Origin: a virus
Lineage: Duplodnaviria > Caudoviricetes
Length of the DNA stretch: 52,348 nucleotides
Strand: one strand, 5' to 3'
IMG/VR virus record: IMGVR_UViG_3300021197_001620
Span: 1-52,348 of that record
Position 1 is the stretch's first letter, and every line of letters begins with the position of its first letter. Below the pieces are notes generated by a model. It searched no databases and was not told where the DNA came from. It saw nothing but the letters and a program-made list of their open reading frames with translations. This document shows, piece by piece, positions 1-52,348 of the stretch. The translations under genes were made by a program, and so were the position numbers.

Positions 1-44
1 TCTTCGCAATGTATGCAAGTTCGGTTGTTCATGGTGTCTCCATG

Positions 45-293
45 TTATAGGTAAGTTTGGATGATGTTAAGGTGATTTGGGTCTATTTCCTTGATGGAAT
101 AGACATGATAGATGCGATAGTCTCCATCGACTTGATAGCCACCACACCATTTGTCATGCGTGACTGTCTCCATGAAGAAGTCTGATAGCACTGCTTTGTC
201 TTCTGTTGGGTCTCCATCGAACGCAAAAAGTTGTCGGTCAAGATATTCATGTTCGCCATCTTGCGTCTTGGTTGTAAGAATGTAATGTTTCAT
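45..293 (-). CDS. hypothetical protein (82 aa)
   Basis: Start moved to ATG 293 (MKHYIL), which follows a GGAG SD and the promoter at 324-352. Confidence 0.7.
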   Translation of the reverse strand: MKHYILTTKTQDGEHEYLDRQLFAFDGDPTEDKAVLSDFFMETVTHDKWCGGYQVDGDYRIYHVYSIKEIDPNHLNIIQTYL

Positions 294-323
294 GTTGTCT
301 CCATGTTTTGTGGTTGTGTTTGT

Positions 324-352
324 AGTGTAACAAGGTGTGAATGGTTTGTCAA
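324..352 (-). promoter_or_regulatory. sigma70-type promoter
   Basis: TTGACA-N17-TACACT on the minus strand. Confidence 0.75.
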
Positions 353-546
353 ATATTTTTATCAAGTTTTTCAATAAAATCTTTATGGACTTCGCCACTA
401 ACGCCTGTTGTAAGCCATTTGACGAAGTACAAGTTGTCGTACAATAGATCATCGCATAGTATAATCCCGATCCTGTCGGTGATGTTGGGAACACCAGTCA
501 TCATTCTCCCATGTAGCGAGAGTTTTACAAGGTCTCCAGTTTTCAT
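349..546 (-). CDS. KOW/SH3-like microprotein
   Basis: MKTGDLV...GII...YFVKW pattern; ATGA overlap with the upstream ORF. Confidence 0.65.
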   Translation of the reverse strand: MKTGDLVKLSLHGRMMTGVPNITDRIGIILCDDLLYDNLYFVKWLTTGVSGEVHKDFIEKLDKNI

Positions 547-716
547 CCTAACACCTCCCATTGCCACGTTGCCTGTTGGACAATAGACCCGATTGGAGTG
601 TGGGATCGACTGTCAAGGATTACGATGCGAATGTCTTTGAACTTACTTACATCTGTTTCTATAATCATGCCTATCCATCCTGTCGATGCGCATTTTACTA
701 AGTCTCCGATTTTCAT
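543..716 (-). CDS. KOW/SH3-like microprotein (57 aa, not in ORF track)
   Basis: Hand translation MKIGDLVKCASTGWIGMII...WEVLG*; GGAG SD; ATGA overlaps on both sides. Confidence 0.7.
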   Translation of the reverse strand: MKIGDLVKCASTGWIGMIIETDVSKFKDIRIVILDSRSHTPIGSIVQQATWQWEVLG

Positions 717-904
717 GTTTGTCTCCTTTGGTAGCCGAGTTTTGCGAGAAAGTGTTTGTGAATGTCCTCATGTAAGTAATAGTGTCCATTGACACCTTGT
801 CTTTTTATCTTGATCCAACCCTCAACATCGACATTGACTATCTCATAAGTGCGTAGTTGACCATCCATCTTTATGACCCATGTCTTGCCTATCATCGGGT
901 TCAT
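713..904 (-). CDS. hypothetical small beta-rich protein
   Basis: ATGA-coupled ORF with GGAGG SD. Confidence 0.6.
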   Translation of the reverse strand: MNPMIGKTWVIKMDGQLRTYEIVNVDVEGWIKIKRQGVNGHYYLHEDIHKHFLAKLGYQRRQT

Positions 905-1077
905 TCGGCCTCCATAAGTAACTCAAGTTGTGAACTCGCAAAAGCCCACGAGCCTTGTGGGAACGTCACATTGCATAGTCCACTATGGTTAGCCGTTACT
1001 ATGCCTACCGAGCCTTTGGGTGGATTGTCATAGTCTTTAATGGTTCTGACTAGATCGCCTGCTTTTATTTTATTCAT
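901..1077 (-). CDS. KOW/SH3-like microprotein
   Basis: MNKIKAGDLV...GSVGIV; start at 1077 after a GGAG SD and the promoter at 1100-1128. Confidence 0.7.
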   Translation of the reverse strand: MNKIKAGDLVRTIKDYDNPPKGSVGIVTANHSGLCNVTFPQGSWAFASSQLELLMEAE

Positions 1078-1099
1078 GTTGTCTCCATTGTGTCTTCTT

Positions 1100-1128
1100 A
1101 ATGTAATCTGTTTTGATTGATCTGTCAA
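1100..1128 (-). promoter_or_regulatory. sigma70-type promoter
   Basis: TTGACA-N17-TACATT. Confidence 0.75.
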
Positions 1129-1208
1129 GTCATTTTGGAAACTTTTTTTTCAAGATGGTTTTGGAGTGGGAGTTTTTTTTGTTTATATAAAGGTATTGCG
1201 CGTGTGAA

Positions 1209-1603
1209 TAGTTATGTAAAGTATTTTGCTTTTCTACTCTTTCTTTCGCATAGTTATGTAAAGTATTTGGCGACTTTGACTTGACAAGTGGACATTTTTT
1301 GGCTATACTGTAATAGTGACGGACATTTTTTTGTCCATCATTTTTTTTGTTTCATTGACTTGAGTTATGTAAAGTATTTCTGATGACCGATTGGATCTAC
1401 AACATGACTTTGTCAGAGTTACAACCTACAACAACGGAGCAATCGGTCTTGATGAGCGATTTTTTATTTACATTCTCTTTCATAGTTATGTTAAGTTTTT
1501 TGATTCAAGTTGGAGACTGTCTCGAACTAATGGGCGAAGTACGCCTTTTGGTTTGGACAGTCTTTTTTTGTTTTCTTTCTTTCTATAGTTATGTAAAGTA
1601 TTT
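1209..1603 (+). repeat. five dispersed 18-bp direct repeats TAGTTATGTAAAGTATTT (iteron-like)
   Basis: Copies at 1209, 1251, 1362 (1 mismatch), 1483 (2 mismatches) and 1586, in a T-rich non-coding stretch. Confidence 0.9.
1281..1309 (+). promoter_or_regulatory. sigma70-type promoter on the plus strand
   Basis: TTGACA(1281)-N17-TATACT(1304). Confidence 0.7.
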
Positions 1604-1620
1604 TGGAACACCCACTAAAT

Positions 1621-1660
1621 CGTAGGCAAACCGACTTTTTCGTAGGCAAACCGACTTTTT
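1621..1660 (+). repeat. perfect 20-bp tandem duplication CGTAGGCAAACCGACTTTTT x2
   Basis: Read directly. Confidence 0.95.
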
Positions 1661-1662
1661 TA

Positions 1663-1962
1663 TCAAAAATCTGAGTCCGAATCTTCCTCAGCGAATCCAA
1701 ATAGTTTGTCCAAAGCTTCATAAAACTCAGCTCCCATAGAAACCACATCCATGTCTGGTCTAATATCTGGGTCAAAGTCCGGACACAACATAAAGTGCTG
1801 CTCAGGATCGAACACGACAAAGTGAAACTCGTCGGTTTCAATCGACTTACAATAAAAGAAACGATTGTGGCGAACGACTTGAGCTATCACATAGCCGTAG
1901 ACATGACCGCGTTCGGTTATTCCGACGAGATCGCCACGTTTAAAAATAAACTTGGATTCCAT
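1663..1962 (-). CDS. KOW/SH3-like protein with acidic tail
   Basis: MESKFIFKRGDLV...YGYVI; GGAGG SD before ATG 1962. Confidence 0.65.
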   Translation of the reverse strand: MESKFIFKRGDLVGITERGHVYGYVIAQVVRHNRFFYCKSIETDEFHFVVFDPEQHFMLCPDFDPDIRPDMDVVSMGAEFYEALDKLFGFAEEDSDSDF

Positions 1963-2191
1963 ACCGACCTCCAAGTGAAAAGTAGACATCCTCCCAATAC
2001 TGGATTAGTCCAATGCAGAATGTAAACTGTAGTAAAACCTCTTTGTCATTAGTTTTGTAGTACTCATATTCAAGATCGAGGCAGTAGTCCCACAACTCAA
2101 GGATGATGCCTTCAACAGTCTCGTGCACAGGAGATTCCTCAGTAGTAGAGGAGGGGGGTAGGGGGGTAGTAGGGTCTTTTGGATCTTTCAT
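1940..2191 (-). CDS. hypothetical protein
   Basis: ORF coupled within the operon. Confidence 0.5.
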   Translation of the reverse strand: MKDPKDPTTPLPPSSTTEESPVHETVEGIILELWDYCLDLEYEYYKTNDKEVLLQFTFCIGLIQYWEDVYFSLGGRYGIQVYF

Positions 2192-2409
2192 TTATCATCC
2201 AAGACTATAATCTTGCCTCTTGCAATTAGTCTTTTGAGAGACTCTTCTGTCATTATGCAAACATCACCATCGGCATACTTTATCTCATAGCTCGTTGTCC
2301 AATTGAACAAAGGTTCCTCTGTCCAAGTTCCTGACTTAATCTCGTTTGTGATTATGCCAAGCTTATCGCTATCAAGAATCATTAGTCCGACTTTAATCCG
2401 AGGTTTCAT
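2188..2409 (-). CDS. KOW/SH3-like microprotein
   Basis: IKVG..I....LGII...YEIKY.DG pattern. Confidence 0.6.
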   Translation of the reverse strand: MKPRIKVGLMILDSDKLGIITNEIKSGTWTEEPLFNWTTSYEIKYADGDVCIMTEESLKRLIARGKIIVLDDK

Positions 2410-3094
2410 CCATCAAAACTCCCAAAATGTATCTACGAGTGTAATTCAAAGTAGGTCCGACACGTACGATGTGAGGGATTAGAACTGGTAGTCCGGTTGG
2501 GGCATCGACAGACACTGCTGACAGTGCACCAACGACCTTTCCTTCTTTGTTAAACACAATTGAGCCAGAAGATCCAGGCCAAGCGAAATTGTTGATAAGT
2601 AAGAATTGACCGTCCATTCCAGAGACTCTTCCATGAAAATTAAGGAACAGTTGATTGTTTGGATTCCCACAGTAGAAAACCTCTTTGCCTATCTCGACAT
2701 ATTTAGAACTACGGTAGTCAATGGCCTCAGTGTACATGAGCTTTCTCTCTGGAACAATGATTGCGATATCTCTAAAGTAATCAATGTGTCTTACTTCTGC
2801 ACCATAGGTAAATCCACTGCGCTCTGTGATGAAGATCTGGTCGACCTTGTCAACAACATGAGCTGCGGTCATTATGAAGTGCTGATCTCGGATTTTGAAG
2901 TAGTTTCCAGACCCTGTTGACACACCACCACCTTCTGATGAAAAAGAATTAATTACAACTGCTGAAGTGTAGGCGTGTTTCATTCCTCTCTCCGCAAAGA
3001 AATAAAGTTCCTTGTGATAAGAAGAGTTAAACTCTATGTGGTTCGGCTGATCTGATGGTAGCATCAGGGCCAGCAACATTGCTAATCGTCCCAT
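2393..3094 (-). CDS. trypsin-like (S1) serine protease with hydrophobic N-terminus
   Basis: Catalytic triad motifs TAAHVV, DIAII, PGSSGS. Confidence 0.9.
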   Translation of the reverse strand: MGRLAMLLALMLPSDQPNHIEFNSSYHKELYFFAERGMKHAYTSAVVINSFSSEGGGVSTGSGNYFKIRDQHFIMTAAHVVDKVDQIFITERSGFTYGAEVRHIDYFRDIAIIVPERKLMYTEAIDYRSSKYVEIGKEVFYCGNPNNQLFLNFHGRVSGMDGQFLLINNFAWPGSSGSIVFNKEGKVVGALSAVSVDAPTGLPVLIPHIVRVGPTLNYTRRYILGVLMDETSD

Positions 3095-3145
3095 AATCTC
3101 GACCTCCTATAAGTAACTAGGGTCTAAAATTATGTAACGGTTGTG

Positions 3146-3766
3146 TTACAGTCGAATTTTTGCACCAAGCCACATTTCAGAGGCTGCTTCGCGAATATGT
3201 TTTTCTAAAAGATGATGTGGGATCTCCCACTTCAACGGCATTCGCTCTAGTCCGTAGTGAGTCATCTCTGTCTTTGTTCCGTCACGAGCAGTGCTTTGCA
3301 CATTTGTAACCTCTTGTTGTTTGATCCAGTTGACGGTCATTTCCTCTGTTGACAAGCCACTGTTTACAACTTGTAGCTGTGGATCATACATGGTCATGCG
3401 GACAGTTAGTTGGTTATCATCGACCGTTACGATAGTCTCAACAAAGAAGTGTTTGTTGTCAAATGCACACTTCATCGCATTTATGTTGTAGTTGCAGTCG
3501 TAGTAATACTTTATTGTCTTCTTGTTGTAGACTCGGACGTCTTCAAACTCCATAAGTACTGGTGAATAGGTTCCCCGTTCGTTGCGCACCTTGAACGATG
3601 TCGAATAAGCAGAGGATAAGGTGAAAGCGAACTCGCTGTCAATAACTTGCTCAATCTGTTGATTCTCTGTTCTATTCCAGACTCTAATGGGCGCAACGTA
3701 GAAGTCTAGGGTCTCCGCATGGGCAAGCCCGAGAAGGGCTATAAGGCTACTTACGATCATAATCAT
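3146..3766 (-). CDS. exported hypothetical protein
   Basis: Signal peptide ending LAHA/ET. Confidence 0.7.
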   Translation of the reverse strand: MIMIVSSLIALLGLAHAETLDFYVAPIRVWNRTENQQIEQVIDSEFAFTLSSAYSTSFKVRNERGTYSPVLMEFEDVRVYNKKTIKYYYDCNYNINAMKCAFDNKHFFVETIVTVDDNQLTVRMTMYDPQLQVVNSGLSTEEMTVNWIKQQEVTNVQSTARDGTKTEMTHYGLERMPLKWEIPHHLLEKHIREAASEMWLGAKIRL

Positions 3767-4118
3767 CCTCCAACCTCACAACATCGTCTAAGTGGTTTGT
3801 TGACACTTCAGTGAGAACGACGTTGGATCCACAAGTTGCAGAGAATCTGTGGATGGTGTTAGGTGTGATGTGATAGGTCTCACCTTCAGTGAGTTTGATG
3901 ACGGAAACACCTCTTCTTCCATGACCTGAAATGGTGATTTCTAAAGTCCCGGAAACTACAAGGATAGTCTCTTCTTTCTCTTCGTGATATTGAAGGCTTA
4001 GTTTGTGACCTTCGTTTATGTAGAGAAGTTTGCCAACATAGTATTCGGTCTCTGCCCAAATGACTTCCTTGCCCCATGGCTTGATCACTTCCCTCTTTCT
4101 ATTCAACATCTCTATCAT
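3747..4118 (-). CDS. cupin (mannose-6-phosphate isomerase type II-like)
   Basis: KPWG.E, LSLQYH..KEET and HRF motifs. Confidence 0.85.
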   Translation of the reverse strand: MIEMLNRKREVIKPWGKEVIWAETEYYVGKLLYINEGHKLSLQYHEEKEETILVVSGTLEITISGHGRRGVSVIKLTEGETYHITPNTIHRFSATCGSNVVLTEVSTNHLDDVVRLEDDYDRK

Positions 4119-4557
4119 TTTCGCTCCAACGGTATAATTTTAACGCATGCTCAAGTTCTCTTTCATATTCTTCCATCTCAATGATGTAGCCGTGTTCGGA
4201 CATGAAGTGGTAGCCAAGATACCAAGCAAGCGATTCGGAGAACATAATGTCCTTCGTGTCTCTAAATAGTGGGTCCATTCTATAAATGGCATGCCCAGTT
4301 TCATGAGTAAGATGAATTATTTTGTTGAATGTCGAGATCTTTTCTGACAACTCTATAATACCAAACAATTCCAACTCCTCGACTTCATTGTCAGGAGTTG
4401 GAATCCAATAAGAGATATCGTCGTAAGAATCTTCAATGTTAACATTGAAATCAGTCTCAACCAAATAGATCATTTCTGATAGTACTATCTTAAGGTGTTC
4501 CTCGCTCATGGAACTGTTTAAGTTGCGTGTATCCACCGATAAGTTTATCATCCACAC
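4099..4557 (-). CDS. HExxH metallopeptidase-like protein
   Basis: THETGH followed by E..AW..G (ImmA/IrrE-like pattern); start uncertain. Confidence 0.55.
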   Translation of the reverse strand: MWMINLSVDTRNLNSSMSEEHLKIVLSEMIYLVETDFNVNIEDSYDDISYWIPTPDNEVEELELFGIIELSEKISTFNKIIHLTHETGHAIYRMDPLFRDTKDIMFSESLAWYLGYHFMSEHGYIIEMEEYERELEHALKLYRWSENDRDVE

Positions 4558-4741
4558 CTTCCTCCTTAATTATTATAATTGGTACAGTCTTATGATTATA
4601 AATAGTTTTATAATAATTCAATAGCTCCGGTGAGTGGTCGACTGAACAGTATTCAAACTGCTCGCCTTGCTCAATGAGTAGGTTCTTAGCACGAATACAG
4701 AAAGGGCACTCGGACCAGCAAATAATTTTAAAATACTTCAT
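4490..4741 (-). CDS. glutaredoxin
   Basis: CPFC active site, TVP, IGGY. Confidence 0.9.
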   Translation of the reverse strand: MKYFKIICWSECPFCIRAKNLLIEQGEQFEYCSVDHSPELLNYYKTIYNHKTVPIIIIKEEGVDDKLIGGYTQLKQFHERGTP

Positions 4742-5010
4742 CAGCCTTTCAACACCTGTCTCTTGTTTAGCTTGCGTCTCAGCTCATCTGGTGAGCCAAC
4801 TACGACTATTGACCTTGCGCCTGCACCTTCCATAATTGTAATCCTGCTAAAGGTCGCTTCAGGGTTAATTCCCAAACCAATAGCCTCGTTAATCATTGGG
4901 TTTGTTGGCTCTCTCCGAATTGTGGTTACTGCATCTGGTGACACATGAATCTCGTCTAAATGAACTCTCGACCCTTCAGGCTTGAACACTTCGATTAATT
5001 TTATTAACAT
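4741..5010 (-). CDS. FlbD-like small protein
   Basis: Pattern MLIKL...IHVSPDAV..I....SRITI...IVV.GS. Confidence 0.45.
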   Translation of the reverse strand: MLIKLIEVFKPEGSRVHLDEIHVSPDAVTTIRREPTNPMINEAIGLGINPEATFSRITIMEGAGARSIVVVGSPDELRRKLNKRQVLKG

Positions 5011-5224
5011 TATTTCTCCTAAAATGTTTAATTTGTTTATTTTGAATTGCCCATTTCTGACCTTCGATCATCACAAAAGAATAGTCTCGATCATCAGTTG
5101 ATTGCTCAACAAATAATCCAATATTGGGCGACTCTATCACTCTAAAGTTTAATGGACTATTAGGTGTCGGTGATAGAATCATCGAACCCTGCGGTATCCA
5201 CAGTAGGTCTCCTGTCTGAAACAT
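4976..5224 (-). CDS. KOW/SH3-like microprotein
   Basis: MFQTGDLL...IGLF. Confidence 0.55.
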   Translation of the reverse strand: MFQTGDLLWIPQGSMILSPTPNSPLNFRVIESPNIGLFVEQSTDDRDYSFVMIEGQKWAIQNKQIKHFRRNNVNKINRSVQA

Positions 5225-5486
5225 GCTCTTCTCCTTTTATGTGTGTCAAATAGCCAACACTTATCATTTCAAGATCAGATAGTCTCTGGTCCATTTTTGC
5301 TAAGGTCTTACGCATCTTATCTATTAAAAACAGTGCCCCTTGCAAGTCTTCATCTGCAAGATGGCTCTCTATCATTTCCGTTTGTCTTTCTACGCTTCGT
5401 GCCTTTTCTGAGACATATGTATAAAGTTGATCTACTTCTTCTGGGACTTCACTGATGTCTGCCCCATAACTAATTTTAACTCTCAC
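5160..5486 (-). CDS. helical hypothetical protein
   Basis: GTG start with GGAGG SD; coiled-coil character. Confidence 0.65.
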   Translation of the reverse strand: MRVKISYGADISEVPEEVDQLYTYVSEKARSVERQTEMIESHLADEDLQGALFLIDKMRKTLAKMDQRLSDLEMISVGYLTHIKGEEHVSDRRPTVDTAGFDDSITDT

Positions 5487-5500
5487 TTTCCCTCCGAGTT

Positions 5501-5758
5501 TTATAATAATTCCATAATGGCTTTAGAGGCAAGTCCGACGAAACCTAGACCAACGGTCCAGATAACTCGAGACATGTTCTCCTGCCACTGTTCAAGGTCT
5601 CGAACACGAGCGTAGAGACCAGTCTCAGGATTGTAGATGGCTTCTTTGATCGATTTAACGTCATTGATCATCTCATCCTGCTTGCTATCCATGTGCTTAA
5701 TGTTAACTGTAAGTTCCATTAATGCTTTTTGAATTTCATTCATTTCGTTCTCACTCAT
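5501..5758 (-). CDS. coiled-coil protein with C-terminal TM helix (possible lysis/membrane protein)
   Basis: Heptads, then VIWTVGLGFVGLA; preceded by an ACTATTTA motif. Confidence 0.6.
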   Translation of the reverse strand: MSENEMNEIQKALMELTVNIKHMDSKQDEMINDVKSIKEAIYNPETGLYARVRDLEQWQENMSRVIWTVGLGFVGLASKAIMELL

Positions 5759-5790
5759 GTTCGTTCCCTCCGATATTTACGACATCATTG

Positions 5791-5798
5791 TAAATAGT
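5791..5798 (-). promoter_or_regulatory. putative late promoter ACTATTTA
   Basis: Intergenic copy of a motif that recurs about 20-50 nt upstream of start codons. Confidence 0.55.
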
Positions 5799-5799
5799 T

Positions 5800-7371
5800 T
5801 CAAACTTTCACAATGGCATGTGATGTCGTAAGTAGTGTGCCTGCTGCTGATGCAGCATTTTGCAAAGCACACCTTGTAACTTTCTTTGGATCGATAACGC
5901 CTTGTTCAAAAGCATTTGTCAATTTTCTATTAAGAAAGTCATAGCAAAAGTTATCATCCGAATTAACTATCTTCTCGACAATTAAGTCTTCTGATTCTCC
6001 AGCATTTTTAGCCATCGTTCGCAAAGGCGCCTCACAGGCTCTCAGAACGATTTTAGCACCAAGGGCTTGCTCTTCGTTGTCGGTGTCCACAGAAAGGCTT
6101 CTAGCTAGTCTGAGGAGCGTTACACCACCGCCAACGATGATGCCTTCTTCCTGTGCTGACCTGACTGCTTCCAAGGCATCATCAATACGATGCTTCTTCT
6201 CAATCATCTCAACTTCAGTTGCAGCACCAACTCTAATGACAGCGACTCCAGAGGCAAGACGAGTAATTCTTTCTTGAAGCCTCTCACACTCTTGGAGATT
6301 CTCTGTTTGCTGGATCTCATTCTTGATTGCAGCAATTTGCGTATCAATCTCTTCCCAATCACCTTTACCTCCAACGATGGTTGTCCATCCTTTTGTTACA
6401 TTAATTGACTTTGCTTGACCAAAGTTGTTTAGCTTTACTTCTCGCAAAGACAAGCCTTGTTCTCGAGAAACAAATGTTGCTCCAACTGATGCACAGAGGT
6501 CCTTGAGAATGTTGCGTCGCTCTTCTCCATATCGAGGAGCACGGACAGCAGCGATCTTCATCGTTCCTCGAACCGCGTTCGCAATAAGTGCAGCAAGTGC
6601 CTGACCTTCCACGTCAGATGCAACGATAAGTAAGGGTCTCGAATCTCTCGCAGCGATTTCCAACGTCGGCATAATCTGCTCGACGACTTCAATCTTCTCA
6701 TCTGTAACAAGAATAAGTGGGTTATCATAATCTACTGTTCCGTTTCGTTGGTTGTTTATAAATTGGCTAGAAAGGTAGCCAGAATCAAATCTAAAGCCTT
6801 CTATGAGATCAAGAGTGGTTTGCATGCTACGAGCCTCTTCGACGATTACAGAGCCATCCTTGCCCGCTTTGTCAACTGCTGTTGAGACAAGGGTTCCGAT
6901 TACCGAATCGTTGTTTGCTGAGATTGTTGCAATATGTTTGATATCGTCAACCGTCTCGATTGGTCTCGACAAAGTGTCAAGTTCATCAACGATTACATCA
7001 ACCGCCTTGTTGATGCCTCTTTGCAGCTCGACAGGAGAAACTCCAGATGTCAAGTAGCGTTGTCCTTCGGTCAAGATTGCCCTTGCGAGAACTGTGGATG
7101 TGGTTGTGCCATCGCCGGCTGTCTCCACTGTTTGTTTTGCCGCTTGCTTGATGACTTGCGCTCCAAGGTTTTGGAACGGCCCGTCAAGTTCGATAAAGTC
7201 AGCAATGGTCACTCCGTCCTTTGTGAGAACGGGAGTTCCTTGCTCTTTGTGGAACAACGCCACGGTTCTTCCTCGGGGTCCGAGAGTTGCCGCGACATTA
7301 TCCGCCAAAATGTTGACCCCCTCTACAATCTCTTGATTGAGAGAAGATCCTTGTTTGTAATGTTTTTGCAT
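5800..7371 (-). CDS. groEL: chaperonin GroEL
   Basis: TLGPRGR, TKDGVT, AGDGTTT, GGG and GVIDP motifs; lacks the GGM tail. Confidence 0.97.
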   Translation of the reverse strand: MQKHYKQGSSLNQEIVEGVNILADNVAATLGPRGRTVALFHKEQGTPVLTKDGVTIADFIELDGPFQNLGAQVIKQAAKQTVETAGDGTTTSTVLARAILTEGQRYLTSGVSPVELQRGINKAVDVIVDELDTLSRPIETVDDIKHIATISANNDSVIGTLVSTAVDKAGKDGSVIVEEARSMQTTLDLIEGFRFDSGYLSSQFINNQRNGTVDYDNPLILVTDEKIEVVEQIMPTLEIAARDSRPLLIVASDVEGQALAALIANAVRGTMKIAAVRAPRYGEERRNILKDLCASVGATFVSREQGLSLREVKLNNFGQAKSINVTKGWTTIVGGKGDWEEIDTQIAAIKNEIQQTENLQECERLQERITRLASGVAVIRVGAATEVEMIEKKHRIDDALEAVRSAQEEGIIVGGGVTLLRLARSLSVDTDNEEQALGAKIVLRACEAPLRTMAKNAGESEDLIVEKIVNSDDNFCYDFLNRKLTNAFEQGVIDPKKVTRCALQNAASAAGTLLTTSHAIVKV

Positions 7372-7402
7372 AAAGCCTCCAATGGTTATTTGTTATGTCT
7401 AT

Positions 7403-7431
7403 ATTATAACCGCTTTTGGAGGCTTTGTCAA
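7403..7431 (-). promoter_or_regulatory. sigma70-type promoter (groEL)
   Basis: TTGACA-N17-TATAAT, perfect consensus. Confidence 0.9.
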
Positions 7432-7432
7432 G

Positions 7433-9223
7433 TTATTTTTTAAAGTTTTCTTCGATTAATTTCTTGAGCATGGATTCAGTGACAGTTGCCGCTTTATCTT
7501 TCGCCCAAGTCTTGGACCAATTCATTTTCTTATATTCGTCTTGAGCAAAAGATTCAATGAAACCTCCAAGGTTTGACTTGATCTCATCATAGCCAGAAAT
7601 TAGAGAGTCTGCTGTTTTCATCTGATCTCGAACATTTGTAGATTGTGTGTAATTTACAGCTTCCACTTCAAGCTTTTTTGCATTTGAAAAAATTACTTTA
7701 GAAAGGTCAAGAGCTTCTGATGCTACATTCTCGTAAGATTTAGACAATAGAGAGTCCATTGTTCTTATTTGCTCTTGTTCGGCTAAGTCATCCACAACAG
7801 GGATTGTTCCAACTTTAAACAAGCCTCTGTTCAAAGCCATGGCTTTTCCTACTAAAAGATTTCCATCGTCATGTTGAAACACTTGAATTTTAGTTCTCTT
7901 TCCATTTTTATCGAGAAGATAGAAAACATCTTGATCATTTCTAGTAATTCTACTTACTCCGCAAATATAGACGGCTACGGATGATGTTTTTTGAGAGTCA
8001 TCTTTTATTCCACAAAAATAAAAAATTGTGTTAGCATCTGCCGTGTCTGCCCAAACGCCCTTACCATCCAATGATCGTTTTCCTATTTTTTGCTTTACCC
8101 CATCTAGACTAGAGTATAGCTTTTGAGAAGTAAAGATTTTCTGACTATCTGAATCATAAAGAAAGACATCACTAGCGCCTGCATCGCCTCCTACAACTTT
8201 GCCGGAAAATAGCATTGCTGAAAACGCTTCAAAAAACTTACCAGCTTCCATTGCTGATATCTCAGCAATTACCATGGAAAAGTATTTCAAAATCATACCA
8301 GCGGAAATTATCATTCCCGGATCTTTCTTTGCAATTGACTGAAGAGATTCGATAGCCTCAGAGTCTCCATTTGCAGAATCTTTGATCAAATTTGAAAATG
8401 AAATTAACTTTTTTGTTATTTGATCGGCTGTTTTTGCATCTGATTTAAATTTATTAAAAACAGATAAGGTAGCCGATGGGATTTTTCCAAATGTTCTGGA
8501 TGGTTCGAATGTGCTTTCTAGTGGCAAGTCTATGGAAGGAACGGTTACATCTGATTCATCAAAAGAGTTGAAGATTTTATTTAAATCAATAAGTTCATCA
8601 GCAGTGAGTGATTTATCTGCTGTCTTGTTTTTTAGCCATCTTTTAAATGCTGCTCTTACACTTTCAACTCTTTCATTGTCCCCAAGTGCTTGAGCTTCCT
8701 GTCTTGCAGCAATGAACATTAGAAGTGAGTGTTTTGGATTTTGTTTTAGGATTCTTTTGCCAAGAACTCGTTGGTCGACCATTAATTTGAATTTATGCCT
8801 CTTAGTACTGTTGCTTATGTCAGTTTTTGAAGGATTTGCAGGAAGAGCGGGAACATAAGTGTTATAATTTGATTTCTCATAAGCTTGTAGAATTTTGCTT
8901 TGAACTTCTGCTTGGTGTTTGGAGTAATAATAAATTTTTAATGCAGACTCAGCTCTCTTTACGTTCTCATCGGAGCTCCAGTCAGTTTCGTTAAAAACCG
9001 CCTCAAAATCCACTTTATCTAATTCATTGGCTTCTGGCTGTTGCGATGCGATTGATTTTATCGTTGCCATGGGAGTTGATGAGCGACCGCCATGAGGGAT
9101 TCCTAATTCATCTTTCACAGCATTGTCATCTTTAGTTTCAATGTCGGTAACTGGTAAGCCCTTTTCATTTAAAACCTGCTCAACCAAACCTTTCAACATT
9201 GATTCTGTTATCTTTTTGCTCAT
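7433..9223 (-). CDS. tagged protein with a putative PD-(D/E)xK nuclease-like domain
   Basis: N-terminal KITESMLKGLVEQ is repeated at the C-terminus as VTESMLKKLIEE; internal G.FFE.F....G.....SD......SQKL. Confidence 0.55.
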   Translation of the reverse strand: MSKKITESMLKGLVEQVLNEKGLPVTDIETKDDNAVKDELGIPHGGRSSTPMATIKSIASQQPEANELDKVDFEAVFNETDWSSDENVKRAESALKIYYYSKHQAEVQSKILQAYEKSNYNTYVPALPANPSKTDISNSTKRHKFKLMVDQRVLGKRILKQNPKHSLLMFIAARQEAQALGDNERVESVRAAFKRWLKNKTADKSLTADELIDLNKIFNSFDESDVTVPSIDLPLESTFEPSRTFGKIPSATLSVFNKFKSDAKTADQITKKLISFSNLIKDSANGDSEAIESLQSIAKKDPGMIISAGMILKYFSMVIAEISAMEAGKFFEAFSAMLFSGKVVGGDAGASDVFLYDSDSQKIFTSQKLYSSLDGVKQKIGKRSLDGKGVWADTADANTIFYFCGIKDDSQKTSSVAVYICGVSRITRNDQDVFYLLDKNGKRTKIQVFQHDDGNLLVGKAMALNRGLFKVGTIPVVDDLAEQEQIRTMDSLLSKSYENVASEALDLSKVIFSNAKKLEVEAVNYTQSTNVRDQMKTADSLISGYDEIKSNLGGFIESFAQDEYKKMNWSKTWAKDKAATVTESMLKKLIEENFKK

Positions 9224-9224
9224 T

Positions 9225-10112
9225 CTAAATCTCCTTTAACAATTCTTTCAAATCTAAACCAGCGCAATCGATCTTGCGGTTGGTCAAATGGTAGTGGCTC
9301 ACAAAGCCCTCAAATTTGCCACTAGCGGCCTTTTTGCTCACAGTGGTGTTTGTAGACTTTGACCTGTCCAAAGGTGCCTTAAGAGGGATCCCTGTGGCTC
9401 TATTCACTGCTTTCGCAAGAGCCTGAAAGGCTTTTAGTTGTTCTGGGTAAAAACCCGTGAATGGCTTTAATCTTTTTCCATGGACTATTGCATCATCAAT
9501 GATTGGTCTCTCGCCTAATCCTTGCTTAACATACCAATCTTGATGCTTTGGATAGTAAGCGTTGGAAATCTCAACTCCGATAGATTTATTGTTCCATGTT
9601 CTAGATCCTGCGTGATAGGCAACGTCGTTGATGTCCATTGTTTGATAAATGGTTCCATCATTGTCAATCAAGAAGTGAACAGATAGTCCACGATTTTGAA
9701 GAACCTTGAAGCACGACTTAGAAGAAAGACAGACATCCCAGTGACAAACGAAAAAACTTGGCTCTCTCTTCTCGAACACTCGGCGGAAACCTTTGCGCTG
9801 CTTGAACCCATCGGACTCAAACCAAAGATTGACTTTCGGCCACTCGATGTCGAAGTACTCCGAATTATAGACAATGAAAGAGTCACTGTTGTTCTTCGTG
9901 CTTGGCATGAATGTTTCTATCTTTTCTTGCCTATCTGTGTAGATTCTCCGGTAAGTGCCGGGGCCACAAAGTCCATCAGCGGTTAGGCCTTTGGACTTCT
10001 GATATTCAACAATAGCTTCGATGAGATCATCATTAAACCTATTGCACTTAAACCACGAAGGCTCCCAACCCAATTTCTGGGCTGAGGCTTCGTTATAGAA
10101 ATACTTATCCAT
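9225..10112 (-). CDS. endolysin: peptidoglycan-binding domain plus N-acetylmuramoyl-L-alanine amidase
   Basis: YQ...GL.ADG.CGPGT; CHWD, SVHFLID, AYHAG, SIGVEI, SH motifs. Confidence 0.9.
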   Translation of the reverse strand: MDKYFYNEASAQKLGWEPSWFKCNRFNDDLIEAIVEYQKSKGLTADGLCGPGTYRRIYTDRQEKIETFMPSTKNNSDSFIVYNSEYFDIEWPKVNLWFESDGFKQRKGFRRVFEKREPSFFVCHWDVCLSSKSCFKVLQNRGLSVHFLIDNDGTIYQTMDINDVAYHAGSRTWNNKSIGVEISNAYYPKHQDWYVKQGLGERPIIDDAIVHGKRLKPFTGFYPEQLKAFQALAKAVNRATGIPLKAPLDRSKSTNTTVSKKAASGKFEGFVSHYHLTNRKIDCAGLDLKELLKEI

Positions 10113-10115
10113 TTG

Positions 10116-10835
10116 CTACTCCAAAATTTCGTCAACAAGTCCTTTCTCGATTGCTTCTTCAGCAGTCAAATAGACGTTTACTTTACGATTAATTAGTGTT
10201 TGGATCTGTCTTTTCGTCATATTTGTTTCATGACTCATTGCTTGAATGTAAGAGTCTTGCAGTCCAACGGTCTGCTCGAGTTCATTCTGCAGATTGTGAA
10301 TGTCTCCAACTTGTCCGCCGTTTACTGCATGGATCATAACACGACAGTGTTTTCCAATCTTGCGCTTGCCCTTGGTTCCCGATGCTAGCATCAAAGTTCC
10401 AGCGGACATGACCTTTCCAAGACCAATTGTCTCGATGTCGCAAAACTTCTTGCAGAAGTTGATAACATCATAGATTCCGAACATCTCATCTGCAGATCCG
10501 CCATATGTCGAAACATAAAGTTTGATTGGCTCTGCTCGTTCTGCGTCGGGGTCTTTTGTTTGAGATAAAACCAACAAAGCAGAGATCAAATCTGCTGCAC
10601 GGTCTTCGTTGACTTCTCCAACAAACATAATTGAGCGTGCTTCGGGGCTTTGTGCTCCACCTGCTCCACCACCAAGGAGATCCATCAACGTAAGTTGTTG
10701 ACCCTCTTCTTCTTCTACCACCTCTTCAGGAGCTTCTGATTCTTCTGACTCTTCTGATGAAGATTCTTCTTCAGAGATCTCTTCCTCTTCGACTTTCTTT
10801 TTAGACTTTCGTGTTTTTTTGCTTAGATTTCGCAT
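10116..10835 (-). CDS. clpP: ClpP-family protease with acidic N-terminal extension
   Basis: STYGGS, GKVMSAG (Ser), MIH (His), YLTAEEA..GLVD. Confidence 0.9.
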   Translation of the reverse strand: MRNLSKKTRKSKKKVEEEEISEEESSSEESEESEAPEEVVEEEEGQQLTLMDLLGGGAGGAQSPEARSIMFVGEVNEDRAADLISALLVLSQTKDPDAERAEPIKLYVSTYGGSADEMFGIYDVINFCKKFCDIETIGLGKVMSAGTLMLASGTKGKRKIGKHCRVMIHAVNGGQVGDIHNLQNELEQTVGLQDSYIQAMSHETNMTKRQIQTLINRKVNVYLTAEEAIEKGLVDEILE

Positions 10836-11196
10836 GTTTTCTCCTAAATTGTTGTGTTACAAAGAGCTTTAATTGCTCAAAGTTTTTATATCTTATAATG
10901 TTAGTGTGCTCTGTTGGGATATGTTTCATGATCTCTGAGATCTTCCTATCTGCGAATGATTTAAACTCATTGCTGTGCAGTTTTCTCAAGTTGTCCGCTT
11001 CTGATCCTTGAATCTTGTTTGCCACTATTGTGTGTTCCAGTTGTTGCAAGCTGACTTCGTAAGCGCTCATCAACAACAAAGCATGTGTAAGCATTGCGTT
11101 TTCAAGGATTTCAGAAGAGCGAATTGTTGACGAAATAATTGTCACAAGATAAGTTAGAATCGAACCAATCGCTAAAGATAAAACAATATTCAACAT
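10801..11196 (-). CDS. membrane-anchored hypothetical protein
   Basis: Hydrophobic N-terminus; GGAGG SD before ATG 11196. Confidence 0.65.
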   Translation of the reverse strand: MLNIVLSLAIGSILTYLVTIISSTIRSSEILENAMLTHALLLMSAYEVSLQQLEHTIVANKIQGSEADNLRKLHSNEFKSFADRKISEIMKHIPTEHTNIIRYKNFEQLKLFVTQQFRRKHAKSKQKNTKV

Positions 11197-11211
11197 AGCA
11201 TTCCCTCCACT

Positions 11212-11240
11212 AAAAAAAAGAGAGGACAAAGCCTCTCTTT
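11212..11240 (-). terminator. intrinsic terminator after the haloperoxidase
   Basis: AAAGAGAGG-cuuugu-CCUCUCUUU plus U-run. Confidence 0.85.
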
Positions 11241-11241
11241 A

Positions 11242-11270
11242 ATTATAACATCAAACCAAAGGTTTGTCAA
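11242..11270 (-). promoter_or_regulatory. sigma70-type promoter
   Basis: TTGACA-N17-TATAAT. Confidence 0.85.
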
Positions 11271-11279
11271 GTATTTTGA

Positions 11280-12827
11280 TTAAACTTTTATTTCAGTGCC
11301 ATCAAAACCAATGATTGTGATCTCGGTGATTGTCTCATGTTGAGTGTCGCGATGATCCTTGAACCATTGAATAGCGATTTTTTCTCCCAACAACAAACCA
11401 TTGTCTCCATCTGATCGATAGTGTACACCGGCGATGTTACGACCGATTGACATGTTGGAAGCCAACTTGTTTAACTCTCCATGGATAGTTAAGTCACCTG
11501 CATCTGCTTCAGCATAGGCAACCAAAGATCCTCCATTCAGCGAGTGAACAGGAGACAAGCCAGTTGTGGACCAAGCAGCATCTGCGAAGTAAAGTTTCAA
11601 GATTGTTGCGCAAGCACCAGCAATCGTAGCGTGACCAGCAGGATAAGATGGATGAGTTGGCGAGCCTTCTGCATATTGAATAGGCAACCAAGCTTTGTTG
11701 TCTCCACCTGCGGCAACATTCGCGGCCTTAACAGCATTCAAGGTTGAAGCACCAAGAGCGAATAAATCTGAATGGACTGTCCCAGAAGGAAGCGCACCTT
11801 CTGCCTCTTTGACGACTCGACCAGCCATGGCTTCAGGTCGAAGCTTTAAGTGCTTCTTCCATTTTTGAACCCATGCAGCTTTCAGAGCAGGGCGAGAAAC
11901 TTCAGCAACTGCGGCAGCAATCTCAGCAGCACCACCACCGGTTACAAAAGGAACTTCTTTTGCAAGAGAAGGGAATGCAGCATGTCGAGCAGCACCATTT
12001 CCAAGAAGAATTGCAGCACCATACAAAAATGCTTGATAGACAAAGTCAATGTGCACAAACGATCCAAGTTGACGGCCATTATAGATGTATCTAGGAGCTG
12101 AACTAATTGTCTGTGCGACAGGGACGTTACCCTCTTGGATAGACAACCAGTTTGACTCTGTAATTCCATAGACTCCTGTTTTGGTCGGTCCAACCTGAAC
12201 GATTGTCTGGTTTCCAAAAGGAACATCCAATAACATAAACTGACTTACATAAGGACCGACGAGTTCTCCAGCACCTTTACCTCGGAACAAAGTTTGGCGA
12301 GTTACAAATCCTCCATCTTTGGGTCCAGTAAAGTCATCACCAAAAGCGTTGAGGTTTGCAACTGCCCTGTCAGCGCCGGTGATAGAGGCTGATCCGTTTA
12401 ATTCGTGAAACGGGATATCACGAAGAAGATTTTTTTCGTAAACCTCAACCATTTCAGCAGCAGCGACTCTAGAGTTCATTGCTGGTGCTTTATCAAAGCT
12501 TACACCTTCAGGGTCTGCTCCAGACAACTCGATTGAAAGAGCTGCTTGAGGGCTTACTTGTTTTCGAACGCCTGCTTGATCAAGGGCGTCAAAATAGCTT
12601 TGTTCTCCAGTTTCGAGTCCAAGAATCAAAGTTGTAATAGAAGAAAGTTCAGCGACACCAGTTACTAGGTCGTGAGTCATTCCTTTTGCATAAAGAGCCG
12701 CAGTGTTTAGGTTCACCAAATCGTCACTTTTGATCTGATCAGGGTCAACATCGCGGGATCTGAATGCTGCTTGCAAGCCTCTTGTATCTCGAATTACTTG
12801 CGGTATGTTTTTTATAAATTTTTTCAT
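11280..12827 (-). CDS. vanadium-dependent haloperoxidase (bromo/iodoperoxidase-like)
   Basis: QKW..H..LRPEA, AEGSPTHPSYPAGHA and GELNKLA.N..IGRN.AGVHY.SD vanadate-binding motifs; 515 aa. Confidence 0.92.
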   Translation of the reverse strand: MKKFIKNIPQVIRDTRGLQAAFRSRDVDPDQIKSDDLVNLNTAALYAKGMTHDLVTGVAELSSITTLILGLETGEQSYFDALDQAGVRKQVSPQAALSIELSGADPEGVSFDKAPAMNSRVAAAEMVEVYEKNLLRDIPFHELNGSASITGADRAVANLNAFGDDFTGPKDGGFVTRQTLFRGKGAGELVGPYVSQFMLLDVPFGNQTIVQVGPTKTGVYGITESNWLSIQEGNVPVAQTISSAPRYIYNGRQLGSFVHIDFVYQAFLYGAAILLGNGAARHAAFPSLAKEVPFVTGGGAAEIAAAVAEVSRPALKAAWVQKWKKHLKLRPEAMAGRVVKEAEGALPSGTVHSDLFALGASTLNAVKAANVAAGGDNKAWLPIQYAEGSPTHPSYPAGHATIAGACATILKLYFADAAWSTTGLSPVHSLNGGSLVAYAEADAGDLTIHGELNKLASNMSIGRNIAGVHYRSDGDNGLLLGEKIAIQWFKDHRDTQHETITEITIIGFDGTEIKV

Positions 12828-12838
12828 TTTATCTCCAT

Positions 12839-12865
12839 AAAAAAATGGAGGGCCTTGCCCTCCAT
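12839..12865 (-). terminator. intrinsic terminator
   Basis: AUGGAGGGC-aag-GCCCUCCAU plus U-run, directly before the haloperoxidase RBS. Confidence 0.85.
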
Positions 12866-12894
12866 CGAATTGTTATTGATTGAATGTCAGAATT

Positions 12895-13422
12895 TTACTT
12901 ACGACGACCCAATGCTTTGTTTAATTTTGCTTCATGCAACTTGGCAGTCTTAAGACGACGAGCGACACGTTGAGCAACTTCATTTACAATCTCGCTTTGA
13001 GAAGGTTCATAAGAAACTCCTCGCAAGGCTTCCATGATGTCAGACTCAAGATCTGCATCTTCCTCTTCTTCACCAGCCATAGGCTCCATGTCATCCATGG
13101 CTCCCATCTCTTCTTCTCCTTCTCCAGCATCACCGGGAAGGATTTGATTCAACAAGTCCAATGCACTTTCCAGACCTGCTTTCGCATCTTGGATTTCTGA
13201 CTCTGGTACTTCTGCCATTGCATCGCCCATTTCATCGTCCATTGGTGCTTCAGCATCAAGATCAGCATCTGCTTCACCTTCAGGTGCGCCCATGTCGTCA
13301 CCAGCAGGAGCCATATCGGCTTCTACTTCTTCTTCGTTCATGTACATTTCATTGATTGGAGCAACATTCGCCAATTTCTGGAATCGTCGAACAACTGCTT
13401 CGTTTAAAGTTTTTTTAGCCAT
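12895..13422 (-). CDS. acidic low-complexity protein, likely head scaffold/core-like
   Basis: D/E/M/A-rich disordered core between basic helices (LNEAVVRRF / VNEVAQRVARRL); CTATTTA upstream. Confidence 0.6.
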   Translation of the reverse strand: MAKKTLNEAVVRRFQKLANVAPINEMYMNEEEVEADMAPAGDDMGAPEGEADADLDAEAPMDDEMGDAMAEVPESEIQDAKAGLESALDLLNQILPGDAGEGEEEMGAMDDMEPMAGEEEEDADLESDIMEALRGVSYEPSQSEIVNEVAQRVARRLKTAKLHEAKLNKALGRRK

Positions 13423-13459
13423 AATTTGGTCTCCTTAAAATAAAAAACGTTTTTCCCTT

Positions 13460-13466
13460 TAAATAG
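13460..13466 (-). promoter_or_regulatory. putative late promoter CTATTTA
   Basis: Intergenic copy of the motif. Confidence 0.5.
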
Positions 13467-13497
13467 GTGGGCAAACCATAAAAAGACATCCTGAAAC

Positions 13498-13827
13498 CTA
13501 AATTTCGGGATGATCTTCTTCAATAATGTCAAAAATGTCTTCGATATCATCACCAGACAATCCAAGCTCGTGGAGCATTTCATCGGCAACTTCTCTATCT
13601 TTTTTTGCAGCCTTAACAGATTTCTTTGAATGTTTCTCGCTGTGTTCTTTGTAGAAGTCGATGAACTGATCCATAATTGGATTTTCAGATAGGACACCAT
13701 CAGCACAAACACGAACAAACTCAGACATGCTCATGCGATGAAAGTCTAGTTTGACCTTTAGGTCCATGTGTTGCTTTTCATCCATATAGATGTAGATTCG
13801 TTTAACCGTGTTTTTCTTCTCAGACAT
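13498..13827 (-). CDS. ribbon-helix-helix-like DNA-binding protein
   Basis: KRIYIYMDE..H..LK.......SMSEFVR pattern. Confidence 0.6.
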   Translation of the reverse strand: MSEKKNTVKRIYIYMDEKQHMDLKVKLDFHRMSMSEFVRVCADGVLSENPIMDQFIDFYKEHSEKHSKKSVKAAKKDREVADEMLHELGLSGDDIEDIFDIIEEDHPEI

Positions 13828-13828
13828 T

Positions 13829-14257
13829 TTATTTTCCTGTGCTTCCATAGCCGCCAAAGCCACGCTCTGTTGGTGTTAGCTTATCAGCCTCAACAAAGTC
13901 AATTCTTGGGTAAGGCATAATAACTAGTTGACCGACTCGATCTCCAATTTCATATTCCTTTGCGTAAGGCGATAACGTGTATTTCAACATAATCTCGCCT
14001 CGATAACCTGAATCAATAACTCCCACGCAGTTCGTAAGAGTCTGTCCGGTCTTGTAAACCGACGACCTAGGGAACAACAAGGCAACATGCCAAGGTGGAA
14101 GCTCGATGGCAAGACCAGTCTTGTAGGTCAACGTGCCACCGTCAGCAACAACACCAACTGCAGTCAGGTCAAGCCCAGCATCGCCGGGCTTAGCATATTG
14201 TGGAATGATGGCATCAGGATGTAGTTTCTTAATCTTGACTTTCAACATCTTCCTCAC
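13829..14257 (-). CDS. dut: trimeric dUTPase
   Basis: AGLDL, PRSS, GVIDSGYRGE, GDRVGQL, RGFGGYGSTG. Confidence 0.97.
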   Translation of the reverse strand: MRKMLKVKIKKLHPDAIIPQYAKPGDAGLDLTAVGVVADGGTLTYKTGLAIELPPWHVALLFPRSSVYKTGQTLTNCVGVIDSGYRGEIMLKYTLSPYAKEYEIGDRVGQLVIMPYPRIDFVEADKLTPTERGFGGYGSTGK

Positions 14258-14513
14258 CTGTGTTTTGATCTAAGTCGGACGCATCTTCACCTTTTTCTTG
14301 AAGAACTTTGACTAACGAGTCGAACTTTACGAACGACTGTTGTAAAGCGTTCATTGATGTTTGCATCTCTTCTTTGGTCATGTCCTCATAGTCTTCTCGC
14401 TCATATGACTCAAGATAGGCGTTGAAGCATTGACTGATTGCATATGCTGCAATCGCAAGATCACCATTTGTCAACAATGGTGTATCAGTATTTTGTTCAT
14501 TTGTCACTTCCAT
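14229..14513 (-). CDS. hypothetical protein
   Basis: ORF in operon. Confidence 0.65.
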   Translation of the reverse strand: MEVTNEQNTDTPLLTNGDLAIAAYAISQCFNAYLESYEREDYEDMTKEEMQTSMNALQQSFVKFDSLVKVLQEKGEDASDLDQNTGEEDVESQD

Positions 14514-14514
14514 T

Positions 14515-14718
14515 TTAGTCTCCTTGTGTTAGTGAAATTGATGGCGCACGTTGGATGTAATCAACTGCGCTTTGTATGTTTGTAAATTGTGTAGTGATCG
14601 GCTTGTCTCCACTCATAAGAATAATGATGTGGTGACCAGATCTCTTGATGGACGTAATGTTGTCTACATTGATTGCAATGTCCACATCTTCGTAACTTCT
14701 AAGTTGTATAAATCTCAT
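14515..14718 (-). CDS. FlbD-like small protein
   Basis: MRFIQL.....IAINVDNITSI.....II.MSG pattern. Confidence 0.55.
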   Translation of the reverse strand: MRFIQLRSYEDVDIAINVDNITSIKRSGHHIIILMSGDKPITTQFTNIQSAVDYIQRAPSISLTQGD

Positions 14719-14912
14719 TTTGACTCCAAGTATCTTATTGCCTCATCGGCTTCGGTTATCACTTTTGTAAGTTTGATAATCTCTTCTACAATGTCTGGAT
14801 GTTGTCCAACACCGGAATAGCCCGTAAGGTAAACATCAAGGTTTGCTTCGGCACGAGCCTTCACCGCTTCGTAGTGAAGCAGTGCGGCTTGAATTAAAGA
14901 GTCTCCTGTCAT
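14715..14912 (-). CDS. hypothetical phage protein
   Basis: ANL.VYL....GVGQHPDI motif; ATGA-coupled. Confidence 0.7.
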   Translation of the reverse strand: MTGDSLIQAALLHYEAVKARAEANLDVYLTGYSGVGQHPDIVEEIIKLTKVITEADEAIRYLESK

Positions 14913-15229
14913 TGTCCAACTCCCTTGCCTTTTAGTGCCTCGACCATGTCAATTAATTGAGACATGTCCGTGTCGTCTTTTGCAAGTCGGTAAGCCTTGA
15001 CTGCAAGAGAGATCTCTCCTTTTGTAAGCCAACCGTTCTCGACATAGTTTGCCTTCAGGTCGCGCTTCTGGTCTTTGTAGGGCTCCATAGCATCCTCAAG
15101 AGACTTCATGCTCTCAAGATATTCCGCCATGTGCTCTTCTGTTGTCTTTGCATCATCCGCCTTCTGCACGATTGCGATCTGATCCATTGGTGTTGTGGCA
15201 TTGATGCCTTGTACGAATTCAAAACTCAT
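14909..15229 (-). CDS. GapR/DsbA-like dsDNA-binding protein
   Basis: Coiled coil, then K.DLK..Y...G.....I..AVK pattern; own promoter. Confidence 0.5.
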   Translation of the reverse strand: MSFEFVQGINATTPMDQIAIVQKADDAKTTEEHMAEYLESMKSLEDAMEPYKDQKRDLKANYVENGWLTKGEISLAVKAYRLAKDDTDMSQLIDMVEALKGKGVGQ

Positions 15230-15260
15230 AATTCCTCCGTTGTTGTTTTGATTATAATGT

Positions 15261-15289
15261 ATTATAACATGTTAAAGTTCATCTGTCAA
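15261..15289 (-). promoter_or_regulatory. sigma70-type promoter
   Basis: TTGACA-N17-TATAAT within the 3' end of the MTase gene. Confidence 0.85.
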
Positions 15290-16222
15290 GTATTTTTTGC
15301 AATATAGATAAACGATTTCTTCTTTGGACACGCAAGTTGCCCCTGTTGAATACTTGTAGATACTCTCATAGTCAAGCGATCTCAAGCGTTTTGTCAACTC
15401 TTCTTTGGTTAATTCATCGTTGTCGATGTTGATGAACCGATGTGTTCTTGTGCTCCTTGAATTAAAGTTCTTTGGATGCACTTTTCCAACACCACTTCCA
15501 TGGGTGCAAATAGCGATGTCAACGCCTTTTGGAACATCGGCAGGGCGTTGACTAAAGGAGTCCTTTAAAAGGCCTACAATCTCCTTACGGAGCCCTTTAT
15601 CGAGACCTTTCGCAATTATTTGAGACGCAATAGATTCAAAGGTCACCTCAGACGTTGTTGCAAACGAGAAGTCTGAACAAGATGTCCGCTTCTTAGGATC
15701 AACCCTTAATTCAGCGCGTCTTTCCCACACTTGAAAAACCGTCGAAACGACTTTGCCGTCACGTTCGAATCTGAAGGTTTCATCCAATAGATCTTCTTGG
15801 TGGATCAAGTGTAGGTGTGGATCGATCTGGCGTATCTGAGTTATCTTTGCCATTGAGGCAGGAAGGATGAAAGCGATGTAGTCTCCAGTCTTTGCGCAAT
15901 GGTTCATGAATGCTTTCGCAAGTTTGCCCATACGTCCAAATGGTGGGTTTCCAACATAGAGAGTCTTTCCTTTGACCTCGCCAACATCATAAGTCAGCCA
16001 GTCGTCGATTTCTTGCACAGAGTCGTGCATTGGTTCAATGTCATAAGCCTCGTCGACTTGCAGTCCGATGTCTAGCCATGCACCATCGCCAGCACTTGGC
16101 TCTATGGTTCGTGTTATGGTTGGATACCATTCTTGCCATCGTAGCCACTCTCCTAGTCTTCTTGCTGTTTCATAGTTCGTGAAGAACTGTTCGTTGTTAA
16201 TGTTTTTACGCTGCGTTGTCAT
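15272..16222 (-). CDS. N6-adenine DNA methyltransferase (gamma-type motif order)
   Basis: QFFT (motif X), IEPSAGDG (motif I), GNPPFG (motif IV). Confidence 0.88.
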   Translation of the reverse strand: MTTQRKNINNEQFFTNYETARRLGEWLRWQEWYPTITRTIEPSAGDGAWLDIGLQVDEAYDIEPMHDSVQEIDDWLTYDVGEVKGKTLYVGNPPFGRMGKLAKAFMNHCAKTGDYIAFILPASMAKITQIRQIDPHLHLIHQEDLLDETFRFERDGKVVSTVFQVWERRAELRVDPKKRTSCSDFSFATTSEVTFESIASQIIAKGLDKGLRKEIVGLLKDSFSQRPADVPKGVDIAICTHGSGVGKVHPKNFNSRSTRTHRFINIDNDELTKEELTKRLRSLDYESIYKYSTGATCVSKEEIVYLYCKKYLTDEL

Positions 16223-17117
16223 TTATACTCTCCTCTAAGATTGCTGCTAATTGTGGACACCTTTTCATGAAATCTTCCTCTTCCATTTGAGCAAAGTCAA
16301 TGTTGAATGAAAAAAGTTCTTTGATCAGTCCTCGCTTGCACAAGACAGGCAGGAATGCTTTGTCGATTTTGATCCCTCTTGTAAACGAAGTGCTTGCAGC
16401 ATCCTCGCCATCTTTCTTTTTCTTCTTCTTTTCTCTGTTAATCAGGACGATCAATTGTCTCTCTAAACCACTAGACTTGGTCATATCTGATTTGTCTTTT
16501 AGGTTTGAACCATGAAACACCAGTTGACCAGCTTCTTCGGCTTCTTCTTCGGAAGCTTCGAATAGATCGGTAAACTTTGAAATCTTACCTTCGGCTAAAT
16601 AGACATGACACTTCTGATGTTTTGGAGAAAAAGTCAGCAACAAAACTTGACCGAAGTCTGGGTGATTGCCAGTAACTACTCCATTGTAAACAGAGCCGTC
16701 TGCGTCATTGTGTAGGTAAATTTGATTAACACCATCGCTTGTGGAGGTCTTGAAACTCTCGGCATCCACCAAAGTCAAAAGACTACCATCAATTTTGAAT
16801 AGGTAAACATCTGCAGATGACACAATGGTGTCGGATGTTTTCACCACCTTTTTGAATTCTTTGAAGTCAGAAGCTCCTACTAAACTAAAGTCAAATTCGA
16901 ATCCTCGATTGATGGATCTCTCGATTGATTTGTTGGTCAAGCAGACAAAGCCTAAGCCTTGCTGATCAAGAACTTCGTTCGAGAACTGTTCGGCATTCAT
17001 CTCGACCATAACACCACCTGCTTGCGCAGAGTCTGTGGCTACTTTTGGGATGATTGCGTTCTCCAGTGCTCTTTTGAATATACTCATGTTGTTCATAAAT
17101 AAGGTTGATAATTTCAT
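16206..17117 (-). CDS. hypothetical protein, possible PD-(D/E)xK restriction endonuclease
   Basis: Overlaps the MTase gene; SAD...(x14)...ESFKT candidate catalytic motif. Confidence 0.4.
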   Translation of the reverse strand: MKLSTLFMNNMSIFKRALENAIIPKVATDSAQAGGVMVEMNAEQFSNEVLDQQGLGFVCLTNKSIERSINRGFEFDFSLVGASDFKEFKKVVKTSDTIVSSADVYLFKIDGSLLTLVDAESFKTSTSDGVNQIYLHNDADGSVYNGVVTGNHPDFGQVLLLTFSPKHQKCHVYLAEGKISKFTDLFEASEEEAEEAGQLVFHGSNLKDKSDMTKSSGLERQLIVLINREKKKKKKDGEDAASTSFTRGIKIDKAFLPVLCKRGLIKELFSFNIDFAQMEEEDFMKRCPQLAAILEESINDNAA

Positions 17118-17144
17118 AAATCCTCCGTGATTGATTATGTTTAT

Positions 17145-17173
17145 AATATAACATGCCCAAGACGATTTGTCAA
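17145..17173 (-). promoter_or_regulatory. sigma70-type promoter
   Basis: TTGACA-N17-TATATT. Confidence 0.8.
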
Positions 17174-17201
17174 GGGCATGAAGTCATTTTTTTTGAGATT
17201 T

Positions 17202-18635
17202 TTATTTGAGTGCTCGATAGATAGCAATCATGTTTTTTCTAGTTGGATGGGTTTCAACGGTCTTTTGTTTCGTCCAATTTGGAATTGACTTTGAAAAGTA
17301 ATTTCCACTAGACATTTTAAACTCAGAGCCTGGTGTGACCTTTTCTACAATAGACACAATCTCTGGTTCAGTAAAGTAAATTGGATTTCCCTTCTCGAAA
17401 CTTCTCGGCTGAAATCCGATCTTTTCAGAAATAGCCAAATAGGCTGAATGGTGGTTTTTAAACTTTTGTCTGTTGGCAGCAATGGTTGGCTTAGATGTCA
17501 AAGACTTAATTGATTTCCGGAAATCAATGCCTTTATCATCAACAAATGTTTTTAAAATATTGTCCCATGTGTAAATAAGGAGTGTTTTTTCTACAAATTT
17601 GCCATCTCCGGATTTAAACTGGGGCATAAATGCAACCTTCCTAACAACACAATTAATCCACGGGTTACTATAATCATAGATGTTTTCAATCTTGAGAGTT
17701 TCAAGTTGATTCAACCTATGTTGATTTAGAGACTCGAGATCTGCTGTGGATTTAGCGACATACATTATTGCATCAATCTGGCCTTGATTGGGCGGAACGA
17801 ATTTTGTTTCCGCTACAAGACTTAGTCTCTTTCTTGTTGCGCCCTTTAAGACCTTAGTCATTGCATTGGTTGACGATGCTGCTATAAAAGCACCATTTGT
17901 CCAGCCGTTTAATTGCTCAGTAGAAACATTAAAGAAAGCCTGTGCTTTTTCGTAGATTTCATTTTTTGTTACCGAAGCAATGACATCTACTTTGAAATCA
18001 TCTTGAAATGCTTTAGTCACAATCTCTTCTTTCGCACTAGTTTGAAATTGATATCCCAACTCTGTTAATTTATCATAAGCCTCTTGACGAATAGCTTTGT
18101 GTTCGGTTGAATCCTTGACCCTTGTTTCCCAGTTGTTATAATTTCTGGCTTTGCGGGCTTGTAAATTCATTATAGCATCTTCTTTTGAAGCAATCTTTTG
18201 TGCTCGATGTTTGTTGTTTTCAATTTCTTTGAAATCATGCATCATCTCTTCATTGTCAAATTCTACAACGATGCAGGGAATAAGACTTTGCTCTTCATCA
18301 TTTTCTATAGAAATTTCATGAATAGCTTCTGTTCTATGGTGGCCTGTAACTTTACGGAATATTGGAACCATAGAATCCCAAATCACAATAACTGCTTCAG
18401 ATAGACCTGATGCTTCGATTTGTTGTTTTATTTTTTGCTTATGTCCTTTGTCCAGATCTTTGGCTCTGACTTGACCTGATCGATCTTTGGAGATCTTATC
18501 ATAGTCAATCATTGCACCGCAGATGACTCTAGCATCACTATTTTCCTCAAAGTAATCTAGATCGTTTGAATAGTTTTTTGAAATGTCGAAAACTGACTCT
18601 ACGTTGGATAGGGCATTTAATTCTTGTTTTGTCAT
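17202..18635 (-). CDS. ParB/Srx-like N-terminal domain protein
   Basis: I...GL..AVIV......VTGHHR..AI.......IPCIV. Confidence 0.6.
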   Translation of the reverse strand: MTKQELNALSNVESVFDISKNYSNDLDYFEENSDARVICGAMIDYDKISKDRSGQVRAKDLDKGHKQKIKQQIEASGLSEAVIVIWDSMVPIFRKVTGHHRTEAIHEISIENDEEQSLIPCIVVEFDNEEMMHDFKEIENNKHRAQKIASKEDAIMNLQARKARNYNNWETRVKDSTEHKAIRQEAYDKLTELGYQFQTSAKEEIVTKAFQDDFKVDVIASVTKNEIYEKAQAFFNVSTEQLNGWTNGAFIAASSTNAMTKVLKGATRKRLSLVAETKFVPPNQGQIDAIMYVAKSTADLESLNQHRLNQLETLKIENIYDYSNPWINCVVRKVAFMPQFKSGDGKFVEKTLLIYTWDNILKTFVDDKGIDFRKSIKSLTSKPTIAANRQKFKNHHSAYLAISEKIGFQPRSFEKGNPIYFTEPEIVSIVEKVTPGSEFKMSSGNYFSKSIPNWTKQKTVETHPTRKNMIAIYRALK

Positions 18636-18703
18636 TATAACTCCTTGGTTTTTGACTTAATGTTCCTCGCCTCACTTCAGTGAGGTCTTACTGGGATGTT
18701 TAT

Positions 18704-18732
18704 AATATAACATGCTATGGCATGCTTGTCAA
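18704..18732 (-). promoter_or_regulatory. sigma70-type promoter
   Basis: TTGACA-N17-TATATT; leader hairpin CCTCACTGAAGTGAGG at 18670-18685. Confidence 0.8.
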
Positions 18733-18739
18733 GTATTTT

Positions 18740-18970
18740 TTAGTACTTTATTCCATCAATGATAATTTCTTCGGGTTCTCGACAATATTGATCCCAAATC
18801 CACTGCCTTATTGATTCTATTGGAGCGAAGGTGAAAAGCAGGGCTTGGCGCCCTGTCTCATACTCGCAAACTATATCTTCGATGTCTGGGCGATAAAATG
18901 AGATAAACGACATGTTATCACATCCTGGTGCCCAGAACACCGTTACATCAATTCTTTCTGGCATGCTCAC
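18740..18970 (-). CDS. hypothetical protein
   Basis: Probable GTGA coupling to the dnaE stop; start uncertain. Confidence 0.5.
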   Translation of the reverse strand: MSMPERIDVTVFWAPGCDNMSFISFYRPDIEDIVCEYETGRQALLFTFAPIESIRQWIWDQYCREPEEIIIDGIKY

Positions 18971-21900
18971 CCCAATAGTTTCCAGTTTCTTGATAATCCA
19001 CCTTTTGTGGAGAAGCCCCAAGTGGCGTTGAATGTCGGCCACTCCAAGACATAAAGTCTGTGAGGATAAATGAAGTCCGCCTCTGGGTTGACACCCCAGC
19101 AATTGATCTTTTGAGTCTTCATGCTTGAGTCAATAACCATGACTTGATAGTAGAACTTACCAGTCTTCGTCTTGCGTGTGGTGACTTCCGTTGGGATGCA
19201 CCATGCTTTACCGAGTTCTCGATCATATTCCGACAATGGATTGATGCCTTGCAACTCAAAGAATCTATAAGCCTTTACTGGAACAACCATGTTGATTGGA
19301 TAGATGCCCGTCAACGCTTGCAAGTGATTGATTGTCTCAGCCTTTGTGAAAGAGCCTTCGTCTTTATATTTCTCAATGTTCTCTCGAAGCTTTTTCTTGT
19401 TCTTCGGCTTGTCAACAACAACGGCAGACCAGAAGTGTTTGTCTCCAAAGAAACGTTCATCCATCAAGGATTCCATCGCTCCGGCTCGACACATTGCGTC
19501 TAACGACTTTTTATTGACTTTCCGTGCAACTACCCCTTTGTCAAACAAAAGGTCCTCTACGGACGAAAATGGGCGTTTAAAGATGACTTCATCAATTGCT
19601 GCTTCACCAAGACCTTTGATGGTTGTCAGAGGAGGAACAAGTCTTCCACCTCGCACTTCCCATGCTGTGCCTGACGTGTTAATGTCTAGAGCAGCAACCT
19701 TGTAGCCAAATGATCGAGCAATGTTGATAGCGGCTTCTTTGCGCTTGTCAGGTTCGTGGTCAAGGAATGAAGAGATCCATTCGTCTTGATAGTAAGTCTG
19801 CATCCATGCACATTGATAAGAGATGATGGAATAAGGAATAGCGTGGTTCTTTGAGAAGCCGTAGCCAGAGAAGTACTCCATCTTGCCCCAAAGCACCTTT
19901 GCATCAGCAAAAGACATTCCTTTCTTCTCGCAACCTTTAACGAAGCGTTCGTAAAGATCTTTCTTCTTCTTCATCTTTGTTCCAGACAAACCTTTCTTTG
20001 TCAACAACTTACGAAGCACATTTGCATCCGACATGGTAATCTTGTCACCAAGGGTGTTGACCAAGTTCATAATGTCTTCTTGAAACACGATAAGCCCATA
20101 GGTCTTACCGAGTACTTCTTCGATGATTGGATGGTCATAGTCAATCTCTTCGGTTCCATGCTTTGCTTTCACATACATCTTGTCAACATTCGCAGACAAA
20201 GGACCGGGACGATAGATAGCAGACACAGTGGCAATCTCTTCAATCGAGTTTACCTTTGCGTTTGTTCCAAGTCGTTGCATGCCAGAGTTCATGAACTGGA
20301 AGATGCCAGCATATTTGCCTTCGTGGAAGACTTCACGATAAACTCTCTCGTCTTTCATGTCGAGCTTTGATGGATGGAGATTGTCCATATACCATTGCTT
20401 GCATTGTTCGAATGTTGGCTCGCGAACTCCCTCTTTCTTTAAGATGCGCATAATCGCATCCTCGAAGGTCTTAAGAGTCTCGAGACCAAGAATATCAAAC
20501 TTGATGAAACCAAGAGGTTCGAGGTGACGAACGTTCATTCCTTCGGCCCAAGGTGTCTGACGAGTTCCCTTTGAGGTAATAAGAGGCATCTTGCTTGGAA
20601 GATAGTCTCCGATGATAGCACCAGCAGCATGTCGACCGATAGATCGCGGTGAACCAACAAGTCCAAAGACCTGCTCTTTCACATGCGGATAATTTCTAAA
20701 GAACTGTTGTAGTGTCTCGGAAAAGTCACAGACCTCTTGAAAGGTTGGAGTATAAACACCAGCCTTGATGCCGTGCTTCTTCTTTGCTTTCGGCGTTGCT
20801 TCAACAAACATGGCCTTCGTTACCTTGTTCACTTCGGTAAAGTCGATGCCTTCACGCTTCGAGATGTCTTTGATTAGAGATGAGAGTTGAAGAGTGTTGT
20901 AGTTCGAGATGAACGCAACAGAGTCTTCACCCCACTCTTCAACCATCTTGTCTTTGATAAGAGAGTTGTCTCCGAAGTCAATGTCGATGTCTGGAAAGCC
21001 ATCAGAGCCACGAGTAAGGAAACGTTCGAAAGGAAGATTCCATTCCATAGGATCAATCTGTGTAATCTTCAGGAGGAAAGCCAATAGAGAACCTGCTGCA
21101 GATCCGCGAGCAGGACCGACAAATGTGTAGTTCCAAGAGAAATCAGTGATTGCTTTTGTTGCAAGAAAATATTCAGAGAATTTTTGAGAAGCAATGACAT
21201 CGAGTTCTTCCTCTAATCTTTTTCGATAGTGTCGTTTCTTAGTCTTGTCAGACCCTCGCAAGTAGAGACGTAAAGCTTCGTCAGCGAGTTCTTTGAGAGC
21301 TTCGTCAGCGCTTTTGTCGCTTGGAACCATAAAAGAAGGAAGCTGCACAGAAGTATCAGGAAGAAAATCTTCAATCTGCTCGAAAGCGATGGTGGCTGTG
21401 TTGGTGATTGACTCCATAACGAGATCATCGCTATAGACATGGTCACCATCATCAGAGTATCGTTTATATGATTCCCACATTTCGTGAGCGTTCTTTGGAT
21501 AAAGTTCATAGCCGATCTCCTCTACTGATTCAGGGATGTTGTCATCCATCCACGCAGGCATTTTACCCAACCAACCTAAACGCTTGTAAACTTCTCTATC
21601 TTTCCATGATGTTGGAGTTGGATAGTGAGAGTCGCATGTCGAGATAAGTTTGATGTCGAGTTTCTGTGCTACTTTAATTAGACATTTGTTCAATAGATGT
21701 TGCTCTGGAATGTTGTTCCATTGCAATTCAGCATAGAATCTATCTCCAAAGGTGTCTCGGAACTTTGTGAGATTGGCCAGCATGTCGTCGACAATCGCAT
21801 CCTCGCCCTCTTCTTGGTGTTTCCACATAGAACCAGCAGCAATGCCACCAAGACACGCTGTGGCTACAATAACGCCCTCTTGATGCTTCTTTAGAAGATC

Positions 21901-22389
21901 CCAGTCGATACGTGGTTTCCGATAGAAGTAGTCTCCAGTGTATGACTTGGAAACCATCTCGTAGATATTCTCGAGACCTTTCTGATTTTGTGCGAGAAGA
22001 ATAATGTGACGCTTACGTCCAAGTGCTCTCTTGTCGTTGCGTTGCTCATCCTCGACAACCATGGCCGAGTCTGACTTGTCAATCTCTTTTGCCTTCTTCT
22101 TGTCTGCAGCCATCTCATTGCGAAGAGTTTGCCACTCTTCAAGAGAGTCGATGTAGTAAGCCTCAACGCCAAAGATTGGCTTGAAGTCTTTGCCTTCCGC
22201 TTTCATTTCTTTTGCGCGTAGTAATTGATAGGATAGACCATTCATGCTTCCATGATCGGTTAAGGCCAATGCTCGAGATCCATTCTCGTGTGCGAAATCC
22301 ATGTGCTCCTGTGGGAAGCCAAAGCCGTCGAATAGGCTGAAGCACGAGTGACCGTGCAAGTTTACAAATTGTTCTTTTCTTAATTCCAT
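18967..22389 (-). CDS. dnaE: DNA polymerase III alpha subunit (family C)
   Basis: PHP domain HGHS..S.FDG/TDHG; RGSAAGS, FERF, PDIDID, KFDILGL, RPGP, YGFSKNHA; start moved to MELRK. Confidence 0.97.
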   Translation of the reverse strand: MELRKEQFVNLHGHSCFSLFDGFGFPQEHMDFAHENGSRALALTDHGSMNGLSYQLLRAKEMKAEGKDFKPIFGVEAYYIDSLEEWQTLRNEMAADKKKAKEIDKSDSAMVVEDEQRNDKRALGRKRHIILLAQNQKGLENIYEMVSKSYTGDYFYRKPRIDWDLLKKHQEGVIVATACLGGIAAGSMWKHQEEGEDAIVDDMLANLTKFRDTFGDRFYAELQWNNIPEQHLLNKCLIKVAQKLDIKLISTCDSHYPTPTSWKDREVYKRLGWLGKMPAWMDDNIPESVEEIGYELYPKNAHEMWESYKRYSDDGDHVYSDDLVMESITNTATIAFEQIEDFLPDTSVQLPSFMVPSDKSADEALKELADEALRLYLRGSDKTKKRHYRKRLEEELDVIASQKFSEYFLATKAITDFSWNYTFVGPARGSAAGSLLAFLLKITQIDPMEWNLPFERFLTRGSDGFPDIDIDFGDNSLIKDKMVEEWGEDSVAFISNYNTLQLSSLIKDISKREGIDFTEVNKVTKAMFVEATPKAKKKHGIKAGVYTPTFQEVCDFSETLQQFFRNYPHVKEQVFGLVGSPRSIGRHAAGAIIGDYLPSKMPLITSKGTRQTPWAEGMNVRHLEPLGFIKFDILGLETLKTFEDAIMRILKKEGVREPTFEQCKQWYMDNLHPSKLDMKDERVYREVFHEGKYAGIFQFMNSGMQRLGTNAKVNSIEEIATVSAIYRPGPLSANVDKMYVKAKHGTEEIDYDHPIIEEVLGKTYGLIVFQEDIMNLVNTLGDKITMSDANVLRKLLTKKGLSGTKMKKKKDLYERFVKGCEKKGMSFADAKVLWGKMEYFSGYGFSKNHAIPYSIISYQCAWMQTYYQDEWISSFLDHEPDKRKEAAINIARSFGYKVAALDINTSGTAWEVRGGRLVPPLTTIKGLGEAAIDEVIFKRPFSSVEDLLFDKGVVARKVNKKSLDAMCRAGAMESLMDERFFGDKHFWSAVVVDKPKNKKKLRENIEKYKDEGSFTKAETINHLQALTGIYPINMVVPVKAYRFFELQGINPLSEYDRELGKAWCIPTEVTTRKTKTGKFYYQVMVIDSSMKTQKINCWGVNPEADFIYPHRLYVLEWPTFNATWGFSTKGGLSRNWKLLG

Positions 22390-22418
22390 ATGTCCTCCAA
22401 GACTTGTGTGATGTTTAT

Positions 22419-22447
22419 AATGTAACACGGCATGCTTTCTTTGTCAA
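22419..22447 (-). promoter_or_regulatory. sigma70-type promoter (dnaE)
   Basis: TTGACA-N17-TACATT. Confidence 0.8.
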
Positions 22448-22455
22448 GTAAAAAG

Positions 22456-22629
22456 CTAAACTTTTATTAAGTCTTCTTCGTCAACCCAATAGACCTGTGA
22501 AGCTATGAAGTCGTAAACACGACAGATGTAGTAGCTTTCTCGGCCTGATAATTTTCTTTCTTCTCTATCTGTTATGATGCAAAGACTATCATCTAACCAC
22601 TTGCAAATGCATAGCTGTCCGATGGTCAT
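22456..22629 (-). CDS. KOW/SH3-like microprotein (57 aa, not in ORF track)
   Basis: MTIGQLC...LCII...CRVYDF...YWVDEEDLIKV*. Confidence 0.65.
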   Translation of the reverse strand: MTIGQLCICKWLDDSLCIITDREERKLSGRESYYICRVYDFIASQVYWVDEEDLIKV

Positions 22630-22847
22630 TTGTCTCCCTTAGCGTGCTCTAGATAAAATTCCATCATTCGCTCTTTTGTATTCCATGGCAACCAAAGAAC
22701 CTCGATCATGTCTTGCCTTGTCCCACTGTAGGACTTGAAAACATTTCTCTCGACTCTTGTTATGATGCCAATTCTTTTATTGGGGTTATAGCGAGACCTT
22801 ACAATCCCGCTTGCTTTAAACCTAACCATATCTCCGACATCAAACAT
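22626..22847 (-). CDS. KOW/SH3-like microprotein
   Basis: MFDVGDMV...IGII...EVLW. Confidence 0.65.
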   Translation of the reverse strand: MFDVGDMVRFKASGIVRSRYNPNKRIGIITRVERNVFKSYSGTRQDMIEVLWLPWNTKERMMEFYLEHAKGDK

Positions 22848-23031
22848 CGGAGACGTGAAGAGTTAACACCATGGTTTTTTGACAGAGTAGTGCCCATTCC
22901 ATGGAACCAACAATGAGTGGTTCGACGTCAAAATGCTCCTTGAAATGATCTTCTCTAGTTCTTGCTTCGCACAATGATGGTGCTCGAGGAACATAGTAGT
23001 TGTCTTTAAAAATAATAAATTCGTAAGTCAT
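22840..23031 (-). CDS. hypothetical protein
   Basis: ORF with SD. Confidence 0.55.
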   Translation of the reverse strand: MTYEFIIFKDNYYVPRAPSLCEARTREDHFKEHFDVEPLIVGSMEWALLCQKTMVLTLHVSDV

Positions 23032-23040
23032 TTGTCTCTC

Positions 23041-23382
23041 CTATTTCATGAATGCTTGAATTAACAACAATGCTGCACAAAGCAAGAATGAAATTCCATT
23101 CTTTGCGGTGAACATCTGCTCTCCTAGGAAGTACCAAGTGAGAGGTATAAAGATTAAATAGCCAATTCCAAAGGTCATGAACCTAATTGACCACAAAGCC
23201 TCGACTTCTTCATACATAAATTTTGTTCCAAAGGCAAAACACAGTGTAGTCAACGGAGCGGAACATGCTGCGATGAGCATTGCTTTCGTTGCGTTCTCTT
23301 CCACTATGATGCCTGAGTTGCTCTGGAACCAAGCAAGGGTCTGCCCTATAACGAACAGAAGTAAGCCGTAGTATAATTTCAT
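23041..23382 (-). CDS. four-TM membrane protein (DMT/EamA half-like)
   Basis: Four hydrophobic helices; FLGE motif before the last helix. Confidence 0.6.
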   Translation of the reverse strand: MKLYYGLLLFVIGQTLAWFQSNSGIIVEENATKAMLIAACSAPLTTLCFAFGTKFMYEEVEALWSIRFMTFGIGYLIFIPLTWYFLGEQMFTAKNGISFLLCAALLLIQAFMK

Positions 23383-23579
23383 TCTTCCTCCTTGAGTGGT
23401 GGGATTGATGAGTTGTAGAAGCTCTCCGTGAGATCCTCGGCTTGTTTCTGATAAACTCCAGCCATTTCCATGTCTCCCGCTCTTTGAGCCTCGAATGACT
23501 TTTGCAAGAGGTCTTTCACTTTTTGTTGTTGTTTCTCTTCTTTCGACTTAATGCCGAGTAATTTCTTTAACCAGTTCAT
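23379..23579 (-). CDS. hypothetical small helical protein
   Basis: MNWLKKLLG amphipathic start; ATGA-coupled. Confidence 0.65.
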   Translation of the reverse strand: MNWLKKLLGIKSKEEKQQQKVKDLLQKSFEAQRAGDMEMAGVYQKQAEDLTESFYNSSIPPLKEEE

Positions 23580-23932
23580 TTGTTCTCCTTGGTCTGCTTG
23601 GGTTGGGTTGAAATGAGTAATGATTCTAGCCGTTTGTTGTTTTCTCTATTGATGGATTGTTGAATTAACTCGTCAACTTCTAGGTTTCCATTATATTTCA
23701 TAGCCGAGATGACCTCTTTAACAAAGGCTTGAAACTTTGGATCATGACTAGACATTTCAAGCAAGTCATCACATGTGTTCTTAGCATAATCAGCAGCATC
23801 ATCAACTTTCCACTCATCGCCTCTAAACGCGTCGGCACAATCCCATTCGTTTTCAATGTAACATTCTGAAAAGTACTTTTTGAATGTTTCAATAAAGTCT
23901 TTAGCATATGAAGTTCTAGGTATTAAGTCCAT
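23576..23932 (-). CDS. hypothetical protein
   Basis: ORF with GGAGG SD. Confidence 0.65.
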   Translation of the reverse strand: MDLIPRTSYAKDFIETFKKYFSECYIENEWDCADAFRGDEWKVDDAADYAKNTCDDLLEMSSHDPKFQAFVKEVISAMKYNGNLEVDELIQQSINRENNKRLESLLISTQPKQTKENK

Positions 23933-23944
23933 TATTCTTCCTCC

Positions 23945-24889
23945 TTATTTCGCAGCCATGCAAGATGAGCCAGACATTAGCTCACGCATCTTGAATAGAC
24001 CGATTTCTTTATGCTTACACTCGAGCATGATGTCCATGCGGTGGCCGTAGGTGTCGATAGGCGTCCAATAAGAGTCGCTGTGTGCTTGTGGGCGGATCTT
24101 AGGGTTGTCATGCTCTACTGCTCGTGACTGGCTGTAGTGAACGACAGGGACGACGTCACCCCATGTCTTGAGTGCTAGTTCGACTGCTTCTTGTTGAGAC
24201 AAGCCACCAGTGCACATAGTGTGATGATGATAGTCATGAACGATAGGGATGCCGATAACACTGAAGATACCGTCGTAGAGTTCTTTGGTTGAGTAGAGAC
24301 TTTCCTTGTCGTCGTTCTCCACGGTCAAGCGTGTCTTGACCGCATTGGATAAGCGTGCGAAGTTCTTGCAGAAATCCGCCATGGCTTTAGGCTTGTCGTT
24401 GTAAGCCGCACCGACATGAATGTTGATCTTAGCCCAAGGAGAGCGAGGTTGACACAAAAGGTCCATCATCTTACCATTGACCTCGAGGTCTTTGATAGTG
24501 TTTTGCACAACCTGCTCATTTGGAGAACAAAGTTTGTTGAAGGGGCCGGGATGACATGTGAGACGAATGTCGTGCTCGTTAGCATACAAGCCGGCTTCAT
24601 AGAGTGCTTCTTCGATAGCGTCGAAGTCTTTGAGGTCTTCGAGGTCATACTCGGAAGCCCATGGGAAAATTTCTGAAGACATGCGAAAGAAGTGAATGTC
24701 GTGTTTTGCGTTCCACTCAAGGATTGTCTTGAGGTCTGTGACATTTTGCAAGATGATCTCGGATACATAGTCGAGTCCCTTCTCTTGGAATGTCTTCTTA
24801 CGCATTGTGCGATTGGTTGACACCTTCACCTTTAGTGATGAAAGTTCGGTGCAAATACAAGCGTAACCTAAATTATAGTTCTTAATCAT
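23945..24889 (-). CDS. uvsE: UV DNA damage endonuclease
   Basis: LGYAC, FFRMSS, HPG.F, INIHVG, ENDD, DYHHH, HYS, AHSD, MLECK.KE. Confidence 0.95.
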   Translation of the reverse strand: MIKNYNLGYACICTELSSLKVKVSTNRTMRKKTFQEKGLDYVSEIILQNVTDLKTILEWNAKHDIHFFRMSSEIFPWASEYDLEDLKDFDAIEEALYEAGLYANEHDIRLTCHPGPFNKLCSPNEQVVQNTIKDLEVNGKMMDLLCQPRSPWAKINIHVGAAYNDKPKAMADFCKNFARLSNAVKTRLTVENDDKESLYSTKELYDGIFSVIGIPIVHDYHHHTMCTGGLSQQEAVELALKTWGDVVPVVHYSQSRAVEHDNPKIRPQAHSDSYWTPIDTYGHRMDIMLECKHKEIGLFKMRELMSGSSCMAAK

Positions 24890-24915
24890 TTGTCCTCCAT
24901 GATTGTTATGTTAGT

Positions 24916-24944
24916 AATATAACGTATTGAGGATCACTTGTCAA
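24916..24944 (-). promoter_or_regulatory. sigma70-type promoter (uvsE)
   Basis: TTGACA-N17-TATATT. Confidence 0.8.
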
Positions 24945-25119
24945 GTATTTCTTCTAACTTTTTTAAAAACTCTTGTTGTTGTCTGTAGGATAGGTAATAG
25001 AAACAGCAAAAGGCGATGGTTGGAATTATTATCCCAAAGAACATCGCCTTCCAGAAGATTGCTTTAAATATTAAATCTGCTGCTGTCACTTCATGCTCTT
25101 TGAGCCGCGACATTTCCAC
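24934..25119 (-). CDS. small membrane protein
   Basis: Single hydrophobic segment; start uncertain. Confidence 0.5.
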   Translation of the reverse strand: MEMSRLKEHEVTAADLIFKAIFWKAMFFGIIIPTIAFCCFYYLSYRQQQEFLKKLEEILDK

Positions 25120-25655
25120 TTCTTTCTAGAGAGAGCATTTGCACATGGCGGGTTCTTACATTTCTTAATCTTCGCAGAACGAGCACAATAGGCATCACCT
25201 TTCTTAGTTCCCGGTCGGATGCGATCACCACCACTTTTGGCCTTCCCTTTCTGTCCGTATGAGCGGCACTTACCGTTTACACGCTTTGCGAATCGCTTAC
25301 CCTTTGATGGCTTGCATGCCTTTTTCTTTTTGTTCTTTTCCAACAATGGATCTAAATCACTTACCAGTTCGTTATGGCTAGGATCAAGTGGATACTCTTT
25401 TGTTCCTAGGTGGTCATACTGCGAGTCAGATAGATTATTTACAAATGCATCAGTATAATCACTTTTGAAGTCGTCAGGAATGTTAAGTTCCGACATTCTC
25501 TTCTCAATCATTTCTCTTGTTGGTAAACCAGAAAGATTCTCTGCGTCTTGTTTGCCTATCTCTCTAAATCTCATTTGTTCTTTAGACTCATTTAGAACAG
25601 CTTCGAGCTCTTCTTGGATGATGTTTCGTAATTGTTCGTTTGTGATGTTCATCAT
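25086..25655 (-). CDS. tagged protein with C-terminal Lys/Cys-rich domain
   Basis: MNITNEQLRNIIQEEL tag; SYGQ...YCARS...NALSRKKWKC. Confidence 0.8.
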   Translation of the reverse strand: MMNITNEQLRNIIQEELEAVLNESKEQMRFREIGKQDAENLSGLPTREMIEKRMSELNIPDDFKSDYTDAFVNNLSDSQYDHLGTKEYPLDPSHNELVSDLDPLLEKNKKKKACKPSKGKRFAKRVNGKCRSYGQKGKAKSGGDRIRPGTKKGDAYCARSAKIKKCKNPPCANALSRKKWKCRGSKSMK

Positions 25656-25879
25656 ATCTCTCCATAAAATTGTTTGTCGCCGACCTTCACAGAGATCTTA
25701 GAGTCATAACCGCGCTCTCCCTCTCTCACTTCCCAAGCTTCGAGTTCTTCAAATGGTAAGGTGTTACCATTGTGCTTGTTTAGATTTGCATATATTTGCT
25801 TCTTCACTTCTTCGGATGGCTTTTCTCTAGTCACCTCTTCAAGAATCATTTTTTTTAGCATTGCTTCTGTTAGTTTCAT
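25652..25879 (-). CDS. tagged small protein
   Basis: MKLTEAMLKKMILEE tag. Confidence 0.7.
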   Translation of the reverse strand: MKLTEAMLKKMILEEVTREKPSEEVKKQIYANLNKHNGNTLPFEELEAWEVREGERGYDSKISVKVGDKQFYGEI

Positions 25880-26247
25880 TTCTTCTTTCCTTTCTTTGCT
25901 TTTTTGCCCCAAGACTTGCCTTTGCCTCTTTCCTTACATGCGCCCGGGGTAGGTCTACAGGCGGGGTATTTCTTACGCTTCTCTCCGTCTCCTCGACCAC
26001 AAGATTTGTAGCCACCAGATCCATCGGGAGAGTTACAGTCAACCCACCCTTTCTTTTTGCCCTTAGCTCCTTTACGACCAAACCAGTCTCTCAAGGAAGA
26101 CTCTTTGGAAGACTCGGTACCAGCTTTCTTTGCTTTGCCTTTCTTCTTTTTTGACTTAGATTTCTTCTTTTTCTTCTTCTTTTCATCGAGAACAGCGGCT
26201 AACTCTTCCTTGATGATTTGTTGCAATTCTTCGTGAGTAATGTTCAT
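25876..26247 (-). CDS. tagged Lys-rich/Cys-containing protein
   Basis: MNITHEELQQIIKEEL tag, poly-Lys, LRDWF...WVDC...CGR...YPACRP. Confidence 0.8.
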   Translation of the reverse strand: MNITHEELQQIIKEELAAVLDEKKKKKKKSKSKKKKGKAKKAGTESSKESSLRDWFGRKGAKGKKKGWVDCNSPDGSGGYKSCGRGDGEKRKKYPACRPTPGACKERGKGKSWGKKAKKGKKK

Positions 26248-26780
26248 TTCAATTCTTTCCCGCAAGCCTTGCAAGTCTTCTTCTCGTCGATACCGGCTTT
26301 TTTCAGTTTTGTGTAGTATTCTGGATCTTCGAACACATGCTCCATTGCAATCTCGTGAGCTTTCTTTTCGCCGTGTTCTTTGGCTTCTTCTTTGGTGCCC
26401 ATTTCAAGCTGCTTGTTGATCTTCTCTAGAGACACTCCGTGCTTATCTGCGATTTGTTGATGCATTTCTTCCATTGTTCCGTGCAATTCATCACTATGGC
26501 CGCCTTTCTCGAGCTCTTCGTTCGTCTTGTTGCCCCAGTTTGCAGCACCGACCTTGCGACACTTCACAAGAGCACCTGAAGCATAAGCGGAAGGCCAGAC
26601 ATCATATCGAGACTTTACTTTACTATAGCATGCGTCCTTCTTGGCAGCCTTTTTCTTTGCTTTTTTCTTCTTACTCTTCTTCTTTTTTGCGGCTTTGCGC
26701 TTTTTACCTTTCTTTTCATCTAGAACAGCAGCGAGCTCTTCTTTGATGATTTGGTGCAACTCTTCTGTGTCAACTTTCAT
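26244..26780 (-). CDS. tagged two-domain Lys-rich protein
   Basis: MKVDTEELHQIIKEEL tag; DACY.KVK.RY.VWPSAYASGALVKCRK; MG..EE.EH...A.EIA.EH..EDP.YYTKL. Confidence 0.8.
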   Translation of the reverse strand: MKVDTEELHQIIKEELAAVLDEKKGKKRKAAKKKKSKKKKAKKKAAKKDACYSKVKSRYDVWPSAYASGALVKCRKVGAANWGNKTNEELEKGGHSDELHGTMEEMHQQIADKHGVSLEKINKQLEMGTKEEAKEHGEKKAHEIAMEHVFEDPEYYTKLKKAGIDEKKTCKACGKELK

Positions 26781-26800
26781 AATAAAACCCTCGATTGCTA

Positions 26801-26808
26801 TAAATAGT
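26801..26808 (-). promoter_or_regulatory. putative late promoter ACTATTTA
   Basis: Intergenic, heading the cluster of four tagged proteins. Confidence 0.6.
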
Positions 26809-26979
26809 CTATGCAATCCGTTTTAGAAACATTTCTGCATGCAAACTTATGTGTCCATCGCACCATTTTATTTTAGATAGTCCATGTAGTGAATTTACTT
26901 TAATCACTATTCCAAGCCTATATCTTGGATCTGGTGAATCAATCGCATAACAAACAAGATCCCCAAACCTTAAACTCAT
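26809..26979 (-). CDS. KOW/SH3-like microprotein
   Basis: LRFGDLV...LGIVI....IKWCDG. Confidence 0.65.
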   Translation of the reverse strand: MSLRFGDLVCYAIDSPDPRYRLGIVIKVNSLHGLSKIKWCDGHISLHAEMFLKRIA

Positions 26980-27575
26980 TGATCTTGGACCCATCCATAG
27001 TGTGATCTAAGGTAAACTTCCATTACGTTTTCTCGACAATCCTTGCTGTCTCCACATTGAGCCAAGAACCAAGCAAATGTTTTCTTTTTGGTTTCGATGG
27101 TGTCAGAGGCTTTATCTATGTCGTCTATCAGCAACCTATTGGCCTCTTCGACTCTGTCGAGCTCAACATTGTGTTTGTCTGCTATGTCGAAGAAGTCTGC
27201 CCAGCGTTCTTCATTCAGTGCTGCAGTCATTTTCTTGAAGTCTTCTTCGTATTCTTCTTTCCTCGGATCATCTTTGTTTTGACTATCTGGGTGTAGGATT
27301 TTGAGGAGCTTTCTATGGGCTTTTTTGAAGTGCTTCAGTTCTAGCGGTTCAGTAGATGAGTCTTGAAGTTCGCCGTCGTCCTCTCCAAAGTCTATTGGAG
27401 GTGGATTTCCACCCTCTAGTTCGTCGCGAGAGATTCCTTTGTCCTCGATGTATTCTTCAAGTGCCTCTTCAAGTAACTCATTGGCTTCCATCAAGTAATC
27501 TTTGAGATACTCTTCTTCAAACTTCAAAGACTTGAATTGGTTCAGCAATTGTTTAAACCTAAGATGTTCTCTCAT
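26976..27575 (-). CDS. J-domain-containing protein
   Basis: KKAHRKL...LHPD followed by helix ...FK.M..A. Confidence 0.7.
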   Translation of the reverse strand: MREHLRFKQLLNQFKSLKFEEEYLKDYLMEANELLEEALEEYIEDKGISRDELEGGNPPPIDFGEDDGELQDSSTEPLELKHFKKAHRKLLKILHPDSQNKDDPRKEEYEEDFKKMTAALNEERWADFFDIADKHNVELDRVEEANRLLIDDIDKASDTIETKKKTFAWFLAQCGDSKDCRENVMEVYLRSHYGWVQDQ

Positions 27576-28471
27576 TCATCGTCACCTCCGACTCTATTGT
27601 AACTAGTACCCAAAAGCACCGAATGCTCGGGCTTTTTTATTTGTAGCATCTCGGATCTTCCGATAAATGTGCAGTATTCGCTCCAACTTCTTACGCTGAA
27701 GAAATCTTCGATTTCAATTTGATTTGAATCTTCGTAATTCAATGGCTTGAACACGTCTTCTGGTTTAAACCATCTTGCTGACCATCTCTCTTCGATTGGC
27801 AGCTTTAGTCCGTCTTCGTGAGTGGTACCTGGAGGTCTCAGGCCTGTTCCTTTCCTGATCACCCTTCGGAACTCAAGCCAATCTTCTTTATCGAATGTGA
27901 AAGAGCAGAGATTTCCCTCCTTGACGCCGTTGCCTCTGAAAGTCAAGTAACAATTTTTATCTCCACTGAGAAGCCTGCGGTGTTCTCGGAGTTGCCATGG
28001 AGGAAAATAGCTATGTGGGAATCGAACATAGTAGCGAGAGGGCGTTGTCCAATTTGAAAGGCTGCTCATCATCTTAAAGGCTGTCAATGCGCCATGAACA
28101 ACGGAGAATGCTTGAGAGTCTCTCTTGTTTCGGTGCTTCATTGGAACAGCCGTGTAAAAGATCGGGATTCTCTTTTTGTTCTGGTGCGGGTTTGGGTTGA
28201 ACGGTCTGTGGTGCCAAACAGGATCTCCTGCATAGTCTCCAAGTCTCTTTCTGACTATAGGAGCGAAATCATCATTCACAACAATCCATATCGACTTACA
28301 ACCTGCCCATGCACATTCTACCACTGCAGCCTCGATGAGATTGAAGTTTGGTGCAATCGGCATCATACAATCTGGCCATGGCTGATCAAAGTCTCTACTT
28401 TGCTGTCCTGCTACTGGAATTACACCGACGAGGTTCTTTGTTTGAACCTTAGTGTTTCGAAGGTTTTCCAT
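27572..28471 (-). CDS. sugar-nucleotidyltransferase-fold protein
   Basis: N-terminal GVIPVAG.......P...MPI...LIE......AG...IWIV; divergent signature. Confidence 0.6.
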   Translation of the reverse strand: MENLRNTKVQTKNLVGVIPVAGQQSRDFDQPWPDCMMPIAPNFNLIEAAVVECAWAGCKSIWIVVNDDFAPIVRKRLGDYAGDPVWHHRPFNPNPHQNKKRIPIFYTAVPMKHRNKRDSQAFSVVHGALTAFKMMSSLSNWTTPSRYYVRFPHSYFPPWQLREHRRLLSGDKNCYLTFRGNGVKEGNLCSFTFDKEDWLEFRRVIRKGTGLRPPGTTHEDGLKLPIEERWSARWFKPEDVFKPLNYEDSNQIEIEDFFSVRSWSEYCTFIGRSEMLQIKKPEHSVLLGTSYNRVGGDDE

Positions 28472-29196
28472 GGTTTCTCCTTTGCTTGTTTCATCTCGAA
28501 GACTTCTCTAAATGTCTTCAGTTGTTTAAATCGTGGGACGACCTTCCTTTCATGAAAGTCCATCTTTATTTGTTTATAATATTCTTTGCCGTTCTTGACC
28601 ATTCCCAATTGTCCTTTTAAACCGGCCTTGTGCATCATCCTAAGTGCTTTGATGCGAACCATGCCGTTACCATAGTCAGGGTTTAAAAGCTGCTCTTCAT
28701 CCATTATAGAGACTACAGTGAGGTCTTTTGTGCGAGGACGGACACCTCGTCTTCTCGAGGAATAAAAATTAATTTTTCTACACATTCGATCTCGAGACGC
28801 TAGAGTGTCAACGTCATGCGCAGTGCCTCTTCTCCAGTAAAACTCATCATAGACATCTGACACTTTATCTTGCTTGCCATCGAATAGAGTAGGCTCAGCA
28901 TTGTAAATGATTTTTCTGTTGTTTTTTGTGATCAGATTAATGTTTTCATCTATCCTTAGGGTCTGAACGTTCGACGGATGCAACAAGAGTCCCGTAAAGC
29001 CCATAATGAATGATAGATTTGTTATCATCTTGACTGGATCGTTCGTGTTGAACTCGGAGAAGTCGAGATCTTCAAATTGAGGATCACATCGGTGATAAGT
29101 GAGGTCATGAGTTAAGATACAGGGAGTTTGCGTTCTCCAAGAAAACAAAAGGCAGGATGGTGTCCTGCCTATGATTATCTTACTGTGCTTTATCAC
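28420..29196 (-). CDS. hypothetical protein (degenerate Rossmann-like start)
   Basis: KIIIG....LL.S N-terminus; overlaps the NTase-like gene. Confidence 0.6.
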   Translation of the reverse strand: MIKHSKIIIGRTPSCLLFSWRTQTPCILTHDLTYHRCDPQFEDLDFSEFNTNDPVKMITNLSFIMGFTGLLLHPSNVQTLRIDENINLITKNNRKIIYNAEPTLFDGKQDKVSDVYDEFYWRRGTAHDVDTLASRDRMCRKINFYSSRRRGVRPRTKDLTVVSIMDEEQLLNPDYGNGMVRIKALRMMHKAGLKGQLGMVKNGKEYYKQIKMDFHERKVVPRFKQLKTFREVFEMKQAKEKPWKTFETLRFKQRTSSV

Positions 29197-29879
29197 TTGT
29201 CACCATAAAATCGAGAGAAAAAGTCTGCCATGTCTGAGGCTCTTTTCTCACCTCTCTCGTGAGAGGCTGTCTGTTCTGGCGTAGGTTCTTCTGGTTCCAC
29301 TGGCTCGGTCTCAGATGGCAATCCTTCTAGATCGCCATAATTTGCTTTTGCGGAGGTAAATGCTTGCTTTGCTTTCTCAAACCCGTCACCAAACATGAAC
29401 CAATCGGTTGGGCGACCATGAAAGCCGACAAGAGTTGGAGCGATGTTGTGCTCAGCCATCGATTGACCAGCATATTCCAAGATTCTCTCCATGTTGGCTA
29501 AGAAAAATTCTACTTGATCTTTCGGAGCATTTTCGATGTAACTTTTGACTTTAATATCATAAAGTTTGTCGACATCTTCATCATCAAGCATTTTATCCAC
29601 ATAATGACTGAATCCACCGAAGATTTTTCTGTAAGCAGTTTGAGCCTGTTTTTCGGTCTTTGCTTTCTTAAGCAGGTCGGCTTGCAAAGAAGGATATCTA
29701 GATTCTATCCACTCTTTCCATTCTGTGTCACCTGGCATGCCTTGAATCACTCCCAAGTAGTCATCGAATGTTCCGAACCATTTATTGTCAAAATCTGCTC
29801 CGAGTTGTTCATCGATAAAGGGTTGGTTCACCTCTTTTATCACAAATTGTTTCCATTCATTTAATATTTGTTTCATCAT
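29193..29879 (-). CDS. tagged hypothetical protein
   Basis: MKQILNEWKQFVIKE variant tag. Confidence 0.7.
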   Translation of the reverse strand: MMKQILNEWKQFVIKEVNQPFIDEQLGADFDNKWFGTFDDYLGVIQGMPGDTEWKEWIESRYPSLQADLLKKAKTEKQAQTAYRKIFGGFSHYVDKMLDDEDVDKLYDIKVKSYIENAPKDQVEFFLANMERILEYAGQSMAEHNIAPTLVGFHGRPTDWFMFGDGFEKAKQAFTSAKANYGDLEGLPSETEPVEPEEPTPEQTASHERGEKRASDMADFFSRFYGDK

Positions 29880-30114
29880 TTTTTTCTAGCTCCTCTAATC
29901 CTTTTAAAACTTCTTCTGGGACATTTTTATAAGTTCTCCCATCGAACATTACGTCGTAAGCGTAAAACTTCAGCTTGCCGCCCTGTGGAGAATAGTGAGC
30001 ATACATTAAAACAGCCGTTGTTGTGACAATTCCCACGTTTGAATTGGACTCCAATGCATAGTAAATTGGAGTCTCGGACTTTATCATCACTAAATCGCCC
30101 GGTTCAAACTTCAC
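29857..30114 (-). CDS. KOW/SH3-like microprotein
   Basis: MKFEPGDLV...VGIV...YDVMFDG. Confidence 0.7.
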   Translation of the reverse strand: MKFEPGDLVMIKSETPIYYALESNSNVGIVTTTAVLMYAHYSPQGGKLKFYAYDVMFDGRTYKNVPEEVLKGLEELEKNDETNIK

Positions 30115-30811
30115 CTCTTATCTCCCTATAGGCACCTATCGAATAAGGCCAAATGTCTTCAGCGATGTCCAAACAAGCTTCTGCCATCTTTTGAATTTCC
30201 CATTGAGCACCTTCATGCGTTCTCAGGCCTATAAACTTAAGTAGGTTCGAAAGATTAACAGTTCCATAGTACTTTGCGTAAAGATTTTGAGGAAGAACTC
30301 CTCTGGCTTGCTCTCGACAGACTCCAGCATCAATCAACTTGTCAAACAAGTCCAAAGAATAATCGTGCCATTTTGCAACGGCATCACTGGACTTTGAGTA
30401 AGTATCCAAGAACATAGGTGCGATTGTTGGATCCTTTTGGTCATTTACGTTTGATGCCTGTCTATTGCTCTCGTGTTGAGTTCTAAATGTACTTGGTTCA
30501 TAAAATCTCAAGTCGACTTCAGTGTATCGACGAGAGATCTCGTTATAAGCCCATGTTCTGTGTCTCATGTGTTGAGATCTTACAAACATTGGAACCTCGA
30601 ACAAGAATGTGATCGAGTTGTGTTCAAATGGTGATGTGTGTTTGTGTTCGATCAAATACTTGATCAAGCCTTTATCTCTCTTTGTCAAGGGCTTTGTGTT
30701 ATCTTGACCAAAAGAAACGCGAGCAGCATTGGCGATCATTTTGTCATCGCCAACATGCTGCACATAAGACACCTTACCAATTCCGTCACCATAAAGGTCG
30801 ATTGATTTCAC
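30104..30811 (-). CDS. thyX: flavin-dependent thymidylate synthase
   Basis: AARVS, H.SPFEH, RHR(x7)SRRY, EQARGVLP, AQWEI. Confidence 0.97.
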   Translation of the reverse strand: MKSIDLYGDGIGKVSYVQHVGDDKMIANAARVSFGQDNTKPLTKRDKGLIKYLIEHKHTSPFEHNSITFLFEVPMFVRSQHMRHRTWAYNEISRRYTEVDLRFYEPSTFRTQHESNRQASNVNDQKDPTIAPMFLDTYSKSSDAVAKWHDYSLDLFDKLIDAGVCREQARGVLPQNLYAKYYGTVNLSNLLKFIGLRTHEGAQWEIQKMAEACLDIAEDIWPYSIGAYREIRGEV

Positions 30812-31503
30812 TTTCTACCTCGAACAAATTTAATTTTTTTACCTGAGGATTTCGCTTTGTAATTATGTTTCATCGACTCCATCATTGAATTTGGAGCAGG
30901 AACAACCTCTTCTTTAAATTGGAATGGCTTTCCTGATCCGCCACCACGGACTCTAGACCAAAACTCAGAATCTTCAGATACTTCTTCAATAGAAGTCCAA
31001 GGACCTCCCCAATTTTGCATTTGGCCTTGTGCGTCAAATGCCTGAATTGCTCTAACTTGATTTCCAGATCTGGATTGTAACAATTCTCCATAAATAAAAG
31101 CTTCTTGGTCATATTGTTGAGACATTTGCTTTCCGAACTCGAACAAAGATGCTCCTTCGTCTCTTGGGACATCTGGGCGTTCATCAGAATAAATAATGAG
31201 TGAATTTTCAATTACTTCTCTCTTTTCTCCAGTTTGCTCGTCTGTTTCTTCCCATTTTCCCTGAAGCTCAGAGAAGGGATATCCAGCAGATTGAGCTGAT
31301 CTCTTAAGTTCCTGATATCTCTGTCTGTTTTCTGCGGGAGTTTTCTCTCCACGGTCAGCTGACATAACTACAAATTCATCTGCTTGACGATCTTCCCTGC
31401 CACCATAGCCAGGAGCGTTAATTCTGTCAGCTAAAGATTTGCCAGTGGCTTCCTCGATTGCTTCGGCAATCATATTTTTAAGTGTTTTCGTGGTTAGTTT
31501 CAT
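30808..31503 (-). CDS. tagged protein with T3 SAM-lyase-like domain
   Basis: MKLTTKTLKNMIAEAIEE tag; SA.R......EN..R...L, G.W.E, E.S.II, Y.QE..I pattern parallels T3 SAMase. Confidence 0.55.
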   Translation of the reverse strand: MKLTTKTLKNMIAEAIEEATGKSLADRINAPGYGGREDRQADEFVVMSADRGEKTPAENRQRYQELKRSAQSAGYPFSELQGKWEETDEQTGEKREVIENSLIIYSDERPDVPRDEGASLFEFGKQMSQQYDQEAFIYGELLQSRSGNQVRAIQAFDAQGQMQNWGGPWTSIEEVSEDSEFWSRVRGGGSGKPFQFKEEVVPAPNSMMESMKHNYKAKSSGKKIKFVRGRK

Positions 31504-31778
31504 TTGTCAATTCTCCCATAGACGTAATTTTCTTTAACGACGTAAATAGTCTCAAGATCCGCTTTTATCTCTTGAACTGTCGTTCTATCAACTACGATAG
31601 TGTCTCCGAGCTTTAGCGCAATCGAGCAATCATCAGACATTCCAATGATGTCGGCAATCACATAAGGTGATTTTGGTGGTTGATAGTCGTTCGGCATCAC
31701 AAAGATGGGATTTTCGGTTGTTTGTTCATCTTCTCGAGGAAGAATGAGAAGATGTTTGTTGAATGGTTTTAAATGCAT
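31500..31778 (-). CDS. groES: co-chaperonin GroES-like
   Basis: LKPFN..LLI, GD.IV, V.E..V.G; 92 aa. Confidence 0.7.
   Translation of the reverse strand: MHLKPFNKHLLILPREDEQTTENPIFVMPNDYQPPKSPYVIADIIGMSDDCSIALKLGDTIVVDRTTVQEIKADLETIYVVKENYVYGRIDK
31543..31550 (-). promoter_or_regulatory. putative late promoter ACTATTTA (inside the groES 3' end)
   Basis: 40 nt upstream of the tagged SAM-lyase-like gene. Confidence 0.45.
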
Positions 31779-31812
31779 ATAGCCTCCTAATAAAAAAACG
31801 TGTTACACATAC

Positions 31813-31841
31813 AGTATAACACGTCTTCAATAGGTTGTCAA
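31813..31841 (-). promoter_or_regulatory. sigma70-type promoter (groES)
   Basis: TTGACA-N17-TATACT. Confidence 0.8.
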
Positions 31842-31850
31842 GTAGAAATT

Positions 31851-32045
31851 TTAATTTTCTTCGTGATTCTTCTTGTGTTCTTGAACTACACCACGGATTT
31901 CTCGAAGTTGCTTGGAGGCTTCCATAAGAGCTTTTCTAGCGCGAGGTGCGGCAGATTTATAGCCATAAGATCCAGCTTCCACTTTATCGAGATCTTCTTT
32001 GATCTCAGTTAAATTACGAATAATATTTTCTAATTCTTCTCTCAT
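31851..32045 (-). CDS. histone H1-like (Hc1-family) small protein
   Basis: G.K.AA.RARKA..E..K...E.R motif. Confidence 0.7.
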   Translation of the reverse strand: MREELENIIRNLTEIKEDLDKVEAGSYGYKSAAPRARKALMEASKQLREIRGVVQEHKKNHEEN

Positions 32046-32074
32046 AAGTTTCTCCTGTTAAAAAATTTCACAGA

Positions 32075-32650
32075 CTACTGTGCGTCTGGTTCTGTAAATA
32101 GTGTTTCAGGGTGTTTTTCGGCAACTTTGCGGCACATAGAGATGAAGTATACTTGAGAATAAGTCCTTTTCATGAAGTTTACATGTTTGTGGACCCACTG
32201 AACATTGTCTAAGACATAACCTCTTGAGCTATCAATTCTGTCTATGCTGGCATCGTTATATCTGTTAGTACCTATCGTCAGAGGCAGACCAGTCAGCGCA
32301 CAACACTTACCTTGTTCAAGAAACAAGTTCCATGCTTCTTCTTTTGTTATTTCGACTGGAACTTTTGTTCTTGCTCCTTGAGTGCGCTCTCTAAGGACAT
32401 GATCGTACCACCAGCCTCCTGATATGTCTCCCACGCCATTCCATTGATGATGATCTTTACCTGATTTGTGCATTTGGCACCCGCAAGATTTGACAGGTGA
32501 CTTTTTCCTAGTCAAGTGATCTGTTGAGAAAACTTTTTTGTTTCCACATAAACACTCACAAAGCCATGTTCTAGAACCTTGTCTGTTTGATGATGCTCTT
32601 TCCAAAACAGTCAAATTGTGAAATGTTTGACCGATTAAATCTTTAGCCAT
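32075..32650 (-). mobile_element. free-standing HNH homing endonuclease
   Basis: WLC.C.CG...SCGC module; CALTG, SIDRID...GY..DNV.WV....N.MK. Confidence 0.88.
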
Positions 32651-32720
32651 AAGAAAACCCTCCATAATGCTTCATGAGTAAATAGTAATAACTCACAAAA
32701 CATTACGGAAGGTTGCTTAT
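32649..32720 (-). promoter_or_regulatory. RBS-sequestering RNA hairpin with ACTATTTA at its loop
   Basis: 24 contiguous pairs (5 G-U) plus 5 more, covering GGAGG and the AU of AUG. Confidence 0.85.
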
Positions 32721-32734
32721 TTATTTGCGAACTT

Positions 32735-34594
32735 CTAGAAGATCTCGCAAGAGCCTCCTCCACCGCAGGCAATTTCACCTGATAAATCGGTTTCGTCATC
32801 TGCTTCTATAACTAGGTTCAAGTCGACATTTTTGACCAAAGCGAGCATCTTTTCATACTCTTCAACTGAGCAATCTTCATAGGGTGCCTGGACGTAGCTT
32901 CCGCCATCATAGGGCAAAACAGACAATCCATTGTAGACACCTCGGTTATTCCACATCCACTCTCCAACAGTTTCCCATTCATCATCCTTGATGGATACAG
33001 TCGCTGAAACATTGTGAGTATTGCTTCCTTTCTTGTGACCAGGTTTGATCCATTCTGTTGAAACCTTCTTTACTCTCTCGAGCAAGTCAAGTGCTGTTTC
33101 GTGGCGCGTTATTGCCCCTTCAGGAGCCTTTTGAGGCACAGATAGGATAGCAGTGTCGTGTGGACGGAAACGGTCGTCTTCGATCAATTCAGGCAGGTTC
33201 TGAAGCAAATAAGAATAGATGGCTTCATTCTTTCCAACACGTAAGCGACGAATATAGTAATCATTGTGCCAAGCATGAATGCCACTTGACGTGCCAAGAG
33301 TAAGAGAAGTTGTCCCTGCTGGCTTTACACATGTTTGGCGAGCTGCCTGCTGTATGCCGATTTGCATAGCAACTTGACGGTTCATTTTTGAAACTTCCAA
33401 CGATGCCTCGGCCATGTTCAAAGAAAGAACTCCACCAGATGCAATTCCAGTCATTGAGACGCCAATGAGGGCATCTTTCTCTGTTGTGCGTTGCCACACA
33501 GGGCGAAGGTAGTGAAAGTCCGTGTAGGACGCCTGAAGAGTTCCAATGAACGATGCTGCACGGGAGCGAGCATTTAATTCACTTTGACTATTCACATCGG
33601 ACACATTGATCTCGACCAAGTTGCAGAATTGATTTGGTCTTAAGCCAATCTCGCAACATGGGTTGCAACCCCAATCTTTATCGTTAGAGAAGTAGAATCC
33701 AGGCTCACCTGAGCGAGACTCTTCGACTCGTTTCCACAAATTCATGAAGGTTGGCTTATCAATCTTGTGTCGCATGACAACTACAGAATTGTTTGCTCTT
33801 CCTCGCTGTGGGTTGAGTTCCCACCAAGGTCCTGCCTTTGCGCTAAGCATGTCTTCGTCATCAGCACTGAATAGAGCAATGAGAGCGGCGCGACGAATAC
33901 CGCCTGCCAAAACCGCATCCGCAATGTGGCAGATGATATCATGAACCTCAATGGGCGAAAGTTTGTCTCCGTTTTCTTTTGCATCTAAAATTCCTTCTAC
34001 TTTTACTAAACATTCCCGTAGTGGTCTCGGGCCTGGTGCTTTACCACCGGATGTAACTAGTCTCGCACCTTTTGGACGAATGTCCGAGAAGTCGAAACGC
34101 AACTTTGATGTTCCTTTAAAGTAAGACATCATCAAGGCTTTTACTGAGTCTGCCCATCCTTCGATTGAGTCTCCAATAAGAAAGCGTCGCGTTCTCTTTG
34201 TTGACGGTCTACGAATCTCTGGTAGACTATCAACATGGTGCTTCTGCACAGAATAGCCAACGCCGGTTCCGCCCAAGAGCAAGAACATGATCTCGCCGAA
34301 CACTCGTGCGTCGTCTGCTGGAGCATAAGCGCAATTAAAGATACGATTTGGAGAAACCTCGATAGGCTTTCCTCCGAACTGCATGCTTCTCATAGATGGT
34401 AGGACTTGCTTGTTGTAAACAAACTTGTAGTTCTCGCGAATCTTCTGTTCGAGACTTGGGAACTTTTTAATGTGCATGTTCATGTTTCGAGTTACCAACT
34501 CGTCCCAGTTTTCTCGGCGCTTTTCTTCGTCAAGGTAACGTGCATACTTCATGTGGACTGTAATGTCCGACAGAATCTTCTTCTCTAAATCCAT
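32735..34594 (-). CDS. nrdJ: class II (adenosylcobalamin) ribonucleotide reductase
   Basis: PSMR, FNC, GTGVG, GGIRR, NPC.EI, KPAGT, C-terminal C.....CE. Confidence 0.92.
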   Translation of the reverse strand: MDLEKKILSDITVHMKYARYLDEEKRRENWDELVTRNMNMHIKKFPSLEQKIRENYKFVYNKQVLPSMRSMQFGGKPIEVSPNRIFNCAYAPADDARVFGEIMFLLLGGTGVGYSVQKHHVDSLPEIRRPSTKRTRRFLIGDSIEGWADSVKALMMSYFKGTSKLRFDFSDIRPKGARLVTSGGKAPGPRPLRECLVKVEGILDAKENGDKLSPIEVHDIICHIADAVLAGGIRRAALIALFSADDEDMLSAKAGPWWELNPQRGRANNSVVVMRHKIDKPTFMNLWKRVEESRSGEPGFYFSNDKDWGCNPCCEIGLRPNQFCNLVEINVSDVNSQSELNARSRAASFIGTLQASYTDFHYLRPVWQRTTEKDALIGVSMTGIASGGVLSLNMAEASLEVSKMNRQVAMQIGIQQAARQTCVKPAGTTSLTLGTSSGIHAWHNDYYIRRLRVGKNEAIYSYLLQNLPELIEDDRFRPHDTAILSVPQKAPEGAITRHETALDLLERVKKVSTEWIKPGHKKGSNTHNVSATVSIKDDEWETVGEWMWNNRGVYNGLSVLPYDGGSYVQAPYEDCSVEEYEKMLALVKNVDLNLVIEADDETDLSGEIACGGGGSCEIF

Positions 34595-34603
34595 TATGTA
34601 CTC

Positions 34604-35962
34604 CTATTGTGTTTTTAATTTTGAATATTTATCTTTTAGCATAGCGAGAGCGTCTCCCGTTGTTTGCATGCCTTCTGCTGACTCGTCTCTGTCCAAGATC
34701 TTGATGGTTACATCAGACCAATCGACGAAAGCATCAAATACAAGTCCGTCGGGACCATTTCGATTCTTAGCGACGAACAAGCGACCTTTATTGGCCTGCT
34801 TATCTTGAACTGTTCGAGACAACGAGAAGATAAAGTCTGCAACAAAGCATTTGTTAAATGCTTCCGAGATTGCTTCCATTGTAATGACTTCTGCATTAAG
34901 ACCTCCACGGTTAGTTTGCGATGCGGTCCAACAAGGAATCTCGTAAGATTGAGCAAGACCGCGAAGACCTTCATATGTCTCTTCTAGTTCATGTCGCTTC
35001 TCGCCAGTAGCTCGAGGCGGACGTAATAAGTCAGCATAGTCAACCAAGATCATGTCGGGCTCGATCCCTCTCTTCCGTAACTTCTCAATGTGATTTTTGA
35101 GAGTTGAAACAGAAGCCGATTTGGTTGGGTACTCTTTGATAATTAGAGTGCCTTCGAGGTCTTTGACCTTGCTTACAATTTCTTTTTGTCTTTCTCTGTG
35201 TTCCTGAAGTGGGACGTCGCTTATGCAGCAATCGAATCGTTGACCAACTACGGTGTCTTTGAGTTCCAAGGTGTAGTAAACAACTGTCTTGCCTTGCAGC
35301 AATGCTTGTGTGGCCAAGTGAACGAGAACCATTGACTTTCCAGCACCAGTTGGAGCGACAACAACTCCCAACTCGGACTTTCCAAGACCACCCTTGACAA
35401 TCTCATCCATTCGAGACCAACCTGTTGAAATGGGATCACGAGAAATCAATTCAAATCGCTTGAGCAAGTCTTTCCGAAAATCGTGACCAAAGTTATTATC
35501 GGTTCCAAGGACCAACGCGTCCTTAATGAGCTTCTCAATCTGTTCGAATGAAGAGCTTTTGAGTAGGGATGCGGATTTGATCATTGCGCCTTTGAGAACT
35601 TGCTTACGACAGAAGTCGATAGCCTTATCTTTGATGAAGTCACACTCTTCTATGCCATCAGAAGTATGGATTCGAGCATAGAACTCACGAACGTCTTTCT
35701 GTGTCGCTTTATCGTGATGGTTCAACTCTGTTCTCAACAAAGTCATCATGACTTCATTGTTTGGGTGAGTGTTATATTTATCTCTGTAGTTGATTAAAGT
35801 CTGTGCGAAGATCTGAAGATATTTCTTTTCAAAGAATGTGATATCGAGCACTTCTGTAATTTGATCGAAGAATGGTCGATCCTCCAACATAAGTTGGCAT
35901 AAACTTTCTTGAAAGTTCTTTCCGAAACGCGTAAAAGTTTCGTTCTTATTAAATTCGTTCAT
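34604..35962 (-). CDS. dnaB: replicative helicase (DnaB/gp41 family)
   Basis: APTGAGKS, TLE, VDYAD, TASQ.NR, KNR.G. Confidence 0.93.
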   Translation of the reverse strand: MNEFNKNETFTRFGKNFQESLCQLMLEDRPFFDQITEVLDITFFEKKYLQIFAQTLINYRDKYNTHPNNEVMMTLLRTELNHHDKATQKDVREFYARIHTSDGIEECDFIKDKAIDFCRKQVLKGAMIKSASLLKSSSFEQIEKLIKDALVLGTDNNFGHDFRKDLLKRFELISRDPISTGWSRMDEIVKGGLGKSELGVVVAPTGAGKSMVLVHLATQALLQGKTVVYYTLELKDTVVGQRFDCCISDVPLQEHRERQKEIVSKVKDLEGTLIIKEYPTKSASVSTLKNHIEKLRKRGIEPDMILVDYADLLRPPRATGEKRHELEETYEGLRGLAQSYEIPCWTASQTNRGGLNAEVITMEAISEAFNKCFVADFIFSLSRTVQDKQANKGRLFVAKNRNGPDGLVFDAFVDWSDVTIKILDRDESAEGMQTTGDALAMLKDKYSKLKTQ

Positions 35963-35991
35963 TTGTCCTCCCAGACTTTATTGGTTACATA

Positions 35992-36020
35992 AATATAACC
36001 TATTCTAATTCAGTTGTCAA
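35992..36020 (-). promoter_or_regulatory. sigma70-type promoter
   Basis: TTGACA-N17-TATATT. Confidence 0.8.
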
Positions 36021-36026
36021 GTATTT

Positions 36027-36977
36027 TTAGTTATTTATTCTTCGAAAGACAACCTGCAAGTCATTGAAGTTGAGGTGGCCGGCGTTATCAGCAAATAACA
36101 TTTGTGTGAACTTTATTTTATCAAAGTGTGGCTCAAAGTCAATTATTGCTCTTTTTATGATCTCGCGGTTCATTGGTCTGATGTTTGGGAACTGCAATTG
36201 CATGATTGCATAATTATCCTTGATCAGCTTCTCATTGACTTGAATGTTCTCATGTATCTTAAGTTTCTTTCCAACCATTGTGCAATCTCTAATGATGTCT
36301 GAGATTTCATACTCGTCTTCGCGGACAAGATAAGGGAAACGCTTAGCTATTGTCTTGAGACCTGCACCTTTGATGCCGGGAAGGTTATCAGAGGAATCTC
36401 CAGCGATTGCTCTTGCTAATGCAAAGTTCTTTGGGTGAATGTTGAACTCCTCAACTACTGTTTGTTCGGTAACAATTTTTTTCTGAATTGGTCGGTAAAT
36501 CTGAACGTCCTCTCGGCATAACTGAAAGAAGTCCTTATCGCTTGAAATGATTGTCTTTTTCCAGCCCGTGTATCTCTCATGGTTAATCACGAGAGCGATG
36601 ATGTCATCTGCTTCCGTGAAGTCGGCAACAAGTTGAATTACAGGCATTCCGTTAAGATATTCCATAAGCCTAACTTGCTGATAGCCTTTGTTCGCTTCCT
36701 CTTTGTCTTCTGGTAGATCTATCATTCTTCGATTGAATCTAACCGGTTTTCTTCCACCCTTGTAGTCCTTGTTCATCGAACGGCGTCTCTGAGAGCCGTC
36801 ATGGCCATCCCAAGCCACTATAATCTCGTCAGCGTTAAAATCCCTAGCCACCTTCTGAAGGCTCTTTAGAAAGCCAATGGTGCCTCCTACAGGCCATCCT
36901 TTTTTATCTAATTGTGGGCTTATCACGTAGCTGCGTAGGAACATGTTGAGCGCGTCGATTATTATTACATTTTTCAT
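36027..36977 (-). CDS. 5'-3' exonuclease/flap endonuclease (Pol I N-terminal / T4 RNase H type)
   Basis: IIDA.N, WDG, YK..R, EADD, SSDKDF.Q, GD.SDN.PGI.G.G.KT. Confidence 0.95.
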   Translation of the reverse strand: MKNVIIIDALNMFLRSYVISPQLDKKGWPVGGTIGFLKSLQKVARDFNADEIIVAWDGHDGSQRRRSMNKDYKGGRKPVRFNRRMIDLPEDKEEANKGYQQVRLMEYLNGMPVIQLVADFTEADDIIALVINHERYTGWKKTIISSDKDFFQLCREDVQIYRPIQKKIVTEQTVVEEFNIHPKNFALARAIAGDSSDNLPGIKGAGLKTIAKRFPYLVREDEYEISDIIRDCTMVGKKLKIHENIQVNEKLIKDNYAIMQLQFPNIRPMNREIIKRAIIDFEPHFDKIKFTQMLFADNAGHLNFNDLQVVFRRINN

Positions 36978-37135
36978 TTGTCCTCCAAGACTGTGTATGT
37001 GTGTGTTGATTTTGGGAAATGCATTTTTATGCCATGGCTCCCAATAGCCATAATGAATTTATCTTCAGTTTCTTTCACCAACCTTCCATAGAAGATCTTG
37101 CCGTCGTGTGGACAGCGACATTTTATCAGTTTCAT
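36974..37135 (-). CDS. hypothetical microprotein
   Basis: MKLIKCRC...; ATGA-coupled. Confidence 0.55.
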   Translation of the reverse strand: MKLIKCRCPHDGKIFYGRLVKETEDKFIMAIGSHGIKMHFPKSTHTYTVLEDK

Positions 37136-37383
37136 GAGTTGTCTCCAAAATTGTCGGGACCCCATGTGCTAAAGCAGCCGTCATCACTTACGAGATCATA
37201 AGGCATGTCTCCAATGACATACGACTTGACCCCATATGTGTAATTGGAATCCAAGACAACCTGCAAGTGTAGCGCCAAGGTTTCCGCCATTCTTTCAGCT
37301 TTCTCCCAATTAAGGGCAACGCCTCTAATCTTATCCTCTGCTTCATTCTCTGGTCTAAACCAGACAAGATAAACTCTCTTCAT
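37132..37383 (-). CDS. hypothetical protein
   Basis: MKRVYLV start after GGAGG and promoter. Confidence 0.65.
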   Translation of the reverse strand: MKRVYLVWFRPENEAEDKIRGVALNWEKAERMAETLALHLQVVLDSNYTYGVKSYVIGDMPYDLVSDDGCFSTWGPDNFGDNS

Positions 37384-37404
37384 TTGTCCTCCAATGTTAC
37401 TAGT

Positions 37405-37433
37405 AATATAACACATTCAGAAAGACTTGTCAA
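37405..37433 (-). promoter_or_regulatory. sigma70-type promoter
   Basis: TTGACA-N17-TATATT. Confidence 0.8.
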
Positions 37434-37444
37434 GTAAAAAGCAC

Positions 37445-37475
37445 AAAAAAACCCCAACTCCGAAGAGAAGGGGTT
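37445..37475 (-). terminator. intrinsic terminator after recA
   Basis: AACCCC..CUC-UUCG-GAG..GGGGUU plus U-run. Confidence 0.85.
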
Positions 37476-37494
37476 CGATGAGTAACTTCAGGAT

Positions 37495-38601
37495 TTAACC
37501 TTCTTCGTTCTCGCCTTCGAGGCCAAAGTTCTTACCTTCAACCTCAAACTTTTTGATAATTTCTTCGTCCATGATGTCAAGCACCACAGCTCTGAATTCA
37601 TCGTCTTTCAGCTTTTCTGTCCATTGCGAACGTTGGAATTTAAACTCTTTGCCATCGCGGCTATAAATTTTATTCCATGCTGCACTTTTAAAGCGTTCAG
37701 AGCCTGATGCTCTTAGTGCTTCTAGCCAAGACTCTTCATCTTGAATGCCAACATCTTTGCCCCACAGGATCTTAAAGCCACATGTGCGACCTTCCGAACC
37801 AAATCGGGACTTCTCAACTTTAACTTTGACTTCGGAACCAATGCGAAGACCTGTTCCATCTGTGACAAACGATGCCTTTGCTTTACGCTTTGTGAGCCAA
37901 ATGCGAAGAGAACAAAAGTATTCAATTGCTTTTCCGCCGGGAGCGACAAGTGGTGTCGTCATAGCTTCTGCGACATTTGAAGTAATGTTCGTCTTAAGTT
38001 GATTAATAAGCAATAGAGTGCATTGCTGATTGGCCAATGGTATTGTAAGCTTTGGGAAAGCTTTTGCGAAGATGCGGGGCTTCACAGCCATTGACGATTG
38101 AGGATTGAAGTCACCTTCAAGGTCTTTCTCTGAAGATGTCGCTGCGATGGAATCCCAGATAAACAAAAACTGCGTTTCTGGATATTGAGTCATGAGATCC
38201 TCAATTGTCTCCAAGGTCTTTTCAACTGAGACTGCTTGAATGTACAAGAAGTCATTATTGATGTCTATCCCTGAGTTCTCAAGAAAGTTTGGATCAATTG
38301 CCGACTCTGCATCGAAGTAAACAACGCAATGTCCTTTCTCTTGTGCCTTCGCAGCTATTTGACAAGCCATATAAGACTTACCAGCCGAAGATAGACCAGC
38401 AAGTTCGGTAATTTTTCCAACGGGGATGCCCGCCATCTTACCTCGACAAGTGATAGAATCCAACCAGCGTGAGCCAGTTGGAATCCACTCTTTAACTTCG
38501 GTAGGATTATCTTCATTTAAATCATGAGCGATGTCCAAGCCAACTTTTTTGTTGACGAACTTCTTCATGGCGTTGATGTCGATCTTTCCTGCTTTAGTCA
38601 T
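37495..38601 (-). CDS. recA: RecA/UvsX recombinase
   Basis: IPTGS..LD, GLSSAGKS, DAE, WDSIA, INQL, PGGKA, K.R. Confidence 0.95.
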   Translation of the reverse strand: MTKAGKIDINAMKKFVNKKVGLDIAHDLNEDNPTEVKEWIPTGSRWLDSITCRGKMAGIPVGKITELAGLSSAGKSYMACQIAAKAQEKGHCVVYFDAESAIDPNFLENSGIDINNDFLYIQAVSVEKTLETIEDLMTQYPETQFLFIWDSIAATSSEKDLEGDFNPQSSMAVKPRIFAKAFPKLTIPLANQQCTLLLINQLKTNITSNVAEAMTTPLVAPGGKAIEYFCSLRIWLTKRKAKASFVTDGTGLRIGSEVKVKVEKSRFGSEGRTCGFKILWGKDVGIQDEESWLEALRASGSERFKSAAWNKIYSRDGKEFKFQRSQWTEKLKDDEFRAVVLDIMDEEIIKKFEVEGKNFGLEGENEEG

Positions 38602-38781
38602 CTACTCCTCCTCGGAAGTCGCTGTATCTTCAGCTTCCTCTTCGGTTCCAGTATCTTCAACTTCTTCTGAAGCTGTATCTTCTGTGGTTTCTTCAACCAC
38701 TTCTTCTGAAGGTTCAGTCAAAGCTGAATCTTCTTCTTTCTCTCCGCAAGCGAAGAATAGTGTCATTAATAATGTAGTCAT
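38602..38781 (-). CDS. acidic lipoprotein (59 aa, not in ORF track)
   Basis: MTTLLMTLFFA-CGEKEEDSA... lipobox-like site, then an E/D/T-rich tail. Confidence 0.7.
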   Translation of the reverse strand: MTTLLMTLFFACGEKEEDSALTEPSEEVVEETTEDTASEEVEDTGTEEEAEDTATSEEE

Positions 38782-38783
38782 AA

Positions 38784-39389
38784 CTACTCCTGTAAGTTTA
38801 TATCTAGTTTTATGTTGATTTCAAGTTTTGGCATGCCGATGTGGTCAGCAAGTCCAAGACGCATTGCTTCATCGCAATCAACAAACAAATCTGCACGTCC
38901 TTTCTTGTTCAGCTTCTTTTCAAACCATGCTTCGCTCTTCTTCGAATTATCTGCGAGGATCTCGTAGATTCTGTCGTTTAAGCGTTGAGTTTCTTCGGCT
39001 GAAGCTTGGATCTCGGAGTTTTTACCCCAAGAACCACTGCTAACATCATGGATCATCAGAGTTGCATCTTCTGTGATGTAGCGATAGCCTTTTGTGCCAC
39101 AAGAGAAGAGGATGACTCCGCAACTCATGGCTTTTCCTTCAACAATTGTCGCAATAGGCAATTCAGAATTTCTAATCGAAGCAAGCATGCTCATTAGAGA
39201 GTAGACTTGACCTCCATAAGAGTCGATTATAACCGGTATAACTGATTGACCTGTATTATGTGCCTGTGCAACTTTGTTAGCAAAATCTTTTGCCGAGTTT
39301 TCATCGAATTTGTTGACACGAATAATCACAGGATTATTTCGCAATTCGACGTTTTTGATATTACTATCAACTTTTGTTTTCCACAACAT
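38784..39389 (-). CDS. clpP: second ClpP-family protease
   Basis: DSYGG, GKAMSCG, MIHD, D......EA..LGLAD. Confidence 0.9.
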   Translation of the reverse strand: MLWKTKVDSNIKNVELRNNPVIIRVNKFDENSAKDFANKVAQAHNTGQSVIPVIIDSYGGQVYSLMSMLASIRNSELPIATIVEGKAMSCGVILFSCGTKGYRYITEDATLMIHDVSSGSWGKNSEIQASAEETQRLNDRIYEILADNSKKSEAWFEKKLNKKGRADLFVDCDEAMRLGLADHIGMPKLEINIKLDINLQE

Positions 39390-39404
39390 AGTTCCTCCTC
39401 TAAA

Positions 39405-39442
39405 TAAAAAAGGGCCGTTTTTTTAAACATGGGATAACGGCC
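39405..39442 (-). terminator. intrinsic terminator after ssb
   Basis: GGCCGUU...AACGGCC plus U-run. Confidence 0.7.
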
Positions 39443-39472
39443 AAACCCTAACAACACAGGAGGTTCTACGAC

Positions 39473-40246
39473 TTATTCGTCATTCATGAACGCTGCGAAA
39501 GCTTGATCTACACTTGCACCTGTTTGAGGCTTGCCTCGTTGAGTCTCTGAAGAAGAGGCTTCTGCCGAAGAGTCGGAGGACAGGTAACCATCCAGCAGAG
39601 CCTGAACATCTTCTGTAGACTTCTTTTCGAACAAGTTGTCAATCACTGGGACAGAGTCAACAAGATCCTGACAGTCAGCAATCGCATCGTCACAGAGGAC
39701 AGAAGGACGACGTCGTGGCTGCAAGGCTGTCTTAGGGAATGCTCCAGGTCCAGTTGCAAGAGTGTAAGTCAACTTGATGTCTGTTCCTGTTTGAACATCC
39801 GTGATATCTCCATAGTCAGGATCTAACACATAGCCCAGTAATGTTTCGTAAGCAGTCTTACCATAAGCCCAGATTTTTACACCTTGAGACTCATTGCCGC
39901 GAACTAACACAGGTGAGTAGTATCGCTTTCGAGCGAACAATTTTTTTGCTTCGTTTTTGAGGTTTTGATCGTCAGTTTCAGTTCCTTCTCGCCAAAGCTT
40001 TGATGCGAAGTCACAGATGGGGCATTCGCCACCATCATTTCGCTTGTTGCAGTAAATTCCAGGATTCTTCCCTACATTGTAGTGAAAATGGAACTCACGG
40101 AACGGGTCGCCATCTGCGGTTGGCAAAATTCGGATGTTCTGGTCACCAGCTTGTGGTTTCCACATCGTAGAATTTCTTCCCGTGTTCTTCTTTCCGTTTT
40201 TTGATTGGTCGAGCTTCGCTCGCATTGCATCTAAATTAATAGCCAT
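39473..40246 (-). CDS. T4 gp32-type single-stranded DNA-binding protein
   Basis: WKP..G...IRILP, Zn ligands H/C..CPIC, DI.D...G.D, acidic C-terminus. Confidence 0.88.
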   Translation of the reverse strand: MAINLDAMRAKLDQSKNGKKNTGRNSTMWKPQAGDQNIRILPTADGDPFREFHFHYNVGKNPGIYCNKRNDGGECPICDFASKLWREGTETDDQNLKNEAKKLFARKRYYSPVLVRGNESQGVKIWAYGKTAYETLLGYVLDPDYGDITDVQTGTDIKLTYTLATGPGAFPKTALQPRRRPSVLCDDAIADCQDLVDSVPVIDNLFEKKSTEDVQALLDGYLSSDSSAEASSSETQRGKPQTGASVDQAFAAFMNDE

Positions 40247-40289
40247 AATATACTCCTAAAGTTGGTTATTTTTTTGTGTGTTATCACTA

Positions 40290-40325
40290 AGGTAGGCAGG
40301 CTATTTTTTCATCCCGCCCCCGATG
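40290..40325 (-). promoter_or_regulatory. structured ssb leader (predicted pseudoknot)
   Basis: CAUC/GAUG stem whose loop GGGCGG can pair with downstream CUGCCU. Confidence 0.5.
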
Positions 40326-40347
40326 TAATTCGTTTTTGTTATACTGT

Positions 40348-40376
40348 ATTATAACATATTCAAAATGGTTTGTCAA
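40348..40376 (-). promoter_or_regulatory. sigma70-type promoter (ssb)
   Basis: TTGACA-N17-TATAAT. Confidence 0.88.
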
Positions 40377-40464
40377 GTAAATTTGTAAAGTTTTTTAAAT
40401 AAAGTTTAAATCTCAAAAAAGTGTCGAAAAAAAATTTTACCGATTTTGCGTTTTGAGAATTTAA

Positions 40465-40548
40465 TGCTCGAGTAGGGATTTGAACCCTACAATTCTAACG
40501 TTATAGAGTGCCTGCCCACGTTAGTTATCTGCAACCGTACAGCCGAGC
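40465..40548 (-). ncRNA. tRNA-like RNA with enlarged anticodon arm
   Basis: Acceptor GCUCGG/UCGAGC plus A; T-arm UAGGG-UUCAAAU-CCCUA; stem CUAACGU/ACGUUAG closing 16 nt. Confidence 0.7.
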
Positions 40549-40581
40549 AAAAAAGTGCGACCTTTTGGGAGGTAGTCGCAA
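40549..40581 (-). terminator. terminator-like hairpin between the WYL-like gene and the tRNA-like RNA
   Basis: UGCGAC...GUCGCA plus CUUUUUU. Confidence 0.6.
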
Positions 40582-40595
40582 ACCTTAACGGAGTA

Positions 40596-40859
40596 TTAGA
40601 ACAGTTCTACAGCTACACTCTTAGTTGAAGTGTTTATGCTTCCAATTACAGTGTTGTTGTTGAACGTGCGATATTGTTGACGATCGATATCCCATACAGT
40701 TTCATAACCAGGCTGTAAATTGCGTTCCCGTAAGTTCAAAGGGAATGTTCCGCTTGGTGCTTCGGATGGACGAACAAAATTAATGTTTCGTTGGTCCCCG
40801 CGCTTGGTTACAAACGTTGCGTTGTGTACAGTCATTGATTGTTGATTAGTGTTACTCAT
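40596..40859 (-). CDS. WYL_2/Sm-like SH3 beta-barrel protein
   Basis: F.TK.G..R.I ... VWDID...YRTFN. Confidence 0.7.
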   Translation of the reverse strand: MSNTNQQSMTVHNATFVTKRGDQRNINFVRPSEAPSGTFPLNLRERNLQPGYETVWDIDRQQYRTFNNNTVIGSINTSTKSVAVELF

Positions 40860-40898
40860 AAAACCTCCTTAAATGTTTTGAGTTATTGTATTGATTAT

Positions 40899-40927
40899 AA
40901 TATAACATAGTTTTGATACCTTGTCAA
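40899..40927 (-). promoter_or_regulatory. sigma70-type promoter
   Basis: TTGACA-N17-TATATT. Confidence 0.8.
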
Positions 40928-40946
40928 GTATTTTTTTAAAGTTTTT

Positions 40947-41024
40947 TCAATAATCTCCGAAATGCTTTAGCCAGAGCCAAGTAAATGCAGTGATTGAGAT
41001 TACTATTCCTAAAATTGAAATCAT
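40947..41024 (-). CDS. 25-aa single-TM microprotein (not in ORF track)
   Basis: MISILGIVISITAFTWLWLKHFGDY*; GAGG SD; own promoter. Confidence 0.6.
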   Translation of the reverse strand: MISILGIVISITAFTWLWLKHFGDY

Positions 41025-41052
41025 TGTGTTATTCCTCTTTCGTTATGTTAAT

Positions 41053-41081
41053 AATATAACATGTTTTGAGAAGCTTGTCAA
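41053..41081 (-). promoter_or_regulatory. sigma70-type promoter
   Basis: TTGACA-N17-TATATT. Confidence 0.8.
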
Positions 41082-41572
41082 GTCAAATCACAAACTTTTT
41101 TTAAGAAAATTGATTCTTCTCGAATTTGTTCGAGTCTTTGGAGATAAAAGTCGTTTTCAACATGACCTTCCATCTTCCCTAGTTGCAACCACTTCATTTG
41201 CTCTGCGGTGTAGTGAGCCAGTTCGTTTTCTGTGTCGAAAAGATATTCTGAATAATCCATACCTTCTTTGATTGCCTTTTCGTATTGTGGCCACAGTTCG
41301 ATTGCTGTCTTATATGTTTGGCGGTAATGTCTTGCGTCTTCTAAAAGATTTTCTTCTGATAGTTGGACATAAACTCTTGGTGATCCAAACTTTTCTTTTG
41401 TCTGCAACACTGTTATTTGTGATAGTGGCATGTATTCACCGGTAAACGGATTTGTTCTCGGACCAACAAGGGCATAGCCGATCCAATCTGCTATCAAGCT
41501 TATCTGCTTGAAATAGTCTTTGTGTTCTTCGTTCTCGTTTCCCCAAAACGAATAGTAGATCTGTTCAGTCAC
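41078..41572 (-). CDS. hypothetical phage protein
   Basis: Q.KEKFG..R.Y motif typical of a common phage family. Confidence 0.7.
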   Translation of the reverse strand: MTEQIYYSFWGNENEEHKDYFKQISLIADWIGYALVGPRTNPFTGEYMPLSQITVLQTKEKFGSPRVYVQLSEENLLEDARHYRQTYKTAIELWPQYEKAIKEGMDYSEYLFDTENELAHYTAEQMKWLQLGKMEGHVENDFYLQRLEQIREESIFLKKVCDLT

Positions 41573-41735
41573 TCATCCTCCATTGATCTTTGAGATAGAT
41601 AATCTCATTTAATTTTTTTTTTACTTTTTCTCCGGTAACAAAAGTAATTGTTACTTCGGAGTTTCTTATTCTGATTATTTGACCTGTCAACTTTCTTTCG
41701 TTGCACCAAATCAAATCCATTAACTTAATCTTCAT
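41565..41735 (-). CDS. KOW/SH3-like microprotein (56 aa, not in ORF track)
   Basis: MKIKLMDLI...TGQII....VTITFVTG. Confidence 0.5.
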   Translation of the reverse strand: MKIKLMDLIWCNERKLTGQIIRIRNSEVTITFVTGEKVKKKLNEIIYLKDQWRMSD

Positions 41736-41916
41736 TGTTCTTCGTTGCCTCTAAGTAATCTTTAAGAGTCACGATGTATTGTGCTACCTCAAAAAGCTTT
41801 GAGCATGCATAGTTTTGCTCTTTTTCAGTTCCTTCTCCAGATGCTAGCACATCAATGATCTTTCTTTCGATCTCAATCATTTTCTTGAGTTCCTTTTTCA
41901 CTTCGCTTCTTTTCAT
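41725..41916 (-). CDS. hypothetical helical protein
   Basis: GGAGG SD. Confidence 0.65.
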   Translation of the reverse strand: MKRSEVKKELKKMIEIERKIIDVLASGEGTEKEQNYACSKLFEVAQYIVTLKDYLEATKNNED

Positions 41917-42035
41917 TTATATAAACCTCCAATTCATCGGCAAGGACCTTACTGCAAGCCCATGGCGTTCCTCTAATAATTAGGATGGAAACACCGTGGA
42001 CCTCATCTATTTTTTCGATTTTGTCGATGTTGTAG

Positions 42036-42860
42036 CTACTGATCAGTTTGTCCAGTCTCTTGGATGATGTGGGTGTAGTGCTTTGTGATGTAGAAATTCG
42101 GATCAGAGGATCTCCAGATGGCGAAGGACGACTCTCGTTCCTTAGCGATGTTCTCTCGAACAATCTGTTGACAAGTTGGTAAAATTGTTTCATCATTGTC
42201 TAAGTCCTCCTCTTCTATATTCATATAATAACATGTTTCTGTTATGTTGTCAAGTGGAAAAAGCAACTTTTCTTTTGCGTCTTGCAACTTTGCAACGCCA
42301 ATTGTTGAGATTCTCGAAATTTCTTTTGGGTTGTGCAGATTTCCAAAATCTGATTTTACATTTTTGCAATAATTTAGATTTTGAAGCGTCGAGTAGATGA
42401 AGTAATTTACTTTCTCATAGTAATTTGCGATTGGACCTGCACCGTTCATGCTCAACAGTGTCTTGTTATCAAAGACTGTCAGCTCTTTTATCTTTCCAGA
42501 CCTTGCATATTCCTGCAGGACGTGAAAGTGTACTCGGTGTCTCATCTTTTCCTCTCTCGAAGAAAACTCGAGATCAGGAACAATGTAGATGACGCTCATT
42601 TGATGGTCAGGAAATGCCTCTAGGACTCTTAGAGAGGCTCCAGCTACCTTACCAGACCCACAAAGAAACAAAATGCCTTCAGTGTGAGATTTGAGGCCCC
42701 TAGAGGTAACCTTGATTGGATGCTCATCATACTCTTCAACAGATTGCTTTGCATCAATACCTTCGTTTTCGTCAAAAATTATTACTTTATAGTTCTTGCT
42801 GTGTGGCTTGAATAATTTGACGATGTTTTTTCCTGCTTCTCCTAGTCCTACTAGAATCAT
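42036..42860 (-). CDS. tubulin/FtsZ-like (PhuZ/TubZ-like) protein, divergent
   Basis: GLGEAG.NI (T1 loop), degenerate CGSGKVAG (T4 loop), I.P...., FDN, N..I. Confidence 0.72.
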   Translation of the reverse strand: MILVGLGEAGKNIVKLFKPHSKNYKVIIFDENEGIDAKQSVEEYDEHPIKVTSRGLKSHTEGILFLCGSGKVAGASLRVLEAFPDHQMSVIYIVPDLEFSSREEKMRHRVHFHVLQEYARSGKIKELTVFDNKTLLSMNGAGPIANYYEKVNYFIYSTLQNLNYCKNVKSDFGNLHNPKEISRISTIGVAKLQDAKEKLLFPLDNITETCYYMNIEEEDLDNDETILPTCQQIVRENIAKERESSFAIWRSSDPNFYITKHYTHIIQETGQTDQ

Positions 42861-42861
42861 T

Positions 42862-43068
42862 TTAATCTCCTATTTTTGTTGCGTATAATAACGGAATGGT
42901 GACATTTTTTTCTGAGGTGAACACGAAAACTCTCATGGAGGGTAGACTTATATTATTAGGATAAGGGAACACCTCTAAAACGATTGCGAGGTCTCCATTT
43001 TTGTATCCAAACAGCGATCTCTCATCCCATGGACTCTTTGCAATTGTTATTAGATCACCCTTCTTCAC
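42862..43068 (-). CDS. KOW/SH3-like microprotein
   Basis: MKKGDLI...GDLAIV. Confidence 0.65.
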   Translation of the reverse strand: MKKGDLITIAKSPWDERSLFGYKNGDLAIVLEVFPYPNNISLPSMRVFVFTSEKNVTIPLLYATKIGD

Positions 43069-43243
43069 TTATCTTCCTCACTTCGCTCGGCCAAAAGGGG
43101 ACTTCTGCACCGTCGCTCATCATGACCCAGTAAATGACATAGGTAATTCCAACTTTCTCAATCTTCACGACCAAACCAACGTCTCCATTGTCGTATCCTG
43201 ATGTTTGTGGTCCAACTAGAGTCACCAAGTCGCCTGCTACCAT
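43055..43243 (-). CDS. KOW/SH3-like microprotein
   Basis: MVAGDLV...GDVGLV....YWV.MSDG. Confidence 0.7.
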   Translation of the reverse strand: MVAGDLVTLVGPQTSGYDNGDVGLVVKIEKVGITYVIYWVMMSDGAEVPFWPSEVRKISEEG

Positions 43244-44424
43244 TTAAATTCCCTCATGTCTCCAAGGTTTTTACCCAAAGAGCAATTCACCTTAAACCTA
43301 CCTAGTTTGGTGTCGCCAAACATGTCCGATAATTGTGGAATCAAGAACCGGTCATCTTTGTGTAAGTCGATGACAACGCTATCATGAACAACGAAAGCAA
43401 CATGGGATCTCGTTGCCCTAAGAAAGTTAGAAATTTTGCAAAATCTATCGAGGGTGTTGTCTGAGGAACTTGATTGGAGTAGATAGTTGAGGGCTTTGCG
43501 AAGGGGAGCATCAATTGACCTCCCGAAAGGGGTTTGAACCGACGTTCCGTCATAATACTCTTCCAAGAGGCTTTCCCTGTTGTAGAAATCGGATTCGATA
43601 GTTTCCGAATCTGGGTTGTAGAGCCAAGCAAATAATTTTGTTTTAGCTTCTTCTCGGCTAAGATCTTTTTTAAATACGTTTTTGATATTCCATTCATGGA
43701 TATCCTCCTGTGGTTGTTTATAATCTTGCAATGCAAGCATTGTTCTAACTTCAGCAGCGTTGAAGTCGAGTTCCAGAAACACATCATTGGTTGGTCTCAC
43801 ATGTTTCTTAAGTTCCTTCTTGAGATTCAAGATTGGAAATGAGTTTTTCTTTGTCGTCATCCGTCCAGTGACCGTTCCGAAGATGTCATAGTCAACATAA
43901 GGAGTTCGATCACCGAACTGGTCATATAAGTGCTTTGCCTTGTTGTCCTCTGCTGCAATGCAGTAGACTGCAAAAGAGTTGAGGTTCACTGGATGGCGTC
44001 TCAACTCTTTCACGGCTGCCTGTGTTCTCTTTAATAAGTTATAGTGTTGAGGTTTCTCGACATTATCAAACACCCATCTTGTGATCTCATTCTTGGTGTC
44101 GAAGTAATGTTGTAAATGCTTCTGTGGGATTAAATCATAAAAGCAAACATCCGAGATGTCAATAGATGAAGTGTCAATCGCCTTGTAGTGGCTCTTCAAG
44201 AGCTTGTTGGCTTCATCCCAACGTGATGCCAAGTGTTCAGGGCAAACGGCGCTGAGTGGCTTACCAGACACCAGCAAATGAGCATAATCAATGTCCATTC
44301 CGTAGAGATGATCTGAATAACCCCAAGTCTTGGTGAGTCCTTGTGGGATTCGGTCCCACACAAAACTTCCGTCGATGTAAGTTCCTGCACAGTCAAATTT
44401 ATTGTCTAAAAGTTGAAATAACAT
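43237..44424 (-). CDS. compact family A DNA polymerase
   Basis: T.TGR, LDF..AE.R (motif A), R..AK...F..LY (motif B), N..LQ, VHDS (motif C); only 395 aa. Confidence 0.85.
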   Translation of the reverse strand: MLFQLLDNKFDCAGTYIDGSFVWDRIPQGLTKTWGYSDHLYGMDIDYAHLLVSGKPLSAVCPEHLASRWDEANKLLKSHYKAIDTSSIDISDVCFYDLIPQKHLQHYFDTKNEITRWVFDNVEKPQHYNLLKRTQAAVKELRRHPVNLNSFAVYCIAAEDNKAKHLYDQFGDRTPYVDYDIFGTVTGRMTTKKNSFPILNLKKELKKHVRPTNDVFLELDFNAAEVRTMLALQDYKQPQEDIHEWNIKNVFKKDLSREEAKTKLFAWLYNPDSETIESDFYNRESLLEEYYDGTSVQTPFGRSIDAPLRKALNYLLQSSSSDNTLDRFCKISNFLRATRSHVAFVVHDSVVIDLHKDDRFLIPQLSDMFGDTKLGRFKVNCSLGKNLGDMREFKW

Positions 44425-44480
44425 TTGCGTTGTCCTCCGTAATATGTTATAATATAGTTGTAGTCGTAGTTGTTAAGTAC

Positions 44481-44509
44481 AAGATAACATAAAGGAGGAC
44501 GCTTGTCAA
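44481..44509 (-). promoter_or_regulatory. sigma70-type promoter (Pol A)
   Basis: TTGACA-N17-TATCTT. Confidence 0.7.
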
Positions 44510-45675
44510 GTATTTTTTATTCTTTTTCCAAAATAAGTCAGAGAGCCATGTTTCTGATTGTAGAACGCCTTAAACTGGTCTTCGATGAAGAGCAAAGCTT
44601 TTTCTCTGTCGTATTTTGCGATGCTTTGAGCAGTCTGAGAAATTTGTTTCCGAGAGGATGGGGATAATGGAGAACCCTCAAAAAAGTTTTTCATATTTAT
44701 ATATATACTTAATACTATATTATAATCTATATTTGATTTATACTTGATATTATTAATAGATGCTATTGTATTGTTATTACATGATTTATAATTTGTGTTG
44801 TATGGATTAAGATTAACATAGTTGTTGTAGGTGTTAATCAATAGTCTTTCTAATAGATGTAAGTCTTTTAAAACAGTCTTGTCATATTGTCTATTGAACA
44901 CTGATGACACGCTGATCAATAAGTGACGCTTGCGATATTTAGCAGTGACTGGTGAGTCTAGATCCGAAACAATGACACCCGGATTGTTTTGGTCAACTCT
45001 GAAACCATATTGTTTCGTTATGTTCATGTAGTATTGAAATGCTGGTGAGTTTAGCATTTGTTCTTGTTTCTGTGAATCATCTGAAAAGTCGAGTCCTCCG
45101 ATGTCTAGAGCGAGACCTGATTGGAAAATGTGTGAGTTCTGTGATTTCATAAAGTCTGATAGGATTACAGTCTCGGTTATATCAGAATGGAGGTAGTAGT
45201 CAACAAAGACCCTTGTGAAATCTTCAAAGTTATTTATATGAACCTTGTGTTTCATAATGAACCCATCAAGAATCTTTCTCATTGCAGACTCTGATGTTAT
45301 CTTGAATCCTGTGATTGGATTCTCATAGGCTCTCTTAATCTTTAGTGATGACAGGATTGGATCGTCTGTTGGGATGACTCCCATGCGGCATGCTTTGGCA
45401 AAGTGCGCTTCCATATCCATGAATTGATCGACAACAAAATTCATCGCTCTATGAGAACCTACATCTTGACCAGCAACAGTTATCTCTTTTAGAAATTCTT
45501 CTTTAACTACAACAGGTTCTAGCAATCTATTGACTCGTCCATAGAAAGTTCTCTCGGCAAATCCCATGTCGTAGACGTGAGGGTAGTCTTGCTCGAATGC
45601 TTCAAGTTTATACTTGGCTCTTTCGAATGCTAACCTACTGGTTTTTAAGTTGTTTTTTCCGTTAAAAATAGGCAT
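44506..45675 (-). CDS. hypothetical protein at the end of the baseplate operon
   Basis: 389-aa ORF directly after the hub gene. Confidence 0.8.
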   Translation of the reverse strand: MPIFNGKNNLKTSRLAFERAKYKLEAFEQDYPHVYDMGFAERTFYGRVNRLLEPVVVKEEFLKEITVAGQDVGSHRAMNFVVDQFMDMEAHFAKACRMGVIPTDDPILSSLKIKRAYENPITGFKITSESAMRKILDGFIMKHKVHINNFEDFTRVFVDYYLHSDITETVILSDFMKSQNSHIFQSGLALDIGGLDFSDDSQKQEQMLNSPAFQYYMNITKQYGFRVDQNNPGVIVSDLDSPVTAKYRKRHLLISVSSVFNRQYDKTVLKDLHLLERLLINTYNNYVNLNPYNTNYKSCNNNTIASINNIKYKSNIDYNIVLSIYINMKNFFEGSPLSPSSRKQISQTAQSIAKYDREKALLFIEDQFKAFYNQKHGSLTYFGKRIKNT

Positions 45676-45676
45676 C

Positions 45677-48600
45677 TTATTCGGAGACCTCCTTGTTTAC
45701 TTGAATAAATTTCATTCCACCAAGAATGTCTTTATTCGTAGGGTAGAAAAATAGCTTACCATCCACACCTTCATCCTTAAATTCACCTGGAATAGGCTTT
45801 CCTTTAAAGGAAAAGAATCTGTCCCCTACTGAATAGGCTGCGACTGGCGGCGCTGGTGGGGCCGATGGTGGAGTCGTTGGCTCTGTTGAGACAGGGGCTG
45901 GCGGTCCTACAAACTCTTCTTCTGGTGGTGATTGTTCAACAGAATTTTGCGGAACTTGAGTTACACTTCCTGCCAACGTGCCTTCTTCGAACGCATAGTT
46001 CTGCGCATTTAAGATTTCTTGCTTGCATTTTGCATAGCCGTCATCGGTTTCAGTCGATGTATAGCCATCTAGAGTTTTTCCTTTTTTATCTGCGTTTCTT
46101 TGCTTAACAATGTTCGGATTTCCTGATTCGTCACCCGAGTAGTATTGCTGTGCGGAAATAGATGTTGTAAACTTTCCGGGAGAGATGCTGGACTTCACCG
46201 ATGTGATTGTGTGATAACCACCAATCCCAAGTTTGTTTGCGATAGATCCTGCGACTCTTGGATCAAAATTGTCTCCTCCGATTCCATATGGATTGAAGAA
46301 GAACTCCATTCCTGGATAGAACAATGTGTTTCCAAACATTTCAATGTTTGCGACATAGACAGCTGACAATTGCAGGAGCCCGTCGATTCCATTTTGAAAG
46401 AATCGAGCTTCTCGGATGTATTGTTGATCTGACTTTGATAGTGATAGAGTTTTTACAAGACCGGCGTTTTGTCCAACGTGAACATGGAATCTTCCCTTCT
46501 CAATGTCATCGCTGTAATTTCCGACACCAGAAAAGGAAAGAGTTGATCCAATGGCGCTAAGGACAATGAAGGTGTGATAGTCTTTAAAGTTTGAATTTGC
46601 ATCGTTTTCAGGTCCTCCATCGAATGGAAGAACCCCAGAGGCTCTAAGCTTGCTGACATCTAGAGCGATCATGGGTCGATTTTCGTCTAGAGCTGTCTTG
46701 AGCTTGTATTTTTCCAAGAGAGGGTTTGCACCTCCTTTCTTGTACGCAGACACTTGAGCTGTTTGGAATCTCAATCTCGTCTCAAGTTTTCTGTTTACGC
46801 AGTTTTCAATGAGAGATGGCTTAATTAAATAATTTGAAAGACTTCGAATGAAGTTCATAACAGGAAACGTCTTTCTTGTGCTCTTCTGGCTCACGACGTT
46901 GTCAACAAACCATCGAGAGAAGAAGTCAACAGAGATGGGAATGTCTGCGATATTGTAGACGTTAGTCCCTACTGATTTAGATTGAAACGGCTCGAACTCG
47001 AAAGCTCCGAGCGCTATTGAGTTTCTGTCGAAACCTGTGCCTTCTCGAATTTTGCCTTCATTTTTATAGACACAATCGAGAATGGTGTAAAGAAGGTCTC
47101 CAAAGTAAAAGAACTGGATGGATCTATTCCCAGAGTCGATAAAGTCAAAATCATCTGAACTCTCAGGCAAATCAGAGTTAAGAACAAGCTTTACGTCCGC
47201 ACCGTTGCTTCCGTCACTAATAGGACTTTTCTCGAGTCCACACTCTCTAAAGAACCCTTTCTTTAAAAAGAACTCTTTATCCTTCTTTTTGATCAGTGTT
47301 GTATAAATTACACCTCGAGACCTTAGTCTCTTGATGATTGACGACAATGACTGTCTAACAAGCACGCTCTCTTGAGCTGCTAGAGACACCTGAAGCTCTT
47401 TTATTTGCTCCACGCTACAATCCCTATTGTTTAGTTGTTCTGTGAGTGTGCGAGCATTTTCGATCCTCCTAGCGATCAATTCTGGTGATGCCAACGCATC
47501 AAGCCTAGGATGCTTCAAGAGAGATTCGAGATAAGCACGATAAGATATCTTGATCTCGACCGTTCCATCTTTGCCGAAGCTGATGTCATGGTCAACCATG
47601 TTAAGAAAGAATGATTTGTTCGAGACCCTAATTGCTTTGATTTCATCTGTTGTGAATCCCTCTTCTTTTGTGGGTACAACATAGCCAACTTCTGCTCTGA
47701 TTCTATAGAACTGTGGCTCGTATTGACGGTCGGATTGGATTTCAATTCCACCAACTTTACCTTCCTTGTCTGGCTTTGGTTGAATAACAAGATCGACATA
47801 GCGATATTTATCGTCTTTTTTGTATCCATCTCTGTCTCTTGTAAAGTCTTGGAATGATTGAAAGAATAGTGTCAAGTTTGCTTGAATGTCGTTCCTTGCT
47901 TCTGCTGGATTGGTTCCATTGAATTCAAATGAGAAGTTCTTAAGTCCCACTCCTGTTCCTTTATCGAATACATTGTCATCCATGAAGTTCGTTCGAATAT
48001 TTGAGGTTCTATCGAAAATAAACTCTATCTCTTTTTCTCCATGCTGTGAATCATTGAAGACTTTGAAGAGTCGGATCTTTGGAACAAGTCTTGTCATTTT
48101 GTGAGTTTCAAGTTCGAACAATGCCTGTTCTTGTCCGGACGACACAAGACTAGACAACATTGTTTCTTGGCCTCCGCCGTCTTTGTCTCCGTCGTCTGTT
48201 CGAAGAGTGATGAAGCGTCCATGGTAAGGAGTTTTGTTTTCATATTGCTCAGCAAGTTTTTGTTGATAAGTGTCTCGCAATGTTGGCATGTTAAGCATTA
48301 GAGCACATTGTTTGAAGTACTTTTGACGATTTTCAATGTCTTCTTCTGATGGTGGATCGGGTAGATCTGGACCCTTGCCTTTTTTAAATGCATCTAGTTG
48401 GTCTTGGTATGCTTTTTCGCGAGCTGTTTGGTCTACACTTGTATCTGCTGCTCCATCGCCATCTGTATCGGCAGGAGTTTGAACACCGGCTAGTTTGTCA
48501 AATAATGTCTTTTTTGCCGCTACGATTTTATCTAAAAAAATCAATGGAAATGATAGTGCAAAAGCATCTGATTGGGGTGCTAGAGCTATTTCCCATTGTT

Positions 48601-49720
48601 CGCCGATTGTTGTTGTTATTTGTCCATTGGTATTAAAGTCATTTCCGATTTGCTTTAAAAAACTTAAGTAAGAGCTTTTTACGGCATTTTCTATTACCTC
48701 TTCTGGTGTTGGAATTCTAGCCCAAAATCTCTTATACCAGCGAAACCCAGGTGAATCTGACTTCTTTTGAAAAGCATCTATGCCAATTCTAGAAGTGTGA
48801 GGAAATTGTTCTTTTACGTATTCAAATGGGTAGTCTACAATTTCTGTACCATCCAAGTCTGTGTAATTTTCTAGATCTGTTTTTAATTTCTCATCAACTG
48901 TTCCATCAGCCTTTGCAATAAGCGCAGTTGGATATAGAAAAGCTCCTGGATACCCAAAGCCTTTTCTTTCTTCTTGACTTAGTGCTCCAACAGCAATTTT
49001 TGGCTGATCACCAGAATAAATATTAGAAGTCAAGGTAAAGAAAGAATTCCCATCCTCAGACACTGTTTTAAAGTCTATGTAGGCCTCATATTGCTTCTTA
49101 ACAATGAATCTTGTTAGATCAACCTCTTCGTCAACACTCCGTAATTTTTCGCCAATTGCGTTTGCAATGGCTACTTTAAATTTTGCAAATGTATAGTCTT
49201 TGAGATTTTCCCCTATTAGTTTGGTGGTTAAAGAATCCAAATCACCTTCATCTGCCAACTTTAAGATTTTTTCAGCAACCTCATCCGGCTTAAATTTTAT
49301 TGACCCAAGAACTTTGACTTCGCCGTTGGCAATTCCCCAATATCCTATGAGTCCCAAAAATCTTTTTACAAATATTTCACCAGATTGAGAATTAAAAATG
49401 TTTTTGACATCCGTGACATCTGATGGGAAACGCTGACCGCCCGGAAACTCTTGAAAGAAGTTATTTCCAATCTCGCTTCTCATATATGCTCTCAGGTCTG
49501 ACTCGAAAATCTTCCAATTATCTACAGTTATTTTAATCTCTTGTTCGTAGATTTTTTTAATTAAATTGCCGATAATACTATCGGTCTTATATAAAGACGG
49601 ACCAGAATTGAACCATCCCTTATTCTCTCGAGCCCCGCCCCTTTCTGATTCAAGATAGTTATCGTAGAAATCTTTTAATGCAAACCACTTATTGCTTGCA
49701 GGTGTTAAAAATTCACTCAT
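45677..49720 (-). CDS. large baseplate hub-like protein
   Basis: Position after LysM; C-terminal I.MFGN..F.PG..F...GGY..I..V...I..G.F.T hub signature; Pro-rich tail. Confidence 0.6.
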   Translation of the reverse strand: MSEFLTPASNKWFALKDFYDNYLESERGGARENKGWFNSGPSLYKTDSIIGNLIKKIYEQEIKITVDNWKIFESDLRAYMRSEIGNNFFQEFPGGQRFPSDVTDVKNIFNSQSGEIFVKRFLGLIGYWGIANGEVKVLGSIKFKPDEVAEKILKLADEGDLDSLTTKLIGENLKDYTFAKFKVAIANAIGEKLRSVDEEVDLTRFIVKKQYEAYIDFKTVSEDGNSFFTLTSNIYSGDQPKIAVGALSQEERKGFGYPGAFLYPTALIAKADGTVDEKLKTDLENYTDLDGTEIVDYPFEYVKEQFPHTSRIGIDAFQKKSDSPGFRWYKRFWARIPTPEEVIENAVKSSYLSFLKQIGNDFNTNGQITTTIGEQWEIALAPQSDAFALSFPLIFLDKIVAAKKTLFDKLAGVQTPADTDGDGAADTSVDQTAREKAYQDQLDAFKKGKGPDLPDPPSEEDIENRQKYFKQCALMLNMPTLRDTYQQKLAEQYENKTPYHGRFITLRTDDGDKDGGGQETMLSSLVSSGQEQALFELETHKMTRLVPKIRLFKVFNDSQHGEKEIEFIFDRTSNIRTNFMDDNVFDKGTGVGLKNFSFEFNGTNPAEARNDIQANLTLFFQSFQDFTRDRDGYKKDDKYRYVDLVIQPKPDKEGKVGGIEIQSDRQYEPQFYRIRAEVGYVVPTKEEGFTTDEIKAIRVSNKSFFLNMVDHDISFGKDGTVEIKISYRAYLESLLKHPRLDALASPELIARRIENARTLTEQLNNRDCSVEQIKELQVSLAAQESVLVRQSLSSIIKRLRSRGVIYTTLIKKKDKEFFLKKGFFRECGLEKSPISDGSNGADVKLVLNSDLPESSDDFDFIDSGNRSIQFFYFGDLLYTILDCVYKNEGKIREGTGFDRNSIALGAFEFEPFQSKSVGTNVYNIADIPISVDFFSRWFVDNVVSQKSTRKTFPVMNFIRSLSNYLIKPSLIENCVNRKLETRLRFQTAQVSAYKKGGANPLLEKYKLKTALDENRPMIALDVSKLRASGVLPFDGGPENDANSNFKDYHTFIVLSAIGSTLSFSGVGNYSDDIEKGRFHVHVGQNAGLVKTLSLSKSDQQYIREARFFQNGIDGLLQLSAVYVANIEMFGNTLFYPGMEFFFNPYGIGGDNFDPRVAGSIANKLGIGGYHTITSVKSSISPGKFTTSISAQQYYSGDESGNPNIVKQRNADKKGKTLDGYTSTETDDGYAKCKQEILNAQNYAFEEGTLAGSVTQVPQNSVEQSPPEEEFVGPPAPVSTEPTTPPSAPPAPPVAAYSVGDRFFSFKGKPIPGEFKDEGVDGKLFFYPTNKDILGGMKFIQVNKEVSE

Positions 49721-50049
49721 CCCAACACCTCAAGTGCAATCCCTAAGTTCAATGGTATTTTCACAATGTCTCCTGCGTTGAATAATGCGTCTGTGGGTTT
49801 GTTGTTGAGCTTTGCTATAAGCCACCATAGCTTTGCGTCTCCAAGCTCTCTAGCAGCGATTCTCCAAAGCCTATCGCCACTCTTCCAGACGTAGTCTCTT
49901 GTTCTAACACGAGCCAAATCGTCTTCGGTTAGCTTTTTGAATCTTGGAGTTGTGTACTGTTCAATTTCTTTGACGCCTCGATCTTCGAGTGTCTTCTCCC
50001 ATTGTTCGTTTCGGTTGATTCCTTTCCTTCTTTTGTTGTATCTCGACAT
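49717..50049 (-). CDS. LysM-domain baseplate/tail protein
   Basis: Y....GDRL..IA...LGD..LWW.IA..N......G..V.IP. Confidence 0.85.
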   Translation of the reverse strand: MSRYNKRRKGINRNEQWEKTLEDRGVKEIEQYTTPRFKKLTEDDLARVRTRDYVWKSGDRLWRIAARELGDAKLWWLIAKLNNKPTDALFNAGDIVKIPLNLGIALEVLG

Positions 50050-50660
50050 TATGAACCTCCGTCATATGGGAAATTTGCTTTTGCTTTGTTGGTTGAGTTG
50101 AATGCTAGATCGCCTCTATGTTGTGGTGTGAAGTCGAGAGTTGCATTGTAGACCTTTGGAAGGAATTCTCCGGGCTTTGGAGTAAACATTCCCATTTCAA
50201 GCACGGGATTTGCTGCCCATGAACCAATCCAACCAAGAAGAAAACCATTGCCTTGCCCAAAGTCTCGGATGAGGTTTGCAAACCTGATCTCTACCAGTGG
50301 AGACTTTGAAAGAATTAGTGCGTTTCCGTTCTTGCCTGAATCTTTGGTAACTTCTCCAACATCGTTGTAAGAGGGGTAAAGCATTTGAGTCACTGCATTA
50401 ATTGCTTCGATGTTCGATTTAGCCTCTGCTGCATCATAAGCAATGATGTCAAAGCCAATGTTGATGGTTCGCTTTGTTCCTTGAAAAGTTCCAATTGGAT
50501 CAATGCGACCATAGACCTGTTCCTCGCTCCAATTTGATGAGAATGAGTTTGTAAGCGAAGTTAGGAAAGCTGGGAATTTTATAACACCGCCTTTTGATTG
50601 AGCTGATTTTATTTCCAGATTTGCCTGTTTGTTATTTGTGTATGTTGTTTTAAATCCCAT
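50049..50660 (-). CDS. tail tube initiator / baseplate-tube junction protein
   Basis: F.AF......F...W.....YGR.DP...F..T.R; P.V...F; lies between tape measure and LysM. Confidence 0.65.
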   Translation of the reverse strand: MGFKTTYTNNKQANLEIKSAQSKGGVIKFPAFLTSLTNSFSSNWSEEQVYGRIDPIGTFQGTKRTINIGFDIIAYDAAEAKSNIEAINAVTQMLYPSYNDVGEVTKDSGKNGNALILSKSPLVEIRFANLIRDFGQGNGFLLGWIGSWAANPVLEMGMFTPKPGEFLPKVYNATLDFTPQHRGDLAFNSTNKAKANFPYDGGS

Positions 50661-52348
50661 TATGCTTCTCCACTAGCTACTTTTGCGACATAAGTCTTTA
50701 GTGCTGTTGTATCATCTATCATTAGAGTCATCTCCATGCCTTCAAAGAAGTTTTGCACATTTGCCGTAACACTTGTTTGGCTTGCAACGACTCTCTCGCC
50801 TGTGATGCTTGATGCTTTCCCTGCTGTAATTAGGGCAAGGTTTTCAATTGTAGAGCTTACTTTTACGTCTTGACCCATCTTATTGACTTCTTCAACCATT
50901 GCTTTCACGGACGCCAAAGCACCTTCGTGATTTCCAGTCACTATGCTTGCCATCGCTTCAGCAGCTCTGGCTTCAAACTGAGCGGTCTCTTCGTTGGTTC
51001 CGTTGATAGCAGAAAAAACACTTGCAACTGAAGTTGCTACTTTCTCAAAGACTCCACCAATCGAGTCGACAATGGCTGCTATGCCATAATACATTGCTGC
51101 CATTGCTAAACCCACTAGTGCTATACTTCCTACAATTGCCACTACTCCAAGTGCAACTGCTCCAAGAGCACTGGCAAATGCTGCAACCGGACCAGTAGCG
51201 GCAGTAGCAGCAGTCCCTGTGGCAGTTATTCCGGTTGCAGCCGCGCTGCTCCCTAGGCCGATAGCTGGTAAAATGGTACTTCCGAATAGTGAAAAACCAG
51301 CAAACGCTAGTTTCAAAATCGGCCACATCAACACAAATCCACTAAAAGCAGAGACAACGGCCGCTAAAGCTTCTTTGTCTTCTGTGTCCATTGATTTAAA
51401 GAAATCTGTCATTGCTTTGGCTCCGCTTTCCAACGTTTTCAGAAACGGTTCGAGAGCAACAACGAGTTCTGCGCCAAGTTTCTTGAATTGATCCATAACA
51501 GGGACAGTCTTTGCAACGGCATCGTCGAGTTTCTTTTGAGCGTTCGCTGAAGCGTTTAGTTTTCTTTCATTTTCGTCGTAAGCTTCAAGAGACATTCCGA
51601 AGATTTTATTGGCTTCTGCCATATCTGTGATCCCTACAGAGTTTGCGATTGCCTTCTGAGTGAAACGATCCATGTCTTGGAAAGCGACACCTTGCGATTG
51701 CACAGACTCAACAAGCATTCGAATTCGCTCATCTTCCGTTGCCATCAGCATTTCAGTTGTTGACAATTGAGTTCCAAGAAGAGCATTTAGTTTTCCAGCA
51801 CCTTCTGCAGCACCAGCAAATGTATCGAACTTCGAAGCAATTCCCAATAAAGTTGAAACCTCGACTCCGGAAGCCCTAGCAGCAGCAGCAATTCCTTTGA
51901 ACACGTCAACAGCCTCTCGACCATAAACCATCAATGTTGAGAGAGATGCATTGAAGTCTTTCGTCATCTTTGCTGCACTAATTCCAATTGACGCACCAGA
52001 CATTGCAAGTTCGGTTTGCATGTTCATCGACTCGTCGGCCGTCATTCCGAGAGCTTGATTGAAGTTTTGAAAGATAGAGGCCGAATCTGAAGTTGCAACT
52101 CCAAGCTTCTCCATTTTTGCGACATTCAATGCTAGACTTGCTTGAGTTGCTTTTGACATCGATGTGAAGTTTGATGTCTGGTCGACCAATGTTCCAATGG
52201 CTTTTCCGGCGTCATCCATTGAGACTCCAAACAGGTTTCCTTCGCGACCGACCTCGTAGAGAGTACCTCTGAACTTATCTCCTTGACCTGTTGCGGCAGC
52301 AAGAGATGCTTGAGCTTTGTCGAAGTTTGTGAATAGTTCGATTGAGTT
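50660..52348 (-). CDS. tape measure protein (5'-truncated by the window)
   Basis: Ala/helix-rich with hydrophobic segments; frame stays open from 52219 to the window edge. Confidence 0.8.
   Translation of the reverse strand, partial: NSIELFTNFDKAQASLAAATGQGDKFRGTLYEVGREGNLFGVSMDDAGKAIGTLVDQTSNFTSMSKATQASLALNVAKMEKLGVATSDSASIFQNFNQALGMTADESMNMQTELAMSGASIGISAAKMTKDFNASLSTLMVYGREAVDVFKGIAAAARASGVEVSTLLGIASKFDTFAGAAEGAGKLNALLGTQLSTTEMLMATEDERIRMLVESVQSQGVAFQDMDRFTQKAIANSVGITDMAEANKIFGMSLEAYDENERKLNASANAQKKLDDAVAKTVPVMDQFKKLGAELVVALEPFLKTLESGAKAMTDFFKSMDTEDKEALAAVVSAFSGFVLMWPILKLAFAGFSLFGSTILPAIGLGSSAAATGITATGTAATAATGPVAAFASALGAVALGVVAIVGSIALVGLAMAAMYYGIAAIVDSIGGVFEKVATSVASVFSAINGTNEETAQFEARAAEAMASIVTGNHEGALASVKAMVEEVNKMGQDVKVSSTIENLALITAGKASSITGERVVASQTSVTANVQNFFEGMEMTLMIDDTTALKTYVAKVASGEA

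Follow-up and report, generated by a model that had tools for sequence, protein, structure and literature searches.

Much of the biological supply of reactive bromine and iodine, and of volatile halocarbons, in the ocean is ascribed to vanadium haloperoxidases (VHPOs), and these in turn to algae, cyanobacteria, and some bacteria. In the VHPO cycle, bound peroxide oxidizes a halide to HOBr or HOI, perhaps slowly also to HOCl, and the hypohalous acid halogenates or oxidizes nearby molecules; when no acceptor is available, a second H2O2 is consumed. Motif 2 of these enzymes carries the catalytic histidine, together with an additional histidine that is typical of bromoperoxidases. The vanadium bromoperoxidases (V-BPOs) of algae and cyanobacteria, such as those of Corallina officinalis (1QHB), C. 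pilulifera (1UP8), Ascophyllum nodosum (1QI9), and Acaryochloris marina (5LPC), are proteins of 556–666 amino acids (aa), and the Acaryochloris enzyme is described as an active bromoperoxidase (PMC11871015).

Two other groups of proteins are relevant for comparison. PAP2 phosphatases, which are short and often membrane-bound, have a C-terminal catalytic core with three motifs in common with the protein described here. A virus-encoded marine halogenating enzyme is represented by VirX1, the flavin-dependent halogenase of cyanophage Syn10, which was called the first halogenase characterized from a virus (PMC8407142). VirX1 has an unrelated fold, uses FAD and O2, and iodinates bound substrates regioselectively, whereas a phage VHPO would use vanadate and H2O2 and produce free, diffusible hypohalous acid. 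We found no viral VHPO in the literature searched, no match in INPHARED (50,697 phage records), and no matching family in PHROGs, in agreement with the initial annotation of the locus, which knew of no characterized phage example.

Here, we analyze a gene on a 52,348-nt virus contig from IMG/VR (referred to as the window), which very probably encodes an intact member of the VHPO family of the bromoperoxidase type and has the status of an accessory phage gene.

Sequence features of the viral haloperoxidase

The gene, P0001, occupies exactly positions 11280..12827 on the minus strand, starts with ATG, and encodes 515 aa. Its product matched 10 distinct sequences in the PDB (phmmer), all 10 of which are V-BPOs, with E-values from 3.9e-52 to 3.8e-44; these include the enzymes of Corallina (1qhb, 3.9e-52), Acaryochloris (5lpc, 8.5e-51), and Ascophyllum (1qi9, 6.1e-49, covering query residues 87–491). 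The clade profile matched the V-BPO structures over nearly the full length (E 6.3e-80 to 1.2e-64, profile positions 32–515), with positions 39–511 aligned to 47–527 of the 556 residues of 1qi9. The phage protein is shorter than the algal and cyanobacterial enzymes, lacks several of their insertions, and is encoded in a phage accessory cassette.

All three vanadate-site motifs are present. Motif 1 (K322-x7-R330-P331) aligns with K...RP of 1qhb and 5lpc, and motif 3 (R463-x5-H469) aligns with R...GVH of all matched structures. Motif 2 (H392-PSYP-A397-G398-H399) shares with the algal and cyanobacterial V-BPOs the histidine before the (S/A)GH motif and has Ala in place of Ser, as in Acaryochloris 5lpc (PDB alignment). 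All vanadate-binding residues match those of the known enzymes; we take H469 to be the histidine that holds vanadate, and K322, R330, R463, G398, and H399 to hold and polarize its oxygens. Across all 37 rows of clade A and all 12 rows of clade B, the two viral clades introduced below, residues W319, K322, R330, P331, H392, A397, G398, H399, R463, and H469 are invariant. The initial annotation, which had proposed a full-length VHPO with all three motifs in the bromoperoxidase form, is thus borne out by the PDB matches (best E 3.9e-52) and by the motifs at residues 322–331, 392–399, and 463–469.

W319 lies at position i-3 from the lysine of motif 1. A Trp at this position is stated for the enzymes of A. 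nodosum and C. inaequalis, and the substitution R425W in AmVHPO, in which Lys428 is the active-site lysine, is reported not to raise chlorination (PMC11871015). As the effect of the position varies by enzyme in this account, W319 is no marker of specificity, and a halide preference read from it was rejected.

The family assignment has to be weighed against a PAP2-type acid or phospholipid phosphatase. Source databases label members of the cluster as "membrane-associated phospholipid phosphatase" (JGI) or as hypothetical proteins, and PAP2 was the sole local Pfam match of P0001 (hmmscan, E 5.3e-06). The catalytic motifs are common to both families, so that the sequence is compatible with either activity. 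The PAP2 match, however, falls at 26.7 bits below the gathering score of 27.2 and covers only residues 387–490, whereas the entire 515-aa chain, including its N-terminal helical part, aligns with V-BPOs. Unlike the short, often membrane-bound PAP2 phosphatases, P0001 shows no membrane segment in the N-terminal region tested and is predicted to be a soluble two-domain protein, and its H392 and W319 occupy positions discussed for haloperoxidases. We therefore regard a phosphatase as improbable and retain the V-BPO-type assignment. A precomputed table assigned the VCPO_2nd domain (PF22778.4) to P0001 and to 119 other listed matches; no match to the local model PF22778.2 was obtained at E <= 0.001.

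Distribution and phylogeny

An alignment-based scan recovered relatives on 28 IMG/VR contigs, and one cluster member is present on 181 contigs, so the gene is not rare, contrary to the initial annotation. A single-protein pattern scan of viral contigs returned 38 pattern matches, none of which was a relative. The 119 best matches listed are 50–89% identical to P0001, and its closest relatives were found only on viral or unassigned environmental DNA.

The phylogeny that had been proposed as a check (reported here as a quick mixture-model tree) places P0001 in clade A (support 99–100), which unites viral contigs and metagenome proteins and contains no row from the scan of 185,579 species genomes; its apparent virus-only character depends on this pattern-seeded genome scan and on 25 metagenome proteins from uninspected contigs. 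Among large phages, clade A is represented on no fewer than three unrelated backbones; long contigs with clade members include those of P0295 (271 kb) and P0107 (240 kb). Clade B is a second virus-dominated clade, which includes giant-virus metagenome-assembled genomes (MAGs). In the one record searched for an NCLDV capsid (that of L014, 618,736 bp), neither the capsid query nor the control matched, an outcome without weight in either direction. A common origin of clades A and B across viruses had support of 100 under LG+G4 but 31 under the mixture model and is not claimed.

The cellular homologues, which come from bacteria and archaea, are distinct from both clades. The pattern-seeded scan identified 50 GTDB loci, among them MAGs of Verrucomicrobiota, Lysobacterales, Acidobacteriota, Bacteroidota, Halobacteria, and others. 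They belong to the same subfamily and share its catalytic columns, including W319, H392, and A397 (the last column is Ala in 47 of 54 rows outside the two virus clades, GTDB genomes among them), but they form separate clades, are at most 43% identical to P0001, and mostly carry an N-terminal leader.

Genomic context and insertion site

The gene is embedded in a phage genome, as the initial annotation had noted. Genes for GroEL, an Amidase_2 endolysin, a Clp protease, dUTPase, Pol III alpha, RNR, DnaB, and a UvsX-like protein lie on the same strand. The upstream neighbor is an ORF for an acidic 175-aa protein of no family (12895..13422, minus strand). Downstream, 9225..11229 (minus strand) encodes a small protein whose N-terminus contains a hydrophobic helix (its start is probably near 11196), the Clp protease (10116–10835), and the endolysin (9225–10112). 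By its polymerase, the phage is not T4-like; no tRNA was found, and host searches with the polymerase, GroEL, helicase, and portal led only to distant isolates.

An artefact, either a chimeric assembly or host DNA on a viral contig, had to be considered because hairpins flank the gene, De Bruijn contigs break at 11221–11250, and close relatives lack it. Against this, contigs L080, L081, and L082 are collinear with the window over both junctions in a single alignment, L083 spans the downstream and L084 the upstream junction (74–81% nucleotide identity for the five), and run contigs from three studies bridge the haloperoxidase junctions. The gene has the same position in these five independent marine assemblies, phage promoters of the same family lie on either side of it, its GC content (0.452) and GC3 (0.326) are within the range of other window genes, and none of the 50 GTDB loci exceeds 43% identity. 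Because the five assemblies are collinear across the junctions, the gene is not chimeric, and an artefactual origin is exceedingly improbable. The chimera check called for at the outset thus came out in favor of the locus: The contig is a real phage, and the haloperoxidase is a genuine phage gene.

Comparison with relatives that lack the haloperoxidase delimits an inserted segment of ~1.6 kb at 11283..12894 (minus strand), which consists of a spacer with a hairpin, a ribosome-binding site, and the ORF. Along L091, homology skips from window position 12895 to 11282, and the break is identical in L102, L103, L096, and L087; the upstream edge of the insertion is the stop codon of the acidic ORF. 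The empty site has exact borders and adjoins a composite promoter/terminator. None of the eight syntenic relatives reached via DNA polymerase carries the gene, which is present at this site in the window and in L080–L084; the carriers are patchily distributed and not monophyletic on the polymerase tree. The gene, which some close relatives carry at this site and others lack, is an accessory insertion in some members of a ~180-kb marine phage lineage, as its proposed auxiliary status had implied.

Since relatives lack the gene, it is dispensable, and the window copy is without a dedicated promoter; both features would fit a decaying passenger gene without current function. The reading frame, however, is intact in the window and in L080–L083, pN was 0.08–0.13 against a pS of 0.62–0.72 in this comparison (pN/pS ~0.13–0.2), and dN/dS against orthologues was ~0.06. 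The catalytic residues do not vary among the 37 clade members, and the ribosome-binding site and hairpin are conserved. Decay is accordingly very unlikely: The haloperoxidase gene is maintained under purifying selection.

Promoters and terminators around the gene

The gene had been described as bracketed by two terminators, and hairpins followed by T-runs are indeed found on both sides. The upstream hairpin (12844..12866, minus strand), located between the stop codon of the acidic ORF and the haloperoxidase ribosome-binding site, has a 10-bp stem followed by T7 and a predicted stability of -17 kcal/mol (z -4.40; 0 of 200 shuffles as stable). Its stem shows compensatory changes in L080 and L081, a related stem occurs in L082 and L084, and the run contigs differ in the loop only. 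The Shine–Dalgarno sequence GGAG (12833..12836, minus strand), 6 nt before the ATG, is kept in L080–L082 and L084. The downstream hairpin (11217..11240, minus strand) is followed by T8 and reaches -11.4 kcal/mol (z -3.65; 1 of 200 shuffles as stable), with a compensatory stem variant in L083. No Rfam family was found in 10500–14000 at E <= 0.1.

Directly 3' of the haloperoxidase stop codon, and abutting the downstream hairpin to form the composite terminator/promoter, lies a perfect sigma70 promoter (11242..11270, minus strand; TTGACA-17-TATAAT with TG, 12 of 12 positions); such perfect sites number four in the window, with an expectation of 0.00. It is kept at the empty site of relatives without the haloperoxidase and would drive the downstream genes for the membrane protein, ClpP, and the amidase. 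The initial remark that no sigma70 promoter was noticed therefore holds for the 67-nt upstream spacer, in which none was found, but not for the region after the stop codon (11270–11242). The nearest upstream near-consensus sigma70 promoter is at 15261..15289 (minus strand). In L083, a sigma70 promoter lies immediately 5' of the haloperoxidase orthologue, which is flanked by two promoter/stem-loop composites. With respect to morons in the classical sense, which have their own promoter and terminator, the window gene has hairpins on both sides but no promoter in its 67-nt spacer, and the L083 orthologue has one directly upstream.

Expression had been attributed, as probable, to read-through from a putative late promoter at 13460. 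No RNA data set was listed as containing the stretch. The 12-mer ACCTATTTAAAG (13457..13468, minus strand), upstream of the acidic ORF, is exactly conserved in L080 and L083 and in 11 of 12 positions in L084, while the surrounding spacer diverges. CTATTTA, however, is not significantly enriched: It occurs 10 times, always on the gene strand and four times in intergenic gaps, and 7 of 100 shuffles reach 10 occurrences. The ordinary promoters of the phage are near-consensus sigma70 sites, and the read-through model is unproven.

The arrangement at the insertion site resembles the PeSL (promoter-early stem-loop) cassettes of T4-type phages, in which a strong sigma70-like promoter and a terminator stem-loop mark the boundary of an indel by which close relatives differ; a role of PeSLs at indels in these phages has been described (PMC2839356, PMC4122927). 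By analogy, recombination may have occurred at the promoter/stem-loop cassette. PeSL cassettes are repeated in variable regions, whereas here only one of 14 strong near-consensus sigma70 promoters on the gene strand, that preceding the hairpin at 11217..11240, is followed by a stem-loop, and the phage is not of the T4 type. PeSLs were therefore rejected as a genome-wide feature of this phage.

Export leader and site of action

The initial annotation had seen no obvious signal peptide, and hydropathy windows likewise revealed neither a signal peptide at the N-terminus of P0001 nor a hydrophobic segment in the N-terminal region tested; the best 11-residue Kyte–Doolittle window in the first 44 residues reaches 0.02. 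Hydrophobic N-terminal windows are absent from all 37 clade A and all 12 clade B rows but occur in 36 of 48 genome rows, where they form part of an N-terminal extension of ~100 aa. A twin-arginine-like motif, found in 35 of 48 cellular homologues, is likewise absent from both viral clades. Judged by these comparisons, the viral haloperoxidases appear to have lost the export leader carried by most cellular homologues, whose leaders suggest that the chemistry normally takes place outside the cytoplasm.

On its own, the missing leader speaks for a cytoplasmic enzyme; late or extracellular action is argued from the position of the gene and from what relatives do.

The neighborhoods of the gene differ between contigs. 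In L004, it lies inside an operon that runs from TerL, portal, and MCP to an internal virion protein, and in L006 and L011 it adjoins genes for YadA-stalk or PKD proteins. In L008 and L009, its neighbor is a non-structural IMPDH/GMP-reductase-like gene.

Since the export leader appears to have been lost and the gene stands beside lysis or structural genes, the viral haloperoxidase may act late or outside the cell, a tentative proposal that we hold at somewhat less than even confidence. The enzyme would then act once the envelope is breached or, following release, in the lysate; vanadate and halide would be available there, in contrast to the phosphate-rich, reducing cytoplasm.

The same enzyme could instead work inside the infected cell, in the manner of an auxiliary metabolic gene, where it would remove cytoplasmic H2O2 as a halide-dependent pseudocatalase or halogenate or oxidize host or phage molecules during replication. 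The lack of an export signal fits this alternative, as does the position of the gene directly after the nucleotide-metabolism and replication block in the window, behind the IMPDH/GMP-reductase-like gene in L008 and L009, and under the standard sigma70 promoter of the phage in L083. Against it stand the leader and the twin-arginine-like motif in most cellular homologues. Phosphate competes with vanadate, cells reduce vanadate, and hypohalous acid is toxic, all of which would hamper an intracellular enzyme. Moreover, no other oxidative-stress gene was found among the window proteins scanned. We consider intracellular action rather doubtful, though it retains appreciable weight.

The L083 orthologue has the same sigma70-type promoter as the replication genes, which is not suggestive of strictly late timing.

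Taken as a whole, the best explanation, in which we have slightly better than even confidence, is a phage V-BPO-type accessory gene that acts late or after lysis. A broader version, in which leaderless VHPOs of several tailed-phage lineages and possibly of giant viruses leave the cell at lysis or travel on particles and make HOBr or HOI extracellularly, is unlikely.

Implications for marine halogen chemistry

These results reveal a distinct and conserved set of VHPOs on viral DNA, which has been hidden under the labels "phospholipid phosphatase" or "hypothetical". The compact viral enzymes (~515 aa) are natural variants of possible interest for biocatalysis. If they are active, viruses have to be included in accounts of halogen chemistry in the ocean, and infection acquires a novel tool in the form of a diffusible oxidant. 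If the extracellular reading is true, marine viral lysis would supply reactive halogen as a biological source that has gone unrecognized, with possible effects that include the destruction of acyl-homoserine lactones, oxidative damage to surface polymers or competitors, and the formation of volatile halocarbons.

A full-length protein of the vanadium haloperoxidase family in the window

The window is a virus record from IMG/VR, linear and 52,348 bp long, which CheckV estimates to be 29% complete. All its large ORFs run on the same strand. The 515-aa ORF studied here occupies exactly 11280..12827 (minus strand), starts with ATG, and has GGAG 6 nt 5' of this codon. Searches with its product, P0001, gave no family in PHROGs and nothing meaningful in NCBIfam, and the sole local Pfam match, PAP2 (residues 387-490), lies below threshold (26.7 bits vs a 27.2 cut-off). 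By contrast, all ten distinct PDB sequences that it matched are vanadium bromoperoxidases, including those of Corallina officinalis (1qhb, 3.9e-52), Acaryochloris marina (5lpc, 8.5e-51), and Ascophyllum nodosum (1qi9, 6.1e-49, residues 87-491). A profile built from 34 clade members matched vanadium bromoperoxidase structures at best with 6.3e-80. Its positions 32-515 align to the Corallina enzyme; in the Ascophyllum enzyme, which is 556 aa long, residues 47-527 pair with profile positions 39-511. Because these alignments run nearly end to end, P0001 is full length, as the initial annotation had proposed.

The alignments to bromoperoxidase structures also place all three of the vanadate-site motifs that had been recognized by eye: K322-x7-R330-P331, H392-PSYP-A397-G398-H399, and R463-x5-H469. 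We take the roles of the individual residues to be those of the classical C. inaequalis literature. In the PDB alignment, the Acaryochloris enzyme has Ala in place of the usual Ser of motif 2, like A397 of P0001, and PMC11871015 describes it as an active bromoperoxidase. The same source regards the residue at the third position ahead of the active-site Lys as relevant to specificity; the Acaryochloris and Corallina enzymes have Arg at this position, whereas two enzymes that chlorinate, those of A. nodosum and C. inaequalis, have Trp. P0001 has W319 here; since R425W gave no rise in chlorination in AmVHPO (PMC11871015), no halide preference is read from it. Public sources list members of the clade either as "hypothetical protein" or as "membrane-associated phospholipid phosphatase". 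For one member, 181 contigs are recorded, the longest of 271 kb. We regard a phosphatase role of P0001 as very improbable.

Distribution and phylogeny

A word-indexed search yielded 2115 proteins at E <= 1e-3 among 8000 candidates scored; the 119 best-listed matches beside the query have identities of 50-89% and lengths of 409-537 aa. An exhaustive search of 1.84 billion representatives gave 2684 proteins at E <= 1e-3, of which 823 reached E <= 1e-30. Profile-seeded scans found 28 loci in IMG/VR, a viral database of the kind that the initial annotation had wished to see searched, and 50 loci in one genome each of 185,579 species (best identity 43%). There was no match in the 50,697 phage records of INPHARED, a set that may leave out records very near the window. 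Uroviricota is the commonest phylum of the nearest ESM Atlas cluster (83 members), which serves as a lead only.

In a FastTree phylogeny of 103 rows (two fragments <400 aa and four identical duplicates left out), the query groups with 11 viral contigs and 25 metagenome proteins in clade A (support 100), which contains none of the 48 genome rows; nine viral contigs and three metagenome proteins form clade B (support 98). Both clades recurred with IQ-TREE under LG+G4 (78 rows, after 29 long, truncated, or near-duplicate rows were dropped and four metagenome loci added; clade A, 32 rows, support 100; clade B, 11 rows, 97) and under the LG+C20 mixture model (56 rows; clade A, 23 rows, 99; clade B, nine rows, 92). 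Their union had a support of 31 under LG+C20 vs 100 under LG+G4, and a single viral origin is therefore not established. Clade A appears to be virus-only, as judged by pattern-seeded scans and by metagenome proteins seen without their contigs.

The contigs of clade A are real phages of different kinds. In L004, genes for TerL, portal, major head protein, and internal virion protein surround the haloperoxidase; the portal of L011 is 52% identical to that of the Pseudomonas jumbo phage PA5oct; L002 encodes an RNA ligase of the T4 type, and its helicase shares 46% identity with that of an uncultured 462-kb phage; and L005 encodes a minor tail protein. Beyond the haloperoxidase gene, ORFs in common with the window occur only in L002, which has two, and in L009, as a weak ClpP-like match. 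One phage lineage carries an IMPDH/GMP-reductase-family gene (phrog_9582) directly 5' of the haloperoxidase (L008, 5637-6767; L009, 8686-9882, Pfam IMPDH 1.2e-67). Clade B (L012-L026 among the viral-contig loci; support 92-98 over the trees) has only leaderless members. Its contigs include some named GVMAG, giant-virus MAGs by name, whose GC is 26-35%, and three in which GC is high (58-62%). L014, one of these three, belongs to a record of 618,736 bp rated 92% complete, in which an NCLDV capsid search found no match; a control query likewise found none. Among the cellular loci, a Haloarchaeobius genome (L053) holds two tandem paralogues (5689-7425 and 7591-9393), both with hydrophobic leaders.

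Genomic context and junctions

The haloperoxidase is a real phage gene and no chimera. It had been described as embedded among phage genes, and its same-strand neighbours indeed encode GroEL, an Amidase_2 endolysin, two Clp-protease-like proteins, dUTPase, thymidylate synthase, and Pol III alpha, together with RNR, DnaB, an exonuclease, a UvsX-like recombinase, a gp32-like protein, and a tape-measure-like protein. Coverage of both junctions, which the initial annotation had singled out as a check, came from two sources. A scan of metagenome contigs gave six relatives (L080-L085): L080, L081, and L082 align to the window in one piece from ~13040-13100 to ~9170-9205, spanning both junctions, L083 covers the downstream and L084 the upstream junction (74-81% nucleotide identity for L080-L084), and L085 matches only inside the gene (64%). 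Public marine runs of three studies also yielded contigs that bridge the upstream junction (X2, 12773-12987; X3, 12696-12908; X7, 12680-12981) and the downstream junction (X1, 11221-12757; X2, 11221-11704). The GC content of the gene (0.452) and its GC3 (0.326) fall inside the range of other genes (GC3 0.29 to 0.56). Against the orthologues of L080-L083, pN is 0.08-0.13 and pS 0.62-0.72, with dN/dS ~0.06 at saturated dS.

A 596-aa ORF between amidase and GroEL (7433..9223, minus strand) has no family, corresponds to a segment not aligning in L080, L082, and L083, and has no clear match in relatives fetched via the DNA polymerase (one weak 26% match, L090); it looks like a second variable slot in this part of the window. 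The two Clp-protease-like proteins (10116..10835 and 38784..39389), GroEL (5800..7371), and a trypsin-like peptidase (2393..3094; all minus strand) form an unusual proteostasis set, and the PHROGs label "head maturation protease" may not fit both ClpP copies. Besides the Pol III alpha-type polymerase (18967..22428), a 395-aa ORF (43237..44424, minus strand) shows a weak family-A polymerase match below cut-off (32.1 bits).

An accessory insertion with an empty site in relatives

The gene is an accessory insertion in its phage lineage. Relatives fetched via the DNA polymerase, encoded 6 kb upstream of the gene, comprised 23 loci, eight of which reach the block dUTPase - orf121 - acidic ORF (12895..13422, minus strand) - (small membrane protein) - ClpP - amidase: L087, L091, L096, L102, and L103 (Pol 82-88% identical) and L088-L090 (~57%). 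None of the eight has the haloperoxidase gene, which is also absent from four more distant loci reaching ClpP. In L091, homology to the window halts at 12895, where the acidic ORF stops, and resumes at 11282, the haloperoxidase stop; L102, L103, L096, and L087 break at the same place. The insertion is therefore 11283-12894 (minus strand) and consists of a spacer with hairpin, a ribosome-binding site, and the ORF. A contig of run X3 (record 15; 5.6 kb, higher depth) connects 11273 with 13342 through 451 unrelated bases. It probably stems from a relative in the same sample that lacks the cassette, but is weak evidence, its flanks being only 53 and 82 nt long and ~90% alike. When 15 rows of the Pol C-terminus were placed in a tree (SH-aLRT support), the window clustered with L104 and the non-carrier L087 (97), apart from a pair made up of the carriers L083 and L084 (99). 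This patchy distribution implies gain, loss, or exchange of the gene. The source contig of L103 measures 183,930 bp, which fits the genome size implied by CheckV.

Hairpins and promoters

The two terminators thought to bracket the gene are both present as hairpins on the gene strand and far stabler than shuffles (upstream, 12866-12844, -17 kcal/mol, z -4.40; downstream, 11240-11217, -11.4 kcal/mol, z -3.65). The upstream stem shows compensatory changes (GGAGGGC/GCCCTCC in the window vs GGAGAACC/GGTTCTCC in L080 and L081). No promoter was found in the 67-nt spacer 5' of the gene, in agreement with the first reading; instead, a perfect TTGACA-17-TATAAT promoter with TG lies directly 3' of the stop codon (11270-11242, minus strand) and abuts the downstream hairpin. 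Four such perfect sites occur in the window vs 0.00 expected, and sites with at least 11/12 matches number 14 on the gene strand (44162, 42253, 41081, 40927, 40376, 37433, 36020, 31841, 24944, 18732, 17173, 15289, 11270, and 7431) vs two on the other. They take the form AAATACTTGACAA-N14-TGTTATAWT, with an extended -10 in most and strong GGAGG ribosome sites alongside. The phage thus seems to rely on host sigma70 across the 52-kb region; such near-consensus promoters suit a host whose own promoters are canonical rather than a member of Bacteroidota.

Since its spacer has no promoter, the gene must be transcribed through the upstream hairpin, and read-through may start either at the promoter at 15289 or at an unproven element at 13457-13468. 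For the late promoter initially placed at 13460, the picture is mixed: the 12-mer 13457-13468 is exact in L080 and L083 and 11/12 in L084, but enrichment of its CTATTTA motif is not significant. All ten copies of this motif are on the gene strand, a count reached by 7/100 shuffles, and four lie in intergenic gaps 24-45 nt 5' of start codons (4599, 5791, 13460, and 32679, minus strand). CTATTTA may be a phage-specific promoter element, though statistically like shuffles.

The promoter-plus-stem-loop is kept at the empty site of relatives. L083 has a second copy directly 5' of the orthologue (copies at ~4815-4908 and ~6454-6550), so that the gene is flanked there by two cassettes; as direct repeats, these could excise or transfer it by recombination. 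A promoter-plus-stem-loop beside an insertion is similar to the PeSL cassettes of T4-type phages, by which indels are mediated (PMC2839356, PMC4122927), but the stem-loop follows only one of the 14 strong promoters in the window.

Leaderless viral enzymes and their possible role

The catalytic columns are all invariant in clade A (37/37) and clade B (12/12). The initial annotation saw no signal peptide in P0001, and this extends to its relatives: a hydrophobic leader (an 11-residue window with Kyte-Doolittle >= 1.5, on naively called gene starts and without a dedicated predictor) occurs in 0/37 rows of clade A and 0/12 of clade B vs 36/48 genome rows, and a loose twin-arginine pattern in 0/37, 1/12, and 35/48, respectively. 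The residues before the conserved core are polar in clade A, with a median of 44 vs 107 in the 54 rows outside both virus clades, mostly GTDB genome rows.

The P0001 gene is thus an intact, conserved member of the vanadium haloperoxidase family with a complete vanadate site, carried by phages as an accessory cassette. In this family, vanadate on the motif-3 His binds H2O2 and oxidises bromide or iodide (chloride less readily) to hypohalous acid, which exits the site and reacts with nearby molecules. Cellular homologues would mostly be exported, and the viral ones would work without exactly that leader. The gene adjoins the endolysin block in the window, lies inside the structural operon in L004, and, in L006 and L011, has YadA-stalk or PKD fibre-like genes as neighbours. 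Because the viral copies lost the leader and sit beside endolysin, structural, or fibre-like genes, we tentatively infer that P0001 might act late or after release, in sea water, where bromide is at ~0.8 mM, vanadate at tens of nM, and phosphate scarce. We consider an intracellular role less likely.

The initial annotation knew of no characterised phage example, and we likewise found no virus-encoded vanadium haloperoxidase in PHROGs, in INPHARED, or in the accessible parts of the literature on phages, giant viruses, viromes, and auxiliary metabolic genes. VirX1, a flavin enzyme, is the only viral halogenase mentioned in the part available of PMC8407142, and the corresponding parts of PMC11312541, PMC13519999, PMC12891027, and PMC11871015 mention no other. 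The kind of enzyme is already known; new are its viral leaderless clade and the behaviour of the gene as a cassette.
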